Origin: Escherichia phage AV124
Length of the DNA stretch: 64,000 nt
Sequence record: OR352954
Direction: 5' to 3' (one strand)
Part shown: positions 1-64,000 of the stretch, one piece after another
Position numbering within the stretch: the stretch's first letter is position 1
Layout of the letters: every line of letters starts with the position of its first letter
Position numbers and translations under genes: made by a program
Notes under the pieces: generated by a model
Seen by the model: only the letters and a program-made list of their open reading frames with translations
Databases searched by the model: none
What the model was told of the DNA's origin: nothing

Positions 1-473
1 CCTTCTCATATGACCCTGAGACAGGTTTGTTTACTTGTATCAATCCTCTCGCTCGTCGTCATTTTGGTAAGGTTGCAGGCACAAAAAGGAAAGATGGGTA
101 TATACGCCTCGGTGTTAAGGTAAGCGGCAAGCTGAAAATGTTTCTCGCGCATAGGGTTGCCTGGGCTTTTTATCACGGTGTGTGGCCTGATGGCCTTATT
201 GACCATAAAGACTGGGACAGACAAAATAATAAAATAGACAATCTCAGGGTTGTTGACAAAAGCACAAATAATTATTATTATTCCCCTTGGAAAGGGAAGT
301 CACAGACAGGTTACAGGGGTGTTAGGATAGATAAAAGGAGAAATCCTCCCAGATATCAAGCTATTTTCTGCGACACTCATCTTGGGATGTTCTCTACAGC
401 AGAAGAGGCATATGCTTGCTATCAAAAGTATGTTATGAAGACACAGGAGATTATCGCAGATGCTGAAATATAA
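1..473 (+). CDS. HNH homing endonuclease with AP2-like C-terminal motif; 5' partial (start lies upstream of window)
   Basis: Reading frame open from window edge; 'HRVAWAFYHG...DHKDWDRQNNKIDNLR' HNH-type motif, 'GYRGV' AP2-like motif. Confidence 0.55.
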   Translation, partial: FSYDPETGLFTCINPLARRHFGKVAGTKRKDGYIRLGVKVSGKLKMFLAHRVAWAFYHGVWPDGLIDHKDWDRQNNKIDNLRVVDKSTNNYYYSPWKGKSQTGYRGVRIDKRRNPPRYQAIFCDTHLGMFSTAEEAYACYQKYVMKTQEIIADAEI

Positions 474-951
474 AGTTGGTGATTTGATTAAAGCTATTCA
501 AGATGGTGAAGTAAATGTTTTTGGTCATGGTTGTAATTGCTTTGTGACTATGGGTAGCGGGATCGCCCCGTTGATCAAAGAAGCATTCCCTAAGATGTAC
601 GCTGCCGACCTGAAAACTGAGAAGGGCGACAAGACCAAGCTGGGAACCTGTACAATGGCCTTTTTGAATGATGGGTCTCTCGTAGGATTTAATCTGTACT
701 CACAGTACGGTTATAATCGCCGCAAACAGGGTCTCAGGGACCTTGACTACAATGCCCTGTATGATTCAATGGTTGAAATGAAAAAGCTCTTACAGAGCTA
801 TACAGACGGCCCTATGGACACCTATCGAATCGGGTTCCCTAAACTAGGTGCTGGGCTTGCAGGGGGTGACTGGAATGTCATCGAAGCAATGATCAAATCA
901 ATCTTCTTTGATTGTGATGTAACTGTGTACATTCTGCCGGAGAAAAAGTGA
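460..951 (+). CDS. macro-domain (ADP-ribose binding/processing) protein
   Basis: 'GDLIKAIQDGEVNVFGHGCNCFVTMGSGIA' and 'IGFPKLGAGLAGG' resemble macro-domain Gly-rich loops (cf. YmdB/MacroD). Confidence 0.55.
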   Translation: MLKYKVGDLIKAIQDGEVNVFGHGCNCFVTMGSGIAPLIKEAFPKMYAADLKTEKGDKTKLGTCTMAFLNDGSLVGFNLYSQYGYNRRKQGLRDLDYNALYDSMVEMKKLLQSYTDGPMDTYRIGFPKLGAGLAGGDWNVIEAMIKSIFFDCDVTVYILPEKK

Positions 952-1120
952 TGACAGAAAAGAAAAACCTACACCCTGATACTGCATATGATCGTATTGT
1001 TGCGGCAATTCGTGCAATCGACCCGAAATTGGTAGACGCCCTTGACAGAAAGGATGCCCTCAACGATATTAATGATGCTTGCTATGAAGTTTTATGGCAA
1101 GATTGGATGGGGGATGATGA

Positions 1121-1330
1121 ATGATTGAACTTAAAGACGGCATGGTGGCCCACACCAAGAAGATCGACCTTCACGTTGGTAACACAGTGTTTACATACAA
1201 TGCACCACGAGGAAAGAGCTTTGTTGTTCTTCTACTTGGCGTAGAGAAGCCGGATGGTCAAGGAGAAGGTATTCAGATTGACGAATGGCTGAATAGTCGT
1301 GGCTGGAAGCTGGAGGGTCCTGATGAGTAA
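1121..1330 (+). CDS. hypothetical protein
   Basis: ORF track; start overlaps upstream gene. Confidence 0.3.
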   Translation: MIELKDGMVAHTKKIDLHVGNTVFTYNAPRGKSFVVLLLGVEKPDGQGEGIQIDEWLNSRGWKLEGPDE

Positions 1331-1541
1331 ATCGGTTTTTGTCATCTATGACACTGTTGACAAATGCCTCTGGAACCACAAAGCCAAGATTGGGTGGATT
1401 AGTTCCGGCGCGGCGAAGAACGCCTGGAATCTTGCCCACGCAACCTGGAGTGGGAAGCAGTATTTTGATGACCAGCAAAGATATGTAGTTCTTGAGCTTT
1501 CTGGCGGACACGTTAGTAAATTATTTGAGGAGAATAAATGA
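1323..1541 (+). CDS. hypothetical protein
   Basis: ORF with ATG at 1323 overlapping upstream stop (ATGAGTAA); translationally coupled small early gene. Confidence 0.3.
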   Translation: MSKSVFVIYDTVDKCLWNHKAKIGWISSGAAKNAWNLAHATWSGKQYFDDQQRYVVLELSGGHVSKLFEENK

Positions 1542-1894
1542 CCATGAATGAATCTGTAGATTCTGCAACCACCCCAATGATCGGTGGTAAGATTTACGCT
1601 GGCGTTATCATCAACGCCCGTCCGTTTGTGGAGGTATGGCCCCGTTGTATTTGTGGTTATCTGGCTGGCAAGGATCATCACAACCGAGGGTTTGATAATG
1701 GCCCTATTCGTACCTCCACGGTGCAAAGCCTGCTGCTGGAGAATGGTAAGCTATTCGCCATCACACTGAATAGCGCTTATCGCCTAGAATCTGTAGATCT
1801 GGCAGCTTTTCTTAATTGTCCTGGGTGGTTCGATGACCTTGATAATTTGATCACTCAGGCTGTAGCTCCTAAAAAGGGGGTGTCCATTGACTAA
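1538..1894 (+). CDS. hypothetical protein
   Basis: ORF track, 118 aa, start overlaps upstream stop. Confidence 0.4.
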   Translation: MTMNESVDSATTPMIGGKIYAGVIINARPFVEVWPRCICGYLAGKDHHNRGFDNGPIRTSTVQSLLLENGKLFAITLNSAYRLESVDLAAFLNCPGWFDDLDNLITQAVAPKKGVSID

Positions 1895-2930
1895 ACCAAT
1901 TAAATACCCAAGCACCGCACAGTTCCGTCAGGTTATCCGCACCATGCATGATAAACTGACGTTCGACGGTCTTGATGAAGAAGGCAATATCAAGCGTAAG
2001 GTTTTGCCACCGGACGCATACTTGATCCCGTACATTGGTACGGTTAAGCTCCACGGCACAAATGGTAGCGTGGTATTCCACTCTGAGGATGAAGTTGTCT
2101 TCCAGTCCAAAGAGCGTGTCGTTACTGTAGGTGACGATAACAATGGCTTCGCGGCTTTCATGTCTCGAAAAGACACCTCAGAGCTGCTTTCCCAGGTTAA
2201 ATACCTGTGTGAAGTCAATGAAGTTGAGTTCCAGTTCCCGGTTGAAATTGCTGGTGAATGGGCTGGTCGCGGCATTCAGAAAGGTGTTGCCATCACTGAA
2301 GTAGAGCCATTCTTTGCTATCTTCCGTGTGGCTGTAGGCCGGGATGAGGCGACGGATACCCTCAACTGGCTACCACCAACGTTCCAGTTTGGAATGGGAT
2401 TGCCGGATGCTCGTATCTACAGTATCCTTGACTTCGGTTACTGGATGGCTAATATCCCATTCAATGAGCCAGAACTTGTCCAGAATGACTTGGCAGAACT
2501 GACTCGTGAAGTGGAAAACAAATGCCCGGCAGGTAAGTTCTTTGGCGTAGAAGGTATCGGTGAAGGCATTGTCTGGTCTCCAAAAGATCCTGAGCTTTCT
2601 AAAATCTCTGGTCTGTGGTTTAAAGTCAAGGGTGATAAACATTCTGTATCCAAAGTTAAGACCCTGGCAGCGATCGACCCAGAACGCCTCGCAAGTATGC
2701 GTGAGTTCGTTGAGTACGCTGTGACGGAAGCACGTCTTGAGCAGGGTGTTAGCGAAGTCGGTCTTGACCAGACTAAGATTGGTGAATTCATTGGATGGAT
2801 TAACCGAGACATCAACAAGGAAGAGGGTGATGTTCTGGAAGCCAGCTCCATGACCATGAAAGATGTTGGTAAGTTTATCAGCAACAAAGCTCGTGCATGG
2901 TACATGACTCGTCTGAGTGAGGAGGGCTAA
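1887..2930 (+). CDS. ATP-dependent RNA ligase, Rnl2-like
   Basis: Nucleotidyltransferase motif I 'VKLHGTN' (cf. T4 Rnl2 KIHGTN), 'EGIVWSP' and 'FKVKG' downstream motifs; N-terminus 'KPIKYPS'; TTG start after GGGGG SD. Confidence 0.7.
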   Translation: MTKPIKYPSTAQFRQVIRTMHDKLTFDGLDEEGNIKRKVLPPDAYLIPYIGTVKLHGTNGSVVFHSEDEVVFQSKERVVTVGDDNNGFAAFMSRKDTSELLSQVKYLCEVNEVEFQFPVEIAGEWAGRGIQKGVAITEVEPFFAIFRVAVGRDEATDTLNWLPPTFQFGMGLPDARIYSILDFGYWMANIPFNEPELVQNDLAELTREVENKCPAGKFFGVEGIGEGIVWSPKDPELSKISGLWFKVKGDKHSVSKVKTLAAIDPERLASMREFVEYAVTEARLEQGVSEVGLDQTKIGEFIGWINRDINKEEGDVLEASSMTMKDVGKFISNKARAWYMTRLSEEG

Positions 2931-3112
2931 TGGCCCTCATTGTAGCCACAACGCGGTCTGTTGAAAAAAGACCTGGACATTCTTTCACCGAGTGTGATAC
3001 CTTGATTTTCGAAGATGAAGAACAGGGAAAAAAGTTTGTTAAAGATAACAAACAGTTTGTCTATAATGTCCAAAAAGCGAGGGTCATTAAAAATGGTGAG
3101 ACCAGAACCTAA
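2930..3112 (+). CDS. hypothetical protein
   Basis: ORF track, 60 aa, ATG overlaps ligase stop. Confidence 0.25.
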   Translation: MALIVATTRSVEKRPGHSFTECDTLIFEDEEQGKKFVKDNKQFVYNVQKARVIKNGETRT

Positions 3113-3278
3113 GTTTAAAGTCGGGCAGACAGTCAAAGATACCTGGAGCGGCAAGGTTGGCCCTATTTCCACCATGTACTTTTCAGAAGGAGACCAGTAC
3201 AACAAGGCAGAATGGGCATATTCTATAGACCATATCGGGTGGTTATTCCATCCAGAGTCTGACTTGGAGTCGGTGTAA
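3093..3278 (+). CDS. hypothetical protein
   Basis: ATG at 3093 in frame of track ORF 3015..3278. Confidence 0.25.
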   Translation: MVRPEPKFKVGQTVKDTWSGKVGPISTMYFSEGDQYNKAEWAYSIDHIGWLFHPESDLESV

Positions 3279-3697
3279 TGGGTCTTCGTGAATACTTAGC
3301 AGTCAAATTAAAACATGCAAAGGGGCAATCTATGGTTAAAGTGAATGGTAATACCATCACGATCAACGGGAATACCGTCGTTAATGGTGACATCATTGGT
3401 GGAGACTTGAGTATTTCTGCAAATGGGGATAAAATCCTCATCAACGGAAAAGAGGTCTATACCACTTCTGATAAAAACATTACCGTAGTCATCCACGGAA
3501 ATACAGGAAGCATAAACACCACATCTGGTGGTGTGAAGGTGTATGGCACAGCAGGTAATGTTAAGACTGTTTCTGGTGATGTCCGTATCGAAACAGGGTC
3601 ACTTGCAGATGTGACTACCGTCTCAGGAGATGTTATAGCAGAAACCATTGAAGGTAATGTGAAAACAGTTTCAGGAGATGTTTCTCACCGTCGTTGA
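3278..3697 (+). CDS. beta-solenoid repeat protein (DUF4097/bactofilin-like repeats)
   Basis: Tandem degenerate repeats 'VKTVSGDV' / 'GNTITINGNTVVNGD'; alternative start ATG 3332 with AAGGGG SD. Confidence 0.4.
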   Translation: MGLREYLAVKLKHAKGQSMVKVNGNTITINGNTVVNGDIIGGDLSISANGDKILINGKEVYTTSDKNITVVIHGNTGSINTTSGGVKVYGTAGNVKTVSGDVRIETGSLADVTTVSGDVIAETIEGNVKTVSGDVSHRR

Positions 3698-3739
3698 TAT
3701 ACAGCCCCATTATGGGGCTTTTTAATTTGGAGTGTAAAT

Positions 3740-4270
3740 TTGAAATTGAAAAATATGATTTTGGCAACCGCCTGTATCCTTTCTCTGACTACCACACCTG
3801 TCTTAGCCAAAGAAAGTGTAAAGAAGCCCAAAGTTATCCATCTTTGTAAGAAGGATGACACAGCGGTAAACATTTTAGCCTGCAACATGTACAAAGAAGC
3901 TCGTGGAGAGAGTGATTCCGGGTTAATGTCGATCGCATTCGTAACTTTGAATCGTAAGGATAACGATAAGTACCCTGGAACAGTAAAGAAGATCGTCTAC
4001 CAGCCCGGACAATTCTCCTGGACATCTTCAGGAACAACGTTTAAAGTCTATGAAAAGGATCGCTGGGAGAAGGCACAAGAGTTTGCAAAAGTTCTGATCA
4101 AGATTCATAAACAAAACAGGGTCGTCTACGATGCTCTGGACATAACACATGGAGCAACCCACTACCATTCACGAAAAGTAAAACCCTACTGGACAAAGGC
4201 CATGCTACGCACAGTCAGGATCGATAACCATATCTATTATAAAGAGAAAGAAGATTCTCAGGGGGCATGA
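3740..4270 (+). CDS. secreted SleB-like cell wall hydrolase (signal peptide)
   Basis: N-terminal 'MKLKNMILATACILSLTTTPVLA' signal peptide; 'YKEARGESDSG...VTLNRKD...IVYQPGQFSW' resembles Hydrolase_2/SleB catalytic domain. Confidence 0.55.
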   Translation: MKLKNMILATACILSLTTTPVLAKESVKKPKVIHLCKKDDTAVNILACNMYKEARGESDSGLMSIAFVTLNRKDNDKYPGTVKKIVYQPGQFSWTSSGTTFKVYEKDRWEKAQEFAKVLIKIHKQNRVVYDALDITHGATHYHSRKVKPYWTKAMLRTVRIDNHIYYKEKEDSQGA

Positions 4271-4274
4271 ACTC

Positions 4275-4430
4275 ATGAAGAAATTCTTAGCAATATTTGT
4301 TTGCATTACCCCTTTGTGTGTGATATTGTCACTGTCACAGCCCATATATTGGGAACAAATTTGTGGAGCATACGCAATAGGTATGGCTACAGCGGCCTTT
4401 AGACTAAATACAAACAACTGCAAAAAGTAG
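4275..4430 (+). CDS. small membrane protein (51 aa)
   Basis: ATG 4275 overlapping hydrolase stop; hydrophobic N-terminus 'MKKFLAIFVCITPLCVILSL'. Confidence 0.3.
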   Translation: MKKFLAIFVCITPLCVILSLSQPIYWEQICGAYAIGMATAAFRLNTNNCKK

Positions 4431-4439
4431 GAGAAGTAG

Positions 4440-6431
4440 ATGATAATCGAGCGTAATGAGAAGAAGGTAGAAGTTAGTACCAACGTCAAACGCTATCAAG
4501 CTGGTATCGCGATCAATGCTGAAACTTTCAGTATCTTGATCGATGGTATTTATGAGGACAAGATCCTTGCTGCCTGTCGTGAACCCCTGTTCAATGCGGT
4601 AGATGCACACACAGAAGCCGGATGCCGGGACAAACCGATTATCATCCACTCCCCAACGGACTTGGAACCGTGGTATTCTGTCAAGGATGGTGGTATTGGG
4701 ATGGACTTTGACATGGTTACCCAGACCTTCATGATGCTGGGATCGTCCACTAAACGTGAATCCAACGATCTGATCGGTGCGAAAGGTATTGGTTCCAAGG
4801 CCCCGTTCACCGTTACGGACATGTTCAGTGTCATCTCTATCAAAGATGGTACTAAAACTGTGTACTCTGTTCATAAAGACCAAGGTATTCCTGAGGTTGT
4901 TCCTCTTCACGAGTCTAAAACCATAGAAGAAAATGGTGTTGAAATCAAATTCAACGTTGATCCGACAGAGACTGAGAAATACCGCCGTGCAATTATTAGT
5001 TGCCTGCGTTATGCTAAGTTCCCTTACGAGATCAATGACCCGTTTGTGACTTCATCTATTCGAGACCGTACCTACCCGGTGCAGTATACGTTCAAAGATG
5101 AAGAATCTGGTTGGATGCTGGAAATGTATTCGTCGGTATCTAACAACGCCGATAGCGTTGTGGTTATGGGACAACAGCCATACAAGTCAAAGTTTCTGAG
5201 CAATAACCCTGAATGGCCTTTAATGATGGTTTCCATTCCGATCGGGGATTGTGACGTAAACCCAGGACGTGAATGGACTATCGAGGGTAAGAATGACCGT
5301 GGATTCGAAGAGCGTCTTAAGGCATTTGTCCAGACTGCCCTTGATCGTCGTGGTGAAGAAATCTATCATGAACTCCGTAAGCTTTCAAATCTGGCTGATG
5401 TATTAGCTTATATGAAGCGGGTAGGTGGTTGGTTTGCCACTAAATATGGTGCAAAGTACATCGCAGAACTCTTCGCAGAGCACACTAACTCTTTGAATAT
5501 TAAAGAGTGCGTGACTTATAATGGTCATGGTGAAAAGCGGAGGATGGATAAGACATACTCTTACACAGACATGATGAACGGCTTCCACCTTGTCTACAAC
5601 GATATTAATAAACTTGTTCGTAGCCGTTGTAATCAGTTATTTGATGTAACAGGCAAGGCCGTCTATCTGACGGACAATCTTGGTGTGGCACAAATGTGTG
5701 ATAATCCATTCTTTGCGGGAATGGTCCATAAGCTGTCGGATTTGGAAAAGCGTCCAGCATCGAAATCGGATAAAAAGTATGGCGGATATAGCCTGTATGA
5801 ACCAGGGCATCCAGTATGGATCATTGAGCAGAGTGGAGCTATTAGGAAAACACGTATCTCCCGTGCGGAATTTGATGATATCAAATATGCCATGGTCTAT
5901 TCTGGTGGTCAGGCACGAGGGACTTGTGACCTTGGGTCTACGGCGTACCTTTCTAACCGTCATCAACCGGAGACCTTCTTGTCAGATCTTGGTATTGATG
6001 ATAAATTATACATCGTACCTTTAAACCGAGTGAGTTGGCTGGATGATGATGTTAGGATGATTACACAGGACGACCTTTATAAGGTTGCAAGTTCAAACCT
6101 GTTGGATTATCATCTTAGTCAGTTAACCAGACAGCGTGAGTATCGCTCTCTCTTGGACGACTTAAAGGGAATAGGTGTAGAGGTTGTCAAAGATCCTGAA
6201 TACAAGCAAAAGGTTAATATGGCTAACACTCTTTACAATATTAAAGGTTATTATAGTGCAGAAAGAACTGCGAAGAGAATCATCAATGGACGTATTCGTG
6301 TTGGGAAAAGTCTGATTAACAAGGTAAAAGAGCGTTACCCGTTGCTGAAACACGTCCCGATGCAACATTTTAACTCACCAGAGGTGGTTGAGTACCGTAA
6401 ATTTATTGATAGCAAAGGAGAAAATAAATGA
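4440..6431 (+). CDS. rIIA: rIIA-like protein (GHKL ATPase N-terminal domain)
   Basis: GHKL-type boxes 'FNAVDAH' and 'GIGMD...GAKGIGSKAPF'; 663 aa; immediately upstream of rIIB-like gene with ATGA overlap. Confidence 0.65.
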   Translation: MIIERNEKKVEVSTNVKRYQAGIAINAETFSILIDGIYEDKILAACREPLFNAVDAHTEAGCRDKPIIIHSPTDLEPWYSVKDGGIGMDFDMVTQTFMMLGSSTKRESNDLIGAKGIGSKAPFTVTDMFSVISIKDGTKTVYSVHKDQGIPEVVPLHESKTIEENGVEIKFNVDPTETEKYRRAIISCLRYAKFPYEINDPFVTSSIRDRTYPVQYTFKDEESGWMLEMYSSVSNNADSVVVMGQQPYKSKFLSNNPEWPLMMVSIPIGDCDVNPGREWTIEGKNDRGFEERLKAFVQTALDRRGEEIYHELRKLSNLADVLAYMKRVGGWFATKYGAKYIAELFAEHTNSLNIKECVTYNGHGEKRRMDKTYSYTDMMNGFHLVYNDINKLVRSRCNQLFDVTGKAVYLTDNLGVAQMCDNPFFAGMVHKLSDLEKRPASKSDKKYGGYSLYEPGHPVWIIEQSGAIRKTRISRAEFDDIKYAMVYSGGQARGTCDLGSTAYLSNRHQPETFLSDLGIDDKLYIVPLNRVSWLDDDVRMITQDDLYKVASSNLLDYHLSQLTRQREYRSLLDDLKGIGVEVVKDPEYKQKVNMANTLYNIKGYYSAERTAKRIINGRIRVGKSLINKVKERYPLLKHVPMQHFNSPEVVEYRKFIDSKGENK

Positions 6432-7663
6432 GCAATCTTTTTAAATCCCGTGCAGATGCTCGTGTTTGTGCTGCAAGTCGTGGTATGAAAGTTGTGGACC
6501 GTGGTGTATCTCCGGCGGTCCTGGCAGAGGGGCGTTGGATGGTTGTCCCCAAAGACAGTATTGGTGCTTCCCCGGAAAAGACGATTTCCTTCGATATGGA
6601 AACTTACCCTGCGCCAACTGCTTCTATGTTCTTTGCGAGTCGGGGAGAAGCCCGAGCATTCTCTAAGACTGTACAGAATGCGAAGATTATCGATCATGCA
6701 AAGACAACAGCAGGACATGACAAAGAGGAGGGGGTTGTCAAGGACCTTGGCAAGCGTGGTAAGCGCTGGGAAGTGGTGTTCGTAGTTTCTGATGTAGAAG
6801 TGAGCATTACTGTTCCTCAGCTTCCAGAACCTACACCTGTGCCTATTAAGATTTCGGTTGTTGATGACACGAAAGCTGATCCCATTGTCATCATGACACC
6901 AGGCAACGTTTCCATCACACTTCCCGATGGAACTATTCATACTCTGGGCAGTAACAGCGAAATCTTTAACGACGTTGGTATGTTACTGTTAAACAACAAG
7001 ATCGACGAAGCCGTAGCTCTTATTGAGGCGGGAATCGCTGCAAAAGCTGAGGTGGCAATCGATCTTGGACCGGATATGAAGCTACTCGACGGTGTTCTAT
7101 ACTGGCACGGCATCAAACAAGAAAGCGGTATTGCTCGCCGTATTGTTTCGGATATCGAGACCGGGAAGTTCGATAACCGTTATGTTGAGTTCATGCGTAA
7201 ACTGATGCTCAACCCTTCTTACAAATCGGTTGAAATGCTGTACGACTTCCTGGAGCATAACAAGTTTGAGATCCTGGAGAATGGCAACATCTTGGCCTAC
7301 AAGGGGCTTAAACGCACTGAGAATGGTCCTCGTGACTGGTTCACAGGCTTGGTCCCTAACTGGGCTAACACCACCGTCACGATGCCAAGAAACATGGTTG
7401 AAGATGACCCAACCAAAGCTTGTAGTCAAGGGCTGCACATCGCTTCCAAGGAATATGCCCGCGATTATGGCAATGTGGTTGAGGTTTCTGTTGACCCGGC
7501 AGACATTGTTAGCGTACCATATAACTACAATAACAAGAAATGCCGATGCTGCCGCTATGAAGTATTGACAGGAAAAGAAAAGCCAGCAGGTGCTCCTGAT
7601 GTTATTGTTGTGGGTGTAAGGGGTGCTATCCTGGACGAAATTTATCTCGATAAGGAGGATTAA
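6428..7663 (+). CDS. rIIB: rIIB-like protein
   Basis: Position directly after rIIA with start/stop overlap; C-terminal 'CSQGLHIASKEYARDYG...VDPADIVSVPYNYN' resembles rIIB family as I recall it. Confidence 0.55.
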   Translation: MSNLFKSRADARVCAASRGMKVVDRGVSPAVLAEGRWMVVPKDSIGASPEKTISFDMETYPAPTASMFFASRGEARAFSKTVQNAKIIDHAKTTAGHDKEEGVVKDLGKRGKRWEVVFVVSDVEVSITVPQLPEPTPVPIKISVVDDTKADPIVIMTPGNVSITLPDGTIHTLGSNSEIFNDVGMLLLNNKIDEAVALIEAGIAAKAEVAIDLGPDMKLLDGVLYWHGIKQESGIARRIVSDIETGKFDNRYVEFMRKLMLNPSYKSVEMLYDFLEHNKFEILENGNILAYKGLKRTENGPRDWFTGLVPNWANTTVTMPRNMVEDDPTKACSQGLHIASKEYARDYGNVVEVSVDPADIVSVPYNYNNKKCRCCRYEVLTGKEKPAGAPDVIVVGVRGAILDEIYLDKED

Positions 7664-8970
7664 TGTCTGATTTTGGAGTGGGAACGGAAGAGGCCTTAGG
7701 TGCTATCATTGAAGGCAAAAACGTTTTCATTACGGGGCCGGGGGGCAGTGGCAAGAGCCATCTGATCAAAACAATCCAATCCCTGTATCCAAGTTCAACA
7801 TTAACAGTGGCCCCGACAGGGGTCGCTTCACTTAATGTTGATGGAATGACAACTCATCGAGCTTTCGGGTTATCAATGGGGATAGCCACAGAAGATGATG
7901 GTAAGACAGTAAAAACTAAACCTAAAAAACTTTTAAAAAGCAAATCTCTTGAGCGTATCATTATTGATGAAATATCTATGGTCCGAGCCGACAAATTGTG
8001 GGAAATGGATCAGAAACTGCGTGTTGCGAGAAGGGAGCCTAAGAAAGCTTTCGGCGGTCTTCAGGTCATCATGTTTGGTGATTTCTTTCAGAACCCTCCC
8101 GTTCTGACAGAGTCTGAAGAAAACGCTTACTTTGAACTCCACAGCACAGAATTATCTTGTTTCTCAGACACTTGGGGAGAGATAAGTCCATACCCTGTGC
8201 TTCTTGACAAGATTTATCGTCAAAACAGCGTGCATTTTTCATCGCTATTGAATCATATGAGGAAAGGCGAGCGTATTGATGAAATAGTTAAATTCCTCAA
8301 CAATCAGTGCTATTCAAAGGGTGCAGCACTGAATGCGATTACCCTAACTTCAACTAATGCCGCAGCGGAGCGTATCAACAAAAAGCATTACGATCAGATA
8401 CCGGGTGAAGAGGTTATTTACAAAGCCTCCAAAACAGGAGATTTTGCCCAGCGTCCAGTTGCTGAGAGTCTACACCTCAAGGTAGGGACTCGTGTCATGA
8501 TCACCGTTAATGATCAGAATCCAGATGAAGACGGTCCTAAATTTGTCAACGGAACGAGGGGTATTATCAAGGCTCTCGGAAAATTTTCGGTAGATGTTGA
8601 GCTGGAAAATGGTAAGATCGTAGAGATCGAAAAGAATGTGTGGGAGAATGTAGAATACTTCCCAAGAAAGGTTATCAAGAATGGTAAGACTGAAGAGGAA
8701 TTGGAAAAGATTGTTGTTGGAACATACACAAACTTGCCCATTCGCCTTGGTTATGCAGTGACCATTCACAAAGCTCAAGGCTTGACTTTGCCAGAGGTTA
8801 ATATAGACTTTGGTTATGGAGCTTTTGCTCCTGGGATGGCCTATGTTGCCTTTAGCAGGGCCACTTCTACAAAAGGTTTAAGATTGTTGCGTCCGGTTAA
8901 AGAACGTGATATTATCGTAGACCAAAGAATTGTTAAATTCTACAAAGACACATTCCCAGGAAAATTTTAG
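7663..8970 (+). CDS. SF1B DNA helicase, Dda/RecD-like
   Basis: Walker A 'GPGGSGKS', 'IIIDEISM', 'VTIHKAQG', 'AYVAFSRA' motifs in Dda/RecD order. Confidence 0.75.
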   Translation: MSDFGVGTEEALGAIIEGKNVFITGPGGSGKSHLIKTIQSLYPSSTLTVAPTGVASLNVDGMTTHRAFGLSMGIATEDDGKTVKTKPKKLLKSKSLERIIIDEISMVRADKLWEMDQKLRVARREPKKAFGGLQVIMFGDFFQNPPVLTESEENAYFELHSTELSCFSDTWGEISPYPVLLDKIYRQNSVHFSSLLNHMRKGERIDEIVKFLNNQCYSKGAALNAITLTSTNAAAERINKKHYDQIPGEEVIYKASKTGDFAQRPVAESLHLKVGTRVMITVNDQNPDEDGPKFVNGTRGIIKALGKFSVDVELENGKIVEIEKNVWENVEYFPRKVIKNGKTEEELEKIVVGTYTNLPIRLGYAVTIHKAQGLTLPEVNIDFGYGAFAPGMAYVAFSRATSTKGLRLLRPVKERDIIVDQRIVKFYKDTFPGKF

Positions 8971-8979
8971 GAGAAAATA

Positions 8980-9438
8980 ATGGCATCATATTCTCGTCTG
9001 GAGCTGGTAGAAAAGTTCCGCAAAGAACTTGAAGTATGGAATCAATGGCAGGTTCCTCGCTCTGAAAAAGCTATGGACACTACCCACATCCAAATGGCCT
9101 CTCTTGACGAGATGATGTCTGCTTATGGGTATGTCCCTCGTCGTCTTTCGAACTTCCCAGAAGTTAAAGATGGTCGCTTTGGCTACCAGCTTGCATTCCC
9201 TCGATGTAAAAAGATTTGTCGCCCATTCTTTATCTCGTTACAGGATGCAGTTAGCATCCATAATGGCAATGGGTACAAGGGGAATCCATTCCGTAGGTTG
9301 GGGGATCGCATGAGTTTTGCTCTACAGAACCGTATTGTTGAGCAGGTGGCGGTTCAGAGGGATAAGTCTTTGGAAGGTGGTATCAAATCAACTAAGAAGT
9401 GGATTAAGTTCTATGAGGAGAACAAAAATGCAGGTTGA
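8980..9438 (+). CDS. hypothetical protein
   Basis: ORF track, 152 aa. Confidence 0.4.
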   Translation: MASYSRLELVEKFRKELEVWNQWQVPRSEKAMDTTHIQMASLDEMMSAYGYVPRRLSNFPEVKDGRFGYQLAFPRCKKICRPFFISLQDAVSIHNGNGYKGNPFRRLGDRMSFALQNRIVEQVAVQRDKSLEGGIKSTKKWIKFYEENKNAG

Positions 9439-9610
9439 AGATTTTACCGACTTGAGTAAGGTAACAACAGAAAAGCTAATGAAACTCCGTGATATCGCTC
9501 AAGATTATCACGATGAGATGCAGCAAGCTGAACTGGAAGCGTGGGAAAGACTCCAAGATATAATTCATGAAATTGTCAAGAGGGCGAAGAATGTTCAAAC
9601 GTCTAATTAA
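9428..9610 (+). CDS. hypothetical protein
   Basis: ATG 9428 (MQVEDF...) in track ORF frame; coiled-coil-like. Confidence 0.3.
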   Translation: MQVEDFTDLSKVTTEKLMKLRDIAQDYHDEMQQAELEAWERLQDIIHEIVKRAKNVQTSN

Positions 9611-9905
9611 CTGGCTCTTTGCCAAAGAGGATGACACCACAGAAAATGAAGTTCGGGTATTCGACTTCACAGAGCAAGGGCCTGGTCATGACATCACTAT
9701 GCGAGTAATCAATGATGGTGAATATGCAGAGGCAGTGGTTGCCCTGAAACTTGCGGATCTGCCGCCTGCGGTTGGTGACTTCATTGTCGTAGTTTTAGAT
9801 GGTGTCCACAATACTTTTGTGGTAGAAACAGTGGAAGGCGTGAGCCTGACAGTTACTAAATTGACCCTGACTCGTTATGAAGGTGCAGAAGATGAAACAT
9901 CGTGA
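9591..9905 (+). CDS. hypothetical protein
   Basis: ATG 9591 inside track ORF 9567..9905. Confidence 0.3.
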   Translation: MFKRLINWLFAKEDDTTENEVRVFDFTEQGPGHDITMRVINDGEYAEAVVALKLADLPPAVGDFIVVVLDGVHNTFVVETVEGVSLTVTKLTLTRYEGAEDETS

Positions 9906-10374
9906 AAATATTTGTAAGCTTATTGATGATTTGAAGCGCATCGCAAGACAAGCAACACCAGGTAAGTGGTGGATAGATTCACATGGCCATGCTATGGTTG
10001 CATTTTCAACGGAAGATGCTGGCATGGAAACAGTGTTTGTGACAGACGGGAATATGGGTCCGGTTGTGCGCCATGAGAACACAGGTAATCTCTCGGCTTG
10101 GCGCAATGATATGGATGCAACATACATTGCGACTGCCTGCCCTCAGAATGTGCTGGCAGTTCTGGAATATCTAAGTTCTGGTGCTAACGCGTGGAATACC
10201 ATAAGCACTTATATGGAAACTCGCCTGCATGGTGATGCAGCCGCTTTACGTAATGATGTAAGCCGGAAGTTGTTTGATGACGGTTGTCATAGTGCAGCAA
10301 TCCATGCAATTCAGTTTATCGAGGCACTGATTGACCAGAATATTGAATTAAAGGCCGAACTGGAGTCTAAATGA
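9892..10374 (+). CDS. hypothetical protein (Ead/Ea22-like motifs)
   Basis: 'ATPGKWW' and 'CPQNVLAVLEYL' resemble motifs common in small lambdoid early proteins. Confidence 0.3.
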   Translation: MKHRENICKLIDDLKRIARQATPGKWWIDSHGHAMVAFSTEDAGMETVFVTDGNMGPVVRHENTGNLSAWRNDMDATYIATACPQNVLAVLEYLSSGANAWNTISTYMETRLHGDAAALRNDVSRKLFDDGCHSAAIHAIQFIEALIDQNIELKAELESK

Positions 10375-10607
10375 TAAAAGATTGTTTTGGGAATGAGGCG
10401 AGAGTTGGCGACAAGATCGCCTTCTCTCAAGGCAATGCTGGAGCAAAAAAGTGGGAATTCGGGGAGATTACCCGGATAACCGATAAGTGCATATATTTTC
10501 ATGGTCGCGCCGGGGGAATGTTCCGTGACTGGCGTGATGATACCGAGCTTCGCCGTGGAGAAGGCGCGTTCGTAATTAATTTAGAAGCGAGAGGACTTAA
10601 TGAGTAA
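10371..10607 (+). CDS. hypothetical protein
   Basis: ORF track. Confidence 0.35.
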   Translation: MIKDCFGNEARVGDKIAFSQGNAGAKKWEFGEITRITDKCIYFHGRAGGMFRDWRDDTELRRGEGAFVINLEARGLNE

Positions 10608-10884
10608 AGCCGCACTTCCTGTAGAGATCGAATTCAGTTATGACCACCCTACTGCTGGTGTCGTCACCGTCGAAGCACTTTATTCTGTGATGGAAGGCGA
10701 CCGTAACAGTCGTGAAAGCGATGTAGATTACAACGGTTTCCAGGATCTGGAGTATTATGCTGTATTCTCTGGAGATAAACAGATCTACGTTGACATTCCA
10801 GATGATGTCCTATACCATCATTTACGCGAGTATATCCGCAATCTTGAAATTGTAGGTTGCTTCCAGGAAGAGGAGGATTTTTAA
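10600..10884 (+). CDS. hypothetical protein
   Basis: ORF track. Confidence 0.35.
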   Translation: MSKAALPVEIEFSYDHPTAGVVTVEALYSVMEGDRNSRESDVDYNGFQDLEYYAVFSGDKQIYVDIPDDVLYHHLREYIRNLEIVGCFQEEEDF

Positions 10885-11102
10885 TGAAACACGAAGTTAA
10901 AGTCGTTGAATTCGAATTCGGTAAACACAGAGGTCCAGACTATGTGGCTAAAGTGTTGGCAGAACATCTTGATGAAGGATATACTATCGTAGGGCAATCT
11001 GAAAGTGCTAGATATCTGACCTACACTCTAGTTAAAATTATCCCAATTTCCATGACGGGTACGGTAACAAATGCCGATCACCAAGGGGTCAGTTTCCACT
11101 AA
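10884..11102 (+). CDS. hypothetical protein
   Basis: ATG 10884 (MKHEVKV...) within track ORF 10857..11102. Confidence 0.3.
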   Translation: MKHEVKVVEFEFGKHRGPDYVAKVLAEHLDEGYTIVGQSESARYLTYTLVKIIPISMTGTVTNADHQGVSFH

Positions 11103-11112
11103 GGGAGGCCGT

Positions 11113-11805
11113 TTGAAGAAGAAAGTGATCATTCTTTATGATTACACTTCGGTCATGGCGCGTCCTTGGTTAGAGGCTGGCTATGAAGTTTGGACTTTTG
11201 ATGGTCAACATTCACCAGGAGTCACCCGCGAGGGTGACCTTGTTAAAGTCGGGATGTGGTTCTTCCACGACAAGACCGTTCAACAAGCTCAAGAGATCAA
11301 AGAAATGGTTGGTGACAATGTTCACATCGTCTTTGGTTTCCCGGAATGTACTCACCTGACCAATGCGGGTTCACGTCATTGGGCTAAGAAAAGAGCAGCA
11401 AACCCTAACTTCCAGAAGGAAGCAATGGAACTTTGCCTATTGGTAGAGAAGGTTGGAGATTTATATAATGTTCCGTGGGCCTTTGAAAACCCTGTCGGTG
11501 TTCTTTCTTCAATGTATCGAAAACCTGATTACATGTTTGATCCTAAGGATTACGGCGGGTATCTCCCAGCCAATGATATACACCCACTATATCCGCACGT
11601 ATACCCTCCTCAGGACGCGTATAACAAGAAGACGTGTATTTGGATGGGTAATGGCGCAAAACAGCCTGACAAGCTTCCTGTGAAGGAATTGTACAAGGAC
11701 AATCCGGGCTGGAAGAAGTGTGGTGGCAAATCCACCAAGACTAAAAATATTCGTAGTTGTACACCTCGCGGTTTTGCGGAGGCGTTTTACCAGAAAAATA
11801 AATGA
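11113..11805 (+). CDS. compact C5-cytosine methyltransferase-fold protein (no obvious target-recognition domain)
   Basis: 'FGFPECTHLTNAG' (cf. motif IV GGPPCQ..S.AG), 'ENPVG' (motif VI ENV), C-terminal 'TPRGFAEAF'; TTG start 11113 after AAGGGAGG. Confidence 0.4.
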   Translation: MKKKVIILYDYTSVMARPWLEAGYEVWTFDGQHSPGVTREGDLVKVGMWFFHDKTVQQAQEIKEMVGDNVHIVFGFPECTHLTNAGSRHWAKKRAANPNFQKEAMELCLLVEKVGDLYNVPWAFENPVGVLSSMYRKPDYMFDPKDYGGYLPANDIHPLYPHVYPPQDAYNKKTCIWMGNGAKQPDKLPVKELYKDNPGWKKCGGKSTKTKNIRSCTPRGFAEAFYQKNK

Positions 11806-13877
11806 GAGGGATAATGGGAAATGGACCGGATTGGGCGGCGTATCGCAAAGGCGGCAATGAAAACCCAAGAGCAGGTTTTGGAAGTAATCGCGGAGGCAAG
11901 TTGAGTTATAGTAACAATCGAGTAGAAGAGACCCTGGAATCAGTGCTGTCTGGCACCCGCATCATGGCTGTTCCCGAAATGAGTCTCTCTCTTGAAGCAG
12001 CACAGTATTTTAAGATCCGTTCTGCGGTATCCCCGGCGGATGGTATCACCCCGGTAGCAACATACTTGCCATATTATGATAAGTATGGGAAACTGACAGG
12101 ATTCAAGAAACGTGACTGGACGCTACAAAAGGAGAAGACGGGACACTTTTCAACTGTTGGCGCTGTGAAGGCATCATCTCAGTTCTTCGGGCAGCATGAA
12201 GCCTCTATGGGTGTTGGTCGTAAACAGATCAATATCGTAGAAGGTGAAGGTGACGTATGCGCAGCATGGCAGGCAGCGTATGAGATGGTCAAGGCTATGT
12301 CTACCAGCCCAAAAGCCAGTAAAGGCGTTAAGGACTGGGCCGATAGCATCCTAAAAGGTATCCGTCATATCCAGAACGACGAAGACATTGGCGGTCTTCC
12401 GACACTACCTTATGTCGGATTAAACTGTGGTACTGCAAACGCTGTTGATACTTTCGCAAACAACGAAAAGTTCATTCGCAGTTATGAGAAGGTAGTCTTA
12501 GGTTTTGATAACGATGAAGCAACAGCGTTAGAAAAAGAAAAGAAAATAAAGAAAGGTAAAGAAGCAACCGACGATGTAGCCAGCTTCCTGCTGTCAGAAA
12601 ACATTTACGTTGTGCGATATCCCAACGAGCGTAATGACCCGGATGGCTTTAAAGACATTCGTGACATGTTTGATGCTGGTAAGATACGTGAACTTTACGC
12701 AATGTTCACCAAAGCAGACGATCGCTATGTTCCTGATAAATTGATCGGTCTTAAGGATATCACCATTGAAAACCTTCGTAAGAAGAAAAAAGATGGTGTT
12801 CCATTACCGGGTATGCCGGGGCTTTACAACCTTACCAGAGGCCCTCGTACTGGTGAGCTTTGGACATTGACCGGGCCGTCTGGTGGTGGTAAGTCTACAA
12901 TCTCTCGTAAGATTGAATACGCAATCATTGATTATCTTCGTGATATGTCAATTCCCCGCCTCGATGGCTGGACCGAGAGTGAGAAAGTAGCTATCATCCG
13001 GCTGGAAGAGGATGAAGAAGAGTCTGTAAACAGCTTGTATGCTGAAGAGCTGAAGGTGGACCCTAAGGCATTTGTTGCTGACCCGGAGCAGTTCTTAACC
13101 GAAGAGCAACACCTTGAAATTCACCAACGCTGGATTAGGGAAGATAAGATTAAGATCTTCGATCACTTTGGTTCTATCCCGACAGACCAGCTTATTCAGA
13201 AACTTAAGCAGATGGTGTTCCTTGATGGTTGTAAATGGATCATCCTCGATCACCTGTCGATGGTAATCTCTGGTCTTAAGTCCGACAACGAACGTCGAGA
13301 CCTTGATAACATCATGACCGAGCTGGCGGCTTTCTGTAAGAAGTACGATGTTTTCATCTTATCAATCAGTCACATGAAGCGTAAAGAACTTCAGCTTCCG
13401 AAAGATAAAGATGGGAATCTATTACCGTTCTGGTATCCGGTCCGTAAAGAAGACCTGCGCGGTTCTGCGGCCCTTGAACAACTCTCATGGGTGGTTCTGG
13501 GTGTTGAACCAGAAGAGCTTCCTGACCGCTCCCGTGGACGTGTACGTATCGTGGTGCTGAAGAACCGCCCACACAAAAAACTGGGTATCGCTGATACAAT
13601 GGTTATGGATGACAACGGGCAGTTCTCCGATGCTTCCGGCTGGGAATGGGAAGATGGGATGTTCAAGCTTAATGGTGAAGTTATGCTTCGTCCTCAGAGT
13701 CTGATCCATCAACTCTCTCTGGAAACTCCGGTTGGAAAGGTAAATGTTCCGGCACCTGAGTATAAGCCAACCATCGATCTTGATAGGACACCAGTCCCTA
13801 CTCTTGATCCTGACGATGATACGCCTTTCGCCCCGATAGGATTGCAATACGCAAAACATGCAATTTATGTAATTTAA
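11802..13877 (+). CDS. primase-helicase, T7 gp4-like (TOPRIM + DnaB-like helicase)
   Basis: TOPRIM 'NIVEGEGDVCAAW', 'VVLGFDNDEA'; helicase Walker A 'GPSGGGKST', 'IILDHLSM'. Confidence 0.8.
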   Translation: MRGIMGNGPDWAAYRKGGNENPRAGFGSNRGGKLSYSNNRVEETLESVLSGTRIMAVPEMSLSLEAAQYFKIRSAVSPADGITPVATYLPYYDKYGKLTGFKKRDWTLQKEKTGHFSTVGAVKASSQFFGQHEASMGVGRKQINIVEGEGDVCAAWQAAYEMVKAMSTSPKASKGVKDWADSILKGIRHIQNDEDIGGLPTLPYVGLNCGTANAVDTFANNEKFIRSYEKVVLGFDNDEATALEKEKKIKKGKEATDDVASFLLSENIYVVRYPNERNDPDGFKDIRDMFDAGKIRELYAMFTKADDRYVPDKLIGLKDITIENLRKKKKDGVPLPGMPGLYNLTRGPRTGELWTLTGPSGGGKSTISRKIEYAIIDYLRDMSIPRLDGWTESEKVAIIRLEEDEEESVNSLYAEELKVDPKAFVADPEQFLTEEQHLEIHQRWIREDKIKIFDHFGSIPTDQLIQKLKQMVFLDGCKWIILDHLSMVISGLKSDNERRDLDNIMTELAAFCKKYDVFILSISHMKRKELQLPKDKDGNLLPFWYPVRKEDLRGSAALEQLSWVVLGVEPEELPDRSRGRVRIVVLKNRPHKKLGIADTMVMDDNGQFSDASGWEWEDGMFKLNGEVMLRPQSLIHQLSLETPVGKVNVPAPEYKPTIDLDRTPVPTLDPDDDTPFAPIGLQYAKHAIYVI

Positions 13878-13933
13878 TACCAACTGAGAGGTGGGCGACG
13901 GTACAGTCTAGCCCACTTTGAATAGGAGGAATC

Positions 13934-16306
13934 ATTAAAGGTCTGTTTATACTGGATAACGAGGCCGATGGCCTGTTAGACGAAGTAACTAAGTACCATT
14001 GTACTTTGCTGAAAGAATTCGGAGTCAACAACTGGAACCTGTTTTTAGACCCCGCACACCCTGAATATGAAAGCGCTGTAGCCTTTGCCAGGAGCAAGAA
14101 GGATGCTAATCTTACAATTCGTTCATACGACGAGCTGGAAAGCTTCCTGAAGACTTGTAGAGCCATTGCGTGTCACAACCTGTTTGGTTATGACCTGCGC
14201 CTGTGGAAGAAGTTATCGGGCATTGAATATGATATGTTCAAAGACCCGAAGTGCATGGGGACGATTGGGGATACACAGGTAAATCTCTACGACACCCTCT
14301 CTATGAGCCGTGTGCTTTATCCTGACCGTCCATTACCTAACGGTTGCCCTGACTCTGTTCTTAACCCGGTAACCGGGAAGCGAGACCGTGTAGGTCCTCA
14401 TGGCCTGTTGGCCTGGGGCTACCGCGTAGCAAACAAGAAAGTTCAGATCGATGACTGGCGTAACCAACCCTTGTGGGAATACGTTAATCGTGTCTGGGAA
14501 GACGTTTTAATCAACGAGTTAGTATGGCAATCCCTGATCGATGAATCTACAGGTGCTCGCTGGCCTGATGACAAGCAGTTCATGTACAAAGATAAACCGG
14601 AAGGGATGCGGCAGATCAACTGGAAGAACGCGCTACGCCGCCGTATGTTGACTGATTACCTGATGATTGAGCAAGAAATTCAGGGTGTTCCATTCAATAA
14701 GCATGAAGCTGAAAAGCTGAGAGACCGTATTGATGTAATGATGAAAGAGATTGAGGAAGAAGTAGAACCTCAACTCCCGCTCAAAGAGATGACGAAGTCT
14801 CAACAGCCAAAATTCCCTGCTAATCCTTTTGATGGTGCAGGAAGAATTTCCCATCACGGGTGGAATTGGTTAGAATACAAGCTGGGATATCCAGTTAATC
14901 GTGAAGCGCTGGAATTCAAAGGTCCACCGAAGACGGCGTTTAAAGGTAACGGTGATGTAAGTGCAGCAGGGGAAAGATACTGTATCCAGAATGGTGTTGA
15001 AGACCCGGCAGCGATGCCAGACTTCATTAGAAGCCAGATAAAGAAAGAGAATACCCTTGTCCCATTGCCACCAGACCTAATGGAAAAGGCAATTGCCGAT
15101 CTTCGTGCTGGAAAGATGCCAGACCTGATGGTTCCGATGAAGATCTCGAACCAGGACGACATCAAGAAGTACCTGATCCGCGATGCGGGATGGAAACCAA
15201 CGCTCTGGCGTGTTAAAGATGTGACGAAAGACCAGTTCAAAAAGACCCGCGATGATGCGGAGGTTGATGGTCTGGTGCGTAAGTACATCGAAGAACTTGG
15301 AGAGTCCGAGTATAAATCTCTGATTCTTGAGCACTTAAATAATAGTGACGCAAAGTTCAATATCTCGGAAAACAAGTTCGACCATCGTCATGGTTCTGAT
15401 CGTGTTTACGAGGAGGTCTTCAAGAAGTTCCGACGCAAAGCTCGTCAACTGCCGACTTCACCACAGTTGAAGGATAACTTTGGCAAGCTGTGTCCTAACC
15501 TTGAAGTTATCGATGTTCACTTGGCTAAACAGATTGTTAAGTGGCTGTCATTACGTAACCGTCGTTCTGTTCTCGACCCTATTGACGAGGATAAAAACGA
15601 TACAGGGCTGTTGAATCATCCTCGCCTGGCGATTGATGGAAAACTTCCAGCTCGTTTCTCTGGTATCACTAACACCGGGCGTTGTAAGCACACCATTTGT
15701 GCAAACATGCCTAAGCCAGATCCTAAGGTGTTGTTGGGTAAAGAGATGCGTGGTCTCTGGGGTGTGACCGATGAATATTACCAGGTCGGTATCGATGGTT
15801 CTAACCTCGAAGGTATGATCGCGGCATGGGGTGCATATCAGTTCGATGGTGGTGAATACCTCCGTATCATGGAAAGTGGAGATGCCCACGCACGAAACGC
15901 CGAGGCATACACCAAAGCTTCTGGTACTCTGGTAACGCGTAACGGTGGTAAAGGGGTAACCTACGGCATCATGTATGGTGCTCAGGCAGCTAAGATTGCA
16001 GCAATGCTTCACATTTCCCTTGACAAGGCACAGGCGGTAATCGATGCTTTCTGGGATAGTAACTTTGGTTTGAAAGGTCGTAAGGAATGGCTTGAAAACT
16101 TCTGGGAAGCAACGGGTAAACGTTATATCCCTGGTCTCGATGGTCGTAAGATTTGGACCCGTTCTAAGCACTCTCTTCTGAATGCTTTCCAGCAAAACGG
16201 TGGTGCATCTCTATTCGATCTGGTTGGTATCCTGCTTCACTGGGAACTGATCAAACGTGGCTGGTATGATGATGACGTTCGTCGCCTGATTTACTACCAT
16301 AAATAA
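13934..16306 (+). CDS. DNA polymerase, family A, T7 gene 5-like; N-terminal segment (3'-5' exo + motifs A and B), ends just before motif C
   Basis: Exo I 'FILDNEADGLLDEVTKYHC' (cf. T7 'IVSDIEANALLESVTKFHC'), 'GPHGLLAWGYR', motif A 'GIDGSNLEG', motif B 'KGVTYGIMYGAQ'; no ATG/GTG/TTG between upstream TGA (13919) and Exo I, so start set at ATT 13934 after AGGAGG. Confidence 0.75.
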   Translation: MKGLFILDNEADGLLDEVTKYHCTLLKEFGVNNWNLFLDPAHPEYESAVAFARSKKDANLTIRSYDELESFLKTCRAIACHNLFGYDLRLWKKLSGIEYDMFKDPKCMGTIGDTQVNLYDTLSMSRVLYPDRPLPNGCPDSVLNPVTGKRDRVGPHGLLAWGYRVANKKVQIDDWRNQPLWEYVNRVWEDVLINELVWQSLIDESTGARWPDDKQFMYKDKPEGMRQINWKNALRRRMLTDYLMIEQEIQGVPFNKHEAEKLRDRIDVMMKEIEEEVEPQLPLKEMTKSQQPKFPANPFDGAGRISHHGWNWLEYKLGYPVNREALEFKGPPKTAFKGNGDVSAAGERYCIQNGVEDPAAMPDFIRSQIKKENTLVPLPPDLMEKAIADLRAGKMPDLMVPMKISNQDDIKKYLIRDAGWKPTLWRVKDVTKDQFKKTRDDAEVDGLVRKYIEELGESEYKSLILEHLNNSDAKFNISENKFDHRHGSDRVYEEVFKKFRRKARQLPTSPQLKDNFGKLCPNLEVIDVHLAKQIVKWLSLRNRRSVLDPIDEDKNDTGLLNHPRLAIDGKLPARFSGITNTGRCKHTICANMPKPDPKVLLGKEMRGLWGVTDEYYQVGIDGSNLEGMIAAWGAYQFDGGEYLRIMESGDAHARNAEAYTKASGTLVTRNGGKGVTYGIMYGAQAAKIAAMLHISLDKAQAVIDAFWDSNFGLKGRKEWLENFWEATGKRYIPGLDGRKIWTRSKHSLLNAFQQNGGASLFDLVGILLHWELIKRGWYDDDVRRLIYYHK

Positions 16307-17275
16307 CATTGTGGCTTTGTGAGGTAACTCACATCGAATAACTCCTTTAATTGCTGGGAGGCTAAGGTTGATATTCACTCGATAATAGAGTAAAATACAA
16401 CTATGTTAATCAGCAGCGAAGAGGATCAATGAAAAGTGTAAACTACCACGGATATGTGGTTTACGAAGACGGAACCATTATCGGAAGGCGCGGGAAACCG
16501 ATGCAAAAGGTAGATAATGGGAGGGGCTACCTAATTGTAAGTCTCTACCTTAATAAAAGAACAACGACAAAAGCTGTGCATGTTTTAGTGGCTGAGTGTT
16601 TCGTTCCCAACCCGGATAACCTCCCAGAGGTTGACCACAAGGATGGTGATAAGACCAACAACCACTACACCAACCTCCGCTGGGTAACAAGAGGTAAGAA
16701 CATAGAACATTGCTACACGTTGGAAGGTAGAAGTGCAACAGGTATTGCCAATGCAAACAGTAAGTTGTCAGAGGGAGAAGTGGAGAAAATCTGCTACCTC
16801 TTGCAGGAAGGCTTTAGTCAAGCTGCCATCCGAGACATGGGCTACCCATACGGAACAGTTAGGGCCATCAAGCAGAGACGACAATGGCTGCATATATCAT
16901 CTTCGTATCATTGGTCTTAACGTTCAGAGGCCAGCCGAAAGGCGTAGACGAGCGAGTGCCGTCGAAATGGGGAGCATCCTGAAAAGGATGGTGATATGGT
17001 CCGATCCTACGTGAAAACGTATGGCAACACGTAATGGTGTGGGCGAGATTAACGACCTCGCTAAACTTTTGGATGAATACCAGCTCCAGGTTCCTAAGAA
17101 ATACCTGAAGAAGTGGGAGTTCGACACCCTGGAAGAGGCAACAGCTTTCGTCAAAGAATGGGAAGCAAAAGGCCGGGTATTTGACGGACATGAATGGAGA
17201 AAGGCCGTCAAAGATGACAACGGTGATAAAGTCAAGGATGCGGAAGGCAATACAGTCTACGAAGGTATTTTCGGG
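16301..17275 (+). mobile_element. insertion interrupting the DNA polymerase gene; candidate group I intron carrying an HNH endonuclease ORF (alternative: gene-splitting homing cassette)
   Basis: Polymerase frame stops at 16304-16306 where motif C is expected; conserved C-terminus resumes downstream; possible P1 pairing CCAU(16297-16300)/GUGG(16311-16314); in-frame G-terminated 3' site at 17275. Confidence 0.3.
16429..16920 (+). CDS. HNH homing endonuclease
   Basis: 'VHVLVAECFV...VDHKDGDKTNNHYTNLRWVTRGKN' HNH_3-type motif; C-terminal HTH-like segment. Confidence 0.75.
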   Translation: MKSVNYHGYVVYEDGTIIGRRGKPMQKVDNGRGYLIVSLYLNKRTTTKAVHVLVAECFVPNPDNLPEVDHKDGDKTNNHYTNLRWVTRGKNIEHCYTLEGRSATGIANANSKLSEGEVEKICYLLQEGFSQAAIRDMGYPYGTVRAIKQRRQWLHISSSYHWS

Positions 17276-17419
17276 GACGATGGTAAAATCCACATCCAGT
17301 ATTGCCCTGTTGGTGAAATGGTCGTAAGATGTGTAGAGAAGGCCGCTCGTATCATGGGCAGTCCTGTACATATCACAGGGGCATATCTTACGGGCGCCAA
17401 TTGGGCGCAATGTCATTGA
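17021..17419 (+). CDS. DNA polymerase C-terminal segment (motif C region to C-terminal His)
   Basis: 'IQYCPVGEMVVRCVEKAARIM...ANWAQCH*' matches T7 DNAP C-terminus '...IQVGC..EEIAQVV...NWAICH*'; first ~85 codons lack polymerase similarity. Confidence 0.6.
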   Translation: MATRNGVGEINDLAKLLDEYQLQVPKKYLKKWEFDTLEEATAFVKEWEAKGRVFDGHEWRKAVKDDNGDKVKDAEGNTVYEGIFGDDGKIHIQYCPVGEMVVRCVEKAARIMGSPVHITGAYLTGANWAQCH

Positions 17420-17437
17420 TATATAAGGATATTTTAT

Positions 17438-18073
17438 ATGGAATTATGGAAAGACATCCCCTCTACGGAGGGGAGATACCAAGTAAGTAATTATGGAAGA
17501 ATAAAAAGGCAACGGTATTCTCGCATAAACAGCAATCAAGCAGCAAGTTGGGAGCAAGTATATGAAACAAAGATATTAAAGCCTTCAAAGGACACACACG
17601 GTTACCTACAAGCTTGTTACCTTGTGGAAGGAGAGAGGACTATAGCCCTGGTCCATAGGCTTGTTGCAGAAGCCTTCCTTGCACCGCCAAGTCAAGAGTT
17701 GATAGATGAATGTATGAAGGCTGGTCACAAAGTGGTTCTTGTCAACCACAAGGATGGAAACCCACTTAACAACCATGTTGACAACCTTGAGTGGTGTACT
17801 CCTTCTTACAACAATGAGTATAGTCCCCAAGATTATTCAAATAGGTCTGGGGATAACTGTAAACATGCGGTTCTTAAAGAATCTGATGTTGACAAAATAC
17901 TGGAACTACGTGGTAAAATGAGTCAGCAGGCCATCGCGGATATGTTCGATGTGAAACAGATCACTATCAGCAACATTTTCACCGGAAGGTCTTGGTCTTC
18001 TTATACCGGAATACCTCGCAAAGAGCGTAACAAAGGAAAACGTGCAGCTAAGACCAAACTGTTATCACAATAG
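17438..18073 (+). CDS. HNH homing endonuclease (NUMOD4-like N-terminus)
   Basis: 'WKDIP..EGRYQVSNYGRIK' then 'VHRLVAEAFL...VNHKDGNPLNNHVDNLEW'. Confidence 0.7.
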   Translation: MELWKDIPSTEGRYQVSNYGRIKRQRYSRINSNQAASWEQVYETKILKPSKDTHGYLQACYLVEGERTIALVHRLVAEAFLAPPSQELIDECMKAGHKVVLVNHKDGNPLNNHVDNLEWCTPSYNNEYSPQDYSNRSGDNCKHAVLKESDVDKILELRGKMSQQAIADMFDVKQITISNIFTGRSWSSYTGIPRKERNKGKRAAKTKLLSQ

Positions 18074-18081
18074 GAGATACC

Positions 18082-18309
18082 ATGTTTCCGAACAAACCTA
18101 AAGAAGCCACCCATTATTTTATGTATCCAGGGCATCCTACTCCGGGTGGTAATTGGGCATACTATGTCAGCTTTTTCAGGAAAGTTGCAGGTGAGTGGAT
18201 GGTGTACACTACCGATACCGACAATGAGTACCCAGGCTGGACATTAGCTTCTCGACGCTATAAGAATAAAAGCTTAGAGACTATGATTGAATATTTGCAA
18301 GAAATTTAA
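18082..18309 (+). CDS. hypothetical protein
   Basis: ORF track, 75 aa. Confidence 0.35.
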   Translation: MFPNKPKEATHYFMYPGHPTPGGNWAYYVSFFRKVAGEWMVYTTDTDNEYPGWTLASRRYKNKSLETMIEYLQEI

Positions 18310-18318
18310 AAAATAGTG

Positions 18319-18347
18319 TTGACACCCGTTTCGAATAGCATTAAAGT
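18319..18347 (+). promoter_or_regulatory. sigma70-like promoter candidate
   Basis: TTGACA (18319-18324), 17-nt spacer, TAAAGT (18342-18347), A/T-rich upstream. Confidence 0.35.
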
Positions 18348-18405
18348 GTATCACATGAAGACGAGAGATCTCGCTTCAAAACAACCTCACAAACAGGAGA
18401 ACGAA

Positions 18406-20436
18406 ATGACCGCAAAATATGAAACCGTACCTTATGCTGACTTCGTAAAAGCTCTGAAAGCTCAGTTCGCTGTCATGCAAGCGCTGGGTGCGCTTTACAC
18501 GGTCGATGTACCGAAAGATGAACTGTACGACCTGTACCTTGATTCTTTCCCGGAAGGCACCAACCTGATGTATAAAGAGCGCCGTGAATACGACTGCAAC
18601 TGCTGCAAGAGCTACATCCGTACTCTGGGCCGCGTAGTTGCTATTCACAACGGCAAGCTGGTATCTATTTGGGACGTTAAAGTTGGTGGTTATTACCAAG
18701 TAGTTGCCGATGCGATGAAAGCGCGTGTTGAAAGCTCCGAGATCCGCGATCGCTTCTTCCACTTCGAAGGCCGCGTTGGTACTGAGAGCAACGTAGTTCT
18801 CCTGGAAAATGGGAAAACCAAAACCTGGACCCACTTCCATCAGGCCCTGCCTCGCGAACTGGTTAAACGTGGTGAAGATATCCCTTCTGCCCTGGGTGAG
18901 TACCGTGACAACGCAACTGTGCTGGCACGTTCTCTGAAAGATATCGATATGGACTCTGCCGAAACGGTAATGGACCTGATCAACCAAGGCTCTCTGTACC
19001 GTGGTGATGAGAAAAAGCACATTGTTGCTGCCTTTATTAAGGCGAAACGTGCATACGACAAAACGCCGGAAGACCAGCGAATGAACTTCTGCTGGAAACA
19101 AAGTGAAACGCTGGGTAGACTGGGTCGCTTCCGTAATGATGTCATCGGAACACTGATGAGCGATCTGGCAGAAGGTGTTGATCTTGAAGCCGCAGTGAAG
19201 TCCTTTGAAGACAAAGTCTCAGGGACCAACTACAAACGTACTACTGCTCTGGTAACTCCGGGCATGATCAAGGCAGCACAAGAGAAAGTTGAAGCCCTCG
19301 GCTTGACTGAATCTCTGGCACGTCGCTTTGCGGTGACCTCTGACCTGACGATCAACAACGTGTTGTTTGCTGACCGTTCTGCAAAGGCCCAAATGAACGT
19401 ATTCGAGCAACTGGCAGCGTCAACCAAAAACGCGCCTAAGTCACTGTCGAAAGTGGAAGAGATCAGCATTGAGGATTTCATCAACAACGTTCTACCGAAA
19501 GCGGACACTATCGAAGCGCTGGTTGAAGGTCGTCTGACACCGAACCTGATGAGCTTGGTTGCCCCGGCAAACGCAGGTGCTCCTAACCTGTTCAAATGGG
19601 ATAACGGCTTCTCCTGGTCGTATAATGGCGAAGTAACTGACTCCATCAAGGAGCGTGTGAAAGCCGCTGGCGGCAGCGTGACTGGTGACCTGCGTGTTTC
19701 GTTGTCTTGGTACAACAGTGATGACCTCGACCTGCACGTATTCGAGCCTGGTGGCGGTCAAATTTACTTCGGTAACAAACGTGGTCGCTCAACGGGTACG
19801 CTGGATGTGGATATGAATGCCTATGGCAAGTCAGACGCACACCATCCGGTTGAGAACGTTACGTGGGAAAATGAGCGTAATATCACGGAAGGTGTTTACA
19901 AGGTTGTTGTTAACAACTATAATAAGCGCATGACTGATCGCGTTGGCTTCGAAGTCCAGATGGAATACAAAGGCCAAGTGTTCAACTTCGCATACCCGCA
20001 AGCTTTGGGTAATAGCAAGAGCCAGACCGTTGTAACATTTAAGTATTCTCGTGCGAAAGGTGTTGAAATTGTAGACAGCATCGGGCATACTAAGCAATCT
20101 AAAGAAGTGTGGGGCGTCTCTACCGAGACCTTCCAGAAAGTTTCTCTGGTGCTAAATTCTCCTAACTTCTGGGATGGTCAGACCAAAGGTAACAAACACT
20201 ACTTCTTTATGCTGGAAGGTTGCATTAACCCTGACGATACTCGTGGCTTCTACAATGAGTATCTGCGTGACGAGCTGCATGAGCATCGTAAAGTGTTCGA
20301 AGTGTTGGGTTCCAAGCTCAAAGCTGAACACTCCGCTGATCAACTGAGCGGCCTGGGCTTCTCGTCTACCCAGCGTAATGAGTTGGTTGTGAAGGTGACT
20401 GGTTCTTTCAACCGCACCCTGAAGATTAAGTTCTAA
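18406..20436 (+). CDS. large hypothetical protein (676 aa), unknown family; E. coli-optimal codon usage
   Basis: ATG 18406 after AGGAGA SD; strong CTG/CGT/GGT/AAA codon bias unlike neighbouring phage genes; no P-loop or recognisable catalytic motif found. Confidence 0.6.
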   Translation: MTAKYETVPYADFVKALKAQFAVMQALGALYTVDVPKDELYDLYLDSFPEGTNLMYKERREYDCNCCKSYIRTLGRVVAIHNGKLVSIWDVKVGGYYQVVADAMKARVESSEIRDRFFHFEGRVGTESNVVLLENGKTKTWTHFHQALPRELVKRGEDIPSALGEYRDNATVLARSLKDIDMDSAETVMDLINQGSLYRGDEKKHIVAAFIKAKRAYDKTPEDQRMNFCWKQSETLGRLGRFRNDVIGTLMSDLAEGVDLEAAVKSFEDKVSGTNYKRTTALVTPGMIKAAQEKVEALGLTESLARRFAVTSDLTINNVLFADRSAKAQMNVFEQLAASTKNAPKSLSKVEEISIEDFINNVLPKADTIEALVEGRLTPNLMSLVAPANAGAPNLFKWDNGFSWSYNGEVTDSIKERVKAAGGSVTGDLRVSLSWYNSDDLDLHVFEPGGGQIYFGNKRGRSTGTLDVDMNAYGKSDAHHPVENVTWENERNITEGVYKVVVNNYNKRMTDRVGFEVQMEYKGQVFNFAYPQALGNSKSQTVVTFKYSRAKGVEIVDSIGHTKQSKEVWGVSTETFQKVSLVLNSPNFWDGQTKGNKHYFFMLEGCINPDDTRGFYNEYLRDELHEHRKVFEVLGSKLKAEHSADQLSGLGFSSTQRNELVVKVTGSFNRTLKIKF

Positions 20437-20442
20437 TTAAAC

Positions 20443-20458
20443 AGCCCCTTCGGGGGCT
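20443..20458 (+). terminator. stem-loop (AGCCCC-TTCG-GGGGCT) after 676-aa gene; weak U-tract
   Basis: Perfect 6-bp stem with TTCG tetraloop 7 nt after stop. Confidence 0.3.
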
Positions 20459-20486
20459 AATATTGAAATCATAGAGGAGATAAAAG

Positions 20487-20882
20487 ATGACCACTACTAA
20501 CCTGTTCGAAGTTGCCACCCGTAAAAAACTGCGTTTTGCAAGTCCGAAAGGTCTACTGACCACAGAAGATCTGTGGGATCTGCCGATGACTGGTAATACC
20601 AGCCTAGATACGGTTTCCAAACTGGCTAACCGTGATGTGAAAGCATCTGCTGAAGAAAGTTTCGTTGTCGAGGCCAGTGCTGTAAATGGCGAAGCAAACC
20701 TGAAGCTGGATATCCTGAAGTACATCATCTCGGTGCGTAAAGCGGAGATCGCGGATCGCCAGGCAGCGAAAGAGAAGGTTGAGCGTAAGCGTAAACTTCT
20801 GGACCTGCTGGCAGAGAAGGATAACGAGAAAGATGCAGCGATGACTCGTGAAGAAATCCTGAAAGAGCTGGAATCTCTGTAA
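20487..20882 (+). CDS. hypothetical protein (131 aa, C-terminal charged coiled-coil-like region)
   Basis: ORF track; GAGGAG SD upstream; same host-like codon usage as upstream gene. Confidence 0.5.
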   Translation: MTTTNLFEVATRKKLRFASPKGLLTTEDLWDLPMTGNTSLDTVSKLANRDVKASAEESFVVEASAVNGEANLKLDILKYIISVRKAEIADRQAAKEKVERKRKLLDLLAEKDNEKDAAMTREEILKELESL

Positions 20883-20892
20883 TCTGCCCGCC

Positions 20893-20913
20893 AAGGCCCT
20901 TCGGGGCCTTTTT
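20893..20913 (+). terminator. intrinsic terminator
   Basis: AAGGCCC-TTCG-GGGCCTT hairpin followed by TTTTT. Confidence 0.6.
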
Positions 20914-20927
20914 GCATTGGAGAAAAA

Positions 20928-21287
20928 ATGAAAGTAACTGGCAAACAAACTGTTGTACAGAACGTGGAAGTAGATATCTCTGATGAAGAGATCATGAATA
21001 TTGTCAAGGCACAAACACCAGACTACCTCGCAGATGTCCTCACCAAAGAACTGCTGAGGAACTTCATCTATAGCTTGCCAGCAGATTTTACTGGTGAGCG
21101 GGCCGTGTGGGAAACACGTAAAAGAGGATATGAACCGTTTCTTGTACTTGTCCATGTAGACGCTTGGTGGGACTACCACAACAATGTTGGTGTGGATGAA
21201 GAAGTCAGACCGCTCACCGAAGAAGAAACGGCAAAATATAATATGATTTGCGGTTTGCGGGACTACATTAAGCATCTGCAAAAATAA
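20928..21287 (+). CDS. hypothetical protein
   Basis: ORF track, 119 aa. Confidence 0.45.
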   Translation: MKVTGKQTVVQNVEVDISDEEIMNIVKAQTPDYLADVLTKELLRNFIYSLPADFTGERAVWETRKRGYEPFLVLVHVDAWWDYHNNVGVDEEVRPLTEEETAKYNMICGLRDYIKHLQK

Positions 21288-21355
21288 TTCAAAAGCCTCT
21301 TGACTTCATGGTTGAGGGGCTTTATTGTTATGGAAGCTAAATAACCTGGGGGGTG

Positions 21356-21523
21356 TATGTTAGAGGCAATCAATTATTTCTTTTTAGTTCTGGCAGCAGT
21401 GGCCTGTGTTTCTTGTGCCTTCGGTGCTGTCTTTTCAAAAGATGAAACACACCGTACGGTGTACGTGCTTTGTGCAGTCATCAACGCCGCTTTTACGGTG
21501 CATCTCTGGAGTATCGCCCTATG
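21356..21523 (+). CDS. small membrane protein (55 aa)
   Basis: ATG 21356, hydrophobic 'FFLVLAAVACVSCAFGAVF'; below the 60-aa track cutoff. Confidence 0.3.
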
Positions 21524-21715
21524 AAGCTTTCACATTTTATTTATGCTGTGTTAGGCCTTATGGCCCTGACCATGCTGACAACGTTGGGGCTTTCATTTAC
21601 AGCAGGTCATGAGCAACAAACAAAAGAAATTTTGGGCGCAGGTTTCGGTATGTTCATGCTTGAATTCTTCCTGCTTCTTTTGGGAGGCGTGATTGTGGAT
21701 ACTTCCGGCTGGTAA
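21520..21715 (+). CDS. small membrane protein (65 aa)
   Basis: ATG 21520 overlapping upstream stop; two hydrophobic segments. Confidence 0.35.
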
Positions 21716-21725
21716 GGAGAAATAA

Positions 21726-21932
21726 ATGCGTGGATTTATGCCTTTGGTGAAACCTTTAGTAATCGTTGGAATAATTGTGGTAGTGGCGCTTTTTATTGTT
21801 GACACAGCAGATACCGTCACTCATAATTGTAAGCCTAACGGTGAGCAACGCCTTGCAAACAGTGCGGATGGCATTGTCGTTGAGAACAAACTGATCTGCG
21901 ACGGTGGTCGCGTGAAGTGGTCTCGCTACTAA
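21726..21932 (+). CDS. small membrane-anchored protein
   Basis: ORF track; 'LVKPLVIVGIIVVVALFIV' TM segment. Confidence 0.35.
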   Translation: MRGFMPLVKPLVIVGIIVVVALFIVDTADTVTHNCKPNGEQRLANSADGIVVENKLICDGGRVKWSRY

Positions 21933-21967
21933 ATCCTGACTAAATAATCTCAAGAGGAGAAAAACAA

Positions 21968-23056
21968 ATGACGATTACTCGCGGCCTTATCTTCGGGAAG
22001 TTTGCACCCCTGACCAACGGGCATATTGAATTCATTCGCCAGGCGGCTTCGCAGGTTAGTGCTCTGTACCTGTTCCTGTCATATGATCAGAAATTCGTTG
22101 ATGCACAACCAGAATGGATTCGTCCAAAGCTGGGGCTTGCTGATCGTTATCGTGACCTGCTGGATGTTATTGCCGATGAGGGACTTGACAACGTGAAGGT
22201 AGACTACGTTGATGAGTCGAATATCCCAGGATACCCTGAAGGCAGTGCTGCCTATGCAAAACTGATCCGTGAAAAGCAACCGTTCGTTAAGTACGATTTT
22301 GCTTTCTCTTCTGAGCCGGAGTATGAGTCTTACTTCAGTGAGTTCTTCCCTGAAGCGAAGCATGTAGTTATCGACGCAGAACGTAAAGCTGTTCCTATCT
22401 CAGCCACGATGATCCGTAATGATCCGTACAACAACTTCTACAACCTAGCGTGGCCTGCACGTAAGCGCTTCATGAAGAAGGTTGCCATCATTGGTGTTGA
22501 GAGTACGGGCAAGACAACCCTGACAAAACATCTGGCGCATACCTTCGGTGCTGGTTGGATTCCTGAGATCGGACGGCTTATCTGTGAGCGTGAATATCAC
22601 TCCAGTGAGTTCGCAATGTCTCGTGAAGACTACCTGCGTATCGCTATGGAGCACCGCCTGAAGGAGATGGAGTTGGCTGGTTGGGGTGATCGTGGGGTTA
22701 TGTTCTCTGACACCACAAACCTGATCACACACTTCTCTGGTGTTTGTGCTGATAAGATCGACTACGCAGACCTGTTGTTCCGGACACTAAGCCGTGAAGA
22801 GAGCTACAACTTCTATGACCTGTTCCTGCTCCTCACACCAGAGGTTCCGTGGGTTGCTGATCCTCTTCGCTTGCAGGATACACCAGAGAAACGTAAAGAA
22901 ACCCATTCTTTGCTTGACACAATGATCAGAGCATCTTACGATACAAGCAAGGTGGTGGTTATCTCCGGCAGTGATTACGAAGAGCGTACTCAGAGAGCTG
23001 AAGAAGCTGTCCGTAAATTGCTGAATATCAAAGGAGAACAAGATGGATCAAACTAA
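21968..23056 (+). CDS. nadR: bifunctional NMN adenylyltransferase / ribosylnicotinamide kinase, NadR-like (no N-terminal HTH domain)
   Basis: NMNAT motif 'GLIFGKFAPLTNGHIEFI' (cf. NadR 'FGKF.PLH.GH'); kinase P-loop 'VAIIGVESTGKTTL'. Confidence 0.8.
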   Translation: MTITRGLIFGKFAPLTNGHIEFIRQAASQVSALYLFLSYDQKFVDAQPEWIRPKLGLADRYRDLLDVIADEGLDNVKVDYVDESNIPGYPEGSAAYAKLIREKQPFVKYDFAFSSEPEYESYFSEFFPEAKHVVIDAERKAVPISATMIRNDPYNNFYNLAWPARKRFMKKVAIIGVESTGKTTLTKHLAHTFGAGWIPEIGRLICEREYHSSEFAMSREDYLRIAMEHRLKEMELAGWGDRGVMFSDTTNLITHFSGVCADKIDYADLLFRTLSREESYNFYDLFLLLTPEVPWVADPLRLQDTPEKRKETHSLLDTMIRASYDTSKVVVISGSDYEERTQRAEEAVRKLLNIKGEQDGSN

Positions 23057-23468
23057 TCTGGCAATTCTTCAGTTCTTGAAAGAGGATTTGGAGAGAACCG
23101 AGGCATGGACTTTCCACTATGTTATTGAGGAGGCCTTAGACCTCAGTCCGATGGTGGTGGACATCTCCCTCACGCAACTGGAGCAGGGTAAGATGATCAC
23201 TCGCTGCCTGTGTGGTTGCAATGGCATTATGATTGCCCCTGGTGGGTATGAGGTGCTTCCAAAGCCTGAAAAGAAAGAGCAGATTCTGGTCTGGAAAACA
23301 GCACAAGGAGATGTTGTCAGGTTGACTCATATGGCAGATGATCATCTCCGTAACGCGATGGTATGGCTTCTGGAGCAGCCCTATTTGAGCGAAGAATACG
23401 AAGGTGTTGGTATAACGACATGGCTCAAGGAGATGTCAATTGAACTGCACAGGAGATTTTCACTATAA
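23043..23468 (+). CDS. hypothetical protein (possible winged-helix N-terminus)
   Basis: ORF track, 141 aa. Confidence 0.35.
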   Translation: MDQTNLAILQFLKEDLERTEAWTFHYVIEEALDLSPMVVDISLTQLEQGKMITRCLCGCNGIMIAPGGYEVLPKPEKKEQILVWKTAQGDVVRLTHMADDHLRNAMVWLLEQPYLSEEYEGVGITTWLKEMSIELHRRFSL

Positions 23469-23662
23469 TGGCGATCAAAGTAATCTCCGAAGGTACTCCG
23501 TTTACGGCAACGTGTAAGAGTTGCAGGTCTGTGGTTGAATACAATTACACGGATACCTATGTATATTCCTACACTGTTGCTCGTGGAATGCGGGTAGGTC
23601 ATGGTGCGTACCGCTGCATCACCTGTCCTGTGTGCTCATCAAGGATCAGGCATAATGGCTAA
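23468..23662 (+). CDS. small zinc-ribbon protein
   Basis: 'CKSCRS' ... 'CITCPVC' Cys pairs. Confidence 0.35.
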   Translation: MAIKVISEGTPFTATCKSCRSVVEYNYTDTYVYSYTVARGMRVGHGAYRCITCPVCSSRIRHNG

Positions 23663-24008
23663 GGTGCTCAACTTCTACCACATTGGTAAAGTGATCCCTG
23701 AAAATGCCGAATACATGGGGCGAGCAATGCCCCATCTAGGCCTGAAGCAATCTAAATTCGCTAACCCATATAAGTTGTCGAAGGATGAGCCTCGTGGAGC
23801 CACCATTGAGCGCTATCGCGTGTGGTTGTGGCAACAGATCCGTTCTGGGAAAATTACTATTCAAGATCTTCTTGACTTGGATGGTAAAGACCTTGTATGC
23901 TTCTGTAAACAGCCGAACAAAGAGGTGGCATGTCATTGTGATGTGATACTTGCGGCAATCGAATGGGCAAAACAGAGGAAGACAAATGGCAATTCATGCA
24001 AAAAGTAA
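23655..24008 (+). CDS. DUF4326-family protein
   Basis: 'YMGRAMP...SKFANPYKL...IERYRVWL...LDGKDLVCFCK...CHCDVIL' matches my recollection of the DUF4326 pattern. Confidence 0.5.
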   Translation: MAKVLNFYHIGKVIPENAEYMGRAMPHLGLKQSKFANPYKLSKDEPRGATIERYRVWLWQQIRSGKITIQDLLDLDGKDLVCFCKQPNKEVACHCDVILAAIEWAKQRKTNGNSCKK

Positions 24009-24222
24009 TGGTCTGCTGATCGGCGGTAAGATCATCGAGGAGACACTGACAGGCTGGGTTTTCCAGGCAATGGATAACAAAGGTACTAATTTTGTGTTCA
24101 AGTCAGATGAGAAGAACCAAGTTTTTGACGGACCGAATGCTGTTGACGAAGCAATGGCTTGGCAAACTAAAGTCCGGGCAGAAATGAAAAATAAAAAGAG
24201 AAAGGGGCGCAAAAATGGCTAA
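23986..24222 (+). CDS. hypothetical protein
   Basis: ATG 23986 with GAGGA SD inside track ORF 23950..24222. Confidence 0.3.
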   Translation: MAIHAKSNGLLIGGKIIEETLTGWVFQAMDNKGTNFVFKSDEKNQVFDGPNAVDEAMAWQTKVRAEMKNKKRKGRKNG

Positions 24223-24475
24223 AGATACATGGGAAGTATTTCAGGATGACGACGAAATAAAGGTCATTGTCTCAGGCTCTCTTGAGGTAGGTGCCGGGTG
24301 GCGATCTTACAGCGACGTGTGTTCAGAGATTAATAACCTTGATGATGCAAAACTCATTGCCGCAGCACCTGAATTGCTTGACGCGGTTCTGGATCTGAAG
24401 TATAAGTTATACGGTAACGGCGCAGCAAGTCCTAAAATCGAGGCACTGTTGAAACGCTTGGAGAGAATTACATGA
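24215..24475 (+). CDS. hypothetical protein
   Basis: ORF track; 'LIAAAPELLDAV' motif common in small phage early proteins. Confidence 0.35.
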   Translation: MAKDTWEVFQDDDEIKVIVSGSLEVGAGWRSYSDVCSEINNLDDAKLIAAAPELLDAVLDLKYKLYGNGAASPKIEALLKRLERIT

Positions 24476-24702
24476 ACAAATACTACTTCGCCTTCGGAAT
24501 GAACCAAGAAACGAAGGATGGTATGTCTCTCGGTAATTACTACGTCTGCATCGAAGCCAAACACCATTACGATGCCAGATTTGAGATGTTCGATGCTCGT
24601 GGCAGTTCTTGGTCTTTTTGCTACACAGAAGAAGAATTTGCTGGACAACCAGAAAAATATGGATTAAAGTCTATTTCGTTAGACGAAGTTCGTATCCGAT
24701 AA
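24472..24702 (+). CDS. hypothetical protein
   Basis: ORF track, 76 aa. Confidence 0.35.
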   Translation: MNKYYFAFGMNQETKDGMSLGNYYVCIEAKHHYDARFEMFDARGSSWSFCYTEEEFAGQPEKYGLKSISLDEVRIR

Positions 24703-24722
24703 ACAATAGGAGAAAAGATTAC

Positions 24723-25424
24723 ATGATGAATCTATACGTAAAAACAACCTGGACAGACTTCTATGGTTGGACAAAACTCGAATACCTTTGGCTTCTAATC
24801 TGTTCTGCATCCATTGCAACGGTCTCTATCGTTACAGGTGGTACGGTGGTGGAGTTTATTTCCTCCGTCACAGGCATCGTCGGTGCGATTCTGGTTGCGA
24901 AAGGTAAACTTTCCAGCTACTATTGGGGCTTCATTGCCACGGTTCTGTATGCATATATCTCTTTCACGTACAAGTTGTACGGTGAGACGATTATGTACAC
25001 CCTGTTGTTCACCCCCATGCAGGTCATTGGCGGGGTGATCTGGGCGCGTAAGTTAACCGTCTCTGCGGATGGTGAGCGTGCGGATGTCATAAAGAAATAT
25101 CTGACCACAAAACAGCGCTGGATTGTTGGTATCGGGACATTGGTGACGATCGGATTATACGCCGAGTTCGTTAGCCTATTGAAAGGAAGTATGCCGGGTC
25201 TAGATTCTGCGACAGCAATCCTGTCAGTTCTAGCAACCTACCTGATGATGGTTCGTTATGCAGAACAATGGCTGATTTGGCTACTGGTGAACACTGTTGC
25301 AATTGTTATGTGGGTACAAGCTACGATTCATCATCAAGGAGCTGGTTCTGCAATTTTGGCTATGTGGGTCACATTCTGGCTCAACTCTCTTTATGGTTGG
25401 TATAAGTGGAGAAAGAATGGCTAG
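24723..25424 (+). CDS. pnuC: nicotinamide riboside transporter PnuC-like
   Basis: ATG 24723 after AGGAG; polytopic membrane protein ~233 aa with PnuC-like C-terminal 'WLNSLYGWYKW'. Confidence 0.7.
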   Translation: MMNLYVKTTWTDFYGWTKLEYLWLLICSASIATVSIVTGGTVVEFISSVTGIVGAILVAKGKLSSYYWGFIATVLYAYISFTYKLYGETIMYTLLFTPMQVIGGVIWARKLTVSADGERADVIKKYLTTKQRWIVGIGTLVTIGLYAEFVSLLKGSMPGLDSATAILSVLATYLMMVRYAEQWLIWLLVNTVAIVMWVQATIHHQGAGSAILAMWVTFWLNSLYGWYKWRKNG

Positions 25425-25538
25425 AAAACTAGTGTACGGGGTGGGCGAGTGATTCAACGCTTTACGGAAGTTCTAGACGGTATACTGGAAGACATTTCAA
25501 ATTTACGTGAAACAACCAATTTTGGAGGGGGGTAATAT

Positions 25539-25910
25539 ATGATTGGATTTTGGGAATGGTTGACCATGCACAACAACTGGGTTCCTGGCGTTATCATGTA
25601 TGCAATGATGTTGCTATGGGCTTTGGTCATCGCTTTCCGTAGTACGTGGAAAGGGTATGTTGTTGCAATCGTCTTGATGGCTGGTGTTGGTGGTACACTG
25701 TTTAACTTCCTCAGCACATACCTTGACGGTTATGGAATGTATCAGCGCCATTATACTACTTGCGCAAAGCCAGAGGCTGTGGTATCATTCTATGTGTTTG
25801 ATGCAAAGAAAGAGCGCTGTTATAAACCTGTTGTTGGATTTGCACCTGTTGATGATAATCAGGTAAAGACTCTGACACCGAAACAAATGGAGACTGGAGA
25901 ATGGCTTTAA
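25539..25910 (+). CDS. membrane protein, unknown function
   Basis: ORF track; 2-3 hydrophobic helices. Confidence 0.4.
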   Translation: MIGFWEWLTMHNNWVPGVIMYAMMLLWALVIAFRSTWKGYVVAIVLMAGVGGTLFNFLSTYLDGYGMYQRHYTTCAKPEAVVSFYVFDAKKERCYKPVVGFAPVDDNQVKTLTPKQMETGEWL

Positions 25911-26185
25911 CTCGTGAAGAACGCACAGGTGCCAAGTTTGTCGAGATGTATGAAGCAAGCTTAGGGGACAATCCTAATCTGGAAGAACAGTTAGTTCTCT
26001 CATATTTCAAGAAAAATGTAGAGGACCTGCCCGTGGACTTGTCTGATCCAACAAGTTTCCACAAAGCATTCCGGCAGGTTGACATCTGCCGTAAAGGTTA
26101 TCAAGACATGGTGATTTGGTCCCTGATGTCTGGTGGAGAATTAAATACAATCTGGAAAGTTTTGGAGGAATTTTATGCTAATTGA
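25901..26185 (+). CDS. hypothetical protein
   Basis: ORF track. Confidence 0.35.
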   Translation: MALTREERTGAKFVEMYEASLGDNPNLEEQLVLSYFKKNVEDLPVDLSDPTSFHKAFRQVDICRKGYQDMVIWSLMSGGELNTIWKVLEEFYAN

Positions 26186-26477
26186 TGAACTTGGTGTTAG
26201 TGGCCTTGTCCCAGATGCTTGGGCAGAGGCATATGGTAAGCCACAAGCTGATCCTCATTCTGTTTTCGCAGAGCTGCTTGGTGTAACACGACAACAAGCG
26301 AAGGTAATCAATTATGAGTATATGTACTCTGAAGAGGCCAAGCATGTTCGGGCGATCAAACTGTGGCATCTGGCGGGAAAAGAAACTCGGTATGTTTACC
26401 GGAAGCTTGCTAACCTCTTGTTGGAGAATGGGGTTATTGTTCCTCCACTGAGAGAAATTCTTGAAGAGATGGATTGA
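26175..26477 (+). CDS. hypothetical protein
   Basis: ORF track. Confidence 0.35.
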   Translation: MLIDELGVSGLVPDAWAEAYGKPQADPHSVFAELLGVTRQQAKVINYEYMYSEEAKHVRAIKLWHLAGKETRYVYRKLANLLLENGVIVPPLREILEEMD

Positions 26478-26478
26478 A

Positions 26479-26883
26479 ATGACTAAAATCCGAAAATTTT
26501 TCAAATGGTTATTGGGGTTATTCAGTACAACAACGGTCGTATCTATAGGGAAAGGAAACAGCACTTTTGTTAGCCAAACAACCAAGGTGACCACAATATC
26601 TTCTGAAGAGCTTAATGAGATGCTCAACAAAGCCTTTCGTCAAGCAAGACAAAATAGTGAGCGTAGATTGAAAATGTCACCCCCAACGCCACCTTCACCG
26701 CCTAAAAGACGTGTGGTCGTGGAGGATGGCGGTTATCGCCGGAGAAATGATGATGCGGCGATCATCAATACAACCACGATTAGTGATACGTATACCCATC
26801 ATACGCCAAGTCACTCGTCAAGTAGTCATGACTCGTATTCCTCCTGTGATTCGAGTTCATCATTTTCAGGTAGTTGTGATTAA
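26479..26883 (+). CDS. hypothetical membrane-anchored protein with Ser/His-rich low-complexity C-terminus
   Basis: ATG 26479; 'FFKWLLGLFSTTTVV' TM; C-terminal 'HHTPSHSSSSHDSYSSCDSSSSFSGSCD'. Confidence 0.35.
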   Translation: MTKIRKFFKWLLGLFSTTTVVSIGKGNSTFVSQTTKVTTISSEELNEMLNKAFRQARQNSERRLKMSPPTPPSPPKRRVVVEDGGYRRRNDDAAIINTTTISDTYTHHTPSHSSSSHDSYSSCDSSSSFSGSCD

Positions 26884-26892
26884 GGAGATAAA

Positions 26893-27114
26893 ATGAAAAT
26901 TGGTTTCTTAGGTCTTTTGGCGTTGGTATTTATCACGCTTAAACTGTGCGGCGTGATCGCCTGGTCTTGGTGGCTTGTTCTACTGCCGCTCTACTTCGGG
27001 TTGGCACTTGTTGTTAGTTTCGGGGTGGTTTTTGTTCTCGGAGCTTTCGGTGTATTCGCTGCTTCTGCGCTTATTGAAAAACTCAAATTCTGGAATAAAA
27101 AATCTGGAAAATAA
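26893..27114 (+). CDS. small two-helix membrane protein
   Basis: ORF track; mostly hydrophobic 73 aa. Confidence 0.35.
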   Translation: MKIGFLGLLALVFITLKLCGVIAWSWWLVLLPLYFGLALVVSFGVVFVLGAFGVFAASALIEKLKFWNKKSGK

Positions 27115-27170
27115 TTATTGACATAACGAGTGTAAAGGGGTAAGATACCCCTTCACTCATAAATGGAGGA

Positions 27171-27512
27171 TTGATGACTGAAGAAGTAACCCCTACCAAC
27201 GAAGCACGATTCCTTGGACTAGACCCCAATCAGTTCGGAACTGTGGTCTTCCTCTCAAGTGCCAGCGTTCAGATGGCTGACCATATCAATTCTGAACCCG
27301 TCAGAAAAGAAATGGAACGTTTAATCAGTGAAGGCAAACACGAAACTATCGAAACGGCGTTGGCCTGGGTTCGTGGTCAGCGTAATGCTGTGATGCAACT
27401 GAGCGGAGCTTCAACCTTCGCGCAAAACCTTTTGGCGCAAGTTGAAGATATGTTGGTTGATCAACTTCTTGCTGTACCAGTTACACAAGCCGTTGAAGAA
27501 AAATCTGAGTAA
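27171..27512 (+). CDS. hypothetical protein
   Basis: ORF track, 113 aa. Confidence 0.4.
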   Translation: MMTEEVTPTNEARFLGLDPNQFGTVVFLSSASVQMADHINSEPVRKEMERLISEGKHETIETALAWVRGQRNAVMQLSGASTFAQNLLAQVEDMLVDQLLAVPVTQAVEEKSE

Positions 27513-27525
27513 TAAAGGAGAGAAG

Positions 27526-28713
27526 ATGAGCGTAGTAAACGAATACAAAGACCCAATGTCCGGCAAAGTAAACCACTTCGCAAAAGGCAGCATCAAATTC
27601 ATCAGCATCAAACCCGTGAAGAATGCTGATCAAGATGGTATTAAGCGTACCCACATCCCTGCACGTAACGGTCAACCTGCTAAGGTGATTGAAGCCACCC
27701 ACACTATCAGCTTTTTAATGCAGGAAGTTGATGCGGATAATAACGTGGTAGACCCACAGAGCCAAGGCGATTGGATTGGTATGGGTGAGAAGAAACTTCA
27801 CGCCAGCCACACGGATAAGGTTCAGGTCAAGTTTGATTCCGGTTATAAAGATATTCTAGCTGGCATGGTTGTATCTTTCCCGCTGAAAGTCTCTAAGAAT
27901 GGGGATAAAACCTATATCAACGGCACTTTAAGCGGTAAGACATTCAACATTCTGGATGAAAGCAAAGCGGGCCAAGCTGCCCCTCGTCAACAGCAGTCTT
28001 CTGCCCAGGCAGCACAGTCGGGCGGTGGTGTTAAGATCTATGGTGAGATTACCGAAATCGTAGGTAATCTGGCGACTGTTAATGACGAGAAGAACGGCCC
28101 CGGCGGTGTAGTTCTTTCCGATGAACAACTGGCACAGGTATCTGTTGGTGGACGAATGACTGCCTTTGTGGATATGTCTAACGGTAACATCCTGAATGGA
28201 TTCAAAGCTTACGGCCCCGCAGGTCAGAACAACGGCGGTTCTGGTGGTAAAAAGAGTGGTGGGTACGACCAATTTGGTGTTGAAACAGGGCACGCCATTA
28301 ACGGTCTGAAAGAGTTGATGGGTGCTGGTTATAAAGTGAAGGATGAGCTGGAGACAGCTAAAGCCATTCACCGTGCCACATTGGATATGAAAGCGTTCGT
28401 TGCGGAGCGTACTGGTAAGCCAGTCGATTCTAACCCGGTTGGTGCAAGTGCAGGCAACGCAATTCTGGTTGCATGTAGCCGTTTCAATGCTAAGTCAGAT
28501 GTTTCTGAAGCAACGATTCTGAACGCAGCCAAAGATGTGTATACAAAGCTCTCTGAGCCGCTTTATACGTTCATTAGTGAAAGTGCCAAGGGTGCCGATC
28601 AAACTCCGTCACAGCCCGTCCAGGAGCGTTTAACGACACCTCCTGCCCAAGAGGCGCCCGCTATGGATTTTGATGAGCCACCGATGGACTGGGACGAAGA
28701 AATACCGTTTTGA
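27526..28713 (+). CDS. single-stranded DNA-binding protein-like, with E. coli SSB-type acidic C-terminal tip
   Basis: C-terminus 'EPPMDWDEEIPF*' (cf. E. coli SSB '...EPPMDFDDDIPF'); Gly/Gln-rich linker 'GPAGQNNGGSGGKKSGG'; ATG 27526. Confidence 0.55.
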   Translation: MSVVNEYKDPMSGKVNHFAKGSIKFISIKPVKNADQDGIKRTHIPARNGQPAKVIEATHTISFLMQEVDADNNVVDPQSQGDWIGMGEKKLHASHTDKVQVKFDSGYKDILAGMVVSFPLKVSKNGDKTYINGTLSGKTFNILDESKAGQAAPRQQQSSAQAAQSGGGVKIYGEITEIVGNLATVNDEKNGPGGVVLSDEQLAQVSVGGRMTAFVDMSNGNILNGFKAYGPAGQNNGGSGGKKSGGYDQFGVETGHAINGLKELMGAGYKVKDELETAKAIHRATLDMKAFVAERTGKPVDSNPVGASAGNAILVACSRFNAKSDVSEATILNAAKDVYTKLSEPLYTFISESAKGADQTPSQPVQERLTTPPAQEAPAMDFDEPPMDWDEEIPF

Positions 28714-29141
28714 TAATGAAAAGATGTTCTAATTGTGGGGCTGAAAAGCCCCTTGAACAATTTCAGATCAGGAGGGCTTCTAAGGATGGATATACCGCAT
28801 CGTGCAAGATTTGTCTTAAGGAACGCGACCGAATCAGGGACCAAGATCCTGAACGTAAAGCAATGAAAGAACGATACGTTAAAGGTATCGGAAGAGAAGC
28901 GGCAGCACGAGCAAAGCGGAAGTATATCGAGAAGAATCCGAAGAAGAGATCTGTGCATATAAAAACAGGTAATGCGATCCGTGACGGCAAGATATTTAAA
29001 CAGCCTTGTGAAGTTTGCGGAAGTGAAAATGTACAAGCTCATCATTGTGATTACGATAAACCTTTAGAGGTTATGTGGCTATGTCCTATTCATCATGAAG
29101 AGTGGCACAGGCAATACGGCGAGGCAAAGAACGCTATATAA
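28710..29141 (+). CDS. HNH endonuclease (Cys-rich, zinc-binding type)
   Basis: 'CSNCG...CKIC' and 'CEVCGSENVQAHHCDYDKPLEVMWLCPIHHEEWH'. Confidence 0.65.
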   Translation: MIMKRCSNCGAEKPLEQFQIRRASKDGYTASCKICLKERDRIRDQDPERKAMKERYVKGIGREAAARAKRKYIEKNPKKRSVHIKTGNAIRDGKIFKQPCEVCGSENVQAHHCDYDKPLEVMWLCPIHHEEWHRQYGEAKNAI

Positions 29142-29147
29142 AAGAAA

Positions 29148-29172
29148 AGGCTCCCAAATGGGAGCCTTTTTT
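29148..29172. terminator. bidirectional intrinsic terminator between convergent gene blocks
   Basis: AAGGCTCCC-AAAT-GGGAGCCTT hairpin flanked by A-run on one side and T-run on the other. Confidence 0.6.
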
Positions 29173-29173
29173 A

Positions 29174-30934
29174 TTACGGTCTTTGATAGACAGCTACATC
29201 ATAGACAGTCCCTCTTCCACAATAGGTTACTTGTAGAATTGTAACTGAATTTGCAGTAGTGCTGATCGTACCACCATTTATGATTTTATAAGATGCATCA
29301 AGGGTGACGGCATGTCCGCCAGTTGCATCCTGGAACAGATAGATCGTGGCAGTAAAAGCACTACCAAGATTTGCCCAAGGCCCGATAGTTAAAGTATTTG
29401 TCACATCTACGTTGTAGATGTTATTCATCTTCGTCAGATCAGAGCCTGTCCCTCCTGGTGTCCAAGTTGTTCCTGCGGAAGGTGTGGTAACAGAACCAGG
29501 GGTTGTTCCTACAAAATTCGCAGTGACCTTAGGAGCCGTTGCTTCACCCGTAATAACGAGGGATGCACCTTTTAGAGACCCGTATGCCTCTATTGTGGTG
29601 GTTGCCAGAACGGAGTTAGGGTTAATGTCCTTCCCGTTGACATCAACAGAAACGCCCGTTAGAGTACCAAGTACGTTAAGATTGTTTACAGTTGTTGTGC
29701 CTGTCCCACCATTATTAAGGTTGGCGTTTCCAGTAACTGTAAGGTTGGTGCTTACCGTAGCTGCCCCAGTAACTGCAAGCAGGCCCGTGATGGAGAGGTT
29801 TCCTGCAACAGAGCTAGCACTACCGGCTGTAAATCCCCCAGTTAATGTGCTGTTTCCATCGACTGTTAATGAACTTACTACGCCTAAATTCTGAATAGAG
29901 GCACTTCCGAGAGTTGTTACACCGTTTACAGTTAGATCAGACCCTATCTCGGCTGTTGTCGTTGTGGCAATAGAGTTGGGGAGAATGTCTAAGCCATCAA
30001 CACCGACATTGACACCGGACAACGAACCCGTTACTCTTACGTTTTCAAGTTCTGTCGTTCCGGTTACCTTAAGTCTTGGTTCCGTAGAGGCCTTGGAAGA
30101 GTTCCCTCGGATATACACATAGTCGAAGGTGTTATTACCGACACCAGTTAATGACATTGTGGTGTTATCTGCACTAGCTGTCCCATTCACAATAACTGCG
30201 GAAGTCAGATTATTGGTTTGAACAGAGTTCGGAGATATGATAGTCTTCAGATAGTTAGAGGCAGCGGTGTAGTCAAAAGAAAGAGTGGCAGTTTGTCCAG
30301 ATAACGAAATTTTCTGGAATTTACCAAGCACACCAGAGGCATCAAGCGTCCCACCAAATTGGGATGTCCCAGAAACAACCAATGTGTTAAGGGTTGAAGC
30401 ACCAACCACCGTAAGAGCAGCATAACTTGGAGAAGACCCAGCAAGAGAATTGATCGCTGCTGCGACAGCCAAGTTGACAAATGCAGTTGTCGCTATTGCA
30501 CCACTATTACTTCCCTGAGCAGGGGTAGGCGCTGTCGGAGAACCGACAAATGCAGGGGTATTAAGAGGTGCAAATTTTTCAGAAACTACAACGGAGTCAT
30601 TATAAACTTTCCAAGCGGTGCTTGTGGACGGATCGGCAGGTAAAGTGATAGGTGTAGATGGTGACGCTCCTGGGGCATACCACCAGAAAGTCCCTGCTGA
30701 ATTGGTGAAGGAATACAGTTGATTAAAAACTGTCGCCTGTGTACCAGCCACCCAAGGTTGTGGTGGTGTTTTAAAATACACATTGTCAAGAAGCGCTTTA
30801 CGTAATGTTGGAATCGTGCTACCATCTTCTACAATAACAGTGTCGATCGCCGATCCGTTGACCACCTTATGGAGACGCTCAGAATCCTCGATAACCTGAT
30901 CCACAGCCTGTTCAAATTGTGTTGTATCAGCCAT
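29174..30934 (-). CDS. tail fibre protein (long, repeat-rich)
   Basis: 586 aa, Thr/Ser/Gly/Asn/Val-rich beta-repeat composition typical of fibre shafts; last gene of late block. Confidence 0.55.
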   Translation of the reverse strand: MADTTQFEQAVDQVIEDSERLHKVVNGSAIDTVIVEDGSTIPTLRKALLDNVYFKTPPQPWVAGTQATVFNQLYSFTNSAGTFWWYAPGASPSTPITLPADPSTSTAWKVYNDSVVVSEKFAPLNTPAFVGSPTAPTPAQGSNSGAIATTAFVNLAVAAAINSLAGSSPSYAALTVVGASTLNTLVVSGTSQFGGTLDASGVLGKFQKISLSGQTATLSFDYTAASNYLKTIISPNSVQTNNLTSAVIVNGTASADNTTMSLTGVGNNTFDYVYIRGNSSKASTEPRLKVTGTTELENVRVTGSLSGVNVGVDGLDILPNSIATTTTAEIGSDLTVNGVTTLGSASIQNLGVVSSLTVDGNSTLTGGFTAGSASSVAGNLSITGLLAVTGAATVSTNLTVTGNANLNNGGTGTTTVNNLNVLGTLTGVSVDVNGKDINPNSVLATTTIEAYGSLKGASLVITGEATAPKVTANFVGTTPGSVTTPSAGTTWTPGGTGSDLTKMNNIYNVDVTNTLTIGPWANLGSAFTATIYLFQDATGGHAVTLDASYKIINGGTISTTANSVTILQVTYCGRGTVYDVAVYQRP

Positions 30935-30945
30935 TTAAGGTCTCC

Positions 30946-31221
30946 TTATTTAATTTCTTGTTTATCTTCATCTTCCGCTGCCTTTATAGCTAAACCCCAG
31001 CGAAGTGAGATTAGCTTGCTTATAAGTTGTGGAGCTGCTACAGTAGGTGCATATACCCACATGTACCATTCTGTAAGGGTTCCTTTAAATCCCCAGTACA
31101 GGAAAACAGCCGTCATGGATGCCAGACCTATATTGCTCCAAAACTTGGTATGTGAGGCCTTATCAGGGTCTATAGGGGACCTGACTAAGTCCTTTAGGAA
31201 CTTCATTATTCGAGTTGGCAT
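30946..31221 (-). CDS. small membrane protein (holin-like?)
   Basis: ATG 31221 (MPTRIMKF...) within track ORF; hydrophobic 'IGLASMTAVFLYWGF'. Confidence 0.3.
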   Translation of the reverse strand: MPTRIMKFLKDLVRSPIDPDKASHTKFWSNIGLASMTAVFLYWGFKGTLTEWYMWVYAPTVAAPQLISKLISLRWGLAIKAAEDEDKQEIK

Positions 31222-31234
31222 TTTACCTCGGGGA

Positions 31235-31708
31235 TCAATGAGTGAAGAATGGTAATGCCCTGGCAATCACCAACAGGCTTATGACAGTTGCAGTTTTTAT
31301 CCATTCCTTTATCGTCGTGTCTTTAAAATTTGCACAAAGTATGATAATTTCCATCCAAGTTTGGTAGGAAGAATTTATTACAAAATCAAAGAGTCCGGGG
31401 ATTATTAACGGAAACTGCATGGATATTATCTGGCAGAAGAGAATTGGCACTGCTACAGAGAGTGTTAGCTTTTTCTTCCATCCCGATAATATACACGCAG
31501 CACCAAAGATAAAAGAGATATCTAGGAACCAACATAGATTAAGGTAAAGAGATAGATCGAAAAACTGGGTGTTTGAAGAAAACCACCATAGGAGGGTATT
31601 CTCAAGAAAGATATGGACCATGCCAAAAACAGACATGATCCTTATACCTTTGTCAGAATGAAACAACAAAATAATAAAGCACAGAAAATAGAATACTGAG
31701 CTTATCAT
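31235..31708 (-). CDS. polytopic membrane protein in an AT-rich segment
   Basis: 157 aa with at least 4 hydrophobic helices; local GC visibly lower than flanks. Confidence 0.4.
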   Translation of the reverse strand: MISSVFYFLCFIILLFHSDKGIRIMSVFGMVHIFLENTLLWWFSSNTQFFDLSLYLNLCWFLDISFIFGAACILSGWKKKLTLSVAVPILFCQIISMQFPLIIPGLFDFVINSSYQTWMEIIILCANFKDTTIKEWIKTATVISLLVIARALPFFTH

Positions 31709-32019
31709 TTTGCGGATCTTTCCATTAACATCTGGAATTGCTTGGTGAGGTCTGTTCTTAAATCACCAACATCTCCCTTGATGTCCCTTCTAAGATCGGA
31801 AACATCATCCCTAATCGCTTTTAGCTTTTTATCTAAGATATCATCCAGCTTTTCTTTAGTGACCATTTCGGCCCTTATACGGATGATATCTTTGTCAAGC
31901 TCATCAAGGCGCTCTTGAGTCTTTTTGTAATCCGAGTACGTTATTCTTAGGACTCCGATCAGGACAAAGGTAATAACCCCCCAGACCGCCTTCAGGATAG
32001 CAAACAGGTCAATAGACAT
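31705..32019 (-). CDS. membrane-anchored coiled-coil protein (i-spanin-like architecture)
   Basis: N-terminal TM 'LFAILKAVWGVITFVLIGVL' then charged heptad-like region. Confidence 0.35.
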   Translation of the reverse strand: MSIDLFAILKAVWGVITFVLIGVLRITYSDYKKTQERLDELDKDIIRIRAEMVTKEKLDDILDKKLKAIRDDVSDLRRDIKGDVGDLRTDLTKQFQMLMERSAK

Positions 32020-32028
32020 AGTGCCCCC

Positions 32029-32508
32029 TTAGGCTGTCTGCGGAAGCTCTGGTTGAGGGTCTCCCTTGGTCCATCCTCTGAGATCGATGATATATTTCTT
32101 CATTGTCTCAACCTTATCTTCTTCACCCAGTGCAGCGTAAGTTGATAGCAGTATCGCGGCCCTTTGGAAAAGTCCTTGTTTCTTATTTTCAAAGATTCTG
32201 TCTTCCATCCACTCCACTTTTTCGAACTCTTCACCGTTAAAGATATGAGTTCTATTAGAGAAATCACTTGGGAGAGAATCTACAAGACGAAAGTAACAAT
32301 CTTCCGGGAAGAATTTGGTCGGGTCCGTATCTGCCATATAGACCTGACCGTTAGAATCGTATTGAATATATAGGCCTTTTTGTTTTTCTTTTAATTGAGA
32401 TACAAAATCGTACCAATCTTGACCGTTCTCATCTTTTAGATATAAGGCGCCAGGAACCGCAACCTTTTCTGGAGAATATCTAACCCATTTCATATCAGTT
32501 ATTTTCAT
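32029..32508 (-). CDS. putative tail fibre assembly protein
   Basis: Start overlaps stop of upstream fibre gene (TAATG); position and size typical of Tfa chaperones. Confidence 0.35.
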   Translation of the reverse strand: MKITDMKWVRYSPEKVAVPGALYLKDENGQDWYDFVSQLKEKQKGLYIQYDSNGQVYMADTDPTKFFPEDCYFRLVDSLPSDFSNRTHIFNGEEFEKVEWMEDRIFENKKQGLFQRAAILLSTYAALGEEDKVETMKKYIIDLRGWTKGDPQPELPQTA

Positions 32509-33554
32509 TAAAGCCCCACTGTATACCAAATGCCATCAAGAGCTTTCTGTAAAAATCTGAACCTTATCTCATCAATGTCGTGAAGATAAACATCTCCGCT
32601 GGCGTTCGCATCAATCAGGCCAGTCAATACAGAGCCGTCAGGTCCACGCGCGAAACGTCCACCTGGACCATAATTCTCAAAATCAACGTTGACTTTGTTT
32701 TGTTCTCCACTCCAACGAATGTCAGAAACCCCAATACTGATATGAAGATCACCATTGGCATTTGCAGCGGTACTATTTACTGCACGAACAATGGATCTTC
32801 CACCAACGGTTGCGTTGTTGGAGTTTACTACGAGGTTTTGTAACGTAGCTGTACCACTAACACCAAGACTGGTTGTCTGAATATTACCACCATTATTAAT
32901 GGTTGTCGATGCTAAGGTTCCTGTAGTCATCGTACCTGTGGCTGTAATATTACCCTGGACCCTTAACAGCGCAGTGTTTGTACCAGTTGCATTAAGCTCC
33001 ATCATGTTGAATGGTGAAACTGTAGCAGAGTTGTTTACAGGAACAAAGCGGAACCTCATGATATCAACATTAGATTGTCCAGCTACACCCGGATTATCAC
33101 CAATTACAAAATCCAAATAGGTTTGGTCAGTACCTAAGGTGGTTGTGATGTGTGCAGTATCGCTTGCATCAGATGGGAAGGTAATACGCGGAACAGTCAA
33201 AGGACCTGTCATCGTGTCACCTTCAACATTCACATAACGATTATCCCCTTCAGCTTTACTATAGACCTCTAGATTAGTACGAGCTGTGGCCTTATTCTCC
33301 ACATCACTTAAGTTCTGGTCTTTTCTTAAATAATCGGCTGCCATACCAGGAATTTGCTCAGTGGAAATGTAAGACATCCACCAAGTCATCATGTTAAGAA
33401 CATAGTTAAGTTCTTCACAAGCGGGTTTCTCACCCAAATCCCAACCCTTATCCCAAAGATCAGCGATAGGGGAGATTTTATTTGCAGTATGAGCATTAGG
33501 TAACACGACGTCACTTTCAGCCCATATCTGAAGAGGAATAGTAGGAATTGCCAT
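32508..33554 (-). CDS. tail fibre protein
   Basis: 'GDNRYVNVEGDTMTGPL' motif typical of phage tail fibres; repetitive Thr/Asn/Gly shaft. Confidence 0.6.
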   Translation of the reverse strand: MAIPTIPLQIWAESDVVLPNAHTANKISPIADLWDKGWDLGEKPACEELNYVLNMMTWWMSYISTEQIPGMAADYLRKDQNLSDVENKATARTNLEVYSKAEGDNRYVNVEGDTMTGPLTVPRITFPSDASDTAHITTTLGTDQTYLDFVIGDNPGVAGQSNVDIMRFRFVPVNNSATVSPFNMMELNATGTNTALLRVQGNITATGTMTTGTLASTTINNGGNIQTTSLGVSGTATLQNLVVNSNNATVGGRSIVRAVNSTAANANGDLHISIGVSDIRWSGEQNKVNVDFENYGPGGRFARGPDGSVLTGLIDANASGDVYLHDIDEIRFRFLQKALDGIWYTVGL

Positions 33555-33563
33555 GATTCTCCC

Positions 33564-34193
33564 TTATAATAGTGTGTTCTCTTCTTCGGAGGTATAGATA
33601 AGACTGGATAGGCCACCAGGCCCTGTTCGCGATGTGCTTACAGACCCAAAACCAATTGCATAGGAATCGTTTTTAAACCCAAAAGGTAGCCCTTCTGATT
33701 TTACCAGTCGAAGGTACGTAGGCATAGGGAGCATATCTTTTATTTCTTGTATAGCTGTTTCTATCTCGAAACAGCTATTAAAGATATTGATATCAAAACG
33801 ATAATTATCACCTTTGTAAGTGGTAAAATTCTCGGCTCCGAAGAGTTGCTTCAGCGTCCCAATTACCTCAGGCCTGGTCCCGTGTTTAGCTGTGCTTGAG
33901 AGCAGGATTGTGATAATGGCACGATAATTCATATCACTCAAGCCATTTCTGTCAATTCCCACTTGAGCACCAATCTCATCCAAGTTGACTCCTCCGGCAT
34001 TCTGGAGGAGACGCCCTTCTGCAAGATTGACCATCATCTCATCTACAGCCTTCATTCGTTCCAGATACACGGATAAAAATTTTACAAGGTTTTCTTTTTC
34101 CCGTAAAAAGTCCCCCGGCAGGTAGTCAATACCGTCCGAAACGAAATCATCCAATGGATGGATGTGGTTGACATCTTTTATCGTATCTGCCAT
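33564..34193 (-). CDS. baseplate protein (gpI/XkdU-like position)
   Basis: Position between baseplate J-like gene and tail fibre. Confidence 0.35.
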   Translation of the reverse strand: MADTIKDVNHIHPLDDFVSDGIDYLPGDFLREKENLVKFLSVYLERMKAVDEMMVNLAEGRLLQNAGGVNLDEIGAQVGIDRNGLSDMNYRAIITILLSSTAKHGTRPEVIGTLKQLFGAENFTTYKGDNYRFDINIFNSCFEIETAIQEIKDMLPMPTYLRLVKSEGLPFGFKNDSYAIGFGSVSTSRTGPGGLSSLIYTSEEENTLL

Positions 34194-34201
34194 AATCCCT
34201 C

Positions 34202-35695
34202 TTAGATTATCTGTAGGAATGTAATATTATCAGTGTCGATAGAGAATACCTCATCCATCCCTGCAACAACATCAGAGGTTGTATAGGAAGTATCAGGATC
34301 TCCGACGTTCTTGACATCCACATAAAGTTGTGTAAATCTACCAGCAGAGATAGAAGAACCTACAGCAGATACAAGCTGGATGTTGTATAAAGTGTCAGCA
34401 ATGTTAAGCGGGTCAATAACACCTTTGAGGGCGGACTTTATAGTATCCTGTTCAGTGGTTGAGAGGACCTTTCCTTTATAACGGACACGGATAGCCAAAT
34501 CCCGTGCCTGTGCTTTACTGTGATAAATTCGTTCTGTCTGATTATCCTCAGTAGGGACATCATAAAAAACATTACCATAGGTAGCGTTAGACAAAGCAAT
34601 TGAATTATAAAGTGCCTTGCTAATATCTTCAGTAGACCCACCATACACCACGGTCTCAAACTTGTACGGTGGTATTCCATTCTGGTCTGTAGTCCCTGTG
34701 TTATTTGAGAAGATTTTAACCTTACTTACACCACTCACCCCAAGGACAGCACTCACCACCGCAGGTCTGGTCGCAGCCGCACTCGATGCTGTTGTGTTAG
34801 AAGCCCTGACCTTGTATTCGGTGTCGGTCTCAACATCTGTACCCTCTGTGAAGGCATTCATGTTGTTAAGGCTGATGAACCCACCCGGTGTTGGGGAAAT
34901 CGAGGTTACGGTGTTTTTCTCTCTCGACAGTTCACCTGCCTCAACAGCAACAACATCCATTGTGATTGTACGTTCACCAACAATTGGTGATGTCCTGAAA
35001 TCAACACGGCTATTAAGGCCGATCATTTCAAGATTAGTATCATACCCAATGTACAATGCCCCGTTTTGAGAGTCAATGATGATCCTATCATTATTAAGCT
35101 CGGAGGTATTGTTGACAATAAAGCTCTTGACAGAGGCCATGAAAGTGTTAAGCTGAGAGCTATTAGGTGTTTTATTGGTCAACTGAAGAGTTGTTTGACT
35201 TGTGGTTCCGGTGTTTTGATTATTGATCTGGAAACTATAAGTACCTACAACCCAGTCCTTATTGAGAATTTTTTGTGCCAGTATGTTACCTGCAAGGGTG
35301 GTGTCGTCATTTAATACAAATGTACCACTATCAAGTGTGTATGTGTTTTGGGCATATACCATGTTGTAAGGGACAGTATTATTAACTGTCATCTCAACAG
35401 ATCCTGAACTTTTTGTCTTCCCTCGACGATAAACACCTCTTCGGGAAAGCAGCTCATCAAGATAAATCCCCTCAGCCCCTGCAAGGGTCTGAGCCGAATA
35501 AACTGACGCTGCCAGAAGGATAATCTGATATTCCCTTTCGTTGAAAATTGTTGTCAACTTGTCAGCAATTGTGTTAGTTTGCGTGTTGAAATTTTCACCA
35601 AAAGTTCTAATGAGGGTCTGTTTTGTGTCTGCGATAAGGTCATCAAGAGAGGGGATAGTGAAACCGTAATCGCTCAATCCATATTGAGTTGCCAA
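34202..35695 (-). CDS. baseplate wedge protein, gpJ/gp6-like
   Basis: 497 aa; position and size consistent with Baseplate_J family. Confidence 0.45.
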   Translation of the reverse strand: MATQYGLSDYGFTIPSLDDLIADTKQTLIRTFGENFNTQTNTIADKLTTIFNEREYQIILLAASVYSAQTLAGAEGIYLDELLSRRGVYRRGKTKSSGSVEMTVNNTVPYNMVYAQNTYTLDSGTFVLNDDTTLAGNILAQKILNKDWVVGTYSFQINNQNTGTTSQTTLQLTNKTPNSSQLNTFMASVKSFIVNNTSELNNDRIIIDSQNGALYIGYDTNLEMIGLNSRVDFRTSPIVGERTITMDVVAVEAGELSREKNTVTSISPTPGGFISLNNMNAFTEGTDVETDTEYKVRASNTTASSAAATRPAVVSAVLGVSGVSKVKIFSNNTGTTDQNGIPPYKFETVVYGGSTEDISKALYNSIALSNATYGNVFYDVPTEDNQTERIYHSKAQARDLAIRVRYKGKVLSTTEQDTIKSALKGVIDPLNIADTLYNIQLVSAVGSSISAGRFTQLYVDVKNVGDPDTSYTTSDVVAGMDEVFSIDTDNITFLQII

Positions 35696-35787
35696 TTCGT
35701 CCTCCTTTCAGGACCATGATTCTTTTGTATATTTTACCATACGCGGCAGTGTTTTGCAAATAAAGGGGAAGAAGCTACAAATGAAAA

Positions 35788-35807
35788 AACCACCCCGAAG
35801 GGTGGTT
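35788..35807 (-). terminator. intrinsic terminator (minus strand)
   Basis: AACCACCC-CGAA-GGGTGGTT hairpin overlapping stop of upstream gene, followed on minus strand by TTTTTT. Confidence 0.5.
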
Positions 35808-36639
35808 AGTTGCCGGACAAAGAGTCTTCCAAGGCTGAAAGGCGCTTGTCAAGATCCTCCTGCACCGCTATTGTTGCTCTAAGTATCCAGAATAAAAGCT
35901 CTTCTTTTCTGAAAGCGTACTCCTCGCCTGCTGGGTTATCACCATTAGCTTCCCACTTATCATAGCAAAATGCTGAGTATTTCGTCCAATCAAGACCATA
36001 CTTAAGCATAATCTTGATAGCATCTTGTACAGTAGGTCCCGAATGGAGTCTAGCTAAACCTTTTTCAGAAGAGTATTTTGCCAACCATTGCCAGACAGAG
36101 TCTAGTTTTCCAATCTCATAGAACGCTTTTACTTCTGCGGTTGAAATTTGGCGAAGGTTGGTTTTCTTTTTCTTATTGGAAGTAGAAATCACACTATTCA
36201 CAGCATAAACTTGATTCCAACGAAGAGCTGTAGTACCGTTTGAAATAAAGTTATCCCGCTTAGGGTAAAATGCTGCTAATGATGTAGATATCTGGACACC
36301 ATAAGATCTTTGCACTGGGCTTATAGATATTGTATCTGCATATGTCCCAACTTCGTTTCCAGAGGTGGCAAAATAATACCCATTAGATAGATTTTGCCAC
36401 TTGTTTGAAAGACTGTCCAGAACTTGCTGGACAGTTGATCCTGAATGTGTCCCGACCAAAGAGGCCCCTGAGACATCCATGATATCACCTTTCTTTAAGA
36501 TTCCAATATCAGAAATGAACTTACTAATAGTGGTTTTTTCTGTATCAACAGATGACTGGATGATTAGCTCATCAGTATCTGATACCAACACCTTATCAGA
36601 AAGATTTCTTATCTTAATGACTGGCAAATCAATTGACAT
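35806..36639 (-). CDS. tail fibre with shared N-terminal anchor motif and C-terminal intramolecular-chaperone-like domain
   Basis: ATG 36639 (MSIDLPVIKIRNL...) after SD; N-terminus paralogous to four other tail proteins; C-terminus resembles S74-type chaperone domains. Confidence 0.45.
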   Translation of the reverse strand: MSIDLPVIKIRNLSDKVLVSDTDELIIQSSVDTEKTTISKFISDIGILKKGDIMDVSGASLVGTHSGSTVQQVLDSLSNKWQNLSNGYYFATSGNEVGTYADTISISPVQRSYGVQISTSLAAFYPKRDNFISNGTTALRWNQVYAVNSVISTSNKKKKTNLRQISTAEVKAFYEIGKLDSVWQWLAKYSSEKGLARLHSGPTVQDAIKIMLKYGLDWTKYSAFCYDKWEANGDNPAGEEYAFRKEELLFWILRATIAVQEDLDKRLSALEDSLSGN

Positions 36640-36700
36640 ATTAACCTCGTTTTTAAGTCCCTCGTGACACGAAACGGATTTCTTTAAAGCCCCGTAACCG

Positions 36701-37501
36701 TTAGGCTGCAATCTTGCCAATCCGCTCCATCAGATATGCAAAAATCACATCCTGGGCACTAGTCCCGTAGGAATACAGACCAGGTATCACTATTGCATCT
36801 GACAGTACAGACGTCAGAGGTGAAACAGACCCATCTCCTGCTCCGCCCAAATTCATTTTTTGAGACGTGGTGTATTCAGGTATCGTATAGCCAGTCACCT
36901 GTCTGGTTGTTACCGCAGACTGGTCAGACCTTTGGTATGCAATAGCGTAAGCCCCTGTATTTTTGTTAGAACACATAACCACGGCGCAAAACAGACCAGC
37001 CCCCATATTTGATGGAGTGAAAGGGACATCTGGCTGTGTGCCACCATTAAAAAACACAGGGAAACTACCAGATGAAGTTGTGCGAATACCAACCCCATGA
37101 GGTGTTGTTTCTTGGGTTGCGATGGCTATCCTATCTGTCGGGGCTGATGATAATGCACCTGAAGGCAACTGGTAGATGAAGGCGAACGTATTGATGTTTG
37201 CGTCCATAACCACTTCGGTATCACCAGCCATACCGGATGCACCGGAGAAATTAATCCCCTGCAAAACAGGCCCATTCAGCTTTGTGGATGGCTCGAGGCC
37301 TGACTGGGAATTGAATTTTCCACCATCTACCCGGTTTGCGAGTGCGGAAACTTTTTGCCCGATCCCTAGTTTGATAAAATCAACCGTTGCAGGCGACCAT
37401 ATAGTGGGGTTTAAATTTGCCAGTGCTATTTCCGCAGCTGTCAAAGAATAAACGGGAAGCAATGGGTTATTTAACCCTGTGTCAGTGTAAAGAAGGCGCA
37501 T
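36701..37501 (-). CDS. tail-associated protein (putative fibre/adhesin)
   Basis: 266 aa Gly/Ser/Thr-rich; within tailspike cluster. Confidence 0.35.
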   Translation of the reverse strand: MRLLYTDTGLNNPLLPVYSLTAAEIALANLNPTIWSPATVDFIKLGIGQKVSALANRVDGGKFNSQSGLEPSTKLNGPVLQGINFSGASGMAGDTEVVMDANINTFAFIYQLPSGALSSAPTDRIAIATQETTPHGVGIRTTSSGSFPVFFNGGTQPDVPFTPSNMGAGLFCAVVMCSNKNTGAYAIAYQRSDQSAVTTRQVTGYTIPEYTTSQKMNLGGAGDGSVSPLTSVLSDAIVIPGLYSYGTSAQDVIFAYLMERIGKIAA

Positions 37502-37513
37502 TTTTTTTTATCC

Positions 37514-40036
37514 TCAGAAAACGTTGATTCGAAAAGCCGGTAACCAGTCGTAGAGGGTTACAGATGTATCGTATACCCACGCGATTCCGGCAGAAGATCT
37601 TACACACCCTCGTGCGCCCAAGGTCTTACCAGAAGGTTTGACAGTCGCACCGCTTTGAAGAGGATTTTCTACTGTCGCATAGGAAACCCGTCCAAAACGG
37701 CCAGTAGGAGCAGATGCTAGGTTAATCAGCACGCCCTTTCCGTCCGAGCTGATCGCTATGCTAGAAATGGCAGGGGGTGACGCCGATTCATCTGTGTAGT
37801 TAAAACCGTAATTTGCCAGGCCATCAATACTAATATTGGTCGTGTCTATCACCAGGTTGGTATACGAAGGGATGTTTATTTGTATTTGCGTGGGGGAGTT
37901 CCATACAAAACCATTCGGAACCATACCATACCAGCCGCTCGTAAACCACTCCTGGATAATTGCTCTTGCCACAGCCGCTCCACGTTTATTTTGTGCAGCA
38001 CAGGTGAGGTGCAAACCGTCCGTAATAAAATCGTACTGATACAAGGTATTTACGCAACGGAACTGCTCACGGCCATGTAGGTTGTTTACTGACATCCTTA
38101 CACGCTGGCCTGTAAACGCACCATGCCCGTCATTGACATACCCCAGCTGGGTGATGGCGATGATCGGCGGTTCGTTTTGACCAGTCCTTGCCATGATGTC
38201 ACTGATGACTTGCCTCTGGTACTGCTTCATCCTAGACTCATACATCCCTTCCCGCAACCCAGACCAGTCCTCGTCTGACTCTCCTTGCATCCAGTCAACG
38301 CAGAGAACAATCGGCAGCCAGCCACGCGCTTTACAGGCCGTCACGCAGTCTTCGATTGAATCCAGCATGTATTGGTACACGGCATTACCGCGTTTTTGGT
38401 ACTCGTATGCCTGCCCGGATTGGGCACACACGATTGATAGTGTGCGCGGCATGATTCCGGTAGCTGCAGCCATATCGCGAATGAAGGTGTTTGCCAAGCC
38501 AGATGCTGCAGTCTCCTTATCAGTGCCGCTTACTGCCTCAACCAGTGGCACCAGAGTAGTGCTGCGTGCCCCCGTTCTCCTGACCCCGCCAGATAGCATA
38601 AACGCGTTATCAGGATAAACTGGCGTCGACGCGATAATGGTTTGATCCGCATCTGGGCAATAGCCGCGTGCATTAGACTGCCCGGCAGTTACAAAAATGA
38701 AGCATACCGGAACATCTTCTGAATACGGGTAAGCCGTAGACCCTGACAAATGGAGTCCATACTCAGGGAGGATAGTCATATCATCGCCGCCACCCCCTCC
38801 ACTCTCCTGGTTAACAAGAACCAAGCCGCTATCGGAGTAGATCCAGTGATGGCCGCCAACCGTGTAAGCCTCAACGATCTGGTTTGTCGTGGCGTCAACG
38901 ATCATGCGCCACACCTTTTCACCGCCGATAAATTGCGGCACTGCCCCCTCAGTTCCGAGCGCATATAACTCAGCCTCTTGCGGCGTGAGCACTTCATAAT
39001 ATTTTCCGTCAGGACCAATTTGTATTAACCGCCCAGCGGCGTTTAAAAAAGGAGCCACTCTTTTTGTCTCCGGGTCATAACCCGCCAGGGCCACACTGTT
39101 TGATGATATCTGGTATGCGTAGTCGTCACGAGCTATCAACCTATCTGTCGGATTAAGAACCCCTGAATTATTCACATACTCATTTGCTAGGGTTGAGTCT
39201 GAAGAATTTCTAACCCAACAATGTGCCCCATTTGGGATATTACCTGCCGCAACCTCATTCTGGGCTACCGCCAGCGATTCATATCCCCGGATGGTATTTA
39301 TAATGGCCCCTGTTCCTGGAACAGCCGCGACTTCTTGAGCAACCCCTGCATTATTCTTGTACACTTTGAACGCTACAGAGCTACCACTTCCCTGAGGCAC
39401 TTGGAAATATTGTCCATCCGTAGTTGCAGCAAGACCTTCACTAACAGATGCGTATAAGTTTCCCAGCTCAGAGGCCTGCAATGCATATGCTTGTGCCTCA
39501 TCTCTCGCATCTTCTGCTTGGTCTTTTGCCTCAACTGCTTCGTTTTTGATTTCTGTTACTTCATCGAGCAGACTCAAACCACCAACAGTTACCCATGCAG
39601 ATGCTGAAACACCACCTGTTGTAGACGGGGTGGATTTTTCGGGTACTGTCTTGGGGAATGTCCCTCCCCATGTGTAACATTGCGCTCCTGCAATATGCCA
39701 AATAGCATCGTTGGCATAGGTTAATGTTGCACCATCTTCGAAAGAACCTTCTACCAAAGTTAGCCCAAGATCATGAAGTGCTCTTCTCCATAATTCTCTC
39801 TCATTTGCACGGGCAGTGTCAAGACTTTGTTGGACATGTGTCCCATCAGAGGTCCCTATAAGGGAGGCACCGCCATCCGCCGCCAAATCCCCTTTGTTAG
39901 CCAAGTCTAAGTCGGAGATAACCTGGGAGACAGTGGCCTTTTTGGTCTTATCTGGTTGTTCTACAACAAGGTAGTCGTCTCCGACCACTTGGGTTGCGGA
40001 GGGTAACTCCGCAATTTTAATTGTATCAAAGGCCAT
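37514..40036 (-). CDS. tailspike with SGNH/sialate-O-acetylesterase-like domain
   Basis: ATG 40036 (MAFDTIKIAELP...) after GGAGGG SD; anchor motif 'IAELPSATQVVGDDYLVVEQPDKTKKATVSQV'; 'FVTAGQSNARG' and 'DGLHLT' esterase blocks. Confidence 0.55.
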   Translation of the reverse strand: MAFDTIKIAELPSATQVVGDDYLVVEQPDKTKKATVSQVISDLDLANKGDLAADGGASLIGTSDGTHVQQSLDTARANERELWRRALHDLGLTLVEGSFEDGATLTYANDAIWHIAGAQCYTWGGTFPKTVPEKSTPSTTGGVSASAWVTVGGLSLLDEVTEIKNEAVEAKDQAEDARDEAQAYALQASELGNLYASVSEGLAATTDGQYFQVPQGSGSSVAFKVYKNNAGVAQEVAAVPGTGAIINTIRGYESLAVAQNEVAAGNIPNGAHCWVRNSSDSTLANEYVNNSGVLNPTDRLIARDDYAYQISSNSVALAGYDPETKRVAPFLNAAGRLIQIGPDGKYYEVLTPQEAELYALGTEGAVPQFIGGEKVWRMIVDATTNQIVEAYTVGGHHWIYSDSGLVLVNQESGGGGGDDMTILPEYGLHLSGSTAYPYSEDVPVCFIFVTAGQSNARGYCPDADQTIIASTPVYPDNAFMLSGGVRRTGARSTTLVPLVEAVSGTDKETAASGLANTFIRDMAAATGIMPRTLSIVCAQSGQAYEYQKRGNAVYQYMLDSIEDCVTACKARGWLPIVLCVDWMQGESDEDWSGLREGMYESRMKQYQRQVISDIMARTGQNEPPIIAITQLGYVNDGHGAFTGQRVRMSVNNLHGREQFRCVNTLYQYDFITDGLHLTCAAQNKRGAAVARAIIQEWFTSGWYGMVPNGFVWNSPTQIQINIPSYTNLVIDTTNISIDGLANYGFNYTDESASPPAISSIAISSDGKGVLINLASAPTGRFGRVSYATVENPLQSGATVKPSGKTLGARGCVRSSAGIAWVYDTSVTLYDWLPAFRINVF

Positions 40037-40234
40037 TTTTTGCCCTCCAAGAAGTTTATTTAGAATAGTCAATGATGACTGTCATATAATTGTTAAAGCT
40101 TTACATGGCAGGGGTGGGCTATCATACCCGCAACGGTAGGCTGTTCTTCCCTAACCGTTGCAGGCCGTAGTTAGTGTGAATTGTTGCGTATGTCATTATT
40201 GTGGTCTATTTATACAAACAATAATATTCATAAA

Positions 40235-41914
40235 TTACATAGATGGAAGTAGTGAAACGTTCACCGATCTAGCCAAACCATCTACGCTGGTAAGCAATAC
40301 TGTAATTTCCCCATCTGTTGCTGATATAGACAAAGCAACCTTGACCCCTGTGCCAGAAAGGCCAATCCTTCCAGAGTTTGCGACAATTCCGCTGGTGATG
40401 ATATCAAGATAGAAGTTGTTTTCGTGCCTTACACCTATAGGTATTTTTATATAATCACTCTGCGCAGTACTACCAATCCTACACTCAATCAATATGGCTC
40501 TGGTGATATACGTATCATATATGCCTTGCAAAATATTAGTTTTAGTGAATGATAATGTTGCGCCAGCAGATGCGGCAAGGATTCCTGAAGAAAGTGGCCC
40601 TATTATACGTCTACCATTGACTACCTGATTCATCCCCACGTTTACATCGTCATTAATCCCAAGACATCCAGTAATAGACTTCCTTACCGTCGAGGCTTTT
40701 TGATTAATGGCAGATGTCACAAATCCAGTCATATCCGAGCCTGAAATAAGAAGTGTTCCACCTCCAGCCCCAAGTATTGACACGTTGAAAGATGGCGATG
40801 TTGTCCCGCCGTCTCCGCTATCGTTTGCACCCTTCCCGGTTCTTACGTTTCCAATTTGTAACTTGCCATTATCAATGATGATGAAGTTAGCAGAGTAATC
40901 ACTTCCCTCTGGCTGGCTTGCGCCGCATCGCCTTACGTCAGCGCCGGTTACAATCCATTGTGCATCTTTGCCAGCCACTACACCGCCACGCCCAGCGCGG
41001 TCGCACAATTCGCCAATAATTGTATTTTCTACGGACTCATAAGCATAATAGTTGTCTGTGGCATTCCATTCGTTTCTGCATGAATCAAAGTTGTTGTTAT
41101 TTGATCCACCAGTCAAGGCAACGCCGCGATTGTTTGCGTTAATCACGCAAGCAACAAGGTTGGAATCAATCAGGTTTCTCACACCGTCACCGCACCCAGA
41201 CACAGAACAACGGGTGGCAAACAACGTCCCGGTGTAACCAGACCAACCAAGACCAACCGTAAAGTTGTATATGCCGCAACCTTCAAATCGCGTGCCGTTA
41301 AATTGCTCTGAAGAATTGGTGGAATAGAGCAGATAAGTAGTTCTATCTCTACCGTTAAAAACAATATCCCTGAAAACGTGCCTTTTGTTGGAGTAAAACG
41401 GGAACGTTTTTCCTGTAGCCACTTCAATCACAACGCCGCAATCGTCAAATGCACTGTCTGTCAATGGGTTGTATGGCCTAAAGCAACCCTCACCAATCAT
41501 AAAGAAACCAGAAGGTAGTGTGGCAGGGGAGTTCCCAAAGATGTAGCGACCTTTTACCCTAGGCAGGCATAGTGTCATTACTCCGTCAGAAATAGCATCC
41601 TTTAACGCATAGTCACAATCAACCTTAGCCCCGGTTGTTGAAAGAAGGGTTGCACGGTCAGTATCGTTCAAATAGCTAAAAATTGACTTTTGCGTTATTT
41701 CATCAAGTGGCGCTTTGCCTTTGTATACTTTACCAGAACCATCCGGCTGCGCCAAAGCCGCCAGCGTTGACTGCCCAACAACATCTCCAAGATAATTTAA
41801 AACTTGAAATAAAGTTGCCTTCTTTGTATCGTCGGGTTGATCGACCACGATCAGATCGTCTTCTGTTAGAGTGTCCGCGCTTGGCAACTCTGAAATTTTA
41901 ACACTCTGTAGCAT
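40235..41914 (-). CDS. tailspike, right-handed beta-helix type (putative depolymerase)
   Basis: ATG 41914 (MLQSVKISELPSAD...); anchor motif; Gly/Asn/Ser/Thr-rich beta-helix-like body. Confidence 0.5.
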   Translation of the reverse strand: MLQSVKISELPSADTLTEDDLIVVDQPDDTKKATLFQVLNYLGDVVGQSTLAALAQPDGSGKVYKGKAPLDEITQKSIFSYLNDTDRATLLSTTGAKVDCDYALKDAISDGVMTLCLPRVKGRYIFGNSPATLPSGFFMIGEGCFRPYNPLTDSAFDDCGVVIEVATGKTFPFYSNKRHVFRDIVFNGRDRTTYLLYSTNSSEQFNGTRFEGCGIYNFTVGLGWSGYTGTLFATRCSVSGCGDGVRNLIDSNLVACVINANNRGVALTGGSNNNNFDSCRNEWNATDNYYAYESVENTIIGELCDRAGRGGVVAGKDAQWIVTGADVRRCGASQPEGSDYSANFIIIDNGKLQIGNVRTGKGANDSGDGGTTSPSFNVSILGAGGGTLLISGSDMTGFVTSAINQKASTVRKSITGCLGINDDVNVGMNQVVNGRRIIGPLSSGILAASAGATLSFTKTNILQGIYDTYITRAILIECRIGSTAQSDYIKIPIGVRHENNFYLDIITSGIVANSGRIGLSGTGVKVALSISATDGEITVLLTSVDGLARSVNVSLLPSM

Positions 41915-41976
41915 CTTATATTTACCCCTCTTCTTAACATTAGTACATTTTACCACAAAGTTCAAAGATTTAAAAG

Positions 41977-41996
41977 AAGGGACCTTACGGTCCCTT
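41977..41996 (-). terminator. intrinsic terminator (minus strand)
   Basis: AAGGGACC-TTAC-GGTCCCTT hairpin after stop of 547-aa gene, T-rich tract follows on minus strand. Confidence 0.5.
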
Positions 41997-42001
41997 GCTA
42001 A

Positions 42002-43645
42002 TCATGTTCCAAATCCAACAATTCTATATTTCAAGGATGAGTTGTTGGTTGTGATGGAGACAACAACACCACCATCGGTTGTCCCATCTACTGTGGACAA
42101 AGTAAAGAGTCTTGAACCACCTGTCGTAGAACCAGTTCCTGGTGTCTGGTCATGATTACCGATAACCGTATAAGTGACCACCCCTTCCCGGTTAGTAGCA
42201 ATCAGTTCAACAGCCTGCGCCCAACTTGTTTGAGCAGAGGTCCAAACATCGATAAAAATTTTCTTGGTTGTCCGGTTCGGTATGGTGATAAGTTGAGTAT
42301 CTCCGGCGGCATAAAGCCCTTTAGTCCTAGTGTGATATTCGATCCATTGTAGATTATAACCCGGACTGGAAGTTGTCGGTTCTTGAGAGGTGTAGGACCA
42401 TCTTGTTACTTCCCCGACTTGGCTAACATGCTCAATTTTTCTTGAAAACTTATCTCTCAGCACGAAACTATAAGACCTCACACCATTGCTTTGGAGGTCT
42501 ACGTCAGCCTCTTTAGGATTTGGGTAGCTCCCTGTACCACCTACTTCGAACAGATCTTTTTTGCCAGCATCTGGCGCAATCCATCCATTTTTATCCATGT
42601 TGGCAAAGAATTCCTCAAATGCAAGCCAATACGATTCTTGATGCCCCAGAAGGTTGGGGTGAACAGTTTGCCCACTGTTAAACAATGAGCTAATGCCATA
42701 CTTGGCAAGGGCATCGAACCAATATTTTTCGACATCGATAAGAACACAACCCATTTCTACAGCAATCTGGCGAATAGCATCGTTTCCTCGCAAGAAACGA
42801 TGGCCCACCGTAATGGTCACACCATTCCATACTAAATCTACATTTGACTCGGCAGCGGAAGGGATGATACTATCATCAGAAACGGGGGCCGGGGAAGGGG
42901 AAGGCCATACTTGGGCGACACCCGGAGGCATACTCCAAGAATAAATGGGGATATTAGGATGTGGGGTGGTAGTAAGAATAACGTCACCACCTGCATCCCT
43001 AACATTTCTGATTGCAGCTCTTAATCTTTGCTTAAACCCATTCTCGTTGAAAGTCTGACCTGCGTTGTAGTTTGCTGTGGGAAAATCATTCATCCCATAC
43101 ACGAATAAGGCAATATCTGGATATGTCCCAGTAGCAACAACAGCAGGCCATTGGTCAACCAAAAAATTATTGATCGTTGACCCGTTTACAGACCTATTTA
43201 CAAAGGATAGTGGATATATCCCACCTTTATTAATGGATTTGTTAAAGAATTCAAAGAATTTAGCCACAGGAGCTTGGGTGGCAGGATCTGGTAATGTTGC
43301 ACCATTCCCCACAGAAGACCCAAATCCGTACAGTAGAAACTGCGTCTGCCCAGAGGCACCATGACGATAGGCGGTTAGTTTGTTAATAAGTTGGGGAAAG
43401 AGTGCCTGTGAATTCCCCGAAGCAGCCCTAATGGATTCCTCAACTGTTTTACCTGTGGCTGTCCCTATAAGGCTCGCACCATCATCATCAGCAAACATAG
43501 TTTCTCTGGATATATCCATATCAGAAACTAGTTGACTTAAGGTTGTCTTTTTCGTAGCATCTACTTGCTCCACAACAAGCAGGTCAGTCCCTGCAAGTGT
43601 AGAGGATGGAGGAAGTTCCGAGATCCTTGTGGTTGGTATTGACAT
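42002..43645 (-). CDS. tailspike with SGNH/GDSL-hydrolase-like domain
   Basis: Anchor motif 'ISELPPSSTLAGTDLLVVEQVDATKKTTLSQL'; 'YGFGSSVGNG' (block I) and 'YGMNDF' (block III). Confidence 0.5.
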   Translation of the reverse strand: MSIPTTRISELPPSSTLAGTDLLVVEQVDATKKTTLSQLVSDMDISRETMFADDDGASLIGTATGKTVEESIRAASGNSQALFPQLINKLTAYRHGASGQTQFLLYGFGSSVGNGATLPDPATQAPVAKFFEFFNKSINKGGIYPLSFVNRSVNGSTINNFLVDQWPAVVATGTYPDIALFVYGMNDFPTANYNAGQTFNENGFKQRLRAAIRNVRDAGGDVILTTTPHPNIPIYSWSMPPGVAQVWPSPSPAPVSDDSIIPSAAESNVDLVWNGVTITVGHRFLRGNDAIRQIAVEMGCVLIDVEKYWFDALAKYGISSLFNSGQTVHPNLLGHQESYWLAFEEFFANMDKNGWIAPDAGKKDLFEVGGTGSYPNPKEADVDLQSNGVRSYSFVLRDKFSRKIEHVSQVGEVTRWSYTSQEPTTSSPGYNLQWIEYHTRTKGLYAAGDTQLITIPNRTTKKIFIDVWTSAQTSWAQAVELIATNREGVVTYTVIGNHDQTPGTGSTTGGSRLFTLSTVDGTTDGGVVVSITTNNSSLKYRIVGFGT

Positions 43646-43657
43646 TTTTTCTCCCGA

Positions 43658-44272
43658 TTATTTAATAGTATTAATTGTGTTGTCTTCTGGCGTAACAATA
43701 GGCGTACTTTTACGAGTTAGTAATGATCCGGGGGTCACCGGATTTTCCATATCGCCTGCCCAAGTATTCCACCAAGTTGCATCACCAGTCTTAGGTAATC
43801 TAAAGTTGATAAGGTAGTATAACTTATTTCCCCAAGGTATCCAACCCTCATCCCCGCAAAGAGTTGTTGTTTCAGGCACCGGCGTCGGGTAGTAGTAATC
43901 ATCACCGCCTACGAAGGCTATTCTTACAATCTCCTGCTCTTTTGTTAAGACTTCAAAGAAGGCAGAATAGCTTCTTGTTGTATGGTCCATTACAGACTGG
44001 AAATCTGCAATTTCTAAAACATCTGGTTCAAGACGGGTTATTTCCTTTATCTTATTATCAAGGACCGTCTTCATAACCTTTTTGCTTATGTAGGTTCTAT
44101 AGGGAAATCCAAAGGTCTCATCAAAATACCAATCCCCTGCCCACACATTAAACCTTAGCCATAAGCGCTGTCGTAGACTTACTTGATTGGAGTCTATCAA
44201 CTGAAGACCTGTAGAAACATCAAGGTCTCCTGTTACCGGGTCCATTAAGAAGTCAGAATAAAGTGTCGCCAT
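43658..44272 (-). CDS. baseplate protein (XkdS/gp25-like position)
   Basis: 204 aa; position within baseplate/fibre cluster. Confidence 0.3.
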   Translation of the reverse strand: MATLYSDFLMDPVTGDLDVSTGLQLIDSNQVSLRQRLWLRFNVWAGDWYFDETFGFPYRTYISKKVMKTVLDNKIKEITRLEPDVLEIADFQSVMDHTTRSYSAFFEVLTKEQEIVRIAFVGGDDYYYPTPVPETTTLCGDEGWIPWGNKLYYLINFRLPKTGDATWWNTWAGDMENPVTPGSLLTRKSTPIVTPEDNTINTIK

Positions 44273-44283
44273 TGCTCCTCACC

Positions 44284-45519
44284 TTAAAGTTGGTCTGGGA
44301 ATGCGTTATTCTCAGAAATGATATTAGAAATTCCATCTACAATTGCGGTAGACGCCCTTTTAACGCCTATTCCAAGACCATTTTTTACAGTTACCGATCC
44401 TGTTACTGTTCCCTTGGCATTATCCAGCCAAGCACAACCCGCCTGATTGGCAATGGTCCCGGCGGTATTACCAAGACGCATATTCCCATCCATTACAACA
44501 GGTCCGTACTCAGTATCTCCATGAATATCACATGTTCCTGACTCTATAACAACCATACCGCCAGACACATTATGGTTAAAAGTCCCACCATTGAGTATCA
44601 TTGTGGTTGTTTCATGATTAGATGCCCCTTGAGCAGATTGTCCTGGAGCATCTCCATTATAGCTACCATCACAACCATTGAGTATCATGAGGCCAGCGCC
44701 TCCAGTTGGGGCATGTTGTCCAAAACCATCGTTACTTATACGATAAGCCTTTACATTGGTACATTCTATTCTTTCATTTCTTCCTGTACCACCAACGCCT
44801 CCATTAGCACAGTATTCAACCACAGAGTCATACACCGTTAGAAAACCTGTACCAGCAGGTTGAGTTGATAAGCCGCAGGATATCCCATTAATCATACAAT
44901 ATCTTGAGACTACATCCCTTACCGTAAGTAACCCGAAACCAACCGTACCGACACCGAAGTTTCTTCTTGAAACCTCTATTTGATGGGTATTCGGGTCTGA
45001 ATCATCAGGAAGCCTGACGTATATTGTCGAACCACTATAGCCGTATTGTCCTAAACCTGGAGTTGTTGGGGTGGTAGTATTCTGGACAAGCTTAAGATAA
45101 AAATCATCTTTGTCGGCTATTGTCTCTGTCATCGTGGTAACAACCACTTGCATTACAGATGTGTAATTTATAACCTTAGAATAAATGTTTCCAGAGAGTA
45201 CCCATCCTGAAGTATGCATTTCAGAACCATATATGTGCCAAGGTTCATTGTCAATACCCTCCAAGAAAACATTCATGGAAGTATCAAAAATAACTTCCTG
45301 GCGTAAAGGGTTTGTTTCTGGTGCAGCAATTTTTATGACATAGTCAGGAAGCCCAGCGCAGAGACCTAGTGCGAGGGACAAGGAGTTGACAGGATTGTTT
45401 AATGATCCTGTTCCTGCTGCGGAACCTCTCACAGTATCAACATAAAGAGGGTTTGGTGGGTATGTCCTAAGGACCCCCGGCGTGGGAACTCCTGTTCTCC
45501 AAGTTTGGGTAACACTCAT
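44284..45519 (-). CDS. beta-helix tail protein (tailspike-like, no anchor motif)
   Basis: Gly/Thr/Asn-rich repeats 'NGG.GG.G' typical of pectin-lyase fold. Confidence 0.4.
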   Translation of the reverse strand: MSVTQTWRTGVPTPGVLRTYPPNPLYVDTVRGSAAGTGSLNNPVNSLSLALGLCAGLPDYVIKIAAPETNPLRQEVIFDTSMNVFLEGIDNEPWHIYGSEMHTSGWVLSGNIYSKVINYTSVMQVVVTTMTETIADKDDFYLKLVQNTTTPTTPGLGQYGYSGSTIYVRLPDDSDPNTHQIEVSRRNFGVGTVGFGLLTVRDVVSRYCMINGISCGLSTQPAGTGFLTVYDSVVEYCANGGVGGTGRNERIECTNVKAYRISNDGFGQHAPTGGAGLMILNGCDGSYNGDAPGQSAQGASNHETTTMILNGGTFNHNVSGGMVVIESGTCDIHGDTEYGPVVMDGNMRLGNTAGTIANQAGCAWLDNAKGTVTGSVTVKNGLGIGVKRASTAIVDGISNIISENNAFPDQL

Positions 45520-45520
45520 C

Positions 45521-46273
45521 TTATGCCACCTTTGTCAATCTTACTGCCAGAAGAACAATAGCTGTTGCAACGGTATCGTTAGCTGATGTACCATTTCTAC
45601 CGACACGGACAGTGGTATGTCTTGTTGGGTCAACAGTTAGATCTTGCAATATCTGTGATTCAACCGCAATATACGGTGTTGCATTTGCCACGGGAATTAC
45701 TGCTCCGCCTGCTGGCGCTTGGTTGAATGATTCCCCTGCTGACCAACTGTTGATCAAACCTGAAAAGCTTACTGAACCAGAATTAGATACCATATTTGAC
45801 CAGATCAAGGAGATTCTCATCTTTGTCCAATGGGACGGGAGGTCTATCATCTTTGATACGGAAGCATCTACACCGTGATTAAACTGCCAGCCCCCAAGAC
45901 GTTGTGCGACAGCTCCGTAAGTTGCTGTTCCAATAACGAGATCGAAATCTTTCGCAGGAATGACTATGGAAGTTACAGCATTTTCAGGATCTGCGGTAAT
46001 TGCGTCAACGGATGTTTGAAGTTCTGTAAATTGTTGTTTTGTTGGTAGCTGGCTAGCTGTCTGTTCTGCGCTATCTGCTGCTTGGACGGCTTCATCTTTG
46101 GCAGCAACCGCCTCATCCTTGATGTCAGTAATGTCTTGAATAATTCCAATATCATTCATTGCCTTATCAAATGTAGCTTTCTTAGTTCCACCTGCCTGCT
46201 CAAATATGATAAGGTCGTTACCAGAAACGCTATCTGCATCAGGAAGCTCTGGAATACGGATTGTAAGACTCAT
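45521..46273 (-). CDS. short tail fibre with shared N-terminal anchor motif
   Basis: 'IPELPDADSVSGNDLIIFEQAGGTKKATF' anchor; 'EAVAAKDEAVQAAD' helical segment. Confidence 0.45.
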   Translation of the reverse strand: MSLTIRIPELPDADSVSGNDLIIFEQAGGTKKATFDKAMNDIGIIQDITDIKDEAVAAKDEAVQAADSAEQTASQLPTKQQFTELQTSVDAITADPENAVTSIVIPAKDFDLVIGTATYGAVAQRLGGWQFNHGVDASVSKMIDLPSHWTKMRISLIWSNMVSNSGSVSFSGLINSWSAGESFNQAPAGGAVIPVANATPYIAVESQILQDLTVDPTRHTTVRVGRNGTSANDTVATAIVLLAVRLTKVA

Positions 46274-46285
46274 TATGTTTTCCTT

Positions 46286-46987
46286 TTATTGGTTTGGGGC
46301 ATCAGTATTGTTCTGACCACCATCATCTGTCCAAGTATAGTGATGTGTATGGCGAATAAAATAATCATAAAAATCATTCATGTTGACACCACGCGCAGTA
46401 ATAATATTGCCATCAGGGGTAACTTGAGCGCCATTCATCTTAATCGTACCACCAGATTCTGCTGTCAGGTTTGCCGCTCCATTATCGAATTTGAAATTCC
46501 CAGATTGGTCAACCACTAATTTACCTACTGGCGTCTCCAGTGTGAAATCACCAGCAGGCGTCATTGAGAAATGCACCTTGTCGTTCCAAAGTTCAACATT
46601 GTCTGGATCTATGGTCATGGCATTCCCATCGCTGTGAACACCAATTATTGCCCACCCTGGGAACATATTATGAGTTGTCTGGTCATTATTATCATTCTCA
46701 TTTCTTTCTGAGAAGCTTAGACCCACAATATCACCAGGCTTCACAGGAAGCGTTAGGCGGGCTTTTCCTCCATTACCTGAAGGCATTGATAGAGGAACAT
46801 CAAAAACAGAACCATAGGCATCCACGGTGCCATCTGGGAAGTTTGTACTTGCAAGGGGTTGAACTGTTGCAGATGGGATGCTATAGTCTACATCAACTAC
46901 CTTTGCCCTTAGCCCTGTGTGAATATCTCTGGCCTGTTTCGCAAACCATTGATTAAGGGCTGCATCCATACGAGTTATTGCTGCCAT
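46286..46987 (-). CDS. baseplate central spike-like protein (His-rich apex)
   Basis: ATG 46987 overlapping upstream stop; C-terminal 'FIRHTHHYTWTDDGG' His cluster reminiscent of spike-tip metal sites. Confidence 0.35.
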   Translation of the reverse strand: MAAITRMDAALNQWFAKQARDIHTGLRAKVVDVDYSIPSATVQPLASTNFPDGTVDAYGSVFDVPLSMPSGNGGKARLTLPVKPGDIVGLSFSERNENDNNDQTTHNMFPGWAIIGVHSDGNAMTIDPDNVELWNDKVHFSMTPAGDFTLETPVGKLVVDQSGNFKFDNGAANLTAESGGTIKMNGAQVTPDGNIITARGVNMNDFYDYFIRHTHHYTWTDDGGQNNTDAPNQ

Positions 46988-47976
46988 TAGCCCTCCACAA
47001 TTCCACCACGGGTTTCTGCAAGTCCTAACTCTGTGATCCAATCCCCACCTTCGAGCTGGCCTTTGTGAGTTAAGTATACAACCTTGTAAAAACCTGTATA
47101 TTTCTGGCTCTTTAAAAATACCGTTGATTCTGGTATGATAGCGCCATTCATTTCTGTTACCACCACCAACCCAGCGTCTTCTTTTATCTCTGCGGAAGTA
47201 GGTTCATGAGGCTTAGAGGATTTTCTCTTAGACTTCGCCTTTTTTTCCTGTCTCCTCTTTGCAGGCTCGGGGTTCTGTGGCGTTGGAGAATCATGCATAC
47301 CAGATTCAGCGCTGATCTCAAAAACTGCCCTTTGAAATCTTTTCCCTTGCGTTGTCCAGTATACAGCCCCATCTTGAACACTGAAAGTAGACCCTGTATT
47401 CTTGGCTAATCTCTCCAGGTTATTTGCGGCGAGACCCGTAAAGGACATAGAGTGCTGAAGCGTCTGGTCTCCAAACTTGACGATTTTACCAACAGGGAGC
47501 TTCATATCAGAAGCGAGATCACTAATTACCGTATCTATTGGCGTACCTTTCTTATAAGAGCGGGAGGTCTTTGCCGTTTTAATGTTTACTGTCGCATCAC
47601 CGAGGATCATCTTTGTCTGACGGGTATTGCCGTCCCACTTATCCTGAACAAACTCTACGGTCCCAGAAAAGATAGTCTGATTCTCACCATCAAACCCGGC
47701 CTCAAGAACGATAGCAATGGACTCTCGTTGGTTAGCATCGAGGTAGCTCACCGTCTCATCGGAGAGGTTGTAGATGGTAACATACCCTTTATTAGGCTCC
47801 TTCGAGTTGTCTTTTTTGACCTCGAACTCGATGTTTGCGGCACCAGTTTCATTACTGATATAATACGCATCTTTGGCGTTCTGATTAGTGTAATCTGAGA
47901 TATTGGTAGGCTTTTCACCAACATACACTGGTTTGCCTATCGTTAGCTTATAGGTTCTTGTTCTGTAAGCAGGCAT
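46987..47976 (-). CDS. baseplate hub/assembly protein
   Basis: Position after tape measure cluster; Lys-rich internal segment. Confidence 0.3.
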   Translation of the reverse strand: MPAYRTRTYKLTIGKPVYVGEKPTNISDYTNQNAKDAYYISNETGAANIEFEVKKDNSKEPNKGYVTIYNLSDETVSYLDANQRESIAIVLEAGFDGENQTIFSGTVEFVQDKWDGNTRQTKMILGDATVNIKTAKTSRSYKKGTPIDTVISDLASDMKLPVGKIVKFGDQTLQHSMSFTGLAANNLERLAKNTGSTFSVQDGAVYWTTQGKRFQRAVFEISAESGMHDSPTPQNPEPAKRRQEKKAKSKRKSSKPHEPTSAEIKEDAGLVVVTEMNGAIIPESTVFLKSQKYTGFYKVVYLTHKGQLEGGDWITELGLAETRGGIVEG

Positions 47977-47979
47977 TGT

Positions 47980-48333
47980 TTACTCCTCAGCGGTCGTTAC
48001 CTCATCATCAGGAGACGAGTAAAGTAGTTGCAAGTCTGACAAAAATCCAATATTGTATCTCCCTACACGTTTAGTTGATTGAGTAAAAGAAAATACTCTC
48101 AACTGACCATCGGGAATATTGTCAAGATATTTGAAAGGCGCGAATATATCGAAAATTGTAGTTAATTTGAAAGATATTGTAGGTTCAGAACCAACATCCC
48201 CGAAATAGACAAGCCAAGACTCATCTCTTTCGTTCCATTGAAAACGCATTTCATAAGTTTGGCTATCTAGAACCACACGCATTGTCTGATCAGCAAAGCC
48301 GTCTATGTCCCAAGAAAATGTGATCGCCGCCAT
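47980..48333 (-). CDS. tail/baseplate protein, unknown
   Basis: ORF track, 117 aa. Confidence 0.3.
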   Translation of the reverse strand: MAAITFSWDIDGFADQTMRVVLDSQTYEMRFQWNERDESWLVYFGDVGSEPTISFKLTTIFDIFAPFKYLDNIPDGQLRVFSFTQSTKRVGRYNIGFLSDLQLLYSSPDDEVTTAEE

Positions 48334-49205
48334 TAGTTACCTACCGCTTTATTATAGTCGATGATATTACCATTTTGGTCCTTGAGCTTGCCATCCGGCG
48401 TCAACGTACCAACCACCTGGTCTTGCTTGGTATAATCGCCGATACCCATCTCATCTGCAACCTTTTGCCAACCATCTTGATTAGGACCAGCAAACTTAGT
48501 TCTCCTTGCAGTGACTTCTACTTCGTCATCTGTAGCCGAAGACTGAACAGAACCTTTCTGCTTTGTTTTCCCACCAGATTTTTTAGGGTCGGTATATACC
48601 GTGGCTAAGGCTGTCTTCCCAAGGGTAAAAGTACGGAACTCTGTAAACTCAAGTTGGAACACCAAAGCCGCCCCATCAGAATTGCTACGACTTGCTTCCA
48701 AGGAAGTCAAGATATAGTTTTCAATGATACGATCTTCCGTTACAAGCGTAACGATTTGGCGATCAGTGATGAGCCTTTCTAAAACCTCTAAGGCCTTTTC
48801 AGGACGTCGTGATTCGACAGGATTGTTAGGGTCGGTATCTTTGTCGATATAGTTGTTTTCGATCATATATAGTGGTGAGCTGTTTATTCTCGCACTAAAA
48901 GAGAATTTACCATCCTCTATTACGCCGTGATCACTGTATTTGACCTTATTCTCTACTGCGTAGGAGGTTTTGTCAACAGTTCTTGTATACGTATGGTCTT
49001 CAACAACATCAAATAAGATCGCAATATTATCCGTATAGTTTTTATTTTTTAATTCTACATTCCTTCCGCCATTATTAAGGCCGCTAGCAAACAACGTATA
49101 TTGAACTTCACTACTGGCATTCTGAGCCGTAGAGATCTTTTGCTCAACGTTTGCTGTAGCCTTACCTTGTTGCGGTTTGGACTGGTTGCTTGCTACAACT
49201 GCCAT
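48333..49205 (-). CDS. tail protein distal to tape measure (baseplate hub/DNA-circulation position)
   Basis: 290 aa immediately after TMP gene. Confidence 0.35.
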   Translation of the reverse strand: MAVVASNQSKPQQGKATANVEQKISTAQNASSEVQYTLFASGLNNGGRNVELKNKNYTDNIAILFDVVEDHTYTRTVDKTSYAVENKVKYSDHGVIEDGKFSFSARINSSPLYMIENNYIDKDTDPNNPVESRRPEKALEVLERLITDRQIVTLVTEDRIIENYILTSLEASRSNSDGAALVFQLEFTEFRTFTLGKTALATVYTDPKKSGGKTKQKGSVQSSATDDEVEVTARRTKFAGPNQDGWQKVADEMGIGDYTKQDQVVGTLTPDGKLKDQNGNIIDYNKAVGN

Positions 49206-49265
49206 AAAACCTCCTCAATAAGCTTGTTATGATTTTATCATAAATCTTCAAATAAAACAACGAAA

Positions 49266-49283
49266 AAGGGGCCGAAGCCCCTT
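49266..49283 (-). terminator. intrinsic terminator after tape measure gene (minus strand)
   Basis: AAGGGGC-CGAA-GCCCCTT hairpin then TTTTCGTTGTTTTATTT on minus strand. Confidence 0.55.
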
Positions 49284-49286
49284 GTG

Positions 49287-51698
49287 TTAATCTGGGACAC
49301 CAAGGATTAAATTGATGTTGCCCATATTCGATGCTTCGATCTGTTGGTCAATCATATCCTTCAGCTCTCCGGCATCCAGTTTGATAGTTATCTCACCAGA
49401 GACAGGCTCTGTCGGAATAACCATAGGCGGGGCAGCAGAAGACTTACCATTCGCCCCAGGCATCTGATTGTTCAGATAATCTAGGGTTGCCTTATCAGGC
49501 CCCCAGAGGTTAGAGAACCAGCTTCCTGTTTTTCCACTGACAATGCTATCATGCACATTGGAGAACACTTTACCACGCTCTTCGTTGAAGTCGCTGTACG
49601 GATTATATCTGTCGTTAAGTTCAGATCCTAAAGTGAACAGGGACAGCAGTCCACCTAAGGAACCTGCCCCTTTAAAGAACTTACCTACACGAGAGAATCT
49701 ACCACCCTTAGCAGGGCCAGCTCCGCCACCACCTTCGCCACCTTTAGGCGTAGCTCCATCACCTTTACCAAAAACAGCACCAATACTCTTGATCGCCCCA
49801 GCAAGGCCTGCGATCTTAGCGAGGATGTTGAACACCCTGACCAGAGATGTTGCAAAGAATATAGCACCTATTCCCCAGCCTACCCAGTTCCATGTCTTAG
49901 AAATATCTTCCCCATTCTTTCTGAATATGGGAATATATCTTTCTAAGATCGCATTAACCATCGTAAAGGCATTATACAGAGCATAAGGTATCTTCATAAA
50001 CCCGTCTATGAATCCTGCGACAAACTGCCCCACAGCTGCGGCGAGTGGACCATTAGAGTCCAAGATCTTGGCAAGGTTATTAAATGTCTCTGTCATCTTA
50101 TCACCAAAACCAGATTCGAAGATCTTGTTCTGGAAGTTCATCCAAGTCTGGGTAAGGCGTTGCATAGCAACCCGGTTACCTTGTAAAGCTTTCTGTAGTG
50201 CTCCACCCTTGTTAGCAGCTTCAGCATAGTATTTAGCAACGAACGGAAGCACTTTAGCAGCCTTCAGCTCACCCTTCTGCATCATATCCATCAATTTAGT
50301 AACGTCGATGGTGGAGTCGTTAAAAGCTTCTTGCGATGCCTTTATGAACACCTGTAATGATCCGGGGATACCTTCAGCAAGCTGTTGCTTAAGTTCTTCA
50401 GCCATGATCTGGCCTTTACCCATCATCTGTTGAATAGCTGTAATACCGCGTTGGTATTTTACAGGGTCAACCTGAAGGGCAGTTGCATACTCAGAGAATG
50501 ACTTGAAGAGTTGGTCGTTTTGTGATTTAGTAAGCACACCGTTTGCTGCGATAGACATTTGTGTGTAACCCTGGGCCGCTACCTTAAGGTCGAGACCTAA
50601 ACGATACGCCTGGTTTCTCACAAATTCAATACGCTTACCAGCCTCTGCGGAGTCATCGGATACCATCAGCATTGTTGCTTCCATACCCTGGAAGAACTGA
50701 CCCGTTTTCAGAACACTTGCAGCGGCATTAAACGCCCCGTATGCTGCTGTAACGCTGATCAATGTGCTACGTAAAGTTCTCAGACCATCATTCAGGGAAA
50801 GAGTATTAGCGCTGGCCTTACGAAGTCCAGTTTCCATAGAGGCAAGTTCTGCACGGAAATTTGATGCCTTCATGTTCCCGCTCTTCATATAGCGGTTGAC
50901 TAAAGAATCATACCCCGGCATCTTTCTTGCATATTTGTCACCATACTTGGCACGAAGACGAACGTTGGCGTTAGAGATTGTGCTGATCTTCGCTTCACGC
51001 GCTCTTGCTCTTCTCCCTGCCTCGCGCTCTTCATCGCGAATCATTTTCTCTCTGGCTTTATTGTCAGCCTTGTCCTGTTTTACTTGTTCTCGGCGTATTC
51101 TCGCATGGCCACGTTCCATTGCCTTGCGTTGCTGTTCAGCAACTTTCGGGTCATAAGCCGTAGCATTTGCATTGAGAATCGGAGATCCCCAGCCCTGAGA
51201 ACCTTTATTTTTTAGACTCTCTTCATATGCTGCCATGCGAGCGGCAGCGATAGAAGGATTCGTACCATACGTACCATTCTTAGCCGCAAGCTTTTCTTGT
51301 TGACGCAGTTGAGCCTTTAAAGCATTATAGTTTGCCTGAGATTCTGGAGACCGTCCAGCCGTTAATCTCGATACGGCTGCTTTTCTCCTGGCTTTTTCTA
51401 TCTTATCAATGGCCTCTCTTGCACGAGCTTCCTTTTTAGCCATCGCGATGTTATGTGCGGTAGTTTTTGCTGCTTCAGCTCGTTCTACTTGATTGAGACG
51501 CTTGTTTACCATCCTTGCTTGCATGGCAGAACGTTTAAGAGCAGCAGCGGGATCGGCTTTAGCAGAAGAAAAAGCTTTCCCGGTCTTTTCCCATTCGGAG
51601 CGAATTTGCTTTACAGCCTTCAAGGCGCGTCCAAAGGACGTTTTGTCAACGTCCCATGTGACCTTGTTGACTGTAGAAGTCACTATAATATTTGCCAT
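49287..51698 (-). CDS. tail tape measure protein
   Basis: 803 aa; N-terminal Ala/Lys/Arg/Glu coiled coil, central hydrophobic block, Gly-rich segment; follows frameshifted chaperone. Confidence 0.8.
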   Translation of the reverse strand: MANIIVTSTVNKVTWDVDKTSFGRALKAVKQIRSEWEKTGKAFSSAKADPAAALKRSAMQARMVNKRLNQVERAEAAKTTAHNIAMAKKEARAREAIDKIEKARRKAAVSRLTAGRSPESQANYNALKAQLRQQEKLAAKNGTYGTNPSIAAARMAAYEESLKNKGSQGWGSPILNANATAYDPKVAEQQRKAMERGHARIRREQVKQDKADNKAREKMIRDEEREAGRRARAREAKISTISNANVRLRAKYGDKYARKMPGYDSLVNRYMKSGNMKASNFRAELASMETGLRKASANTLSLNDGLRTLRSTLISVTAAYGAFNAAASVLKTGQFFQGMEATMLMVSDDSAEAGKRIEFVRNQAYRLGLDLKVAAQGYTQMSIAANGVLTKSQNDQLFKSFSEYATALQVDPVKYQRGITAIQQMMGKGQIMAEELKQQLAEGIPGSLQVFIKASQEAFNDSTIDVTKLMDMMQKGELKAAKVLPFVAKYYAEAANKGGALQKALQGNRVAMQRLTQTWMNFQNKIFESGFGDKMTETFNNLAKILDSNGPLAAAVGQFVAGFIDGFMKIPYALYNAFTMVNAILERYIPIFRKNGEDISKTWNWVGWGIGAIFFATSLVRVFNILAKIAGLAGAIKSIGAVFGKGDGATPKGGEGGGGAGPAKGGRFSRVGKFFKGAGSLGGLLSLFTLGSELNDRYNPYSDFNEERGKVFSNVHDSIVSGKTGSWFSNLWGPDKATLDYLNNQMPGANGKSSAAPPMVIPTEPVSGEITIKLDAGELKDMIDQQIEASNMGNINLILGVPD

Positions 51699-51710
51699 AA
51701 TTTCCTCAAT

Positions 51711-51743
51711 AAAAAAGCCAGGCTCCTGAAAAGGAACCTGGCT
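51711..51743 (-). terminator. stem-loop plus U-run immediately upstream of tape measure start (attenuator/terminator candidate)
   Basis: AGCCAGG...CCTGGCT 7-bp stem, then TTTTTATT, GAGGAA SD, ATG on minus strand. Confidence 0.3.
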
Positions 51744-51748
51744 TGAGA

Positions 51749-52135
51749 TTAACCTCTTCTGCCTTTGCTTCGGGGTTTAGCTGCTTCGGCGTCTGCTCTC
51801 GATTTCTCTTCTTTCTCATTAACATCGTTGATGAAATCTTCGACATCGAGATATTCGTTTAGCTTAAGCAAATATTCCATATCGGCAGACTCAAGGGAGA
51901 TATAAGATTCTCCCTTAAAGTTCTTCAGAGCACGGCACCAGAGATAGTCGAACCACGTCAGGGAACTATTTTTTCTTGCATAATCAATAGCTCTTTGGAC
52001 GACTTTAGAAATTTTGGACGGTGTTATTCCGCTGCCACTTCCGTCGGTTCCTGATCCACCGTCGCTACTTGGTGAACCATCCCGAAGTTGCCCAGAAGTC
52101 CCTGAAGGTCTGCGAAACCGTCTTTCGTGAAAAAA
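51749..52135 (-). other. -1 frame extension of the tail assembly chaperone (gpGT-like fusion via programmed frameshift)
   Basis: Slippery heptamer T_TTT_TTC (complement of 52129-52135) in 0 frame; -1 frame open with no start codon for ~125 codons to TAA at 51749-51751 (checked codon by codon). Confidence 0.5.
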
Positions 52136-52503
52136 CAGCCGTAGTTAATCTTCAGAACCTCCGCTACCAATTTGATCAGATCCAACATCTTGTCCTGGAA
52201 GATTGTATCAATATCAATCTTGCCAGCCATTCCGTTCACAGACACATCTTCAAGGATGAGGTCGAATAATTTTTCGATATCATCTTGCTCCATCTGCTCA
52301 AACAGGTATAGAATTGCGGTAGGTAGTGCTTCAGAGAGGTTAGACCCTCCGGTAAACAATGCACCACTAATAGTAGCCATTGGAACTGCGATATAACGAC
52401 CAATCTTAGGAAGGTTTTTCATAACCTTGGACGGAGACCAGTGTGTGATTACAAAGTTCTTACCAGCCAGATCGATTTCTGTGGTAGGTCTAAAATTCAT
52501 CAT
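52024..52503 (-). CDS. tail assembly chaperone (gpG-like, 0-frame product)
   Basis: ATG 52503 (MMNFRPTT...) after AGGAG; sits between tube and tape measure genes. Confidence 0.55.
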   Translation of the reverse strand: MMNFRPTTEIDLAGKNFVITHWSPSKVMKNLPKIGRYIAVPMATISGALFTGGSNLSEALPTAILYLFEQMEQDDIEKLFDLILEDVSVNGMAGKIDIDTIFQDKMLDLIKLVAEVLKINYGCFFTKDGFADLQGLLGNFGMVHQVATVDQEPTEVAAE

Positions 52504-52584
52504 GTGTACGCTCCTGCGTCTTTTAAAGTGTGGATATCCATGCGTGTTTGAAAAGGCCACATCCTTGTGGCACACGAAACGCTA

Positions 52585-53058
52585 TTAGATGATACCTGCA
52601 AGGCCAGCCAGACCGAAGCCTGTAGCGTACAGAGTATCTGGGCTTAACCATGCGTCCAGGATTCCGATTTCCCAGTCCATTTGGCCTACTTCAGTACCGT
52701 AGGTCAGGTCAGGCTGTTTCTGAATCCAACCAACTGTGCTCAGACCCATACCCTGGGAGCCTTCAAGAAGGACAGGGAAGAAAATCAGACCAGTGATGGA
52801 AGCTTGTTTCTGCCAGTTAGCCAAGTACCCGTTCCATACCGAAGTGTTCTGTAGAGAGACAGTCAGGACACCAGATTGGTTACGAGACAGCGCTGCTGAC
52901 AGTTCACCATCAACCCCCATGTGGGGGATGATGTTATCTTCGTTGCGAGCAACGACGATCTTGGTATCCGCTGCGAACCCAGTGACGCGCTGAGTCATCA
53001 TATAGAGACGCGCTTTCTGTGGGTCGTAGGCATACGGGGTTAAAATTCTTGTATCCAT
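52585..53058 (-). CDS. tail tube protein
   Basis: 157 aa, directly downstream of sheath-size gene and upstream of chaperone/TMP. Confidence 0.5.
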   Translation of the reverse strand: MDTRILTPYAYDPQKARLYMMTQRVTGFAADTKIVVARNEDNIIPHMGVDGELSAALSRNQSGVLTVSLQNTSVWNGYLANWQKQASITGLIFFPVLLEGSQGMGLSTVGWIQKQPDLTYGTEVGQMDWEIGILDAWLSPDTLYATGFGLAGLAGII

Positions 53059-53061
53059 TTA

Positions 53062-54558
53062 TTACACTCCTGCTGTTACTTGTCCGCTGGAAGAAGTAGA
53101 CCCGGTTTTGTCTAGCAGAACAGAGATGCGAATCTTGACGAAATGCAAGGAACTGTTGTAGACTAACTCTACCTTAACATTGTTAAGGGTACGAGATGCA
53201 AGGTCGTTAGATGGGATGCTTGCACGAAGCGGAATTGTTACAACCGGATCGTAGAACACCTTGTTGACGGAATCATATCCGGTCAAAATAGACCCATTAG
53301 TGATACCGACGTTCAGAGGACTGTTCATCAGGACTGCTTTTAGGTTCGGCATATCATCATCGCTCATCTTCATGGAAAGGCCAAGATTAGAACGGCGAGA
53401 CATATATGCGAAGATACTCTCTTCACTTCTGAATTTCAGCCAGTGTCCGAAACGAACTACGTCAACATACTGACCGGAAGCACACTTACCTTCCCAGAAT
53501 GCACCAACACCATTAATCATACGATAGAAGTTCAGGTTCTGTCCCCAAATTGTTGGGCGATCGGAAGAACTGAGTGTTGGAGCAACTACGCCAGGCATTG
53601 TCTTCAGGTGAATAGAATCACCATATGAAGGATCATTAGAAGCCATAGCCCCTATGATTCCTCCTTCGGAGAATGCACTATCCGCAAGAGGGTCGTACAT
53701 ACCAATACTGGTATCATATTGGAGAGCTTTTAGCTGATTAGCGATAGAATTGCCATCAACAACCAAGGATAGTTGGTCAGCTGTTGAATATACATGCAGC
53801 TTATAATTAGCAGATGCATAAGCGGCTGCACCAAGAATCGCAGATGCAATATGTTGCTCTGTACTCAGGAAATACCAGTTGTTATTTGCGGTTTCAATCT
53901 CCGGGAGAATTCCGCTAACTGTTTCCGTAGAGGTATTTGTAAGTGTACAATTACCATAATCGATACCGATGCTGAATGGCTCGCCGATAACATCAGAAGA
54001 TGTTGCCATAATGCCCTGGTCAGATTCGGTTGTAACCACCTCGTCATTGTTAGTCGCCAGCAGAGAGCCGTCGCCTTTCGGGGTGATTGTTACAACACCA
54101 GCGGTAGCTACTGCACCGACAATTACGTTAAGCGTGGTATCAGAGTTGATTGCAGATGCTAGGGCTGTTGCAATACTGTCTGGCGTAGATGCGGCAGTAA
54201 CAGGAATAACGATGCTTTTAGTATATGCGCCTGCTGCAACGTTGAAACTTACCGGGTTATTAGGATCTACGTTTGTCTGCCCTGTGAAATTGATAACTGT
54301 TGATTCCCATGCTTGTCTTCCGATCATAAGCGCTTGGGGGCGGAAAGTCCCAGCAAAGGCTTTTGTCGCAAAAGTATACGCAGGGGAACCTACAGCGAAA
54401 CCATCCGCAGCGAGTTCATCCAGATCTGTATATGTACGTACTCGTTCTGGGAAAACGTTGTGAATTGCGATAAATAGAGGGGTTTCAAACCCTACGGTGT
54501 CGATTGGTTGTGTCCCGAGAACAACCGTTACGTCAACAACCTTATCATTATAAGCCAT
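53062..54558 (-). CDS. tail sheath protein
   Basis: 498 aa; sheath-tube-chaperone-TMP order typical of contractile tails. Confidence 0.5.
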   Translation of the reverse strand: MAYNDKVVDVTVVLGTQPIDTVGFETPLFIAIHNVFPERVRTYTDLDELAADGFAVGSPAYTFATKAFAGTFRPQALMIGRQAWESTVINFTGQTNVDPNNPVSFNVAAGAYTKSIVIPVTAASTPDSIATALASAINSDTTLNVIVGAVATAGVVTITPKGDGSLLATNNDEVVTTESDQGIMATSSDVIGEPFSIGIDYGNCTLTNTSTETVSGILPEIETANNNWYFLSTEQHIASAILGAAAYASANYKLHVYSTADQLSLVVDGNSIANQLKALQYDTSIGMYDPLADSAFSEGGIIGAMASNDPSYGDSIHLKTMPGVVAPTLSSSDRPTIWGQNLNFYRMINGVGAFWEGKCASGQYVDVVRFGHWLKFRSEESIFAYMSRRSNLGLSMKMSDDDMPNLKAVLMNSPLNVGITNGSILTGYDSVNKVFYDPVVTIPLRASIPSNDLASRTLNNVKVELVYNSSLHFVKIRISVLLDKTGSTSSSGQVTAGV

Positions 54559-54590
54559 TGATTTCCTCTTCTTCTATTTCTTTCATAAAG

Positions 54591-55136
54591 TTATTGTTGA
54601 TCATCTGGAGCCGGATAGTAATAAACCATCTCTGCATTCACCCTTTCGATATCCTCGAAGGCCCCTGTATCTGTCACGCCAACGCAGACGTTAAACGTGA
54701 TAAGTACAGTTGCACGGTTTTCGAAGGTTTGCATGTTCAACGGAACTCTCTGGCGCGATACCGTTGAGGAAGAAGAATATGCAAATGGGGAATTGGTTGG
54801 AAAATACTTGTCGCAGATGTAGGGGAGGCTCAAGGCCTGTAGAATCCGAGTTAATGCATTTGATGCTTTTCCTCGAAATGCTGTCAGGTTGTAAACCACC
54901 TCGTAGTTGTGAGTTATTACAGCGTTACCGCTCTCATCTACCCACTCGTTCGCAGCCCAGTCCATCTGGTCAGCGGTAACTTGGTTGAGCATGATGAACT
55001 CACCCTCTACCTTGGATATGACGTCTCCGTCCCCGTCAATTATTTTTCTCCCCGTGACTTCTTTGCAAAATCTGGCGAGCGTAACTGCGAGGGCGTCAAA
55101 AATATCATCGGAGTTTGTTACGAAGTCTGCCATCAT
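54591..55136 (-). CDS. neck/tail terminator protein
   Basis: Small late gene between head and sheath genes, overlapping neighbours. Confidence 0.3.
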   Translation of the reverse strand: MMADFVTNSDDIFDALAVTLARFCKEVTGRKIIDGDGDVISKVEGEFIMLNQVTADQMDWAANEWVDESGNAVITHNYEVVYNLTAFRGKASNALTRILQALSLPYICDKYFPTNSPFAYSSSSTVSRQRVPLNMQTFENRATVLITFNVCVGVTDTGAFEDIERVNAEMVYYYPAPDDQQ

Positions 55137-55570
55137 AGGCCTCCTTCTGTCCCCGCAGGCGTAGAGATCACATACGCTCTGTAACGGCTCACCCCTGTCG
55201 TCTGATACGGATCAGACTTGATAACAGTAAACCATTCCATTTCCCCACGGGAATTCATGAGCTGGATTTGATCTGCTAGCAGGAAAGAACCTTCGACAGG
55301 ACCTTTAAGAAGAGTTGACGAATATACAGTGAATGAATCATACTGTCTGCCGCCAGCCTCGGTCAACTGAGAAGTGTAGTCTCTTGCTGCCTTGCCTGTC
55401 AGAGGCTGAACAACGCATTCCAAGACATCAAACTCTTCATACTGAATAGCGATCTCTTGGTTTTCGAATGGATTGTCTGGGTCTGGCTGGGAAAAAGTAC
55501 GATGTCTTCCGATGAAGGTCTTTCTCGGAATCAGCTTATTCCTGCCTATTAGTCTGTAGCCTGGTGTCAT
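55133..55570 (-). CDS. head-tail adaptor/neck protein
   Basis: ORF track, start-stop overlap with neighbours. Confidence 0.3.
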   Translation of the reverse strand: MTPGYRLIGRNKLIPRKTFIGRHRTFSQPDPDNPFENQEIAIQYEEFDVLECVVQPLTGKAARDYTSQLTEAGGRQYDSFTVYSSTLLKGPVEGSFLLADQIQLMNSRGEMEWFTVIKSDPYQTTGVSRYRAYVISTPAGTEGGL

Positions 55571-56040
55571 TTAGTCCCCTTCCCAGTGGAAATCTTATAG
55601 GTTGCAGATGACTTCAGGTCGCCGTAGTGGAACATGGCCTCTTTAAATCCTTTGACATCAGCCCACGCATCAGATACGATGTTATTAGGGAACAGACCAC
55701 CTTCGATGACATATCTAATCTTGTCTGCACCTGCTTGACCGATTTGTTTCAGGACTGGAGTCGGGTCTTGTGCTCCCGCAGCCAATTGACCAAAGAGGTC
55801 GATCTGAAATTTTTTAAGTTCTTTCTGGAAAAGAACACCCGCGCTGGTCATGAAAGTACGAGCCGGGAGGTTATTCCAACCCTCTTGATGAATCGCTGCA
55901 AGAGTTGCAGTATTCAGGCCGGAATAGTGAGGATCGTCGAAAAAGCCGTAGCTTACCTGACGATAATCCAGCTTCTTAACCACATTAAAGAAGTTCATCA
56001 GCTGGCTAAGATCTTGCGTACTTGTGAAATTTGGTCTCAT
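55567..56040 (-). CDS. head completion/neck protein
   Basis: ORF track. Confidence 0.3.
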   Translation of the reverse strand: MRPNFTSTQDLSQLMNFFNVVKKLDYRQVSYGFFDDPHYSGLNTATLAAIHQEGWNNLPARTFMTSAGVLFQKELKKFQIDLFGQLAAGAQDPTPVLKQIGQAGADKIRYVIEGGLFPNNIVSDAWADVKGFKEAMFHYGDLKSSATYKISTGKGTK

Positions 56041-56105
56041 GACTGCATCCGTTTAGGTATTTTACCACATTATCTTAGCAAAATCAATGATAAAGGTTTG
56101 GATAA

Positions 56106-56624
56106 TTAGTAAGGCCAACGGCGAGGGTATCGACGAGGAATTCCGGGTACTCCAGTCTGTGGAATTATGCCACCCACATCGAAAGGTCCACGGGAGTTTC
56201 TGTCGTATTTAACACGGTTGAACTCGTCTTCACGAACGCCCCCAACGATAACAAGGCCTCTGACCGCACTTAAGCAATCATTGACATAGTCAGGGTTTTC
56301 AAGCAGCCAGTCGAGGAAGTCTTTCCAATTCTGGTAAGGAGAACCACCTTTAATCTGGATAGTTTCATCACCAATCTTTTCAAGGCGATCCGTGATTGAT
56401 GCCTCTCCTGTGTTCACTTCCTGAAGAATCAACCAACGTACCACGTCAACAAGGGTATTGTAAATAACGTAGTAAACGGTGCATGGCGTGTTATCATCAC
56501 TGGGGTAATTAGCCTTTGATTTCTCTATTGCCAAAAAGGCAAGGATAATCTCGTCGGGTAAGACTTCCGGGGAAATGGACCCAAGGAGCAGGCGGATATA
56601 AGCAACAATTTCTTGGTCTGTCAT
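56106..56624 (-). CDS. head-tail connector protein
   Basis: ORF track, 172 aa. Confidence 0.3.
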   Translation of the reverse strand: MTDQEIVAYIRLLLGSISPEVLPDEIILAFLAIEKSKANYPSDDNTPCTVYYVIYNTLVDVVRWLILQEVNTGEASITDRLEKIGDETIQIKGGSPYQNWKDFLDWLLENPDYVNDCLSAVRGLVIVGGVREDEFNRVKYDRNSRGPFDVGGIIPQTGVPGIPRRYPRRWPY

Positions 56625-56656
56625 TTTCGCTCCTTCAAGCTCTTCTATTTATCAAT

Positions 56657-56722
56657 ATCTTATCATAGAACGTCGATTTTGTCATCAAAAACACTTGACA
56701 TCGTGGAACAGGGTGCTATTCT
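56657..56722. promoter_or_regulatory. divergent promoter candidates
   Basis: Plus strand: TTGACA (56695-56700), 16-nt spacer, TGcTATTCT extended -10 (56714-56722). Minus strand: ATGACA (56685-56680), 17-nt spacer, TAAGAT (56662-56657). Confidence 0.35.
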
Positions 56723-56748
56723 CAAAGAAAATTATTGAGGAGAATCCC

Positions 56749-57147
56749 ATGAAAGCAGTAATAGCCGGTGTTATCACAGCCATCGTTGTCTCGGGTGGAC
56801 TTATCTACTTTATGAAAACCAACCCCAATATGAACAAATTCGACGATGTTTCTTCAAGCTGGTTGTCGGCTGAAGAAAAAACAGAGGCCATTCATCGGAT
56901 TGCTGGGATGAAATGCGATACAGAATTCAGAAAGGCATTCATTCCCGGCACTCTGACGACGCAGACAGGTATGTTAGATGAGATGGAAGAACAAGAAGAT
57001 AGTTTCCAAGTAATGAGAAATATGGGGATAGTGAACGGTACTGTTCTTGCAACAGGAACTTACATCTGTAAATATTATAAGGATGGCCGACAACCTTATC
57101 TTCAGGTATCTTTGAAACCGGAGGCGAGACCGCTACTAAAAAAATAA
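56749..57147 (+). CDS. membrane-anchored protein encoded opposite to the structural operon (moron)
   Basis: ATG 56749 after GAGGAG SD; N-terminal TM 'AVIAGVITAIVVSGGLIYF'; own promoter and terminator. Confidence 0.5.
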   Translation: MKAVIAGVITAIVVSGGLIYFMKTNPNMNKFDDVSSSWLSAEEKTEAIHRIAGMKCDTEFRKAFIPGTLTTQTGMLDEMEEQEDSFQVMRNMGIVNGTVLATGTYICKYYKDGRQPYLQVSLKPEARPLLKK

Positions 57148-57163
57148 GGCCCCGGAGGGCCTT
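57147..57163. terminator. bidirectional terminator
   Basis: AGGCCC-CGGA-GGGCCT hairpin between convergent stops; T-run on minus side, TTATATT on plus side. Confidence 0.5.
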
Positions 57164-57167
57164 TATA

Positions 57168-57464
57168 TTACGCCATAATGCCAGCAGCCTTCAGCTTGGA
57201 AAGAAGGGCATTAAAGTCGGTAACCAGTCCAGCTACGTCAGTCGCCACCGTGTTGGCCTGTGTTTCTGCCATTTTAACACCGCCAACCACAGAAGTGGTT
57301 GCAGCCACGGGAGCAAAAGTGGTAGGCTTGCCAGTAATGTCGGCCCATGCCACAGCTCCACCGCCTGCGACAGCGATTACATCAGCGAAGGAAATAACTC
57401 CGCCAGTTGCAAGGTCAATCAGTTTTGTACCGTAGACCAGTCCAGCTACACCAGATGTTGCCAT
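57168..57464 (-). CDS. virion protein paralogous to N-terminus of the collagen-like protein
   Basis: 'MATSGVAGLVYGTKLIDLATGG' resembles '[23 protein letters not shown]' of upstream gene. Confidence 0.4.
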   Translation of the reverse strand: MATSGVAGLVYGTKLIDLATGGVISFADVIAVAGGGAVAWADITGKPTTFAPVAATTSVVGGVKMAETQANTVATDVAGLVTDFNALLSKLKAAGIMA

Positions 57465-57476
57465 TTTTCAATCTCC

Positions 57477-58616
57477 TTAGATTGCGGGTAATTGTGTTGC
57501 AGATTCAGGTACAACCTGTTCTGCGATTAACAAAATAGTTGAAGGGATGAATGTTGATCCAACAGCGGAAATCAAACACTGAGTCCCGTTTGTCGCCATA
57601 TTGCCATTAACATCCACGCTGAACATATTGAGTAAGTTAATTGTATCCTGTTGAGATGTACCTTGTACACGAGCTGCCGTTAGTCTGTTACCGACTGAAG
57701 GTGGGAAATTTAATTCTATCGCACGGTTACTTGAACTACTCGACCAAGTTCCAATCAAATTCAGCTTAAAGTAAACGCTAAAGTTTGAGTTGTATACAAT
57801 CATCTTATCGACGGTGGTATTGAAGAGCGGAGATAAACTACCGGAATGGGGTATATTCTTCAGAAGAGTGATAAGATTTGTTTCTGGACCTATCGTTACA
57901 TCTGTAAGATTTGTCCAAGTAACTTCCACCTTTCTTCTTATACGAGATTCCGCAGGGGTTCCTGGCTCACCATCATCACCTTTTGGTCCCTCTGGACCCT
58001 GAGGTCCAGATGGGCCTTGTGGACCAGCAGGCCCTGTAGGCCCGACCGGGCCTGTAGCACCTTGTGCTGCCATTAATGCCCAGTGTGTGGCAGAAGCCGG
58101 GTCTCCAGTAGGAGGCACTCCAGTTGACGTCAGTGTGTTGAAATACAATGCCCCGTTGTAAACAGCAGCATCGTTCTCAACATATGTTGTCGTTGAGGAA
58201 TAGTTACCTTTAAACTCTAGACCCGTAGCCCCAGAAGGTCCCGTAGGTCCCTGTGGCCCCGTTGGGCCTTGAGGCCCTTGAGGGCCAGTTGGTCCTGCTG
58301 GTCCTTCTTCACCTTGAGGCCCTTCCGGGCCTTGAACTCCACGAGGTCCCTGCGGGCCTTGGGTTCCAGGTATTCCTTGGATTCCCTGAGGACCTGTAGC
58401 CCCATCCTGCACATTTATAATCGTTTTTACAGCATCTTGGTCAGCTGCTTTTAATATCTCTTTACCAATATCAGACGCATCGGTGATAGATTCAACAGTA
58501 ATCTCACCTGACCCGCCATTCATGATATCATCAAAATCGATCTTATTACCAGTCTTCTGACTAACAAGTGTTCTTCCATAAACAACACCAGCTACGCCAG
58601 CCGAAGCTATTGACAT
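57477..58616 (-). CDS. collagen-like repeat virion protein (head or tail fibre)
   Basis: Two Gly-X-Y tracts '[19 protein letters not shown]...' and '[34 protein letters not shown]'. Confidence 0.6.
57957..58403 (-). repeat. coding Gly-X-Y (collagen triple-helix type) tandem repeats
   Basis: Periodic GGNCCN nonamers on plus strand; corresponds to aa ~72-132 and ~186-220 of the 379-aa protein. Confidence 0.7.
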
Positions 58617-58632
58617 ACTCTACCTCTCAGGC

Positions 58633-59166
58633 TTAAGCTGTCAGCGCTGCCTCAAGATCAGCCAACATGTTTTCGAAGGTCTTGGTCTTCGACAGAGTAA
58701 CACCTTTGTTTGCTGCGAATTCAGCAAGTTTATCTTTGCTGCCTTTTTTATCCGCATCATCTCGTAAAGCAGAGGCTTCCGCAATAATTGCTTTCACATC
58801 GGGGTTTACTTGCTCATTGGCTTTTGCATTATCTTCTATAACCTGTGCAACCACGGTTTCTTCAACCTTTTGTTTAGCCACTGACGACTTAACATCAGAA
58901 GGTGGTGTAATCTCACCATTAAAGAATACGATAAAGTTGCCCATTCTCAGGGTGGAGGCCTTAGTATCTACAGGAAGACCTGACAGGTCTGCAAGTTCCT
59001 GGAAGAACTCCATGAAAGAACGAAAAGCCTTCATTTGCTTACCAAGGGCGAATCCATTTAGGGGTAAGCGGCTTGAAGCACTAATGTTCAATTCGGGAAT
59101 GTATGCACCAAAGAACTTGAAAAGCTCTACCTTGTTCGGGAAAATGCGATAATTTTGATTTGCCAT
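58633..59166 (-). CDS. hypothetical virion protein
   Basis: ATG 59166 (MANQNYRIF...) after AAGGAG; downstream of capsid terminator. Confidence 0.4.
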   Translation of the reverse strand: MANQNYRIFPNKVELFKFFGAYIPELNISASSRLPLNGFALGKQMKAFRSFMEFFQELADLSGLPVDTKASTLRMGNFIVFFNGEITPPSDVKSSVAKQKVEETVVAQVIEDNAKANEQVNPDVKAIIAEASALRDDADKKGSKDKLAEFAANKGVTLSKTKTFENMLADLEAALTA

Positions 59167-59229
59167 AGAATCTCCTTTGATCCTCATAAACCTCTTGACA
59201 TATAAGATCACTATGCTAATCTTAAAATG

Positions 59230-59260
59230 AAAAAAGGGAGAGGTGATTAACACCTCCCCC
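59230..59260 (-). terminator. intrinsic terminator after major capsid gene (minus strand)
   Basis: 10-bp stem (one mismatch) GGGGGAGGTG/CACCTCTCCC with TTAAT loop, then TTTTTT on minus strand. Confidence 0.55.
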
Positions 59261-59284
59261 TCTTAGAGGTAGCTTTAAGCTATA

Positions 59285-60298
59285 TTACGCGAAAGTACCA
59301 GTCAGTTTAACAACCAGCTCTGGGCGGCAGTTAACTGTCAGGAAGGAAGTTTCAGACTCTACCTTCTCTTCACGCAGGTAAGCAGAAGATTTGTACCACA
59401 GGTACAGTTCTTGTGCCGGAGTATTCGCTTCACGAACATCATCTGCTGGCGCATAGTGGATCTGGAACATGTTGTCGATACCGCGCGGCAGCATGTAAGC
59501 TTCACCGTCCGGGATGTAACCGGAGATATCTTCGATGTACAGAACGTTTTTGTGAACGAAGGAACGGTTGTTAGCGTTTTCCTGACCTTCACCAAGACGA
59601 CGACGCAGCGGCTCTTGAGTAGAGCTGTAGTATTGGTATGCGTTCATGATCAGCGGGTGAGCGATGAAAGCAGAGAACCATTTACGAGAAGCCAGGACTA
59701 CGATGTCGTAGTTGTTTCCGTTGTCACCAGCGTTGTCGATGATGAATGCACGACCATCGTTTTCGAGCAGGTCAGACGGGTCAACTGCAACGTCAGTGAA
59801 ATCTACGTTAACAACTTCCTGGGTAACACCCCATTCGGTGAAGTAGTTATACTGAGCGGTCGGGTCCTGCGGTGCCCAAGATTTACCCATGATTGCCTGA
59901 AGCATTGCTTTTTCTTTAAGCTGTTCATGAGAAATACGGATACGACGAACAACACGTTCAACTACGTCCTGTACAGATTTAGGAGCATCCGCAGTGAAAT
60001 ATTTACGGAAGTTCTGTACGTCTGCCGGAGTGATCTGACGATCCAGCGGGAAGAACGGGATGTTGAAGTTTTTCAGTTGGGCCTTTTCAGTACCAACGTA
60101 GTTACGTTCACCCTGACGACGACGAGCTGGGAAGTCGGTTACAACTTCGTCAACACGCTCGATCTGGGCGATAGTAGAGACACCGTGATAAGCCTCGAAA
60201 AGGTTCATGTTGGTGATCATACGGTACTGACGAGGTACGATTTCCAGAGTTGCGCCTAGATCGACGATCTGGAAATCATTAGTGCGTACTACTGCCAT
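59285..60298 (-). CDS. major capsid protein (lambda gpE-like family suspected)
   Basis: 337 aa; follows scaffold and decoration genes; followed by strong terminator; pattern resembles Phage_cap_E proteins. Confidence 0.6.
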   Translation of the reverse strand: MAVVRTNDFQIVDLGATLEIVPRQYRMITNMNLFEAYHGVSTIAQIERVDEVVTDFPARRRQGERNYVGTEKAQLKNFNIPFFPLDRQITPADVQNFRKYFTADAPKSVQDVVERVVRRIRISHEQLKEKAMLQAIMGKSWAPQDPTAQYNYFTEWGVTQEVVNVDFTDVAVDPSDLLENDGRAFIIDNAGDNGNNYDIVVLASRKWFSAFIAHPLIMNAYQYYSSTQEPLRRRLGEGQENANNRSFVHKNVLYIEDISGYIPDGEAYMLPRGIDNMFQIHYAPADDVREANTPAQELYLWYKSSAYLREEKVESETSFLTVNCRPELVVKLTGTFA

Positions 60299-60318
60299 TA
60301 TTTTCTCCTTGGTGTAGA

Positions 60319-60738
60319 TTAGATAGACGTTACTGGGATCTCAACGGAGCCGTCGTAATATTTATCAGTGATCTTCAGACCTTTGGCCTCAAGAGCAGCG
60401 ATAGCAGCAGCGTTGATAGCAGTAGTACCGTCAGCAAAGAACAGTTTGGATTTGTTCAGGGTCAGACCACGAACAGCCACAACGAAGTTGTATTTAGTAC
60501 CAACAACAAACTCACGAGGAGCATCGTATGCAGGAACCAAATCGCGGTCGGTGATTACACCAAATGCGCTTGCAGCGTCGGAAGTTGCAGCCAGAGTACC
60601 ATCAGACTTGACGATCATCCCAGCCTTCAGCCCTGCGGAATAAGTGATTTCCATTTCCAGGAAGCTGTAGCCCTGATCAGAAGAATCAACTTTACCCAGG
60701 ACGATGTCAGAGTAGTACCCTTGAATCGGATTAGCCAT
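60319..60738 (-). CDS. head decoration protein (gpD-like)
   Basis: 139 aa immediately upstream of capsid gene; 'GTLAATSDAASAFGVI' resembles gpD-type core. Confidence 0.4.
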   Translation of the reverse strand: MANPIQGYYSDIVLGKVDSSDQGYSFLEMEITYSAGLKAGMIVKSDGTLAATSDAASAFGVITDRDLVPAYDAPREFVVGTKYNFVVAVRGLTLNKSKLFFADGTTAINAAAIAALEAKGLKITDKYYDGSVEIPVTSI

Positions 60739-60757
60739 TTATATTATCTCCTCGATA

Positions 60758-61753
60758 TTAGGCAGTTTTGCGAGCGCGAGCAGCTTCTAGAGCTTTCTGC
60801 ACGTTTGCTTTAAGAACGTCTTCGGCAGATTTAGCCAGGTCATCAGTCACAACCTCTTGGTTGATGCCATTTTCCTGAGTGCCGAACTCTTTCTTCACAG
60901 TTTCAACTTCTGTTTCCAGTTCGCTAATACGAGCTTGGGCTTTTTCCAGAAGAGCCACCACTGGGGCGTTAGCTTTTTCAATGATGAAGTCAGCAAGAGA
61001 TTCATGATCTTCTTCAGCGGCAAAAGTAAAACCTTTGGCTTTTGTAAGAGCATTTTTCTTTTCTGCTTCAACAGCAGCCTTGATAATCAGTTCTGCTTGG
61101 GCATTTTTTGCATTAGCTTCTTCAAGCTTTTTAACCAGGTCCAGGTACTCCTGGGATTTGGTTACATCAACAGTATCGGACACAGAGGTCTCCTTGTTTT
61201 CAATTGTATTTTGAACAGGTACGTCTGGTTTAGCAGCGTCCTTGATGACCTCAGTCTCCTGAGTGTCTTTGGCATCAAAAATGACACCGTGCTCTGCAAC
61301 ACCCTTCTCAAACATCTGTTGGAGTTTGATTAGTTCATATTGCTTCACAAGGTCCAGCTCTTCACCTGCATTTGCAGCTTTGGCGATAGAGATGGACTCC
61401 ATCTTCGATTCTAACCATTCTTGGTTATCATCATTCCAACGTTGCAGCCACTCATCATCAGGATTTTCAGCAGCAGCGTTTTCCAGTTCTGTTTCGAAGC
61501 CCAAAAGTTTGGCAAGGAGTTCAGCATCACTACTCCACATATCGAAGAAGCGACGAAGGAATTCTTCAAAGCTCATATCGACAGTAACTTGGCGAAGTGC
61601 CTTAACCACGTCTTTGGTAATCTGTTCAGGTGCAAGGTCAGACTTCATCAGAAGACTAACCGGACGCATATTTGCAGAATAACCTTGACTCTTGTGGCAG
61701 AGTGCGATACCCTTATCCTTAATAGTTTTGGCCTTGACTACGAGTGCGCTCAT
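60758..61753 (-). CDS. scaffolding protein
   Basis: 331 aa, Ala/Glu/Lys-rich predicted coiled coil; between portal-proximal gene and capsid. Confidence 0.5.
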   Translation of the reverse strand: MSALVVKAKTIKDKGIALCHKSQGYSANMRPVSLLMKSDLAPEQITKDVVKALRQVTVDMSFEEFLRRFFDMWSSDAELLAKLLGFETELENAAAENPDDEWLQRWNDDNQEWLESKMESISIAKAANAGEELDLVKQYELIKLQQMFEKGVAEHGVIFDAKDTQETEVIKDAAKPDVPVQNTIENKETSVSDTVDVTKSQEYLDLVKKLEEANAKNAQAELIIKAAVEAEKKNALTKAKGFTFAAEEDHESLADFIIEKANAPVVALLEKAQARISELETEVETVKKEFGTQENGINQEVVTDDLAKSAEDVLKANVQKALEAARARKTA

Positions 61754-62379
61754 TCGTTTTCCTCGGCAATCTCAATCCCGAAATCGAGTCCGGTGATTTC
61801 ACCAGTCTCCTTGTCTGTGTAGCCAGAGCATTGAATGCTCAGTCCACCGACAGCGTTGGCCTTTTTCAAGAGCCACAGTTCAGGATCATTGTATTTAACC
61901 TTAGCTACCCAGGTGCCAGCTTTAATGATTTGCTCGCTACCGATAACCACGACATCGAACTCTTCTTGAATCCAAGTCTTCTCGATGGTAAAGGCATCAG
62001 TCTCGACAATGTGGAACAGGTTCTCTTTAACAAGACCAGCCGCTCGCGCAGCATCGAAACTTTCCTTACCTTTGACGATTGTCTCTGGAGACATCCATTC
62101 ACCGTGGGCATCCCTAGTGTTTGGTTCATAAATGACTTCGTAAGAAATCATTTGTTCTCCAGCATCTTTGACAACAGATACAGGCTTGGCATTCTTTTGA
62201 ATTGCTGTCTTCTTCAGCCCTACATGGAGTACATCTTTAGATGCTTTCTCAATAGCGGCTTCAGGAGATAGGCCTGAATCAATCAGGCCATTTGCGAGAA
62301 CCAGTACCTTGCTCTTCTGAATGAGAGACAGATTCGATACTGATGCAGGAAGGTCAGCAATACTTGAGTATTTCATCAT
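61750..62379 (-). CDS. head morphogenesis protein (possible prohead protease)
   Basis: Position between portal and scaffold; no catalytic motif recognised. Confidence 0.3.
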   Translation of the reverse strand: MMKYSSIADLPASVSNLSLIQKSKVLVLANGLIDSGLSPEAAIEKASKDVLHVGLKKTAIQKNAKPVSVVKDAGEQMISYEVIYEPNTRDAHGEWMSPETIVKGKESFDAARAAGLVKENLFHIVETDAFTIEKTWIQEEFDVVVIGSEQIIKAGTWVAKVKYNDPELWLLKKANAVGGLSIQCSGYTDKETGEITGLDFGIEIAEENE

Positions 62380-62443
62380 TTTCCCCGTTGATAGTTATTT
62401 TAACACCGTTTATTTTCTTTTGCAAGTTATTTCAGTGAGTTGC

Positions 62444-63991
62444 TTAGTTATCCAAGTTAGAGACAGAATTATCTCTTACTTTAGACGTCCCATTACCAGA
62501 AGTACCTTGCTTCATTCCATCACCGGAGCGACTGGTATCTTCCCCAAGGATCTTGAGTAGTTCCTCTTGAGATGTGTTTTCAGGAATCTCTTCATCAAAC
62601 CCACCAACCTCAAGGATCTTATTGATAACTGTAGGTGTCTTCGGCAGATAACCAACAGCACCAATTCTCTGAACAAATTTGGAGAAGCTTTCCATATCAA
62701 CTTCCTGGATAGCTCCAGGCTTAAGTCTCGGCATGTCTTCATCAGACAAACGGATATTATTAAGAGCGAGTAGTTGAGGAATCAAGTTCTTGTTGAATGA
62801 TTCACAAATAATATCGATATCTCGTTGAACAAAATGCCCGTGGATTGTTTGTTTTGATTCCGACAGGTTGTAAGACCCTTGACCATCATTCCCTAAGTTG
62901 ATGAACCCCGCACCAAATCTGTCCAAGATCGCCTTCTTACGCTCTTGTATTAGATCCTTGGTACTATACTGTTTACCAACCCCATCGATTCCCTTAAGGG
63001 TCATCTTATACTGCTCACCGCCCTTATCATTCATATCTGAAGGTAAGATGAAGTAAGATTGTTCACCTGAGTGTGCGTTTGCAGCGTCAGCCATCAGACC
63101 ACGAACCATATCTGCTTCAGGTGATCTCGGGTCCATAGACGCCTTATTCAGAATTGAAGAAGGGATCTTTAATTCAATGATACCACCGAGGTCCTTAGAT
63201 GCCCCTATAACTTCAAGGTTTTCGATCAGGATTTTTTCACGGAATGCACGGTAACAACCAACAAGAGGTGATACACCTGTAGGGTTTGATTCTGTCCCAC
63301 CAAGAGACATTATCATCAACTTATTCACAGGGATGAATTTCTCATCCGCACTTCCTGACAGATTTGTGACGAGACTCATAGCCCCAGCAATCTGGTTCAT
63401 CCCGTTCTGAAAATTAGCAAAAGCCAGTGCGCTTTGATAAACACCCGTAATTGTCCTTCCATCATCGCTGAAGACAAAAGGTTTTGTACGAGAGAGGCTT
63501 GACTGAGGACGGAAAGCAATTTTGTCGATCGTCATATAGCCTGCGTACTTAGATGGCGCGGATTCTGTTCTGTAGACCTTTTCGAATACAGAGAAACCAT
63601 ACTCGTTAAATGTCGCAGCACTTCTCGCCACATCGCGAAGCGTCTGTTGGTTAGCAAGATTCTTCAGAGCATACTCGACGAAATCTGCCGCTTTTTTAGA
63701 CTCTTCACTATCTCGGTTGAAAAGAATTTTAAAATCATTGAAAGCCTTGGTGACAAAAACATATTTCGTATCCAGCGCTGTGGCAACAGTATGGTCTTGC
63801 TTCATGGAATCCACTGTTGCGAGGAACATAGGCCAGCGGAGTTCTTCAACCTTCATAATCTCAGATTCAGCACGAATCTGAGACAATGCTCCACTACCAA
63901 GTTCTCCAGTACGGACACGACTCACAGCAAGGTTTTCATTCCCTGCTTTTGCCACCGCATTCTTTCTTTTTCTGTTTCTGCGATTTGACAC
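62444..63991 (-). CDS. portal protein (putative)
   Basis: 515 aa; first gene of the visible late block, upstream of protease/scaffold/capsid. Confidence 0.5.
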   Translation of the reverse strand: MSNRRNRKRKNAVAKAGNENLAVSRVRTGELGSGALSQIRAESEIMKVEELRWPMFLATVDSMKQDHTVATALDTKYVFVTKAFNDFKILFNRDSEESKKAADFVEYALKNLANQQTLRDVARSAATFNEYGFSVFEKVYRTESAPSKYAGYMTIDKIAFRPQSSLSRTKPFVFSDDGRTITGVYQSALAFANFQNGMNQIAGAMSLVTNLSGSADEKFIPVNKLMIMSLGGTESNPTGVSPLVGCYRAFREKILIENLEVIGASKDLGGIIELKIPSSILNKASMDPRSPEADMVRGLMADAANAHSGEQSYFILPSDMNDKGGEQYKMTLKGIDGVGKQYSTKDLIQERKKAILDRFGAGFINLGNDGQGSYNLSESKQTIHGHFVQRDIDIICESFNKNLIPQLLALNNIRLSDEDMPRLKPGAIQEVDMESFSKFVQRIGAVGYLPKTPTVINKILEVGGFDEEIPENTSQEELLKILGEDTSRSGDGMKQGTSGNGTSKVRDNSVSNLDN

Positions 63992-64000
63992 GAGTCATCC

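Follow-up and report, generated by a model that had tools for sequence, protein, structure and literature searches.

A mobile group I intron of subgroup IA2 very probably splits motif C of the DNA polymerase gene of Escherichia phage AV124

Results and discussion

The polymerase gene and its interruption

The 64-kb stretch of Escherichia phage AV124 analysed here (record OR352954, 64,000 nucleotides; hereafter the window) carries a family-A, T7-like DNA polymerase ORF. Positions 16301..17071 are very probably a self-splicing and mobile IA2 group I intron, which separates the His codon from the Asp codon in the catalytic HDE motif (motif C). The type of intron is already known, being a selfish element seen before in close relatives, where splicing has been demonstrated; the case is an ordinary one and settles no open question. 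An interrupted polymerase had been recognised in the original prediction, and the arrangement it described is real: the polymerase ORF stops at 16306 (...RRLIYYHK*), an HNH ORF follows at 16429..16920, and a 132-aa ORF at 17021..17419, whose final residues are ...ANWAQCH, encodes the C-terminus of the polymerase. In Pfam searches the first ORF matched DNA_pol_A and the middle one matched HNH_3. Two details of that description need correction. The break had been placed just before motif C, but it lies inside the motif, between the His and the Asp-Glu of HDE; and the last ORF is polymerase only from 17072 onwards, while 17021..17071 is intron RNA (P9, P9.1 and P9.2). The parts of the gene are as follows.

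13934..16300, plus strand: DNA polymerase exon 1, collinear with the KpS8 polymerase up to 16300; its final codon is the motif C His codon CAT (YYH)
16301..17071, plus strand: very probable IA2 group I intron of 771 nt, identified by exact insertion relative to intronless KpS8, by Rfam RF00028 and by covariation
17072..17419, plus strand: DNA polymerase exon 2, opening with GAU GAA (motif C Asp-Glu); stop codon at 17417-17419

The intron boundaries follow from an intronless allele. In KpS8 both parts of the polymerase form one ORF (880 aa as annotated) with the junction YYHDEYQLQ, and this protein aligns without a gap over 16300|17072, yielding ...RRLIYYH|DEYQLQV... and restoring motif C exactly, which confirms the proposed 5' splice site after U16300. 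The T7 DNA polymerase likewise aligns straight over the junction of the spliced protein (yyHDEyqlqv against wvHDEiqvgc, E 6e-17). The joined exons would thus encode a single polymerase of 904 aa, ...YYH|DEYQLQ..., with a predicted mass of about 104 kDa. The insertion point corresponds to site 881 of E. coli Pol I, the His of HDE, a designation taken from PMC3428280.

The polymerase frame is open from 13922, the codon at 13934 is ATT, and the first canonical start, TTG 14006, lies downstream of Exo I (FILDNEADGL). The non-canonical AUU at 13934, preceded by the Shine-Dalgarno (SD) sequence AGGAGG at 13924-13929, is the likely start. The polymerase is an essential, single-copy gene. For annotation, the value of the analysis is that one gene should be recorded, the join of 13934..16300 and 17072..17419, and that the start at 17021 is spurious; most database records file the polymerase as two or three 'DNA polymerase' CDSs plus an 'HNH endonuclease'. 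The record of BASEL phage AlexBoehm has a polymerase CDS joined around this intron, and the genome paper of rV5 mentions an intron for the terminase only.

Covariance-model search

The covariance-model search proposed in the original prediction was run, and the group I family RF00028 of Rfam matched the window at 16291-17023 with 39.3 bits (E 6e-8). The 497-nt ORF insert in P6a explains why this score falls short of the gathering score of 50; ORF-less homologues at the same insertion site reach 64.7-75.6 bits, above the gathering score, and the Vibrio relative reaches 76.1 bits. At the gathering threshold, Rfam returned zero matches in the entire 64-kb window; under a permissive scan of the same sequence, the group I intron was the sole RNA family matched. 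A search of the window for tRNAs found none. Together with the KpS8 allele and the covariation described below, this match bears out the intron model.

Ribozyme fold and covariation

We aligned 13 homologous sequences with MAFFT and compared pairing within the proposed helices with two controls, namely slid partners and 500 shuffles. The alignment supports the helices P1-P9.2, and with them the P3/P7 pseudoknot: 96.1% of cells pair, as compared with 33-42% for slid partners. Both sides have changed in 34 of the 62 pairs, and none of the 500 shuffles reached the observed values. P4 and P5 pair less cleanly (85.5%) because MAFFT misplaces a bulged nucleotide of some homologues. The elements of the fold, all on the plus strand, are listed in 5' to 3' order.

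16297..16314, plus strand: P1, exon CCAU and intron AA (16297-16302) with the internal guide UUGUGG (16309-16314)
16319..16332, plus strand: P2 hairpin GUGAG-GUAA-CUCAC; both-side changes in 5 of 5 pairs among homologues
16342..16347, plus strand: P3 5' strand CUCCUU, partner GGGGAG at 16969-16974; 4 of 6 pairs compensatory, 100% of cells pair
16352..16415, plus strand: P4-P5 domain; P4 16352-57/16410-15, P5 16360-62/16405-07, extended P5 hairpin 16366-16402
16416-18, plus strand: P6 5' strand GCG, pairing with CGU at 16921-23
16422-31, plus strand: P6a 5' strand AGGAUCAAUG, holding the HNH gene's SD and AUG; partner CAUUGGUCUU at 16909-16918
16929-33, plus strand: P7 5' strand GGCCA, partner UGGUC at 16997-17001; 100% of cells pair, one compensatory pair
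16934-43, plus strand: P7.1, GCC-GAAA-GGC, followed by the linker GUA at 16944-46
16947-63, plus strand: P7.2, GACG-A-GC-GAGU-GC-CGUC; 4 of 6 pairs compensatory
16975-90, plus strand: P8, CAUCC-UGAAAA-GGAUG; 4 of 5 pairs compensatory; followed by J8/7, GUGAUA
17008-21, plus strand: P9, containing ATG 17021, the spurious start of a second polymerase part
17027-40, plus strand: P9.1, from the covariation alignment
17043-61, plus strand: P9.2, followed by the tail UAAACUUUUG, with omega-G 17071 as its last nucleotide

The pairing of CCAU (16297-16300) with GUGG (16311-16314) had been predicted from the sequence and stands: P1 is invariant or compensated in the 13 homologues, the Vibrio homologue having the compensated pair CGAU/GUCG. 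The wobble pair at the 5' splice site, U16300.G16311, is invariant in all 13, as is omega-G. A possible P10 joins CAUU (16307-16310) to GAUG of exon 2 (17072-17075), and the 3' boundary ...UUG|GAUGA is common to all homologues. The subgroup assignment rests on two additional helices, P7.1 and P7.2, which lie between P7 and P3' and are linked by GUA, the arrangement given in PMC3428280 as the IA2 signature; the window has GCCGAAAGGC-GUA-GACGAGCGAGUGCCGUC at 16934-16963.

In the proposed mechanism, the pre-mRNA would fold into P1-P9.2 with U16300 held in P1 by the guide UUGUGG, and a guanosine would attack after U16300. The released exon 1 would then attack after omega-G 17071, aided by the 4-bp P10, and the exons would be ligated, with a predicted junction ...UACUACCAU|GAUGAAUAC... 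and the junction-spanning peptide LIYYHDEYQLQVPK. The intron begins AAAUAA, with an in-frame stop two codons in, and ends with omega-G 17071. If splicing failed, translation would halt at this stop (CAU AAA UAA); the unspliced product would be devoid of the catalytic Asp-Glu, and replication would therefore need splicing. Splicing in AV124 is predicted from its sequence; for the homologous intron of CB7 (CB7_50, flanked by the polymerase parts CB7_49 and CB7_51), RT-PCR and Sanger sequencing established splicing in vivo (PMC7344957).

The HNH gene and its putative promoter

16429..16920, plus strand: HNH homing endonuclease gene, 163 aa, in the P6a loop; Pfam HNH_3, E 4e-10

Although first described as free-standing, the HNH gene sits within the loop of ribozyme helix P6a. 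Its ORF is full length and includes the catalytic motif. Among solved structures, the nearest is I-HmuI (1U3E, E 2e-9), with DHKDG..NN..NLRWVT conserved, and the product is 55-76% identical to those of the HNH genes of PBES02, A5-4 and FV3, all of which occupy the same loop. If the enzyme behaves like I-HmuI, I-BasI, I-TslI and I-PfoP3I, it would nick polymerase alleles that lack the intron, close to the insertion site, in a mixed infection, and repair would then copy the intron into such an allele (homing); both the activity and the target of the endonuclease are attributed by analogy with these enzymes.

Both the SD and the AUG of this gene would be buried in the P6a stem (duplex energy -12.4 kcal/mol), and in the homologues every unrelated insert is flanked by equivalent closing stems of differing sequence. 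Inside the extended P5 hairpin, at 16368-16396, lies a sigma-70-like site, TTGATA-17-TAAAAT. A promoter scan of the region gave three sites against 4.7 expected from shuffles, with no excess, so the site merits mention for its conservation across variants and not for the scan count: every ORF-bearing variant retains the motif, although the spacers have diverged, and three compact ORF-less variants lack it. The PVP-SE1 record annotates a promoter at this spot. The P5 site may transcribe the HNH gene.

Alternative explanations

We weighed three other readings of the region. The first, which we regard as highly improbable, is a split polymerase, in which the insertion would remain unspliced and the polypeptides of 13934..16306 and 17021..17419 (about 89 and 15 kDa) would assemble after translation, as in the NrdA of Aeromonas phage Aeh1 split by mobE or in the non-splicing CB7_245. 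The second part would begin MATRNGVGEINDLAKLL / MATRNGVGEINDLAK, and its in-frame ATG at 17021 comes right after an in-frame stop; the database records listing two or three separate 'DNA polymerase' CDSs agree with such a split, and related phages do have non-splicing HNH insertions (PMC7344957). However, it would part the His from the Asp-Glu within catalytic motif C, and it leaves a complete, covariation-conserved ribozyme unexplained. The supposed start lies in the P9 3' strand and has no SD, the substitutions within 17021-17071 compensate one another in RNA stems, and in the rV5, FV3 and SPA01 branch a stop codon interrupts the frame 8 codons ahead of the junction, which means that the N-terminal extension lacks conservation. 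Splits of the Aeh1 NrdA/mobE type go with the absence of a ribozyme and a conserved second start, whereas here a ribozyme is present and the ATG is not conserved. The splicing of the homologous CB7 intron (PMC7344957) also argues against the two-cistron arrangement, which had been offered as the alternative to an intron and finds no support here.

A decayed intron, with a non-functional ribozyme or HNH gene and a polymerase that is a pseudogene or helper-dependent, is more improbable still. Relatives have decayed, as in the SPA01 HNH gene, frameshifted after 19 codons, and in the loss of the ORF from several lineages; against this, the core helices in the window are all intact, the HNH ORF is full length with its catalytic motif, the polymerase gene is essential and single-copy, and the intron sequence is identical in at least ten independently isolated, viable phages.

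The 3' splice site first proposed, after G17275 (intron 16301-17275, giving ...YYH|DDGKIHIQYC...), can be practically dismissed: it is in frame, follows a G and yields an 'HD' dipeptide, but it would remove 68 conserved codons, and it is refuted by the intronless KpS8 allele, whose homology resumes exactly at 17072 and which retains 17072-17275 as contiguous coding sequence (92% identical), as well as by the ending of P9.2 and omega-G at 17071 in 13 of 13 homologues (...UUG|GAUGA) and by the 17071|17072 junction, which restores an HDE aligned with that of T7.

Comparison with known introns

The self-splicing IA2 intron proposed here has a close counterpart in the CB7/phiTE (Pectobacterium) polymerase intron (Buttimer et al. 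2020, PMC7344957), in phages that share the subfamily Vequintavirinae with AV124. The insertion site is the same (TACCAU|AA.UAACAUUGUGGC ... UUG|GAUGA) and the ribozyme backbone is alike, with 90-94% identity in its 5' and 3' parts. The cargo differs, however: the CB7/phiTE HNH gene begins in P5, and its 127-aa product shares only about 35% identity, over 95 aa, with the 163-aa protein of the window, which is encoded wholly in P6a.

Other similar systems are the self-splicing introns of SPO1, SP82 and Bastille (I-HmuI, I-HmuII and I-BasI), which are also IA2-type, lie in phage DNA polymerase genes and encode nicking HNH enzymes, but which belong to phages infecting Gram-positive hosts and are located at Pol I 674 (fingers; PMC3428280). 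A further parallel is provided by PhiI and W31 (AY769989, AY769990; I-TslI), described by Bonocora & Shub 2004 as summarised in PMC3428280: like the window intron, theirs are IA2 introns at Pol I 881 in a family-A phage DNA polymerase, with an HNH ORF in P6a, P7.1 and P7.2 joined by GUA, and a short P10. The window shows both the YYH|DE junction and the ORF between the P6a strands, so the likeness is one of described features. The PhiI and W31 phages are podoviruses, whereas the window belongs to an rV5-like myovirus. The T4 td intron is reportedly another phage IA2 intron, with the I-TevI ORF looped out of P6a, a ribosome-binding site occluded by RNA structure and an internal promoter; it differs in its GIY-YIG enzyme and in its thymidylate synthase gene, and the promoter and ribosome-binding-site occlusion of the window are putative.

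Distribution and mosaicism

The 771-nt intron is 100% identical in SSE121, GEC_vB_MG, K45PH128C2 and K54_rec1-6, and the same sequence occurs in at least ten independently isolated, viable phages. Identical copies span phages of Klebsiella (Mydovirus) and Salmonella (Seunavirus), and a copy in a Cronobacter phage is 98.8% identical. When compared with SSE121, identity extends for 15 nt into the upstream exon and for 33 nt into the downstream exon, after which the exons diverge by about 15%. One genus includes alleles with the intron, with an ORF-less intron and with none; another version occurs in the polymerase of a Pseudomonas Pakpunavirus, and a relative in an SSB-like gene of a Vibrio phage. 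The mixture of intron-plus and intron-minus alleles in one genus, the identical copies across host genera and the limits of identity within the exons lend indirect support to nicking of the intronless allele and to homing. The cargo also varies: two HNH lineages are placed in P6a or P5-P6, a LAGLIDADG gene lies in P7.1, and several lineages are ORF-less, while in SPA01 the HNH gene is frameshifted after 19 codons.

We consider it possible, though doubtful, that a single IA2 chassis at Pol I site 881 is now circulating across genera and hosts and has been repeatedly colonised by unrelated endonuclease genes; under this reading, each ORF may arrive with a sigma-70-like promoter in P5. If this were true, these phages would offer an unusually complete natural series with which to test both the invasion of an existing intron by endonucleases and homing across genera. 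The case illustrates two known points, namely that homing introns single out the best-conserved catalytic codons in essential phage genes and that they make the sequence around their insertion sites mosaic. Such mosaic flanks matter for phage phylogenies and for the engineering of therapeutic Klebsiella phages.

Directly 3' of the polymerase gene, and outside the intron, lies a further gene that is missing from KpS8 at that position.

17438..18073, plus strand: free-standing homing-endonuclease-like gene (NUMOD4, HNH_3 and HTH), from Pfam

Location and boundaries of the intron

Motif C of this phage family-A DNA polymerase is interrupted by a group I intron of subgroup IA2, which carries an HNH homing endonuclease gene. 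The phage belongs to the rV5-like subfamily Vequintavirinae, genus Mydovirus (Klebsiella phage), and several genomes of this kind match the region at 95-99% identity. Both the ORF list and the raw sequence confirmed the layout described in the original prediction:

ending at 16306: polymerase part 1 ORF (...RRLIYYHK, stop), Pfam DNA_pol_A
16429..16920: middle ORF, 163 aa, Pfam HNH_3
17021..17419: polymerase C-terminal ORF, 132 aa, ending ...ANWAQCH

The polymerase gene of phage KpS8 is uninterrupted, and BLAST comparison with it yielded two collinear blocks, 13900-16300 (KpS8 locus 1501-3901) and 17072-17420 (locus 3902-4250). Because these are contiguous in KpS8, exactly 771 nt are inserted in the window, at 16301..17071. 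In motif C (HDE), the insertion separates the His codon from those for Asp-Glu; spanning this junction, the KpS8 protein has the sequence ...RRLIYYHDEYQLQVPKK.... Conceptual splicing gives a 904-aa polymerase whose best solved relative is that of T7, which aligns straight over the junction (yyHDEyqlqv in the spliced protein, wvHDEiqvgc in T7; E 6e-17). The original prediction had placed the 5' splice site correctly; its 3' site at 17275 was rejected, since it would remove 68 codons that the intronless allele retains. The main use of this finding is a corrected gene model, join(13934..16300,17072..17419).

Ribozyme structure and covariation

The Rfam scan of the 64-kb window returned a sole RNA family match, to the group I model (16291-17023, 39.3 bits, E 6e-8), with a score below the gathering value of 50 bits because a 497-nt insert must be bridged. 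ORF-less homologues at the same site exceed this threshold (VLCpiM5b, 69.8; SYGMH1, 75.6; JLBYU08, 72.5; rV5, 64.7 bits). All homologues share the 5' end TACCAU^AA(A/G)UAACAUUGUGGC and the 3' end ...UUG^GAUGA (carets mark splice sites). P1 includes a U16300.G16311 wobble, and a 4-bp P10 is possible between CAUU (16307-10) and GAUG of exon 2.

Covariation was tested on 13 aligned, ORF-trimmed cores by scoring a hand-built structure comprising P1, P2, P3, P4, P5, P6, P7, P7.1, P7.2, P8, P9, P9.1 and P9.2, including the P3/P7 pseudoknot. Across these cores, standard pairs occupied 96.1% of cells, compared with 33-42% when the 3' partners were slid by 1-3 columns, and both sides had changed in 34 of the 62 pairs; the observed covariation values were reached by 0 of 500 shuffles. 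The intron proposed originally is thus upheld by the exact insertion relative to KpS8, the Rfam match and the covarying fold. Two of its helices are joined by a GUA linker:

16934-43: P7.1
16947-63: P7.2

The P7.1-GUA-P7.2 arrangement is the signature assigning phage introns to subgroup IA2 (PMC3428280).

The HNH gene as intron cargo

The HNH gene, first described as free-standing, is located between the two strands of P6a and is intron cargo. The stem pairs AGGAUCAAUG (16422-31), which includes the SD and AUG of the gene, with CAUUGGUCUU (16909-18), immediately 5' of its stop, at -12.4 kcal/mol; in every homologue a closing stem surrounds its own, different insert (-5.0 to -17.3 kcal/mol). 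The encoded protein is related to I-HmuI (1U3E, E 2e-9), the nicking endonuclease from the SPO1 polymerase intron, and keeps its catalytic DHKDG...N...NLRWVT motif. A promoter-like site precedes the gene:

16368-96: sigma-70-like site TTGATA-17-TAAAAT, within the P5 extension

Taken alone, this site is not above chance. All variants that bear an ORF have the pattern TTGAYA-N16/17-TAnnnT, with a diverged spacer, and three compact introns without an ORF lack it. In the PVP-SE1 record a promoter is annotated at the corresponding spot; the site in the window is a putative promoter.

One spliced product or two cistrons

The original prediction also allowed a polymerase made as two cistrons, with part 2 translated from ATG 17021. 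This reading is not supported: the split would cut the catalytic triad, and the ATG lies in the P9 3' strand without an SD. In rV5, FV3 and SPA01 a stop codon lying 8 codons short of the junction closes the part-2 frame, and within P9.1 and P9.2 the variation across 17021-17071 is compensatory. Read-through from exon 1 ends at CAU AAA UAA in all variants, so unspliced RNA would yield an enzyme lacking Asp-Glu.

Evidence for intron mobility, and allele distribution

Salmonella phages SSE121 and GEC_vB_MG share the 771-nt intron with the window at 100% identity, as do Klebsiella phages K45PH128C2 and K54_rec1-6; in Cronobacter phage Csp-D17 it is 98.8% identical. Identity to SSE121 is perfect only from 16286 to 17104, the first mismatches lying 15 nt before and 34 nt after the intron, and drops to ~85% outside. 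Three kinds of allele coexist in Mydovirus: intron-minus (KpS8, KB57, KPP-1, BIS47), ORF-less (VLCpiM5b, KP12) and HNH-bearing. Relative to KpS8, exon 2 (17072-17419) differs by 8.6% and the last 900 nt of exon 1 (15401-16300) by 0.9%; together with the 16286-17104 identity block, this divergence is consistent with a mosaic from gene conversion next to the site. Cargo varies among homologues:

Cargo of homologous introns (coordinates of extracted loci)
PBES02, A5-4, FV3: HNH, 55-76% identical to the window HNH
phiTE, CB7: unrelated 127-aa HNH, starting in P5
PVP-SE1: LAGLIDADG gene in P7.1 of the same ribozyme (L016 704-1622)
Pseudomonas phage SPA01 (Pakpunavirus polymerase): HNH frameshifted, broken after 19 codons; site AYH^DEAQ, the same H^DE (L018 1090-1881)

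At the level of sequence, allele distribution, identity blocks and varied cargo are evidence of intron mobility.

Comparison with known introns

For a homologue of this intron, which carries the HNH gene CB7_50 and separates polymerase parts CB7_49 and CB7_51, RT-PCR and Sanger sequencing demonstrated splicing during infection (Buttimer et al., PMC7344957), and the record of BASEL phage AlexBoehm already joins the polymerase CDS from two pieces around the intron. The introns of T7-like phages PhiI and W31 also belong to IA2; they lie at Pol I site 881, the His of HDE, and their HNH ORF is in P6a (PMC3428280). By that description their insertion position is that of the window intron, whereas the SPO1, Bastille and Pf-WMP3 introns occupy site 674 (PMC3428280). 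Novelty is therefore low, as earlier records already cover the element and where it is inserted, and a close homologue had been shown to splice.

Polymerase start and neighbouring elements

The polymerase frame is open after the TGA stop at 13919-21. Its first canonical start, TTG 14006, comes only after the codons for the Exo I motif FILDNEADGL. An SD, AGGAGG (13924-29), precedes ATC ATT AAA, so the polymerase probably starts at a non-canonical AUU, 13934. The corresponding position is ATA in SSE121 and a normal ATG in Vequintavirus AlexBoehm. Database records place the CDS start at the TTG, losing Exo I. The interval separating the primase/helicase stop from the polymerase SD holds a hairpin rich in G+C (GUGGGC...GCCCAC, then UUUGAAU; 13890-13917), which could be a terminator or processing site; AlexBoehm has a comparable hairpin in the same place.

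A free-standing homing-endonuclease-like gene (NUMOD4 + HNH_3 + HTH, 211 aa; 17438-18073) lies 18 nt past the polymerase stop, where KpS8 has an unrelated 531-nt gene, and in K54_rec2 an additional HNH gene separates the primase/helicase gene from the polymerase gene. In the relatives KpS11, K54_rec, SSE121, phiTE and CB7, polymerase motif B holds a second group I intron, with a different HNH (VTYG^IMYGA; Rfam 39.1 bits; L002 3524-4195, L003 3568-4282); this site is empty in the window (15966^15968).

Vibrio phage 1.187.O has a related ORF-less group I intron (L017 1625-1932; Rfam 76.1 bits; 3' half ~72% identical) in an SSB-like gene, four codons before the stop. Splicing of exon 1 (...PPMDFDD) to exon 2 (DIPF, stop) would restore an acidic SSB tail; its record annotates the gene as ending inside the intron. 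The polymerase intron of the window also occurs in 14 GenBank entries labelled 'Campylobacter phage' (MG0656xx) whose genomes are rV5-like, which hints at a mistaken host name or at contamination.

Follow-up and report, generated by a model that had tools for sequence, protein, structure and literature searches.

In phage T5, the pre-early genes A1 and A2 are expressed before the late genes, and their products, of which A1 is a predicted metallophosphatase-type nuclease, have been reported to associate. A large protein encoded side by side with a partner of ∼15 kDa is an arrangement that we take to be shared by the locus described here, a pair of genes (A and B) of Escherichia phage AV124, a Mydovirus (Vequintavirinae). 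However, no sequence similarity to A1/A2 was detected, A and B show no metallophosphatase-type nuclease fold, and T5 is missing from the list of organisms behind the 552 matching phage records. The core domain of pneumovirus M2-1, a transcription antiterminator (5NKX), resembles A at 11% identity, but the Cys and His residues of A lie in a separate α/β domain with different spacing, and there is no evidence of RNA binding for A. The fold of the TerD β-sandwiches (Klebsiella TerD, 2KXT; SCO6318, 2QZ7) is found in one domain of A by structure comparison, at 14% identity and with no similarity at the level of sequence or profile. In contrast to TerD, the sandwich of A is inserted in a larger protein, is dispensed with in a short form of the family and has no Ter operon partners nearby.

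The window (the whole stretch of DNA analysed, 64,000 nucleotides of sequence record OR352954) had been annotated from its letters alone, and this first-pass annotation regarded A as unrecognisable. Both A and B in fact belong to families that are already catalogued, though uncharacterised. Residues 9–676 of A align with positions 3–673 of PHROG 1735 (E = 6.8e-298), making A a full-length member, and PF26675 (DUF8224) is precomputed on all 120 homologues listed, one of them 99% identical to A; A is the long form of this family. Residues 3–131 of B align with positions 2–132 of PHROG 2018 (E = 4.9e-44). These entries are placeholders that carry no function, structure or literature. As far as could be told, they do not record that A is obligately paired with B, that the family has a long and a short form, that copies exist in bacterial chromosomes or that the codon adaptation recurs. 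What does stand of the earlier description is that neither protein matches anything of known function. No match to either was found in Pfam-A (a set searched without the PF26675 model), NCBIfam or PADLOC, and none by sequence to PDB chains; against the PADLOC-DB v2 defence models, A gave no match and B a single one at E = 0.33. Matches to cohesin SA-1, CHIPS and DUF3078, which appeared when single sequences and a 69-sequence profile were run against these four collections, were noise. None of the domains of A or B showed a recognisable catalytic or nucleic-acid-binding fold or a cofactor motif. Profile and structure searches thus yielded no known housekeeping phage enzyme, in line with the proposal that the function is an undescribed one. 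Literature searches for PF26675, DUF8224 and CBA120 orf153 returned nothing, and the searchable literature holds no experiment on any family member. CRISPRi-ART phage fitness screens reportedly covered phages that probably lack the module.

Gene A (18406..20436, + strand, 676 aa) has AGGAG 8 nt upstream of its ATG. The open reading frame list begins this gene at a GTG at 18316, but the alignment with homologues does not begin before about residue 10 of the 676-aa form. A sigma-70 type promoter candidate (TTGACA-17 nt-TAAAGT, 18319..18347, + strand) precedes the gene and agrees with the consensus at 10 of 12 positions. Matches of this class are no more frequent in the region than chance predicts (20 found versus 17.9 ± 4.7 expected), so the motif is no evidence by itself. 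The site proposed earlier does gain from conservation: the −35 to −10 block is kept in the Mydovirus relatives L008 and KNP2, even as the upstream flank has diverged in L008, and it is not alignable in Erwinia phages. Downstream of A lies a hairpin (20443..20458, + strand) with a 6-bp GC-rich stem and a UUCG loop (ΔG −12 kcal/mol, z = −2.7), identical in L008 and replaced by a different hairpin at the same place in the Erwinia phage L010. It had been counted as the first of two terminators. The sequence 3' of it, UAAUAUUG, contains no U-tract, so this hairpin is not a canonical terminator, and a terminator scan found it terminator-like on the − strand only. Gene B (20487..20882, + strand, 131 aa) follows, with GAGGAG as ribosome-binding site; most relatives have an extra 70-aa open reading frame between the two genes. 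The second proposed terminator (20893..20913, + strand) is of the intrinsic, Rho-independent type, its GC-rich hairpin (20893–20910, 7-bp stem, UUCG loop) being followed by U5. Its energy (ΔG −14.5) is not unusual on its own (z = −1.0). Erwinia-phage relatives have a terminator in the same place with different stem sequences.

The A–B pair occurs in 552 phage records and in phage-like plasmids, with hosts ranging from Proteobacteria to Firmicutes and Cyanobacteria, and at 50% identity the family falls into at least 6,900 clusters. Full-length A retains 40–45% identity among phages of Klebsiella, Bacillus, Caulobacter and Microcystis. Where sufficient flanking DNA was available, B stood beside A in 82/82 phage and 74/74 bacterial loci, as a self-contained two-gene unit would; it usually begins 9–40 nt 3' of A, a few loci have an inserted stretch in between, and in one (L052) B is upstream. 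None of 269 family members is an A–B fusion. The bacterial copies form a two-gene cassette at varying chromosomal sites. In 36 Micromonosporaceae loci the cassette stands alone, with A 84–97% identical and the flanking genes unrelated and ordinary. BLAST clustering of neighbours revealed no third conserved gene in either phages or bacteria, and a Pfam census of 149 phage and 140 bacterial neighbours brought up no more than an assortment of genes for replication, RNA repair, NAD salvage and defence. In many phages the module lies among genes for replication, RNA repair and NAD salvage. No Rfam match to a riboswitch or known RNA was found 5' of the bacterial copies. Phage rV5, despite a DNA polymerase 63% identical, has no A–B pair in the 88 kb examined, matching position included, which supports the view that the locus is accessory. 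We are highly confident of the operon anatomy, and also that the products are abundant, that A and B are obligately paired and that the module is mobile and accessory.

The codon usage of both genes is strongly adapted to the host, as had been noticed by eye, and this stands out across the whole window. Calculated by the method of Sharp and Li with E. coli weights, the codon adaptation index (CAI) is 0.495 for A and 0.534 for B, against a mean of 0.284 (sd 0.087) for the 82 open reading frames of the window and 0.21 for the adjacent HNH genes. Only two capsid-like genes (59285–60298, 0.70; 60319–60738, 0.58) rank higher. CTG accounts for 74% of leucine codons in A and B versus 31% in ten other + strand genes. 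The same pattern recurs in other enterobacterial phages: A and B exceed the neighbour mean in all nine further loci (A 0.46–0.58, B 0.54–0.74, neighbour means 0.27–0.41), with one neighbour in phiMAM1 (0.53) above A (0.46), and the CAI of B is greater than that of A in all ten loci.

Such usage had been read as a sign of either very high expression or recent acquisition. Transfer from a host chromosome would agree with the third-position G+C content of A (0.54 versus ∼0.44 typical of the window). However, the preferred codons of A and B include optimal codons ending in T or A (CGT, GGT, ACT, AAA), not merely GC-rich ones, the same bias is seen in nine other phage lineages, and the genes are conserved in Mydovirus (97–98% nucleotide identity) and in Erwinia phages (73% amino-acid identity). 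Relative to phage P8734, 41 codons differ, 39 of them synonymously and two nonsynonymously. Close or full-length matches listed from a search of 5.8 billion proteins all fall on phage-sized or short contigs, and none bears an enterobacterial chromosomal name. We therefore regard recent transfer as extremely improbable and retain the expression half of that claim, on the strength of the codon bias and its recurrence.

A codon bias otherwise found only in capsid-type genes of the window might mean that A is itself a virion or assembly protein, biased for the same reason. Its location speaks against this: A belongs to the replication block and is encoded on the + strand, whereas the structural block is on the − strand and begins far away, at ∼29.2 kb. 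Expression data from phage Ma-LMM01 point the same way: its homologues gp014 and gp013 belong to the middle class (PMC5780444, Table S3) and level off at 3 h with replication genes, whereas genes for head and sheath do not rise until 6 h. At 3 h their log2 FPKM values are 10.7 and 11.1, compared with 11.2–11.8 for ribonucleotide reductase and 10.6 for RecA, levels that are ordinary for middle genes and not exceptional (PMC5780444). Given also the lone copies amid ordinary Micromonosporaceae genes and the lack of a match to any structural protein, a virion role is very improbable.

The product of gene A (75.9 kDa, pI 6.5) is soluble, with no transmembrane segment, and its AlphaFold2 model has a mean pLDDT of 89.5. 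An N-terminal α/β domain (residues 1–150; 18406..18855, this and all following domains on the + strand), for which structure comparison found no fold match, contains the near-invariant C64 and C67 (encoded at nt 18595–18606) and the invariant H143. The CxxC is located at the N-terminus of helix 65–74, within the least confident part of the model (pLDDT 58–77 for residues 51–70). All three residues are also kept in bacterial copies and in the short form, and this Cys-x-x-Cys...His is a candidate metal or redox site. An all-helical domain follows (residues 151–300; 18856..19305), with R199, G248 and R278 invariant and G200, E268, N275 and Y276 nearly so. The first half of an α/β core (residues 301–406; 19306..19623; invariant R306, R307, D313, W398 and Y406) is present in the short form, whose profile match covers positions 3–400. 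Next comes the inserted β-sandwich (residues 407–560; 19624..20085), TerD-like by fold and missing from the short form, with an invariant acidic cluster composed of D440, D442, D467, D469, E483 and N484. The second half of the core (residues 561–676; 20086..20433) has SPNxW (585–589), H598, RGFYNE (613–618) and QLSGLGF (646–652) and aligns to the C-terminus of the short form. Across A, 41 of the 45 invariant or near-invariant residues are retained in copies from Salinispora, Micromonospora, Enhygromyxa and Azorhizobium. No extra domains emerged when longer family members were inspected for them.

The sandwich is the only domain of the module confidently matched among solved structures, a second respect in which the proteins are not wholly unrecognisable. 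Homology to TerD (PF02342) could not be upheld by sequence: when the family profile was compared by hhalign with a TerD sequence, itself confirmed by a match to 2kxt at E = 1e-86, the probability was 0.3%, and neither the window protein nor 69 relatives matched Pfam TerD at E ≤ 1. Weak Pfam matches to DUF2135 (YfaP-type) and to the proprotein-convertase P-domain were seen in three of the 69 members each (best E = 0.004 and 0.0015), all below curated thresholds; window A gave neither, and those domains offer no transferable mechanism. The matches presumably lie on the sandwich region. A has a pattern, L-x-V-x-L-x-W...D-L-D-L-H...E-P-x-G, in which we presume a resemblance to YfaP. A separate PARP-like idea arose from a weak PARP_reg match in two of the 69 relatives and from nearby NAD genes; hhalign gave the PARP regulatory helical domain (PF02877) a probability of 0.2%, and no ADP-ribosyltransferase fold was found.

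The fold and the acidic cluster do raise the question of whether the module is a Ca2+-responsive stress or conflict system similar to Ter, with which a phage would shield the infected cell through superinfection exclusion or protection from envelope or ion stress and which bacteria would keep as a defence or stress cassette. The two-gene form at variable chromosomal sites is compatible with this, as are the surroundings of some bacterial copies, which lie near GmrSD, MazF or reverse-transcriptase genes and in one case adjoin a vWA-TerF-like gene. Deployment of Ter components by phages against superinfecting phages has, moreover, already been proposed (Iyer et al. 2021, PMC7824862). Against it, the sequences are unrelated to TerD, no TerB, TerC or TelA partner is conserved nearby, membrane segments and PADLOC matches are lacking, and conservation is far above that usual for conflict systems. 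The short form, which does without the sandwich, implies that this domain cannot be the core function. We consider a Ter-like system improbable.

The product of gene B (14.7 kDa, pI 5.7; AlphaFold2 mean pLDDT 87) comprises a small N-terminal α-β-β-α unit, bearing the motif R-x-K-L-R-F ... E-D-L-W-D-L-P, and then a long helical hairpin. The short form of A (∼540 aa) lacks both the inserted β-sandwich and B in 5/5 short-form loci, the five on which the link between B and the insert is based. Since B is found only with the sandwich-bearing form, B most likely docks on the insert or acts via it.

Our preferred reading, to which we assign a probability of roughly 0.4, is that A and B form a two-subunit, metal-dependent, abundant accessory complex acting on a universal substrate. 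Promoter, A, non-terminating hairpin, B and terminator would constitute one transcription unit, from which A (76 kDa) and B (15 kDa) would be made in bulk during the DNA-replication (middle) period and would assemble as a soluble cytoplasmic complex. The core of A would contribute the Cys-x-x-Cys...His metal or redox site along with many invariant Arg, Tyr, His, Asp and Glu residues, and its insert an acidic cluster like those with which TerD-type domains bind Ca2+; the helical-hairpin protein B would most likely dock on this insert or work through it. The target may be universal (for instance a nucleic acid, a metabolite derived from nucleotides or an ion) and not a host-specific protein, and the module may sustain nucleic-acid metabolism, either that of the phage or that of the cell, during stress or attack. 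We arrive at a self-sufficient accessory enzyme-like complex because the pair is highly conserved, both in Actinobacterial chromosomes and among phages whose hosts are Gram-negative, Gram-positive or cyanobacterial, because it is mobile as a unit between unrelated genomes and because it is dispensable in rV5. The separate elements, namely a physical A–B complex, metal binding, contact of B with the sandwich and an enzyme-like role on a universal substrate, are each put forward tentatively.

A non-catalytic binder has to be weighed at this point, in which A and B would act by mass action, coating or organising phage DNA or RNA or sponging a signalling or defence molecule. Abundant phage proteins are typically DNA-binding (T4 gp32, phi29 p6) or sponges and mimics (Ocr, Tad, Acb). 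A CAI second only to that of capsid-type genes suggests stoichiometric amounts, as does the higher CAI of B than of A in ten loci; the company of replication, RNA-repair and NAD-salvage genes in many phages and the Cys/His motif and many invariant arginines of A would also suit such a role. However, the pI values are near-neutral to acidic, and the searches revealed no nucleic-acid-binding fold, be it OB, HTH, HhH or another. Sponges described so far are small and fast-evolving, whereas A is a 76-kDa protein 40–45% identical across phyla, and the regulated single-copy cassette of 36 Micromonosporaceae loci is not what one would expect of a sponge for immune signals. This explanation is possible, though we doubt it. 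Very high expression in itself fits an enzyme no better than a stoichiometric binder.

It is rare for uncharacterised phage genes to unite such breadth, 40–45% identity throughout, a partner that is always inherited with them, high expression selected for repeatedly and, in many species of a single bacterial family, retention as a lone and apparently regulated cassette. The breadth, conservation, pairing, expression and independent bacterial retention lead us to favour a basic biochemical activity over a lineage-specific trick. In its most far-reaching version, which we offer as speculation, the enzyme-like reading would make DUF8224 and its partner an unrecognised ancient two-subunit metalloenzyme or ligand-binding machine, new both in its fold and in its biochemical activity, which would be directed at a universal nucleic-acid or nucleotide substrate. 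Common to large virulent phages, phage-plasmids and Actinobacteria, it would be made in bulk by phages to sustain genome replication, for example by repairing or neutralising an undescribed damage or defence product. Solving the function would provide an annotation for thousands of genes at a stroke and might add a new step to how large phages and some bacteria keep up nucleic-acid metabolism or withstand attack. The system is tractable, consisting of two soluble proteins from a cultivable phage, and rV5 (without the module) and the short form (without the partner) are natural controls.

The names under which some homologues have been deposited merit a comment. GenBank lists A as a DNA-directed RNA polymerase in phages Ro1, KNP2, BIS47, Seu621 and Gloob. 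Those product names, and an LDVDMN sequence that superficially recalls a DxD metal motif, are all that speak for a polymerase, a chance that we put at next to nil. A does not match Pfam RNA_pol (PF00940) or any other polymerase family, polymerases are absent from its PDB sequence and fold matches, and neither a family-A palm and fingers nor a double-psi β-barrel with a DxDxD loop was seen. LDVDMN, the only acidic motif, lies inside the TerD-like sandwich and is missing from the short form, and the Seu621 paper offers no basis for the name. The SAP domain annotated in phage KP12 fares similarly, with no Pfam SAP match in A at E ≤ 1 and none among the recurrent matches of 69 relatives. Both labels, 'DNA-directed RNA polymerase' and 'SAP domain', are thus unsupported and due for correction.

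Megablast retrieved 35 phage records matching 18319-20913, every one a ~145-kb myophage of Klebsiella, Raoultella or Proteus assigned to the genus Mydovirus in the subfamily Vequintavirinae. In 32 of them the match spans 80% or more of the query, with identity around 97-98%. Each element of the cassette lies where the first-pass annotation had placed it. Gene A (18406-20436, + strand, 676 aa) follows the ribosome-binding site AGGAG, and its partner, gene B (20487-20882, + strand, 131 aa), follows GAGGAG. A promoter candidate on the + strand (TTGACA-17-TAAAGT, 18319-18347) agrees with the consensus at 10 of 12 positions. Because promoter-like matches occur in the region at chance frequency (20 found versus 17.9 expected), the weight we give this site comes from its conservation: relatives retain the block even when their sequence further upstream has diverged. 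Of two proposed terminators, the second hairpin (20893-20913, +) is an intrinsic terminator of canonical form, and Erwinia phages carry a terminator with different stem sequences at the equivalent place. The first hairpin (20443-20458, ΔG -12 kcal/mol) lacks a U-tract; instead of a terminator, it is a structure that permits read-through or stabilises the RNA.

Genes A and B form a single operon, and their pairing is obligate. A homologue of B was found in 82 of 85 phage loci (A at 42-99% identity), the other three being truncated, and in 74 of 80 loci in genome assemblies of bacteria and archaea, the remaining six ending at or soon after the end of A. B usually begins 9-40 nt downstream of A in the phage loci; a few of these have up to 940 nt inserted between the two genes, and in one locus (L052) B lies upstream. 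No A-B fusion was seen among 269 family members. Neighbour clustering identified no third conserved gene beside the pair, and the neighbours surveyed with Pfam (149 phage, 140 bacterial) are simply assorted, with roles in replication, RNA repair, NAD salvage and defence. These counts bear out the description of a self-contained two-gene unit. The spacer is only 50 nt, with the hairpin, in the window (20437-20486), phage P8734 and locus L008. Most Mydovirus relatives have 229 nt containing an extra 70-aa ORF (KP12_76, MKTGLQPTPVTDRL...; L002 8118-8330), and inserts of 174-940 nt occupy the junction in other lineages. Given this variety, the A-B junction is a hotspot for small mobile inserts.

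By profile match, A belongs to PHROG 1735 and B to PHROG 2018, both catalogued without function, and A homologues bear the Pfam domain PF26675 (DUF8224). An exhaustive HMMER scan returned 6,921 clusters (50% identity) at E ≤ 1e-3 and 1,241 at E ≤ 1e-30; the best 150 are almost all ~650-715 aa. By tblastn, A is present in 552 of 50,697 phage records and, among the matches listed, is labelled hypothetical in nearly all. Its carriers include Ackermannviridae (CBA120 orf153), phiCbK-like Caulobacter phages, Ralstonia phiRSL1, Bacillus BCP78 and Bc431v3, Microcystis Ma-LMM01 and Cellulophaga phi4:1. Full-length homologues also occur on 117-360-kb non-mobilizable "plasmids" of C. difficile, Shinella, Vagococcus, Bacillus and Paenibacillus (records H86-H93; e.g. 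NZ_CP037807.1, 48528-50561), which are probably phage-plasmids or episomal large phages. Phage rV5, the type member of Vequintavirinae, has a polymerase 63% identical to that of the window, and neither A nor B was found in the 88 kb of rV5 examined, the position after the polymerase included. The module is therefore accessory. It moves horizontally and is under strong purifying selection.

Host-optimal codon usage, noted at first reading, holds across the window: the codon adaptation index (CAI; Sharp-Li, E. coli weights) is 0.495 for A and 0.534 for B, far above the 0.284 ± 0.087 of 82 window ORFs. CTG makes up 74% of leucine codons in A and B versus 31% in ten other + strand genes. Only two capsid-type genes, which we used as a benchmark for high expression, score higher. 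These two genes, at 59285-60738 (-), have the highest codon adaptation in the window (CAI 0.70 and 0.58); they encode a 337-aa major-capsid-like protein and, just upstream on that strand, a 139-aa protein with a probable decoration or scaffold role. The bias recurs in nine further loci of enterobacterial phages (from Erwinia, Serratia and several ~149-161-kb phage contigs), where A scores 0.46-0.58 and B 0.54-0.74, against neighbour means of 0.27-0.41. Both exceed the neighbour mean in 9/9, although in phiMAM1 one neighbour (0.53) outscores A. Since T- and A-ending optimal codons are among those preferred, the bias reflects translational selection rather than host-like GC content. The annotation had offered two explanations, very high expression or recent acquisition. 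The recurrence of the bias in nine other loci, together with the synonymous nature of 39 of 41 differing codons in A relative to P8734 (5 of 6 in B), argues against the latter; the shared bias and the T-/A-ending codons favour the former. Genes A and B are thus selected for abundance, and one possible reading, which we rank a close second, is that the pair is a stoichiometric binder or sponge. The Ma-LMM01 homologues, gp014 and gp013, belong to the middle expression class: they plateau at 3 h alongside ribonucleotide reductase, RecA and ThyX, with similar mRNA levels, while genes for head and sheath reach their maximum at 6 h (PMC5780444, Table S3). In this one homologue, timing is middle-phase.

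The AlphaFold2 model of A (mean pLDDT 89.5) has four parts: an N-terminal α/β domain with a near-invariant C64-x-x-C67 at a helix start and an invariant H143, a helical domain, an α/β core formed by residues about 301-406 and 561-676, and a β-sandwich that interrupts this core midway, separating its halves. The segment bearing the cysteines is the least confident part, which would fit a metal missing from the model. Foldseek against the PDB gave nothing below E 1e-3 for A. Its sandwich resembles TerD in fold only, and we consider a Ter-like stress or exclusion module, ranked third, unlikely. B is modelled (pLDDT 87) as a small α-β-β-α unit leading into a long helical hairpin, with generic helical structure matches only. 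Both proteins are soluble and near-neutral. A ~540-aa short form of A, likewise bearing PF26675, aligns to profile positions 3-400 and 557-661, i.e. without the sandwich. It occurs in Pamexvirus, Xanthomonas and Stenotrophomonas phages and Serratia jumbo phages, and in Pigmentiphaga and Kouleothrix chromosomes. No B homologue lies within ±5-8 kb of it (0/5 loci). From this joint absence of sandwich and B, we infer that B and the inserted sandwich work together.

The module is also retained in cells. Sampling one genome per species, we found the pair in 36 Micromonosporaceae loci, Micromonospora, Actinoplanes, Salinispora, Catellatospora and Phytohabitans being among the genera. In 15 sampled loci A is 84-97% identical, and in most of them the A-B spacing is fixed at ~30 nt. 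Flanking genes are unrelated from one species to the next and ordinary where checked (LuxR/sigma factors, short-chain dehydrogenase, papain-type protease). Upstream of A lies an invariant block, GGAAAnnnGTTTC ... TAGGAT, with GCCGGAAAynyGTTTCTCC...TAGGATCTCCGGTGATCAAGGAGGA ~70 nt upstream of A in every locus aligned (locus positions about 5920-5990 in L119, L135, L145 and others). Judged by sequence, it looks like a promoter combined with an operator that forms an imperfect palindrome; it matches no Rfam family. Micromonosporaceae, myxobacterial and rhizobial copies keep 41 of 45 invariant or near-invariant residues, so the biochemical function is probably the same in cells and phages.

Because invariant polar residues are dense across phyla, we rank an enzyme-like accessory complex first, with a probability for the mechanism of about 0.3-0.35. 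Such density is closer to what is seen in an enzyme or a site for a specific ligand than in a non-specific coat protein. In the enzyme-like complex, A and B would associate physically, A would hold a metal or redox site, its Ca2+-type sandwich would dock B, and the module would act on a universal substrate. We regard RNA polymerase, a virion protein and recent acquisition from the host as effectively ruled out. The function is undescribed, as first proposed: no characterised system matches the module, and we found no paper on the family (DUF8224, PHROGs), which is catalogued with its function still blank. The finding is real: a clearly bounded and tractable unknown whose reach is unusually wide, though its interest stays limited for as long as a mechanism cannot be demonstrated.

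The surroundings had been described accurately. The upstream sequence encodes, on its + strand, an rIIA/rIIB-like pair, a PIF1-type helicase, a DnaB-type primase-helicase and an HNH-interrupted family-A DNA polymerase; downstream are a NadR-like enzyme and a PnuC transporter. The first pair (4440-7663) comprises a 663-aa protein with a HATPase_c_3 domain and a 411-aa protein; its position matches rV5 rIIA/rIIB, which fits better than a topoisomerase. The polymerase gene is seemingly split within 14006-18073: a large N-terminal ORF (14006-16306, partial PF00476 match) precedes two HNH-type ORFs (16429-16920 and 17438-18073, CAI 0.21) separated by a 132-aa ORF (17021-17419). Relatives have small "DNA polymerase" fragments annotated here, and the rV5 polymerase comprises gp223 and gp220; together these features suggest an interruption of the homing-endonuclease or intron/intein type. 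The interval directly after the B terminator (20928-21323) holds a 119-aa ORF of PHROG 6273 (function unassigned) and closes with a strong 14-bp hairpin (21292-21323, ΔG -19.1 kcal/mol, z -4.6) that is likely a further terminator. Accessory "repair and salvage" genes (460-2930 and 21968-25424) surround the replication block: a Macro domain (460-951), an RNA ligase (1944-2930) with a high CAI of 0.44, the NadR-like NMN adenylyltransferase/kinase (21968-23056), DUF4326 (23601-24008) and PnuC (24723-25424). Relatives additionally have NAMPT, PRPP synthetase and Sir2 annotated, and these genes suggest an NAD+-reconstitution, counter-defence repertoire. The annotation deposited for OY979426.1 (12114-26911) does not line up with its sequence: products under the match (RNA ligase, phosphoesterase etc.) do not fit the 676-aa ORF, and OY757067 is mismatched similarly.

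Follow-up and report, generated by a model that had tools for sequence, protein, structure and literature searches.

Of all that large lytic phage genomes encode, small membrane proteins are the least understood, and several of them have proved to be exclusion or host-control factors. In Escherichia phage AV124, three small genes that encode such proteins lie just ahead of a nadR-like and a pnuC-like gene, and a sequence-only reading had suggested from this position that they might be functionally linked to NAD+ metabolism. Do these three genes serve NAD+ salvage, or do they form a different kind of locus? We analysed one 64,000-nucleotide stretch of this genome (the window). The 5.1 kb around the three ORFs are 92–94% identical to Mydovirus phages of Klebsiella and Proteus (Vequintavirinae, rV5-like myoviruses), including KP12, Mydo, KB57, KpS8 and others.

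Three small consecutive ORFs are present on the + strand (Table 1), and each is preceded by an SD-like sequence: GGGGGG at 21348–21353 for ORF1, GGAG at 21508–21511 for ORF2 and a perfect AAGGAG at 21714–21719 for ORF3, which overlaps the ORF2 stop codon. Whereas the extent given earlier for ORF3 was right, including its 68 aa, ORF1 had been placed 1 nt off and ORF2 encodes 64 rather than 65 aa. Translational coupling, proposed for the whole set, is borne out for ORF1 and ORF2, as the ATG of ORF2 shares an ATGA (4-nt overlap) with the ORF1 stop codon. ORF2 and ORF3 are instead separated by 10 nt, bridged by the SD-like sequence that overlaps the stop. A longer form of ORF2 starting at a TTG (21470) was rejected because the aligned database homologues start at M[KN]LSHF.

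Table 1. Features of the three-gene locus and of the downstream nadR and pnuC genes in the window.
Feature	Coordinates	Strand	Size or position	Description	Match or basis
Terminator-like hairpin	21292..21323	+	closes upstream 119-aa gene (20928-21287)	14-bp hairpin, then UUUAUUGUU	terminator scan
Candidate promoter	21300..21328	+	-35 box inside hairpin	sigma-70-like, TTGACT-17-TATTGT	promoter scan, 9/12 match
ORF1	21357-21524	+	55 aa	two-helix hairpin membrane protein (predicted)	phrog_29375
ORF2	21521-21715	+	64 aa	two-helix hairpin membrane protein (predicted); near-invariant Glu48 in helix 2	phrog_18454
ORF3	21726-21932	+	68 aa	basic N terminus, variable TM anchor (~residues 10-25), conserved C-terminal domain 31-68	phrog_9531
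nadR	21968..23056	+	35 nt downstream of ORF3	NadR-like NMN adenylyltransferase / NR kinase, no HTH	phrog_3462, E 6e-140
pnuC	24723..25424	+	~1.7 kb of small genes after nadR	PnuC-like nicotinamide riboside transporter	phrog_1880, E 5e-75

Each ORF matched its own PHROG family over the whole protein and the whole profile (ORF1, E 5e-39; ORF2, E 7e-40; ORF3, E 1e-37), and all three families are listed as function unknown. For ORF3, the profile was matched by 23/23 members of an extended alignment. Lack of conservation in any relative had been set beforehand as one outcome that would refute the observation; tblastn found homologues of ORF1, ORF2 and ORF3 in 33, 29 and 70 phage records, respectively, exclusively in Vequintavirinae-type phages. 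The 70 ORF3 records extend over Mydo-, Seuna-, Henuna- and Certrevirus as well as Serratia phages. In a collection of 5.8 billion proteins, the ORFs fell into 7, 14 and 19 clusters, and wherever the matched contig was informative it was of phage size (~145 kb) or a phage fragment. Pairwise Nei-Gojobori comparison in the annotated frames with Mydo, VIK251, PVP-SE1, 4MG and GAP31 gave dN/dS values of 0.15–0.22 for ORF1, 0.03–0.21 for ORF2 and 0.13–0.29 for ORF3, compared with 0.07 for nadR. Alternative-frame and antisense ORFs were rejected, as the synonymous-biased substitutions fit the annotated frames. Together, the PHROG matches, the conservation and dN/dS values of 0.03–0.29 show that ORF1–3 are real coding genes under purifying selection. 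Dozens of phage genomes already contain their homologues, deposited under the labels hypothetical or 'putative membrane' protein and grouped in PHROGs, and in the literature on Vequintavirinae we found neither transcriptome nor functional data for these genes. ORF1–3 are uncharacterised members of a familiar class of small phage membrane proteins, and to this extent the original observation is correct but ordinary.

Hydropathy analysis revealed two hydrophobic segments in ORF1, two in ORF2 and one, N-terminal, in ORF3. The description of all three proteins as dominated by hydrophobic helices is thus accurate for ORF1 and ORF2, but applies only to the first third of ORF3. Independently, the GenBank record of PVP-SE1 lists two TM segments for the ORF1 homologue gp22 and one for the ORF3 homologue (TMHMM, Phobius). 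An AlphaFold2 model of ORF2 (pLDDT 85.8) is a helical hairpin with helices at residues 3–27 and 31–62, for which Foldseek found nothing beyond generic hairpins of helices, PsbZ among them, at E > 2. In ORF1 both helices are highly conserved (EAINYFFLVLAAV and CAVINAAFTV); in ORF2 helix 1 is almost invariant, as is, nearly, Glu48 of helix 2. Because the TM helices themselves are conserved, ORF1 and ORF2 may make specific helix-helix contacts within the membrane, which this pattern suggests more than mere anchoring. The two hairpin proteins were also compared with each other as possible paralogues, which was rejected (hhalign probability 0.6%).

ORF3 has a different design. Its AlphaFold2 model (pLDDT 84.8) consists of a helix at residues 8–32 followed by strands at 36–46, 49–57 and 63–66. 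The C-terminal part, HNCKPNGEQRLANSxDGVVVENKLICDGGRVKWSRY, is nearly invariant, whereas the anchor is variable. Selection follows the same division: dN/dS is 0.03–0.18 for the C-terminal domain versus 0.17–0.66 for the N terminus plus TM segment, and pooled pN/pS is 0.11 versus 0.36. The family was widened by a profile search of 1.84 billion representatives, which yielded about a dozen small remote relatives with 26–44% identity, and by tblastn, which added homologues from Hena1, Kashira and CR9. Two proteins of >2,600 aa (P0042, P0044) were discarded, their many short-stretch matches being treated as low-complexity artefacts. Throughout the whole family, remote relatives included, C35, Q41, C58 and W65 are invariant, and G39, R42, N45, V52 and G61 nearly so.

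The entire ORF3 family also shares a charge pattern, with basic residues before the TM anchor and acidic residues after it. By the positive-inside rule, this pattern should place the C-terminal domain in the periplasm, and ORF3 is therefore probably a type II (N-in, C-out) signal-anchored protein with a periplasmic domain of ~35 aa. Since the invariant cysteines of this presumably periplasmic domain flank the modelled beta hairpin, a disulfide can be expected, and the domain is probably a disulfide-stapled, three-stranded beta meander. Its conserved polar face (Q41, R42, N45, E53, N54, K55 and W65) would most likely bind a conserved partner in the envelope. Neither the three ORFs nor the ORF3 family alignment matched Pfam, NCBIfam, PADLOC or PDB sequence profiles; among the PADLOC anti-phage defence profiles, 0 families were hit at E <= 1 by ORF1, ORF2 or ORF3. 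The best sub-threshold matches (DUF1029, T4SS_pilin and a designed helical repeat) were set aside as noise from the hydrophobic segments. Foldseek with the ORF3 model gave no PDB match at E < 2 and, in BFVD, only members of the family itself. No relative of ORF3 could be detected, either among characterised proteins or among solved folds.

We next consider where the genes lie. The first ~29 kb of the window form a + strand block and the rest a - strand block of large ORFs, which we take to be structural genes. ORF1–3 share strand and block with DNA polymerase and nucleotide-metabolism genes. Because they belong to the + strand block, and because DNA polymerase lies in the stretch upstream of this locus in relatives, ORF1–3 are part of the non-structural, early/middle-type portion of the genome. 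Their neighbours in relatives encode signal-peptide proteins, that is, an envelope-directed neighbourhood.

Immediately upstream, a terminator-like hairpin and a sigma-70-like promoter coincide (Table 1). The hairpin folds as RNA with -21.4 kcal/mol (z -2.2), and the ~40-nt element is nearly invariant in Mydo, VIK251, PVP-SE1, 4MG and GAP31 despite differing flanking genes: in the three Seunaviruses the gene upstream of it has only 37–52% protein identity, and the gene downstream differs. Both promoter hexamers are conserved in the 6-way alignment. A search of the 64-kb window at up to 3 mismatches found the element in single copy, and it is the sole TTGACN promoter-in-hairpin composite there, at -18.7 kcal/mol; Rfam returned no family for the whole window. 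From these features we infer a candidate promoter at 21300–21328, composite with the terminator, and expression of ORF1–3 is predicted to be early. Phages of the rV5 type use sigma-70-like promoters (PMC3606486). In T4-like phages, PeSLs are composite promoter-terminator motifs that likewise combine a terminator hairpin with an embedded early-type promoter (PMC2839356; PMC4122927). Like a PeSL, the element at 21292–21328 is conserved beside variable genes and borders a slot of swapped small genes. In contrast to PeSLs, which are present in many copies per genome and recombine with each other, it is single in 64 kb, and the resemblance is one of analogy, not membership. Recombination at the element itself is what the gene-content pattern would suggest.

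The position behind an early-type promoter also bears on a possible role in lysis. Together, the three could form a holin, pinholin or antiholin set that times lysis, in which ORF1/ORF2 would be the holin-like hairpin (class II) and ORF3 an antiholin of the RI type facing the periplasm. Sizes and predicted topologies fit these classes (two-TM hairpins of 55–64 aa for ORF1 and ORF2, a signal anchor plus a small domain in the periplasm for ORF3), and Vequintavirinae are without a classical lysis cassette, with holins not firmly identified (PMC7344957). The genes lie, however, in an early-type block behind a sigma-70-like promoter, and no ORF matched a holin in Pfam or PHROG, each belonging to a PHROG of unknown function. 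Among 8 relatives, the flanking several kb contain no annotated endolysin, and the C termini (...WSIAL in ORF1, ...DTSGW in ORF2 and ...KWSRY in ORF3) are without the charged tail typical of holins. Moreover, the holin candidate of Certrevirus lies elsewhere in the genome, overlapping a gene for a SleB-like hydrolase (PMC7344957). We therefore regard a lysis-timing set as highly improbable.

Comparison across relatives showed that the content of the slot between the hairpin and ORF3 changes from group to group. Mydoviruses carry ORF1, ORF2 and ORF3; PVP-SE1 has ORF1 and ORF3, again with an ATGA overlap; 4MG, GAP31 and Ro1 have ORF2 and ORF3; and in a Mydovirus-like IMG/VR contig (L021) an unrelated soluble acidic protein of ~100 aa precedes ORF3. 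ORF3 occurs alone in Henunavirus, Certrevirus-like and Serratia phages and in several metagenomic contigs. Because the content of the slot varies among relatives while ORF3 stays, ORF3 belongs to the backbone of several Vequintavirinae genera, and ORF1 and ORF2 are accessory genes that behave as independent cassettes at a site prone to exchange; the trio is not one module. A recombination joint also separates ORF2 from ORF3. In the window, ORF1 and ORF2 are 96–98% identical to those of all Mydoviruses, and ORF3 shares 93–96% identity with its counterparts in the VIK251/P8734/DP group, as against only 78% with those of Mydo, KP12 and KB57. Against the divergent group, dS is 0.81 for ORF3 versus 0.17 for ORF2. 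The locus should accordingly be described as a conserved backbone gene plus two swappable cassettes, and not as one operon-level unit.

Conservation of this kind could also reflect a target in the host. Regulators of the MgrB/SafA type are small, bitopic proteins that bind a larger membrane protein, namely inner-membrane sensor kinases. By the logic of MgrB/SafA (PhoQ) or of AcrZ, ORF1–3 could be small-protein modulators of a host inner-membrane protein in host takeover, inhibiting or retuning a sensor kinase, transporter, division protein or cell-wall enzyme in favour of phage development. The TM helices of ORF1 and ORF2 are conserved, with polar residues and the acidic Glu48, and ORF3, with its basic N terminus, single TM segment, short and presumably periplasmic part, two invariant Cys and conserved Trp, parallels the MgrB type in overall plan. 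Phages infecting Klebsiella, Salmonella, E. coli and Cronobacter share this ORF3 domain with almost no variation, as would be expected of an Enterobacterales-wide target. On the other hand, we found no sequence or fold relation of the ORFs to such regulators, and close relatives can dispense with ORF1 or ORF2 or have another gene in their place. Unlike MgrB and SafA, ORF3 is encoded by a phage and is modelled with a beta-meander domain, and Pfam gave nothing for it at E <= 1. A modulator of this kind thus seems unlikely to us, although the near-invariance of the ORF3 domain in phages of different hosts would be as compatible with a conserved target in the host as with one in a phage.

We then asked whether comparative data support the link to nadR and pnuC. 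The NadR of the window is 95–97% identical to Mydovirus and Seunavirus NadR, and its PnuC is 84% identical to that of Mydo. In a T5-like phage, the NARP3 module, consisting of a NadR-like and a PnuC-like protein, imports nicotinamide riboside and rebuilds NAD+, thereby defeating Sir2-HerA and DSR1, and the two genes of this T5-like module suffice when co-expressed alone in E. coli (PMC13464706). The window carries both gene types beside ORF1–3; unlike in two-gene NARP3, its nadR and pnuC are not adjacent but split by the intervening small genes. ORF1–3 might then be accessory to a NARP3-type module and, for example, assist in assembling PnuC or in supplying NR in the periplasm. ORF3 lies only 35 nt upstream of nadR in the window, and nadR follows within 0–3 genes in the 10 IMG/VR loci that combine a close ORF3 orthologue with an intact downstream flank, as well as in Hena1, L011 and L013. 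Every close ORF3 orthologue (>=46% identity) for which the downstream flank is covered is two genes or fewer away from nadR. In addition, NadR of the Vequintavirinae type (>=60% identity) is found in ~65 phage records, a number near that of ORF3.

The direct adjacency is not conserved, however. In Mydo, VIK251, PVP-SE1, 4MG, GAP31, Hena1 and a metagenomic relative, one or two genes for signal-peptide proteins stand between ORF3 and nadR; the intervening genes in relatives encode a 105-aa Cys-containing protein and an 82–90-aa coiled-coil protein. The window has lost these genes, and several more small genes that relatives have in this region are missing from it as well. In relatives, nadR and pnuC remain whether ORF1 and ORF2 are there or not, so that the presence of these two ORFs is independent of the module. 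NadR itself is found in 717 phage records, among them T5-like, jumbo, Vibrio and Bacillus phages, far beyond the Vequintavirinae-type phages to which tblastn confines ORF1–3. At the NadR-PnuC locus of the T5-like phage saus132, tblastn found no ORF1–3 homologue, and none is annotated at that of the jumbo Serratia phage BF.

Conversely, the equivalent region of Serratia phage Kashira contains a member of the ORF3 family (E 3e-12), adjoining the same DUF4326 gene, whereas the whole 144.5-kb Kashira genome gave no match to NadR or PnuC better than E 0.2. Kashira carries NAMPT and PRPP synthetase elsewhere in its genome. Likewise, four Certrevirus-like IMG/VR loci with ORF3-like genes have no nadR or pnuC within their 4–5 kb flanks, and Certrevirus CB7 has been described as using NAMPT (PMC7344957). 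The ORFs thus do not accompany NadR/PnuC wherever the module occurs, and the ORF3 family is not confined to genomes that have it. The partner that does accompany NadR-PnuC across lineages is a secreted protein of the PVP-SE1 gp023 type, not ORF1–3. Overall, the suggested functional link to nadR and pnuC is largely contradicted by the comparative data, and among the earlier proposals of toxin, exclusion protein and transporter accessory subunit, the last is the least supported. Because close ORF3 orthologues do sit near nadR, we keep an accessory role in NAD+ salvage as quite improbable rather than assigning it no weight. ORF1–3 should not be annotated as parts of the NAD+ salvage (NARP3) module.

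What, then, do these proteins do? In T4, Imm crosses the membrane several times and Sp is exposed to the periplasm; both are small, early and non-essential, and they provide superinfection immunity or exclusion in a large lytic myovirus. By analogy with this pair, we tentatively read ORF1–3 as early-made, envelope-acting accessory proteins, with superinfection exclusion or a similar protection as the prototype, and give this reading a probability of about 0.4. We favour it because the proteins are very small, phage-restricted, predicted to sit in the inner membrane or face the periplasm, and encoded in the non-structural block just after a conserved candidate promoter of the sigma-70 type, and because ORF1 and ORF2 behave as accessory cassettes amid small neighbours targeted to the envelope. 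Three independent non-structural genes would thus open a sigma-70-type transcription unit within the replication/nucleotide-metabolism block. Anchored N-in, C-out, ORF3 would display its beta domain of ~35 residues in the periplasm, while the ORF1 and ORF2 hairpins would engage partner helices inside the membrane through specific contacts. Made early, all three would work on the infected cell's envelope and shield it from outside attack, as T4 Imm and Sp do. Like these, ORF1–3 are small, apparently inner-membrane or periplasm-facing, accessory and variable among relatives; unlike them, they have no sequence or fold similarity to Imm or Sp, and ORF3 has only 68 aa, with a domain of ~35 aa. Searches of Pfam and NCBIfam gave no match above threshold to T4 Imm or other superinfection-exclusion families, and neither homology nor fold likeness to Imm, Sp, Sie, Cor or another characterised protein was found.

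A more specific version of envelope action would make the ORF3 family (phrog_9531) a new class of effector, in which a membrane-anchored, disulfide-stapled mini-domain of ~35 aa with no known fold relative binds a conserved periplasmic or inner-membrane target. Such an effector might block genome delivery by competing Vequintavirinae or support the supply of NR for NadR-PnuC, with ORF1 and ORF2 as exchangeable intramembrane partners. As a whole, we consider this proposal possible but rather unlikely. ORF3 is a tractable protein in either case, with 68 aa and a well-defined conserved mini-domain, which by our reading would be periplasmic. It is present in therapeutic-candidate phages of Klebsiella, Salmonella and Cronobacter, and if it confers exclusion, this would matter for phage cocktails built from related Vequintavirinae.

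The most interesting by-product of the analysis lies outside the window. The gp023-type secreted protein of PVP-SE1 is absent from the window itself, but it is found together with NadR-PnuC in three unrelated phage lineages.

Comparison of the window with phage Mydo indicates that the region around nadR and pnuC is a trimmed version of the Mydo arrangement. Within 21932-25540, the window has no counterparts of Mydo gp195 (encoding a secreted coiled-coil protein), gp197, gp198, gp201, gp205 and gp206 (encoding a DUF1190 lipoprotein). Whereas nadR and pnuC are adjacent in the T5-like versions of NARP3, the phage NAD+ reconstitution pathway formed by NadR-like and PnuC-like proteins, they are ∼1.7 kb apart in the window, with genes for a zinc-ribbon-like protein and a DUF4326 protein between them. 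Almost every relative has a DUF4326 gene in this region, even where NadR is absent, and in some of them (Hena1 and the loci L011 and L013) zinc-ribbon-like homologues recur beside a gene that is NadR-like or belongs to the ORF3 family.

Coordinates of genes between nadR and pnuC in the window and of secreted Cys proteins in other phages (L003, L019 and L035 are the relatives' loci)
Feature	Coordinates	Position	E value
64-aa Cys4 zinc-ribbon-like protein	23468-23662	between nadR and pnuC	
DUF4326 protein	23655-24005	between nadR and pnuC	3e-18
Secreted Cys protein, PVP-SE1 gp023	L003:4240-4557		
Secreted Cys protein, saus132 gp142	L019:4839-5135		
Secreted Cys protein, Serratia phage BF gp358	L035:3501-3815		

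In three unrelated phage lineages, NadR/PnuC are adjoined by a protein of ∼100 aa with a Sec signal peptide and several cysteines, for which tblastn returned no match in the window. Its gene lies between ORF3 and nadR in Vequintavirinae, directly downstream of pnuC in the T5-like phage saus132 (55% identity) and directly upstream of nadR-pnuC in the jumbo phage BF. The protein is present in 264 phage records, the hosts of which parallel those of enterobacterial-phage NadR; in Edwardsiella phage pEt-SU, its gene is not adjacent to NadR/PnuC. NARP3 is presented as a two-gene system in the portion of its description available (PMC13464706), and the secreted protein is a candidate periplasmic third component.

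Upstream of nadR, a mosaic joint separates ORF2 from ORF3, as judged by comparing window positions 21715-21932 with relatives. ORF1 and ORF2, the two hairpin membrane proteins, share 96-98% identity with all Mydoviruses, whereas ORF3 is 93-96% identical to its counterparts in VIK251/P8734/DP and only 78% identical to those in Mydo, KP12 and KB57. At the nucleotide level, Seunavirus alleles of ORF3 (85-88%) are closer than that of Mydo (77%).

At 21292-21328, ahead of ORF1, lies a composite terminator/promoter hairpin that hardly varies among Mydovirus and Seunavirus phages, whereas the genes flanking it diverge or are replaced. This element is similar in behaviour to PeSL, from which it differs in being single copy within the window. 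In the IMG/VR contig L021 (L021:4629-5001), one unrelated soluble acidic protein takes the place of the ORF1 and ORF2 pair, and its stop codon overlaps the start of ORF3.

A 118-aa fusion ORF (P0047) was observed in Logan contig SRR19576308_52764 (L013:860-1216), with a NadR-like gene three genes downstream. It joins the N-terminal ∼70 residues of the DUF4326 protein, whose window homologue lies at 23655-24005, to an ORF3-type C-domain lacking its TM anchor. Such a fusion could have arisen by deletion, or it could be a chimera created during assembly. If the ORF is real, its Cys domain would be cytoplasmic.

The database labels 'UDP-galactopyranose mutase' both the homologue of the 64-aa ORF2 hairpin in Salmonella phage 40 (P0038) and, in the RefSeq record of Klebsiella phage KNP2 (NC_048647.1, 6400-6755), an ORF2 homologue together with the ORF1 region. 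Because these proteins are so small, the label on ORF1/ORF2 homologues is evidently a mis-annotation.

Follow-up and report, generated by a model that had tools for sequence, protein, structure and literature searches.

The region between nt 21968 and 25424 of the 64 kb stretch of phage DNA analysed here (the window) comprises eight early-region genes, closely packed and all in the same orientation. Its functional anchors are a predicted PnuC nicotinamide riboside (NR) transporter and a predicted bifunctional NadR enzyme that is without the HTH domain. The selective role of these anchors is most likely the maintenance of NAD+ under NAD+-depleting conditions, including those brought about by abortive-infection defences. 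Bacterial anti-phage immunity commonly ends in the depletion of NAD+, and phages have been shown to possess two pathways for rebuilding it. The finding is real, yet already known: hundreds of phage genomes are annotated with a nadR-pnuC pair, and it does not represent a new kind of system. The phage belongs to a Mydovirus-like, Klebsiella-type lineage of the Vequintavirinae.

A preliminary description of the region had named three genes, encoding NadR-like, DUF4326 and PnuC proteins, and these identities were correct. The three ORFs are present where they had been placed, all on the + strand, and profile searches, the check that had been proposed, gave clear matches to each of them, with E-values well outside what chance would give and with the catalytic or binding motifs kept. 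Across the three genes, dN/dS ranges from 0.03 to 0.13 (window versus two relatives), which is strong purifying selection.

The NadR-like gene (21968..23056, + strand) is preceded by a ribosome-binding site (GAGGAG) and encodes a protein of 362 aa with matches in Pfam, PHROG, NCBIfam and the PDB. It is predicted to carry an N-terminal NMN adenylyltransferase (NMNAT) domain and a C-terminal, P-loop ribosylnicotinamide kinase (RNK) domain. Residues 8–151 match Pfam CTP_transf_like (E 3e-6, 27.9 bits, cut-off 21), residues 171–340 match AAA_28 (E 1.7e-22), and the protein falls in PHROG 3462, 'nicotinamide-nucleotide adenylyltransferase' (E 6e-140). Its PDB matches (E 3.5e-59 to 6.6e-26) include NadR entries 9x6f (E 3.5e-59), 8x7f of E. 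coli (E 6e-31) and 1lw7 of H. influenzae (E 5e-27), and also 6gye. When 11 NadR sequences, 29–71% identical to the window protein, were aligned, the motifs GKFxPLxxGH, ISxxxxR, GxESxGK(T/S)T, the Walker-B Asp and WVxDxxR were invariant. The corresponding residues are G10, K11, F12, P14, L15, G18, H19, I144, S145 and R150 in the NMNAT domain, and G176, E178, S179, G181, K182, T184, D248, W295, V296, D298 and R301 in the kinase domain. The NMNAT and P-loop motifs quoted in the preliminary description are thus present, and lie in invariant columns. GKFxPLxxGH fits the nucleotidyltransferase motif of the family, GxFxPx(H/T)xGH. The kinase motifs comprise Walker A, the Walker-B Asp and the lid region, and their roles have been described for the NadR proteins of L. 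lactis and H. influenzae (PMC7221760). The gene shows a dN/dS of 0.05–0.08 (window versus two relatives).

The protein scores below the NCBIfam equivalog cut-offs (181.6 versus 341.15 bits for TIGR01526, and 166.4 versus 201 bits for NF005988), marking it as a divergent member for which the exact substrate preference is not guaranteed. It represents a divergent, phage-type branch of a family to which its homology is not in doubt. Its alignment to E. coli NadR (30% identity, E 2e-36) begins only at residue 65 of the latter; this is where the phage protein starts, and it has no N-terminal HTH repressor domain. The N-terminal extension of E. coli NadR, of about 60 residues, was likewise seen in none of the nine other phage-type homologues aligned.

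The pnuC gene (24723..25424, + strand; upstream ribosome-binding site AGGAGA) encodes a protein of 233 aa that matches PF04973 (E 3e-36, 125.4 bits, cut-off 27.3) and scores well above the cut-off of the equivalog model TIGR01528 (110.5 versus 42.45 bits). It is 35% identical over 219 aa to the PnuC of N. mucosa (4qtn, E 7e-40). Members of the Pnu family share a ligand-binding motif, WxxW(x)3D/N, located in TM6, and have tryptophans that act as gates where TM3 and TM7 end (PMC5749112). The phage protein has the ligand motif at residues 183–190 (WLIWLLVN, i.e., WxxW(x)3N), and two tryptophans near the ends of its two halves, W106 and W229, pair with Trp in the 4qtn alignment and would correspond to the TM3 and TM7 gate positions. 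NR as the substrate is supported indirectly, by the equivalog score, the 35% identity to the N. mucosa structure, which has NR bound, and the pairing with a predicted NR kinase. Selection on pnuC is also purifying (dN/dS 0.08–0.13, window versus two relatives).

The two anchor genes are 1.67 kb apart and separated by six small ORFs, a layout unlike the two-gene operon found elsewhere and one that counts against the favoured explanation. All of the intervening ORFs are on the + strand. A 141 aa ORF (23043..23468; phrog_22435, E 2e-64), which gave no Pfam match, begins within nadR, overlapping its stop by 14 nt. It is followed by a Cys-rich ORF of 64 aa (23468..23662; phrog_2834, E 1e-11), possibly a zinc ribbon, with sub-threshold Pfam matches to Zn_Ribbon_TF and CpXC, and then by the DUF4326 gene (23655..24008). 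The next ORF, of 78 aa (23986..24222; phrog_8602, E 3e-30), has its ATG at 23986 and overlaps the end of the DUF4326 gene by 23 nt, and the last two encode 86 aa (24215..24475; phrog_1273, E 3.5e-14) and 76 aa (24472..24702; phrog_13997, E 4e-41). From nadR onwards the successive spacings are -14, -1, -8, -23, -8 and -4 nt, with a 20 nt gap before pnuC.

This region lies in the replication-gene arm, with helicases, a primase/helicase and DNA polymerase upstream, and a ssDNA-binding protein (named after the annotation of KpS11) downstream. A weak sigma-70-like promoter match (TTGACA-17-CATAAT, 11/12; 21799..21827, + strand) is found about 140 bp 5′ of nadR; single sites of this kind are not significant, as the scan returned 27 where shuffling predicts 19.5 ± 5. 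Of the + strand terminator-like hairpins, the two strongest (20893–20910 and 21292–21323) are both upstream of nadR, and the same scan found no + strand hairpin of comparable strength within 21968–25424. Neither the promoter nor the terminator calls are statistically meaningful.

The pairing of nadR with pnuC is kept across unrelated phage lineages. The two genes are direct neighbours in Aeromonas phage AhSzq-1, a 161 kb phage contig, a T5-like Salmonella phage, jumbo phage GAP32 and a bacterial contig, and pnuC comes immediately after nadR, the coding regions abutting or overlapping, in AhSzq-1, GAP32 and the T5-like phage. Vibrio phage ICP1 has an unannotated NadR homologue followed directly by an unannotated ORF of 234 aa. 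Phage records with a NadR homologue number 731, of which those listed are mostly large virulent phages of about 110–360 kb. Repeated association of a transporter with a kinase fits metabolic trapping (PMC7221760, PMC5749112).

The preliminary description had presented a PnuC and NadR route as a distinct solution to NAD+ depletion. The idea is already in print: a phage NadR + PnuC operon is expressly put forward by Osterman et al. 2024 as an additional NAD+ reconstitution pathway still to be tested, phage NadR is placed among the enzymes countering NADase effectors by Iyer et al. 2022 (PMC9503650), and GenBank relatives of the phage are already annotated with NadR, DUF4326 and PnuC. The searched literature contained no experiment on a phage NadR-PnuC pair.

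For this pair we infer enzymatic activities, substrate, timing of expression and an anti-defence effect as follows. Early in infection, PnuC would be inserted in the host inner membrane, allowing external NR to diffuse into the cell. The C-terminal kinase of NadR would convert NR to NMN, trapping the product in the cytoplasm, and the N-terminal adenylyltransferase would then join NMN and ATP to give NAD+. Facilitated diffusion through PnuC and metabolic trapping by the NadR kinase are both described for the bacterial proteins (PMC7221760, PMC5749112). Being without the repressor domain, the phage enzyme would add NAD+-making capacity and not the transcriptional-repressor function that the HTH gives to enterobacterial NadR. 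The net effect would be to sustain NAD+ during infection by drawing on a source independent of NAD+ breakdown products. Such a route relies on a supply of NR from outside and, since NADase defences do not make NR, any benefit would depend on the environment, a point against the favoured explanation.

Other NAD+ genes of the lineage bear on the purpose of this route. The close relatives KB57 and Mydo carry NARP1 (Adps + Namat) according to Osterman et al. 2024, and the Adps of KpS11 is 99.6% identical to that of KB57. In the relatives this gene pair is about 53 kb downstream of nadR, a position beyond the end of the window, and tblastn searches of the 64 kb window with the Adps-like and Namat-like proteins of KpS11 gave no match; Adps is a Prs-like and Namat a Nampt-like protein. 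A Nampt homologue was also not found in the window, so the NARP2 pair is absent there. The window does hold a predicted Poa1p-like Macro phosphatase (460–951). Because close relatives carry NARP1 and the window this phosphatase, NadR-PnuC is one layer of a larger NAD+ toolkit in the lineage, additional to NARP1 and not an alternative to it. NARP1 rebuilds NAD+ from ADPR and nicotinamide, and its presence in the lineage makes NAD+ maintenance under depletion the most likely role of NadR-PnuC.

A less favoured, though quite plausible, explanation is that the genes serve general auxiliary metabolism, topping up NAD+ for the high demand of the phage itself, with or without a NAD+-depleting defence in the host. 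Replication, through the host NAD+-dependent ligase, nucleotide synthesis, through its redox cofactors, and a Sir2-like enzyme of the phage would all contribute to this demand; relatives do have genes for a Sir2-like 'NAD-dependent protein deacetylase', ribonucleotide reductase, glutaredoxin and thymidylate synthase. The listed phages with NadR homologues, mostly large and virulent, have big metabolic gene sets, the jumbo-phage literature casts such genes as independent NAD+ synthesis (PMC11662467), and NR is not among the products of NADase defences. However, the lineage carries NARP1, a family with an experimentally shown anti-defence role (Osterman et al. 2024), and the Macro phosphatase is also in the window; taken together, the two suggest that the lineage has been under selective pressure specifically from NAD+ depletion. 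Auxiliary metabolism and counter-defence are compatible and not mutually exclusive.

A bolder version of the counter-defence explanation can be offered only tentatively. NadR-PnuC would be a third working NAD+ reconstitution route, independent of defence chemistry, which in Mydovirus-like phages joins NARP1, the Macro phosphatase and possibly DUF4326 as a layered rescue kit, with NR from lysed neighbours as its natural substrate. With imported NR as the source, the route would still work against a defence such as aRES, which renders the breakdown products of NAD+ unusable by yielding ADPR-1″-phosphate. If true, import of a vitamin precursor would be independent of breakdown products, could beat defences that NARP1 cannot, and would vary in effect with environmental nutrients. 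A modest addition made here is that NadR-PnuC coexists with NARP1 and a Poa1p-like Macro phosphatase in one lineage, a convenient place to ask whether such routes are redundant or complementary.

DUF4326 might be taken as a working third component, processing a phosphorylated NAD+ or ADP-ribose breakdown product and so joining NADase products to salvage, the three genes forming one extended pathway. This is improbable. The 117 aa protein is a sound family member (PF14216, E 2.7e-18, 66.9 bits, cut-off 25) with a Cys/His core in which N37 and C82 are invariant and C84, C93 and H94 are at least 90% conserved among 62 sequences. It is predicted to be rhodanese-phosphatase-like, acting on the terminal phosphates of ADPr derivatives (Iyer et al. 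2022, PMC9503650), and six of its 10 longest homologues are fused to NADAR (one also to Macro) and two to SLOG domains; these fusions alone suggest a link to NAD+/ADP-ribose biology. Mydovirus and Seunavirus relatives have the gene in the interval separating nadR from pnuC, and phage KP2025 has it about 1 kb downstream of pnuC. However, AhSzq-1, the 161 kb phage contig and the bacterial contig have no DUF4326 gene within 10 kb of the nadR-pnuC pair, and none is annotated within 4–6 kb of nadR in ICP1, Epseptimavirus and GAP32. Conversely, homologues in phages Antha and ABPH49 (62–70% identity) and phiEa104 (43%) have no annotated nadR or pnuC nearby, and the family is represented in 572 phage records of various kinds. 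DUF4326 is a separable neighbour of nadR-pnuC, recognition of which is a second modest addition, and not a conserved member or core part of the module; together with the other five small ORFs it is a lineage-specific insertion unneeded for the route. The three-gene path from external NR to NAD+ set out in the preliminary description therefore holds for the conversion of NR to NMN and NAD+, for which PnuC and a bifunctional NadR are sufficient on paper (PMC7221760, PMC5749112), and fails for DUF4326, since adjacent pairs without it exist elsewhere.

It is very unlikely that NadR mainly recycles internal NMN, released by NAD+-dependent ligase turnover or NAD+ pyrophosphatase cleavage, with import by PnuC secondary: the NMNAT motifs are intact, and E. 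coli handles NMN with NadR or PncC (Osterman et al. 2024), but the kinase motifs are equally conserved, and pnuC, needless for pure recycling, is kept beside nadR in several phage lineages under purifying selection.

The codon usage of nadR, DUF4326 and pnuC, which had been described as host-like, is phage-like (log-likelihood ratio +0.10 per codon, at the 23rd–25th percentile of the window's other ORFs); the ratio was negative in all 11 E. coli reference genes. The nearest relatives are phage proteins and, among the closest homologues listed with long contigs, nearly all come from contigs of phage size; the single bacterial context that was examined has 40% GC. Recent capture of nadR and pnuC from an enterobacterium, as had been suggested, is already contradicted and was rejected: although GC3 of the three genes (0.49–0.52) exceeds the phage mean (0.437) by about one standard deviation, codons are phage-like, identity to E. 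coli is low (NadR 30%, PnuC 25%), the HTH domain is missing, and PnuC aligns with the N. mucosa protein from residue 13 but with E. coli PnuC (local alignment), which is reported to be without the N-terminal helix (PMC5749112), only from residue 43.

The closest known system is the NadR + PnuC operon of Osterman et al. 2024 (Discussion, Fig. S3B), annotated in T5-like Epseptimavirus and GAP32. It has the same two families on the same strand in virulent phages, with the same proposed role from NR to NAD+, and by homology the window is a member of this published set. It differs in that here, and in other Vequintavirinae, nadR and pnuC are non-adjacent. Bacterial NR salvage of the H. influenzae and L. 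lactis type, with its nadR-pnuC clusters, has the same NMNAT and RNK order, catalytic motifs, Pnu binding motif and transporter-kinase pairing, whereas the phage pair comes from a lytic phage, shows 27–35% identity to the characterised enzymes and has a NadR below the equivalog cut-offs. On the bacterial contig, where an HTH-less nadR lies next to pnuC, the encoded NadR is 41% identical to the phage protein. Trifunctional NadR (E. coli and Salmonella) has homologous NMNAT and RNK domains, but also the HTH repressor domain that the phage protein does not have, and E. coli pnuC sits with nadA, not nadR, unlike phage pnuC. NARP2, or the KVP40 NadV-NatV pair (Nampt + Nmnat-Nudix), shares the last step, adenylylation of NMN by a HIGH-superfamily nucleotidyltransferase. 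It makes NMN from nicotinamide and PRPP via Nampt, with no transporter, whereas the NadR route would start from NR via a kinase; its NMNAT is NadM-type and fused to Nudix, that of the phage here NadR-type and fused to a P-loop kinase (PMC9503650). NARP1, found in close relatives, has the same end product and the same proposed benefit, but uses other enzymes, and draws on ADPR and nicotinamide, the products of NADases, where NadR-PnuC would draw on imported NR.

The ORF at 21968–23056 (+ strand) encodes a NadR-like protein, which matched the Pfam families CTP_transf_like and AAA_28, PHROG 3462 (E 6e-140) and four NadR-type structures. In an alignment of the window protein with nine other phage-type homologues and E. 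coli NadR (29–71% identical to it), the GKFxPLxxGH nucleotidyltransferase signature, ISxxxxR, Walker A, the Walker-B Asp and WVxDxxR were all invariant. The phage protein starts at the position of E. coli NadR residue 65, and so is missing the HTH repressor domain. It scores under the strict NCBIfam equivalog cut-offs and so belongs to a divergent branch, rather than being an orthologue of the typical bacterial kind. Its best structural relative is PDB 9x6f/9x6h (E 3.5e-59, 35% identity), a recently solved 357-aa 'nicotinamide-nucleotide adenylyltransferase' that is far nearer to it than the NadR of either E. coli or H. influenzae, and for which no citing paper was found in a literature search.

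Profile searches also confirmed the other two identities given in the preliminary description, PnuC (24723–25424, +) and DUF4326 (23655–24008, +; profile match E 2.7e-18). The PnuC ORF scored above both the Pfam and the NCBIfam equivalog cut-offs and matched the structure of N. mucosa PnuC (E 7e-40). It carries the family binding motif WxxW(x)3N, and Trp106 and Trp229, which pair with tryptophans of 4qtn in the alignment, probably occupy the gate positions. The alignment of the phage protein begins at residue 13 against the N. mucosa protein and at residue 43 against E. coli PnuC, which is reported to be without the extra N-terminal helix (PMC5749112). Comparison of the window phage with two relatives gave dN/dS values of 0.05–0.08 for nadR, 0.08–0.13 for pnuC and 0.03–0.10 for the DUF4326 gene, and these low values indicate that all three are functional genes under constraint.

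The source phage belongs to the Vequintavirinae, and the window covers part of its genome. The first 25 kb show about 95% nucleotide identity to Klebsiella Mydovirus-type phages over up to 91% of that stretch, and at the protein level the DNA polymerase segment shares 99.5% identity with its counterpart in Klebsiella phage KpS11. The nadR–pnuC run lies on the + strand within the replication-gene arm. Upstream of it are helicase genes, a primase/helicase gene and the split gene of a family-A polymerase, and downstream, at about 27.5–28.7 kb, is the gene for a protein annotated in KpS11 as ssDNA-binding. HNH homing-endonuclease genes break up the polymerase region (14006–18073, +), where the family-A polymerase ORF (14006–16306, +) is followed by an HNH_3 ORF (16429–16920, +) and a NUMOD4+HNH_3 ORF (17438–18073, +); in relatives, the polymerase is annotated as two or three pieces. 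About 1.5 kb upstream of nadR is the gene for a 706-aa conserved phage protein (18316–20436, +; phrog_1735, E 8e-298), which gave no Pfam match in this search and whose homologue in KpS11 is annotated as a 'DUF2135 domain-containing protein'.

Each gene from nadR onward overlaps the next by 1–23 nt as far as the ORF preceding pnuC, and pnuC itself comes after a 20-nt gap with an AGGAGA ribosome-binding site. The five remaining ORFs of the run matched only PHROGs of unknown function. A promoter-like site was located about 140 bp upstream of nadR, and no strong terminator-like hairpin was detected by the scan inside the run; as the counts of both scans were near shuffled expectation, they supply weak context only.

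The three genes had been described as host-like in codon usage and as captured from an enterobacterial host. Both proposals are ruled out by the phage-like codon ratios and GC3 values and by the low identity to E. coli proteins (NadR 30%, PnuC 25%). The codon log-likelihood ratio of the three genes is phage-like (+0.10 per codon), as against negative values in all eleven E. coli reference genes, and their codon scores fall at the 23rd–25th percentile among the other ORFs of the window. Their GC3 exceeds the phage mean by about one standard deviation. The closest NadR homologues listed with long contigs are nearly all on phage-sized contigs. The residues at which the two PnuC alignments begin, and the 40% GC of the single bacterial locus examined, also speak against an enterobacterial origin.

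The pairing of NadR with PnuC is meaningful. A pnuC gene directly follows nadR in several phage lineages, including Aeromonas phage AhSzq-1, a 161-kb phage contig, a T5-like Salmonella phage and the jumbo phage GAP32, and also on one bacterial contig (40% GC). In Vibrio phage ICP1, an unannotated 234-aa ORF is found directly after the NadR homologue. Direct adjacency in other loci fits the accepted mechanism, in which the vitamin enters through the facilitator PnuC and is retained in the cell once the NadR kinase has phosphorylated it (PMC7221760, PMC5749112).

The pair was thus the part of the proposed three-gene grouping that held, while the inclusion of DUF4326 as a conserved partner was not supported. 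Partnership was assessed at six nadR loci outside Mydovirus/Seunavirus and at three DUF4326 loci that lack an annotated nadR in their vicinity. DUF4326 was not found within 10 kb at the AhSzq-1, 161-kb contig and bacterial contig loci, and was not annotated within 4–6 kb of nadR in ICP1, the T5-like Salmonella phage or GAP32. Relatives of the DUF4326 protein occur in phages Antha and ABPH49 (62–70% identical) and phiEa104 (43% identical), with no annotated nadR or pnuC nearby, and in phage KP2025 the gene is downstream of pnuC, not between nadR and pnuC. DUF4326 turns up in 572 records from phages of many kinds and is a separable neighbour of the module, not a core component.

Genes of a different type were seen close to NAD+-related genes in two of these phages. 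On the AhSzq-1 contig, a cREC_REC (cyclic-phosphate processing receiver) gene (contig positions 9660–10001) lies directly upstream of nadR, and in KpS11 a cREC_REC gene (kps11_109) is annotated near Sir2-like and RNA ligase genes. A recurring link of RNA-repair or cyclic-phosphate genes with NAD+ genes is possible.

The predicted route, from import of nicotinamide riboside (NR) through phosphorylation and adenylylation to NAD+, is sound as far as sequence can indicate. It had been put forward as a new solution to NAD+ depletion, but the central idea, phage NR salvage against NADase defences, is already known from published work. NadR was included by Iyer, Burroughs and Aravind (2022, PMC9503650) among the phage enzymes reconstituting NAD+ against NADase effectors, and Osterman et al. 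(2024) named the phage NadR and PnuC operon as a further possible pathway of this kind, reporting that phage NadR genes are usually accompanied by PnuC. NadR homologues are present in 731 of 50,697 phage records and are annotated as such in most of the matches listed; the annotations of relatives read 'NadR type nicotinamide-nucleotide adenylyltransferase', 'DUF4326 domain-containing protein' and 'PnuC-like nicotinamide mononucleotide transporter'. A literature search, covering few subscription journals, returned no experimental test of phage NadR-PnuC, and none after Osterman et al. A counter-defence role is plausible and is supported indirectly by the NAD+-centred genes of the lineage.

These include, at 460–951 (+), the gene for a Macro-domain protein of 163 aa. 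The protein matched PHROG 335 ('phosphatase', E 4e-61) and, in sequence comparison with PDB chains, some that bear the name 'ADP-ribose 1''-phosphate phosphatase' (E 3e-6), as well as BT1257 (E 4e-7), and its Pfam Macro score of 21.5 bits is just below the cut-off of 22. Adpp, a Macro phosphatase, was recently shown to extend NARP1 (the published Adps and Namat pathway) against aRES defence, and its closest characterised homologue, yeast Poa1p, is reported to have ADP-ribose 1''-phosphate phosphatase activity (bioRxiv 10.64898/2026.01.28.702374). The Macro gene of the Mydovirus-like lineage does not occur in the supplementary tables of that study. In the window it adjoins an HNH gene and has an RNA ligase gene about 900 bp downstream, rather than lying in a NARP1 operon, and given this location its product could serve in RNA repair, NAD+ rescue or both.

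NARP1 itself is known from close relatives. In KpS11 (PP988283.1), a Namat-like (561 aa) and an Adps-like (266 aa) protein are encoded at 70718–73265, and genes for a Sir2-like 'NAD-dependent protein deacetylase', a DNA ligase and a nucleotide pyrophosphohydrolase follow about 5 kb past the pair. None of these genes is in the 64-kb window, and their positions in KpS11 fall past the window end. Phages KB57 and Mydo appear in the NARP1 tables of Osterman et al. (2024), and the Adps of KpS11 shares 99.6% identity with the one listed there for KB57. Since close relatives carry NARP1, NadR-PnuC is an addition to that pathway in the Mydovirus-like lineage, not a substitute for it. The main value of the finding is that this lineage offers a convenient setting in which to ask whether NR salvage duplicates NARP1 or complements it.
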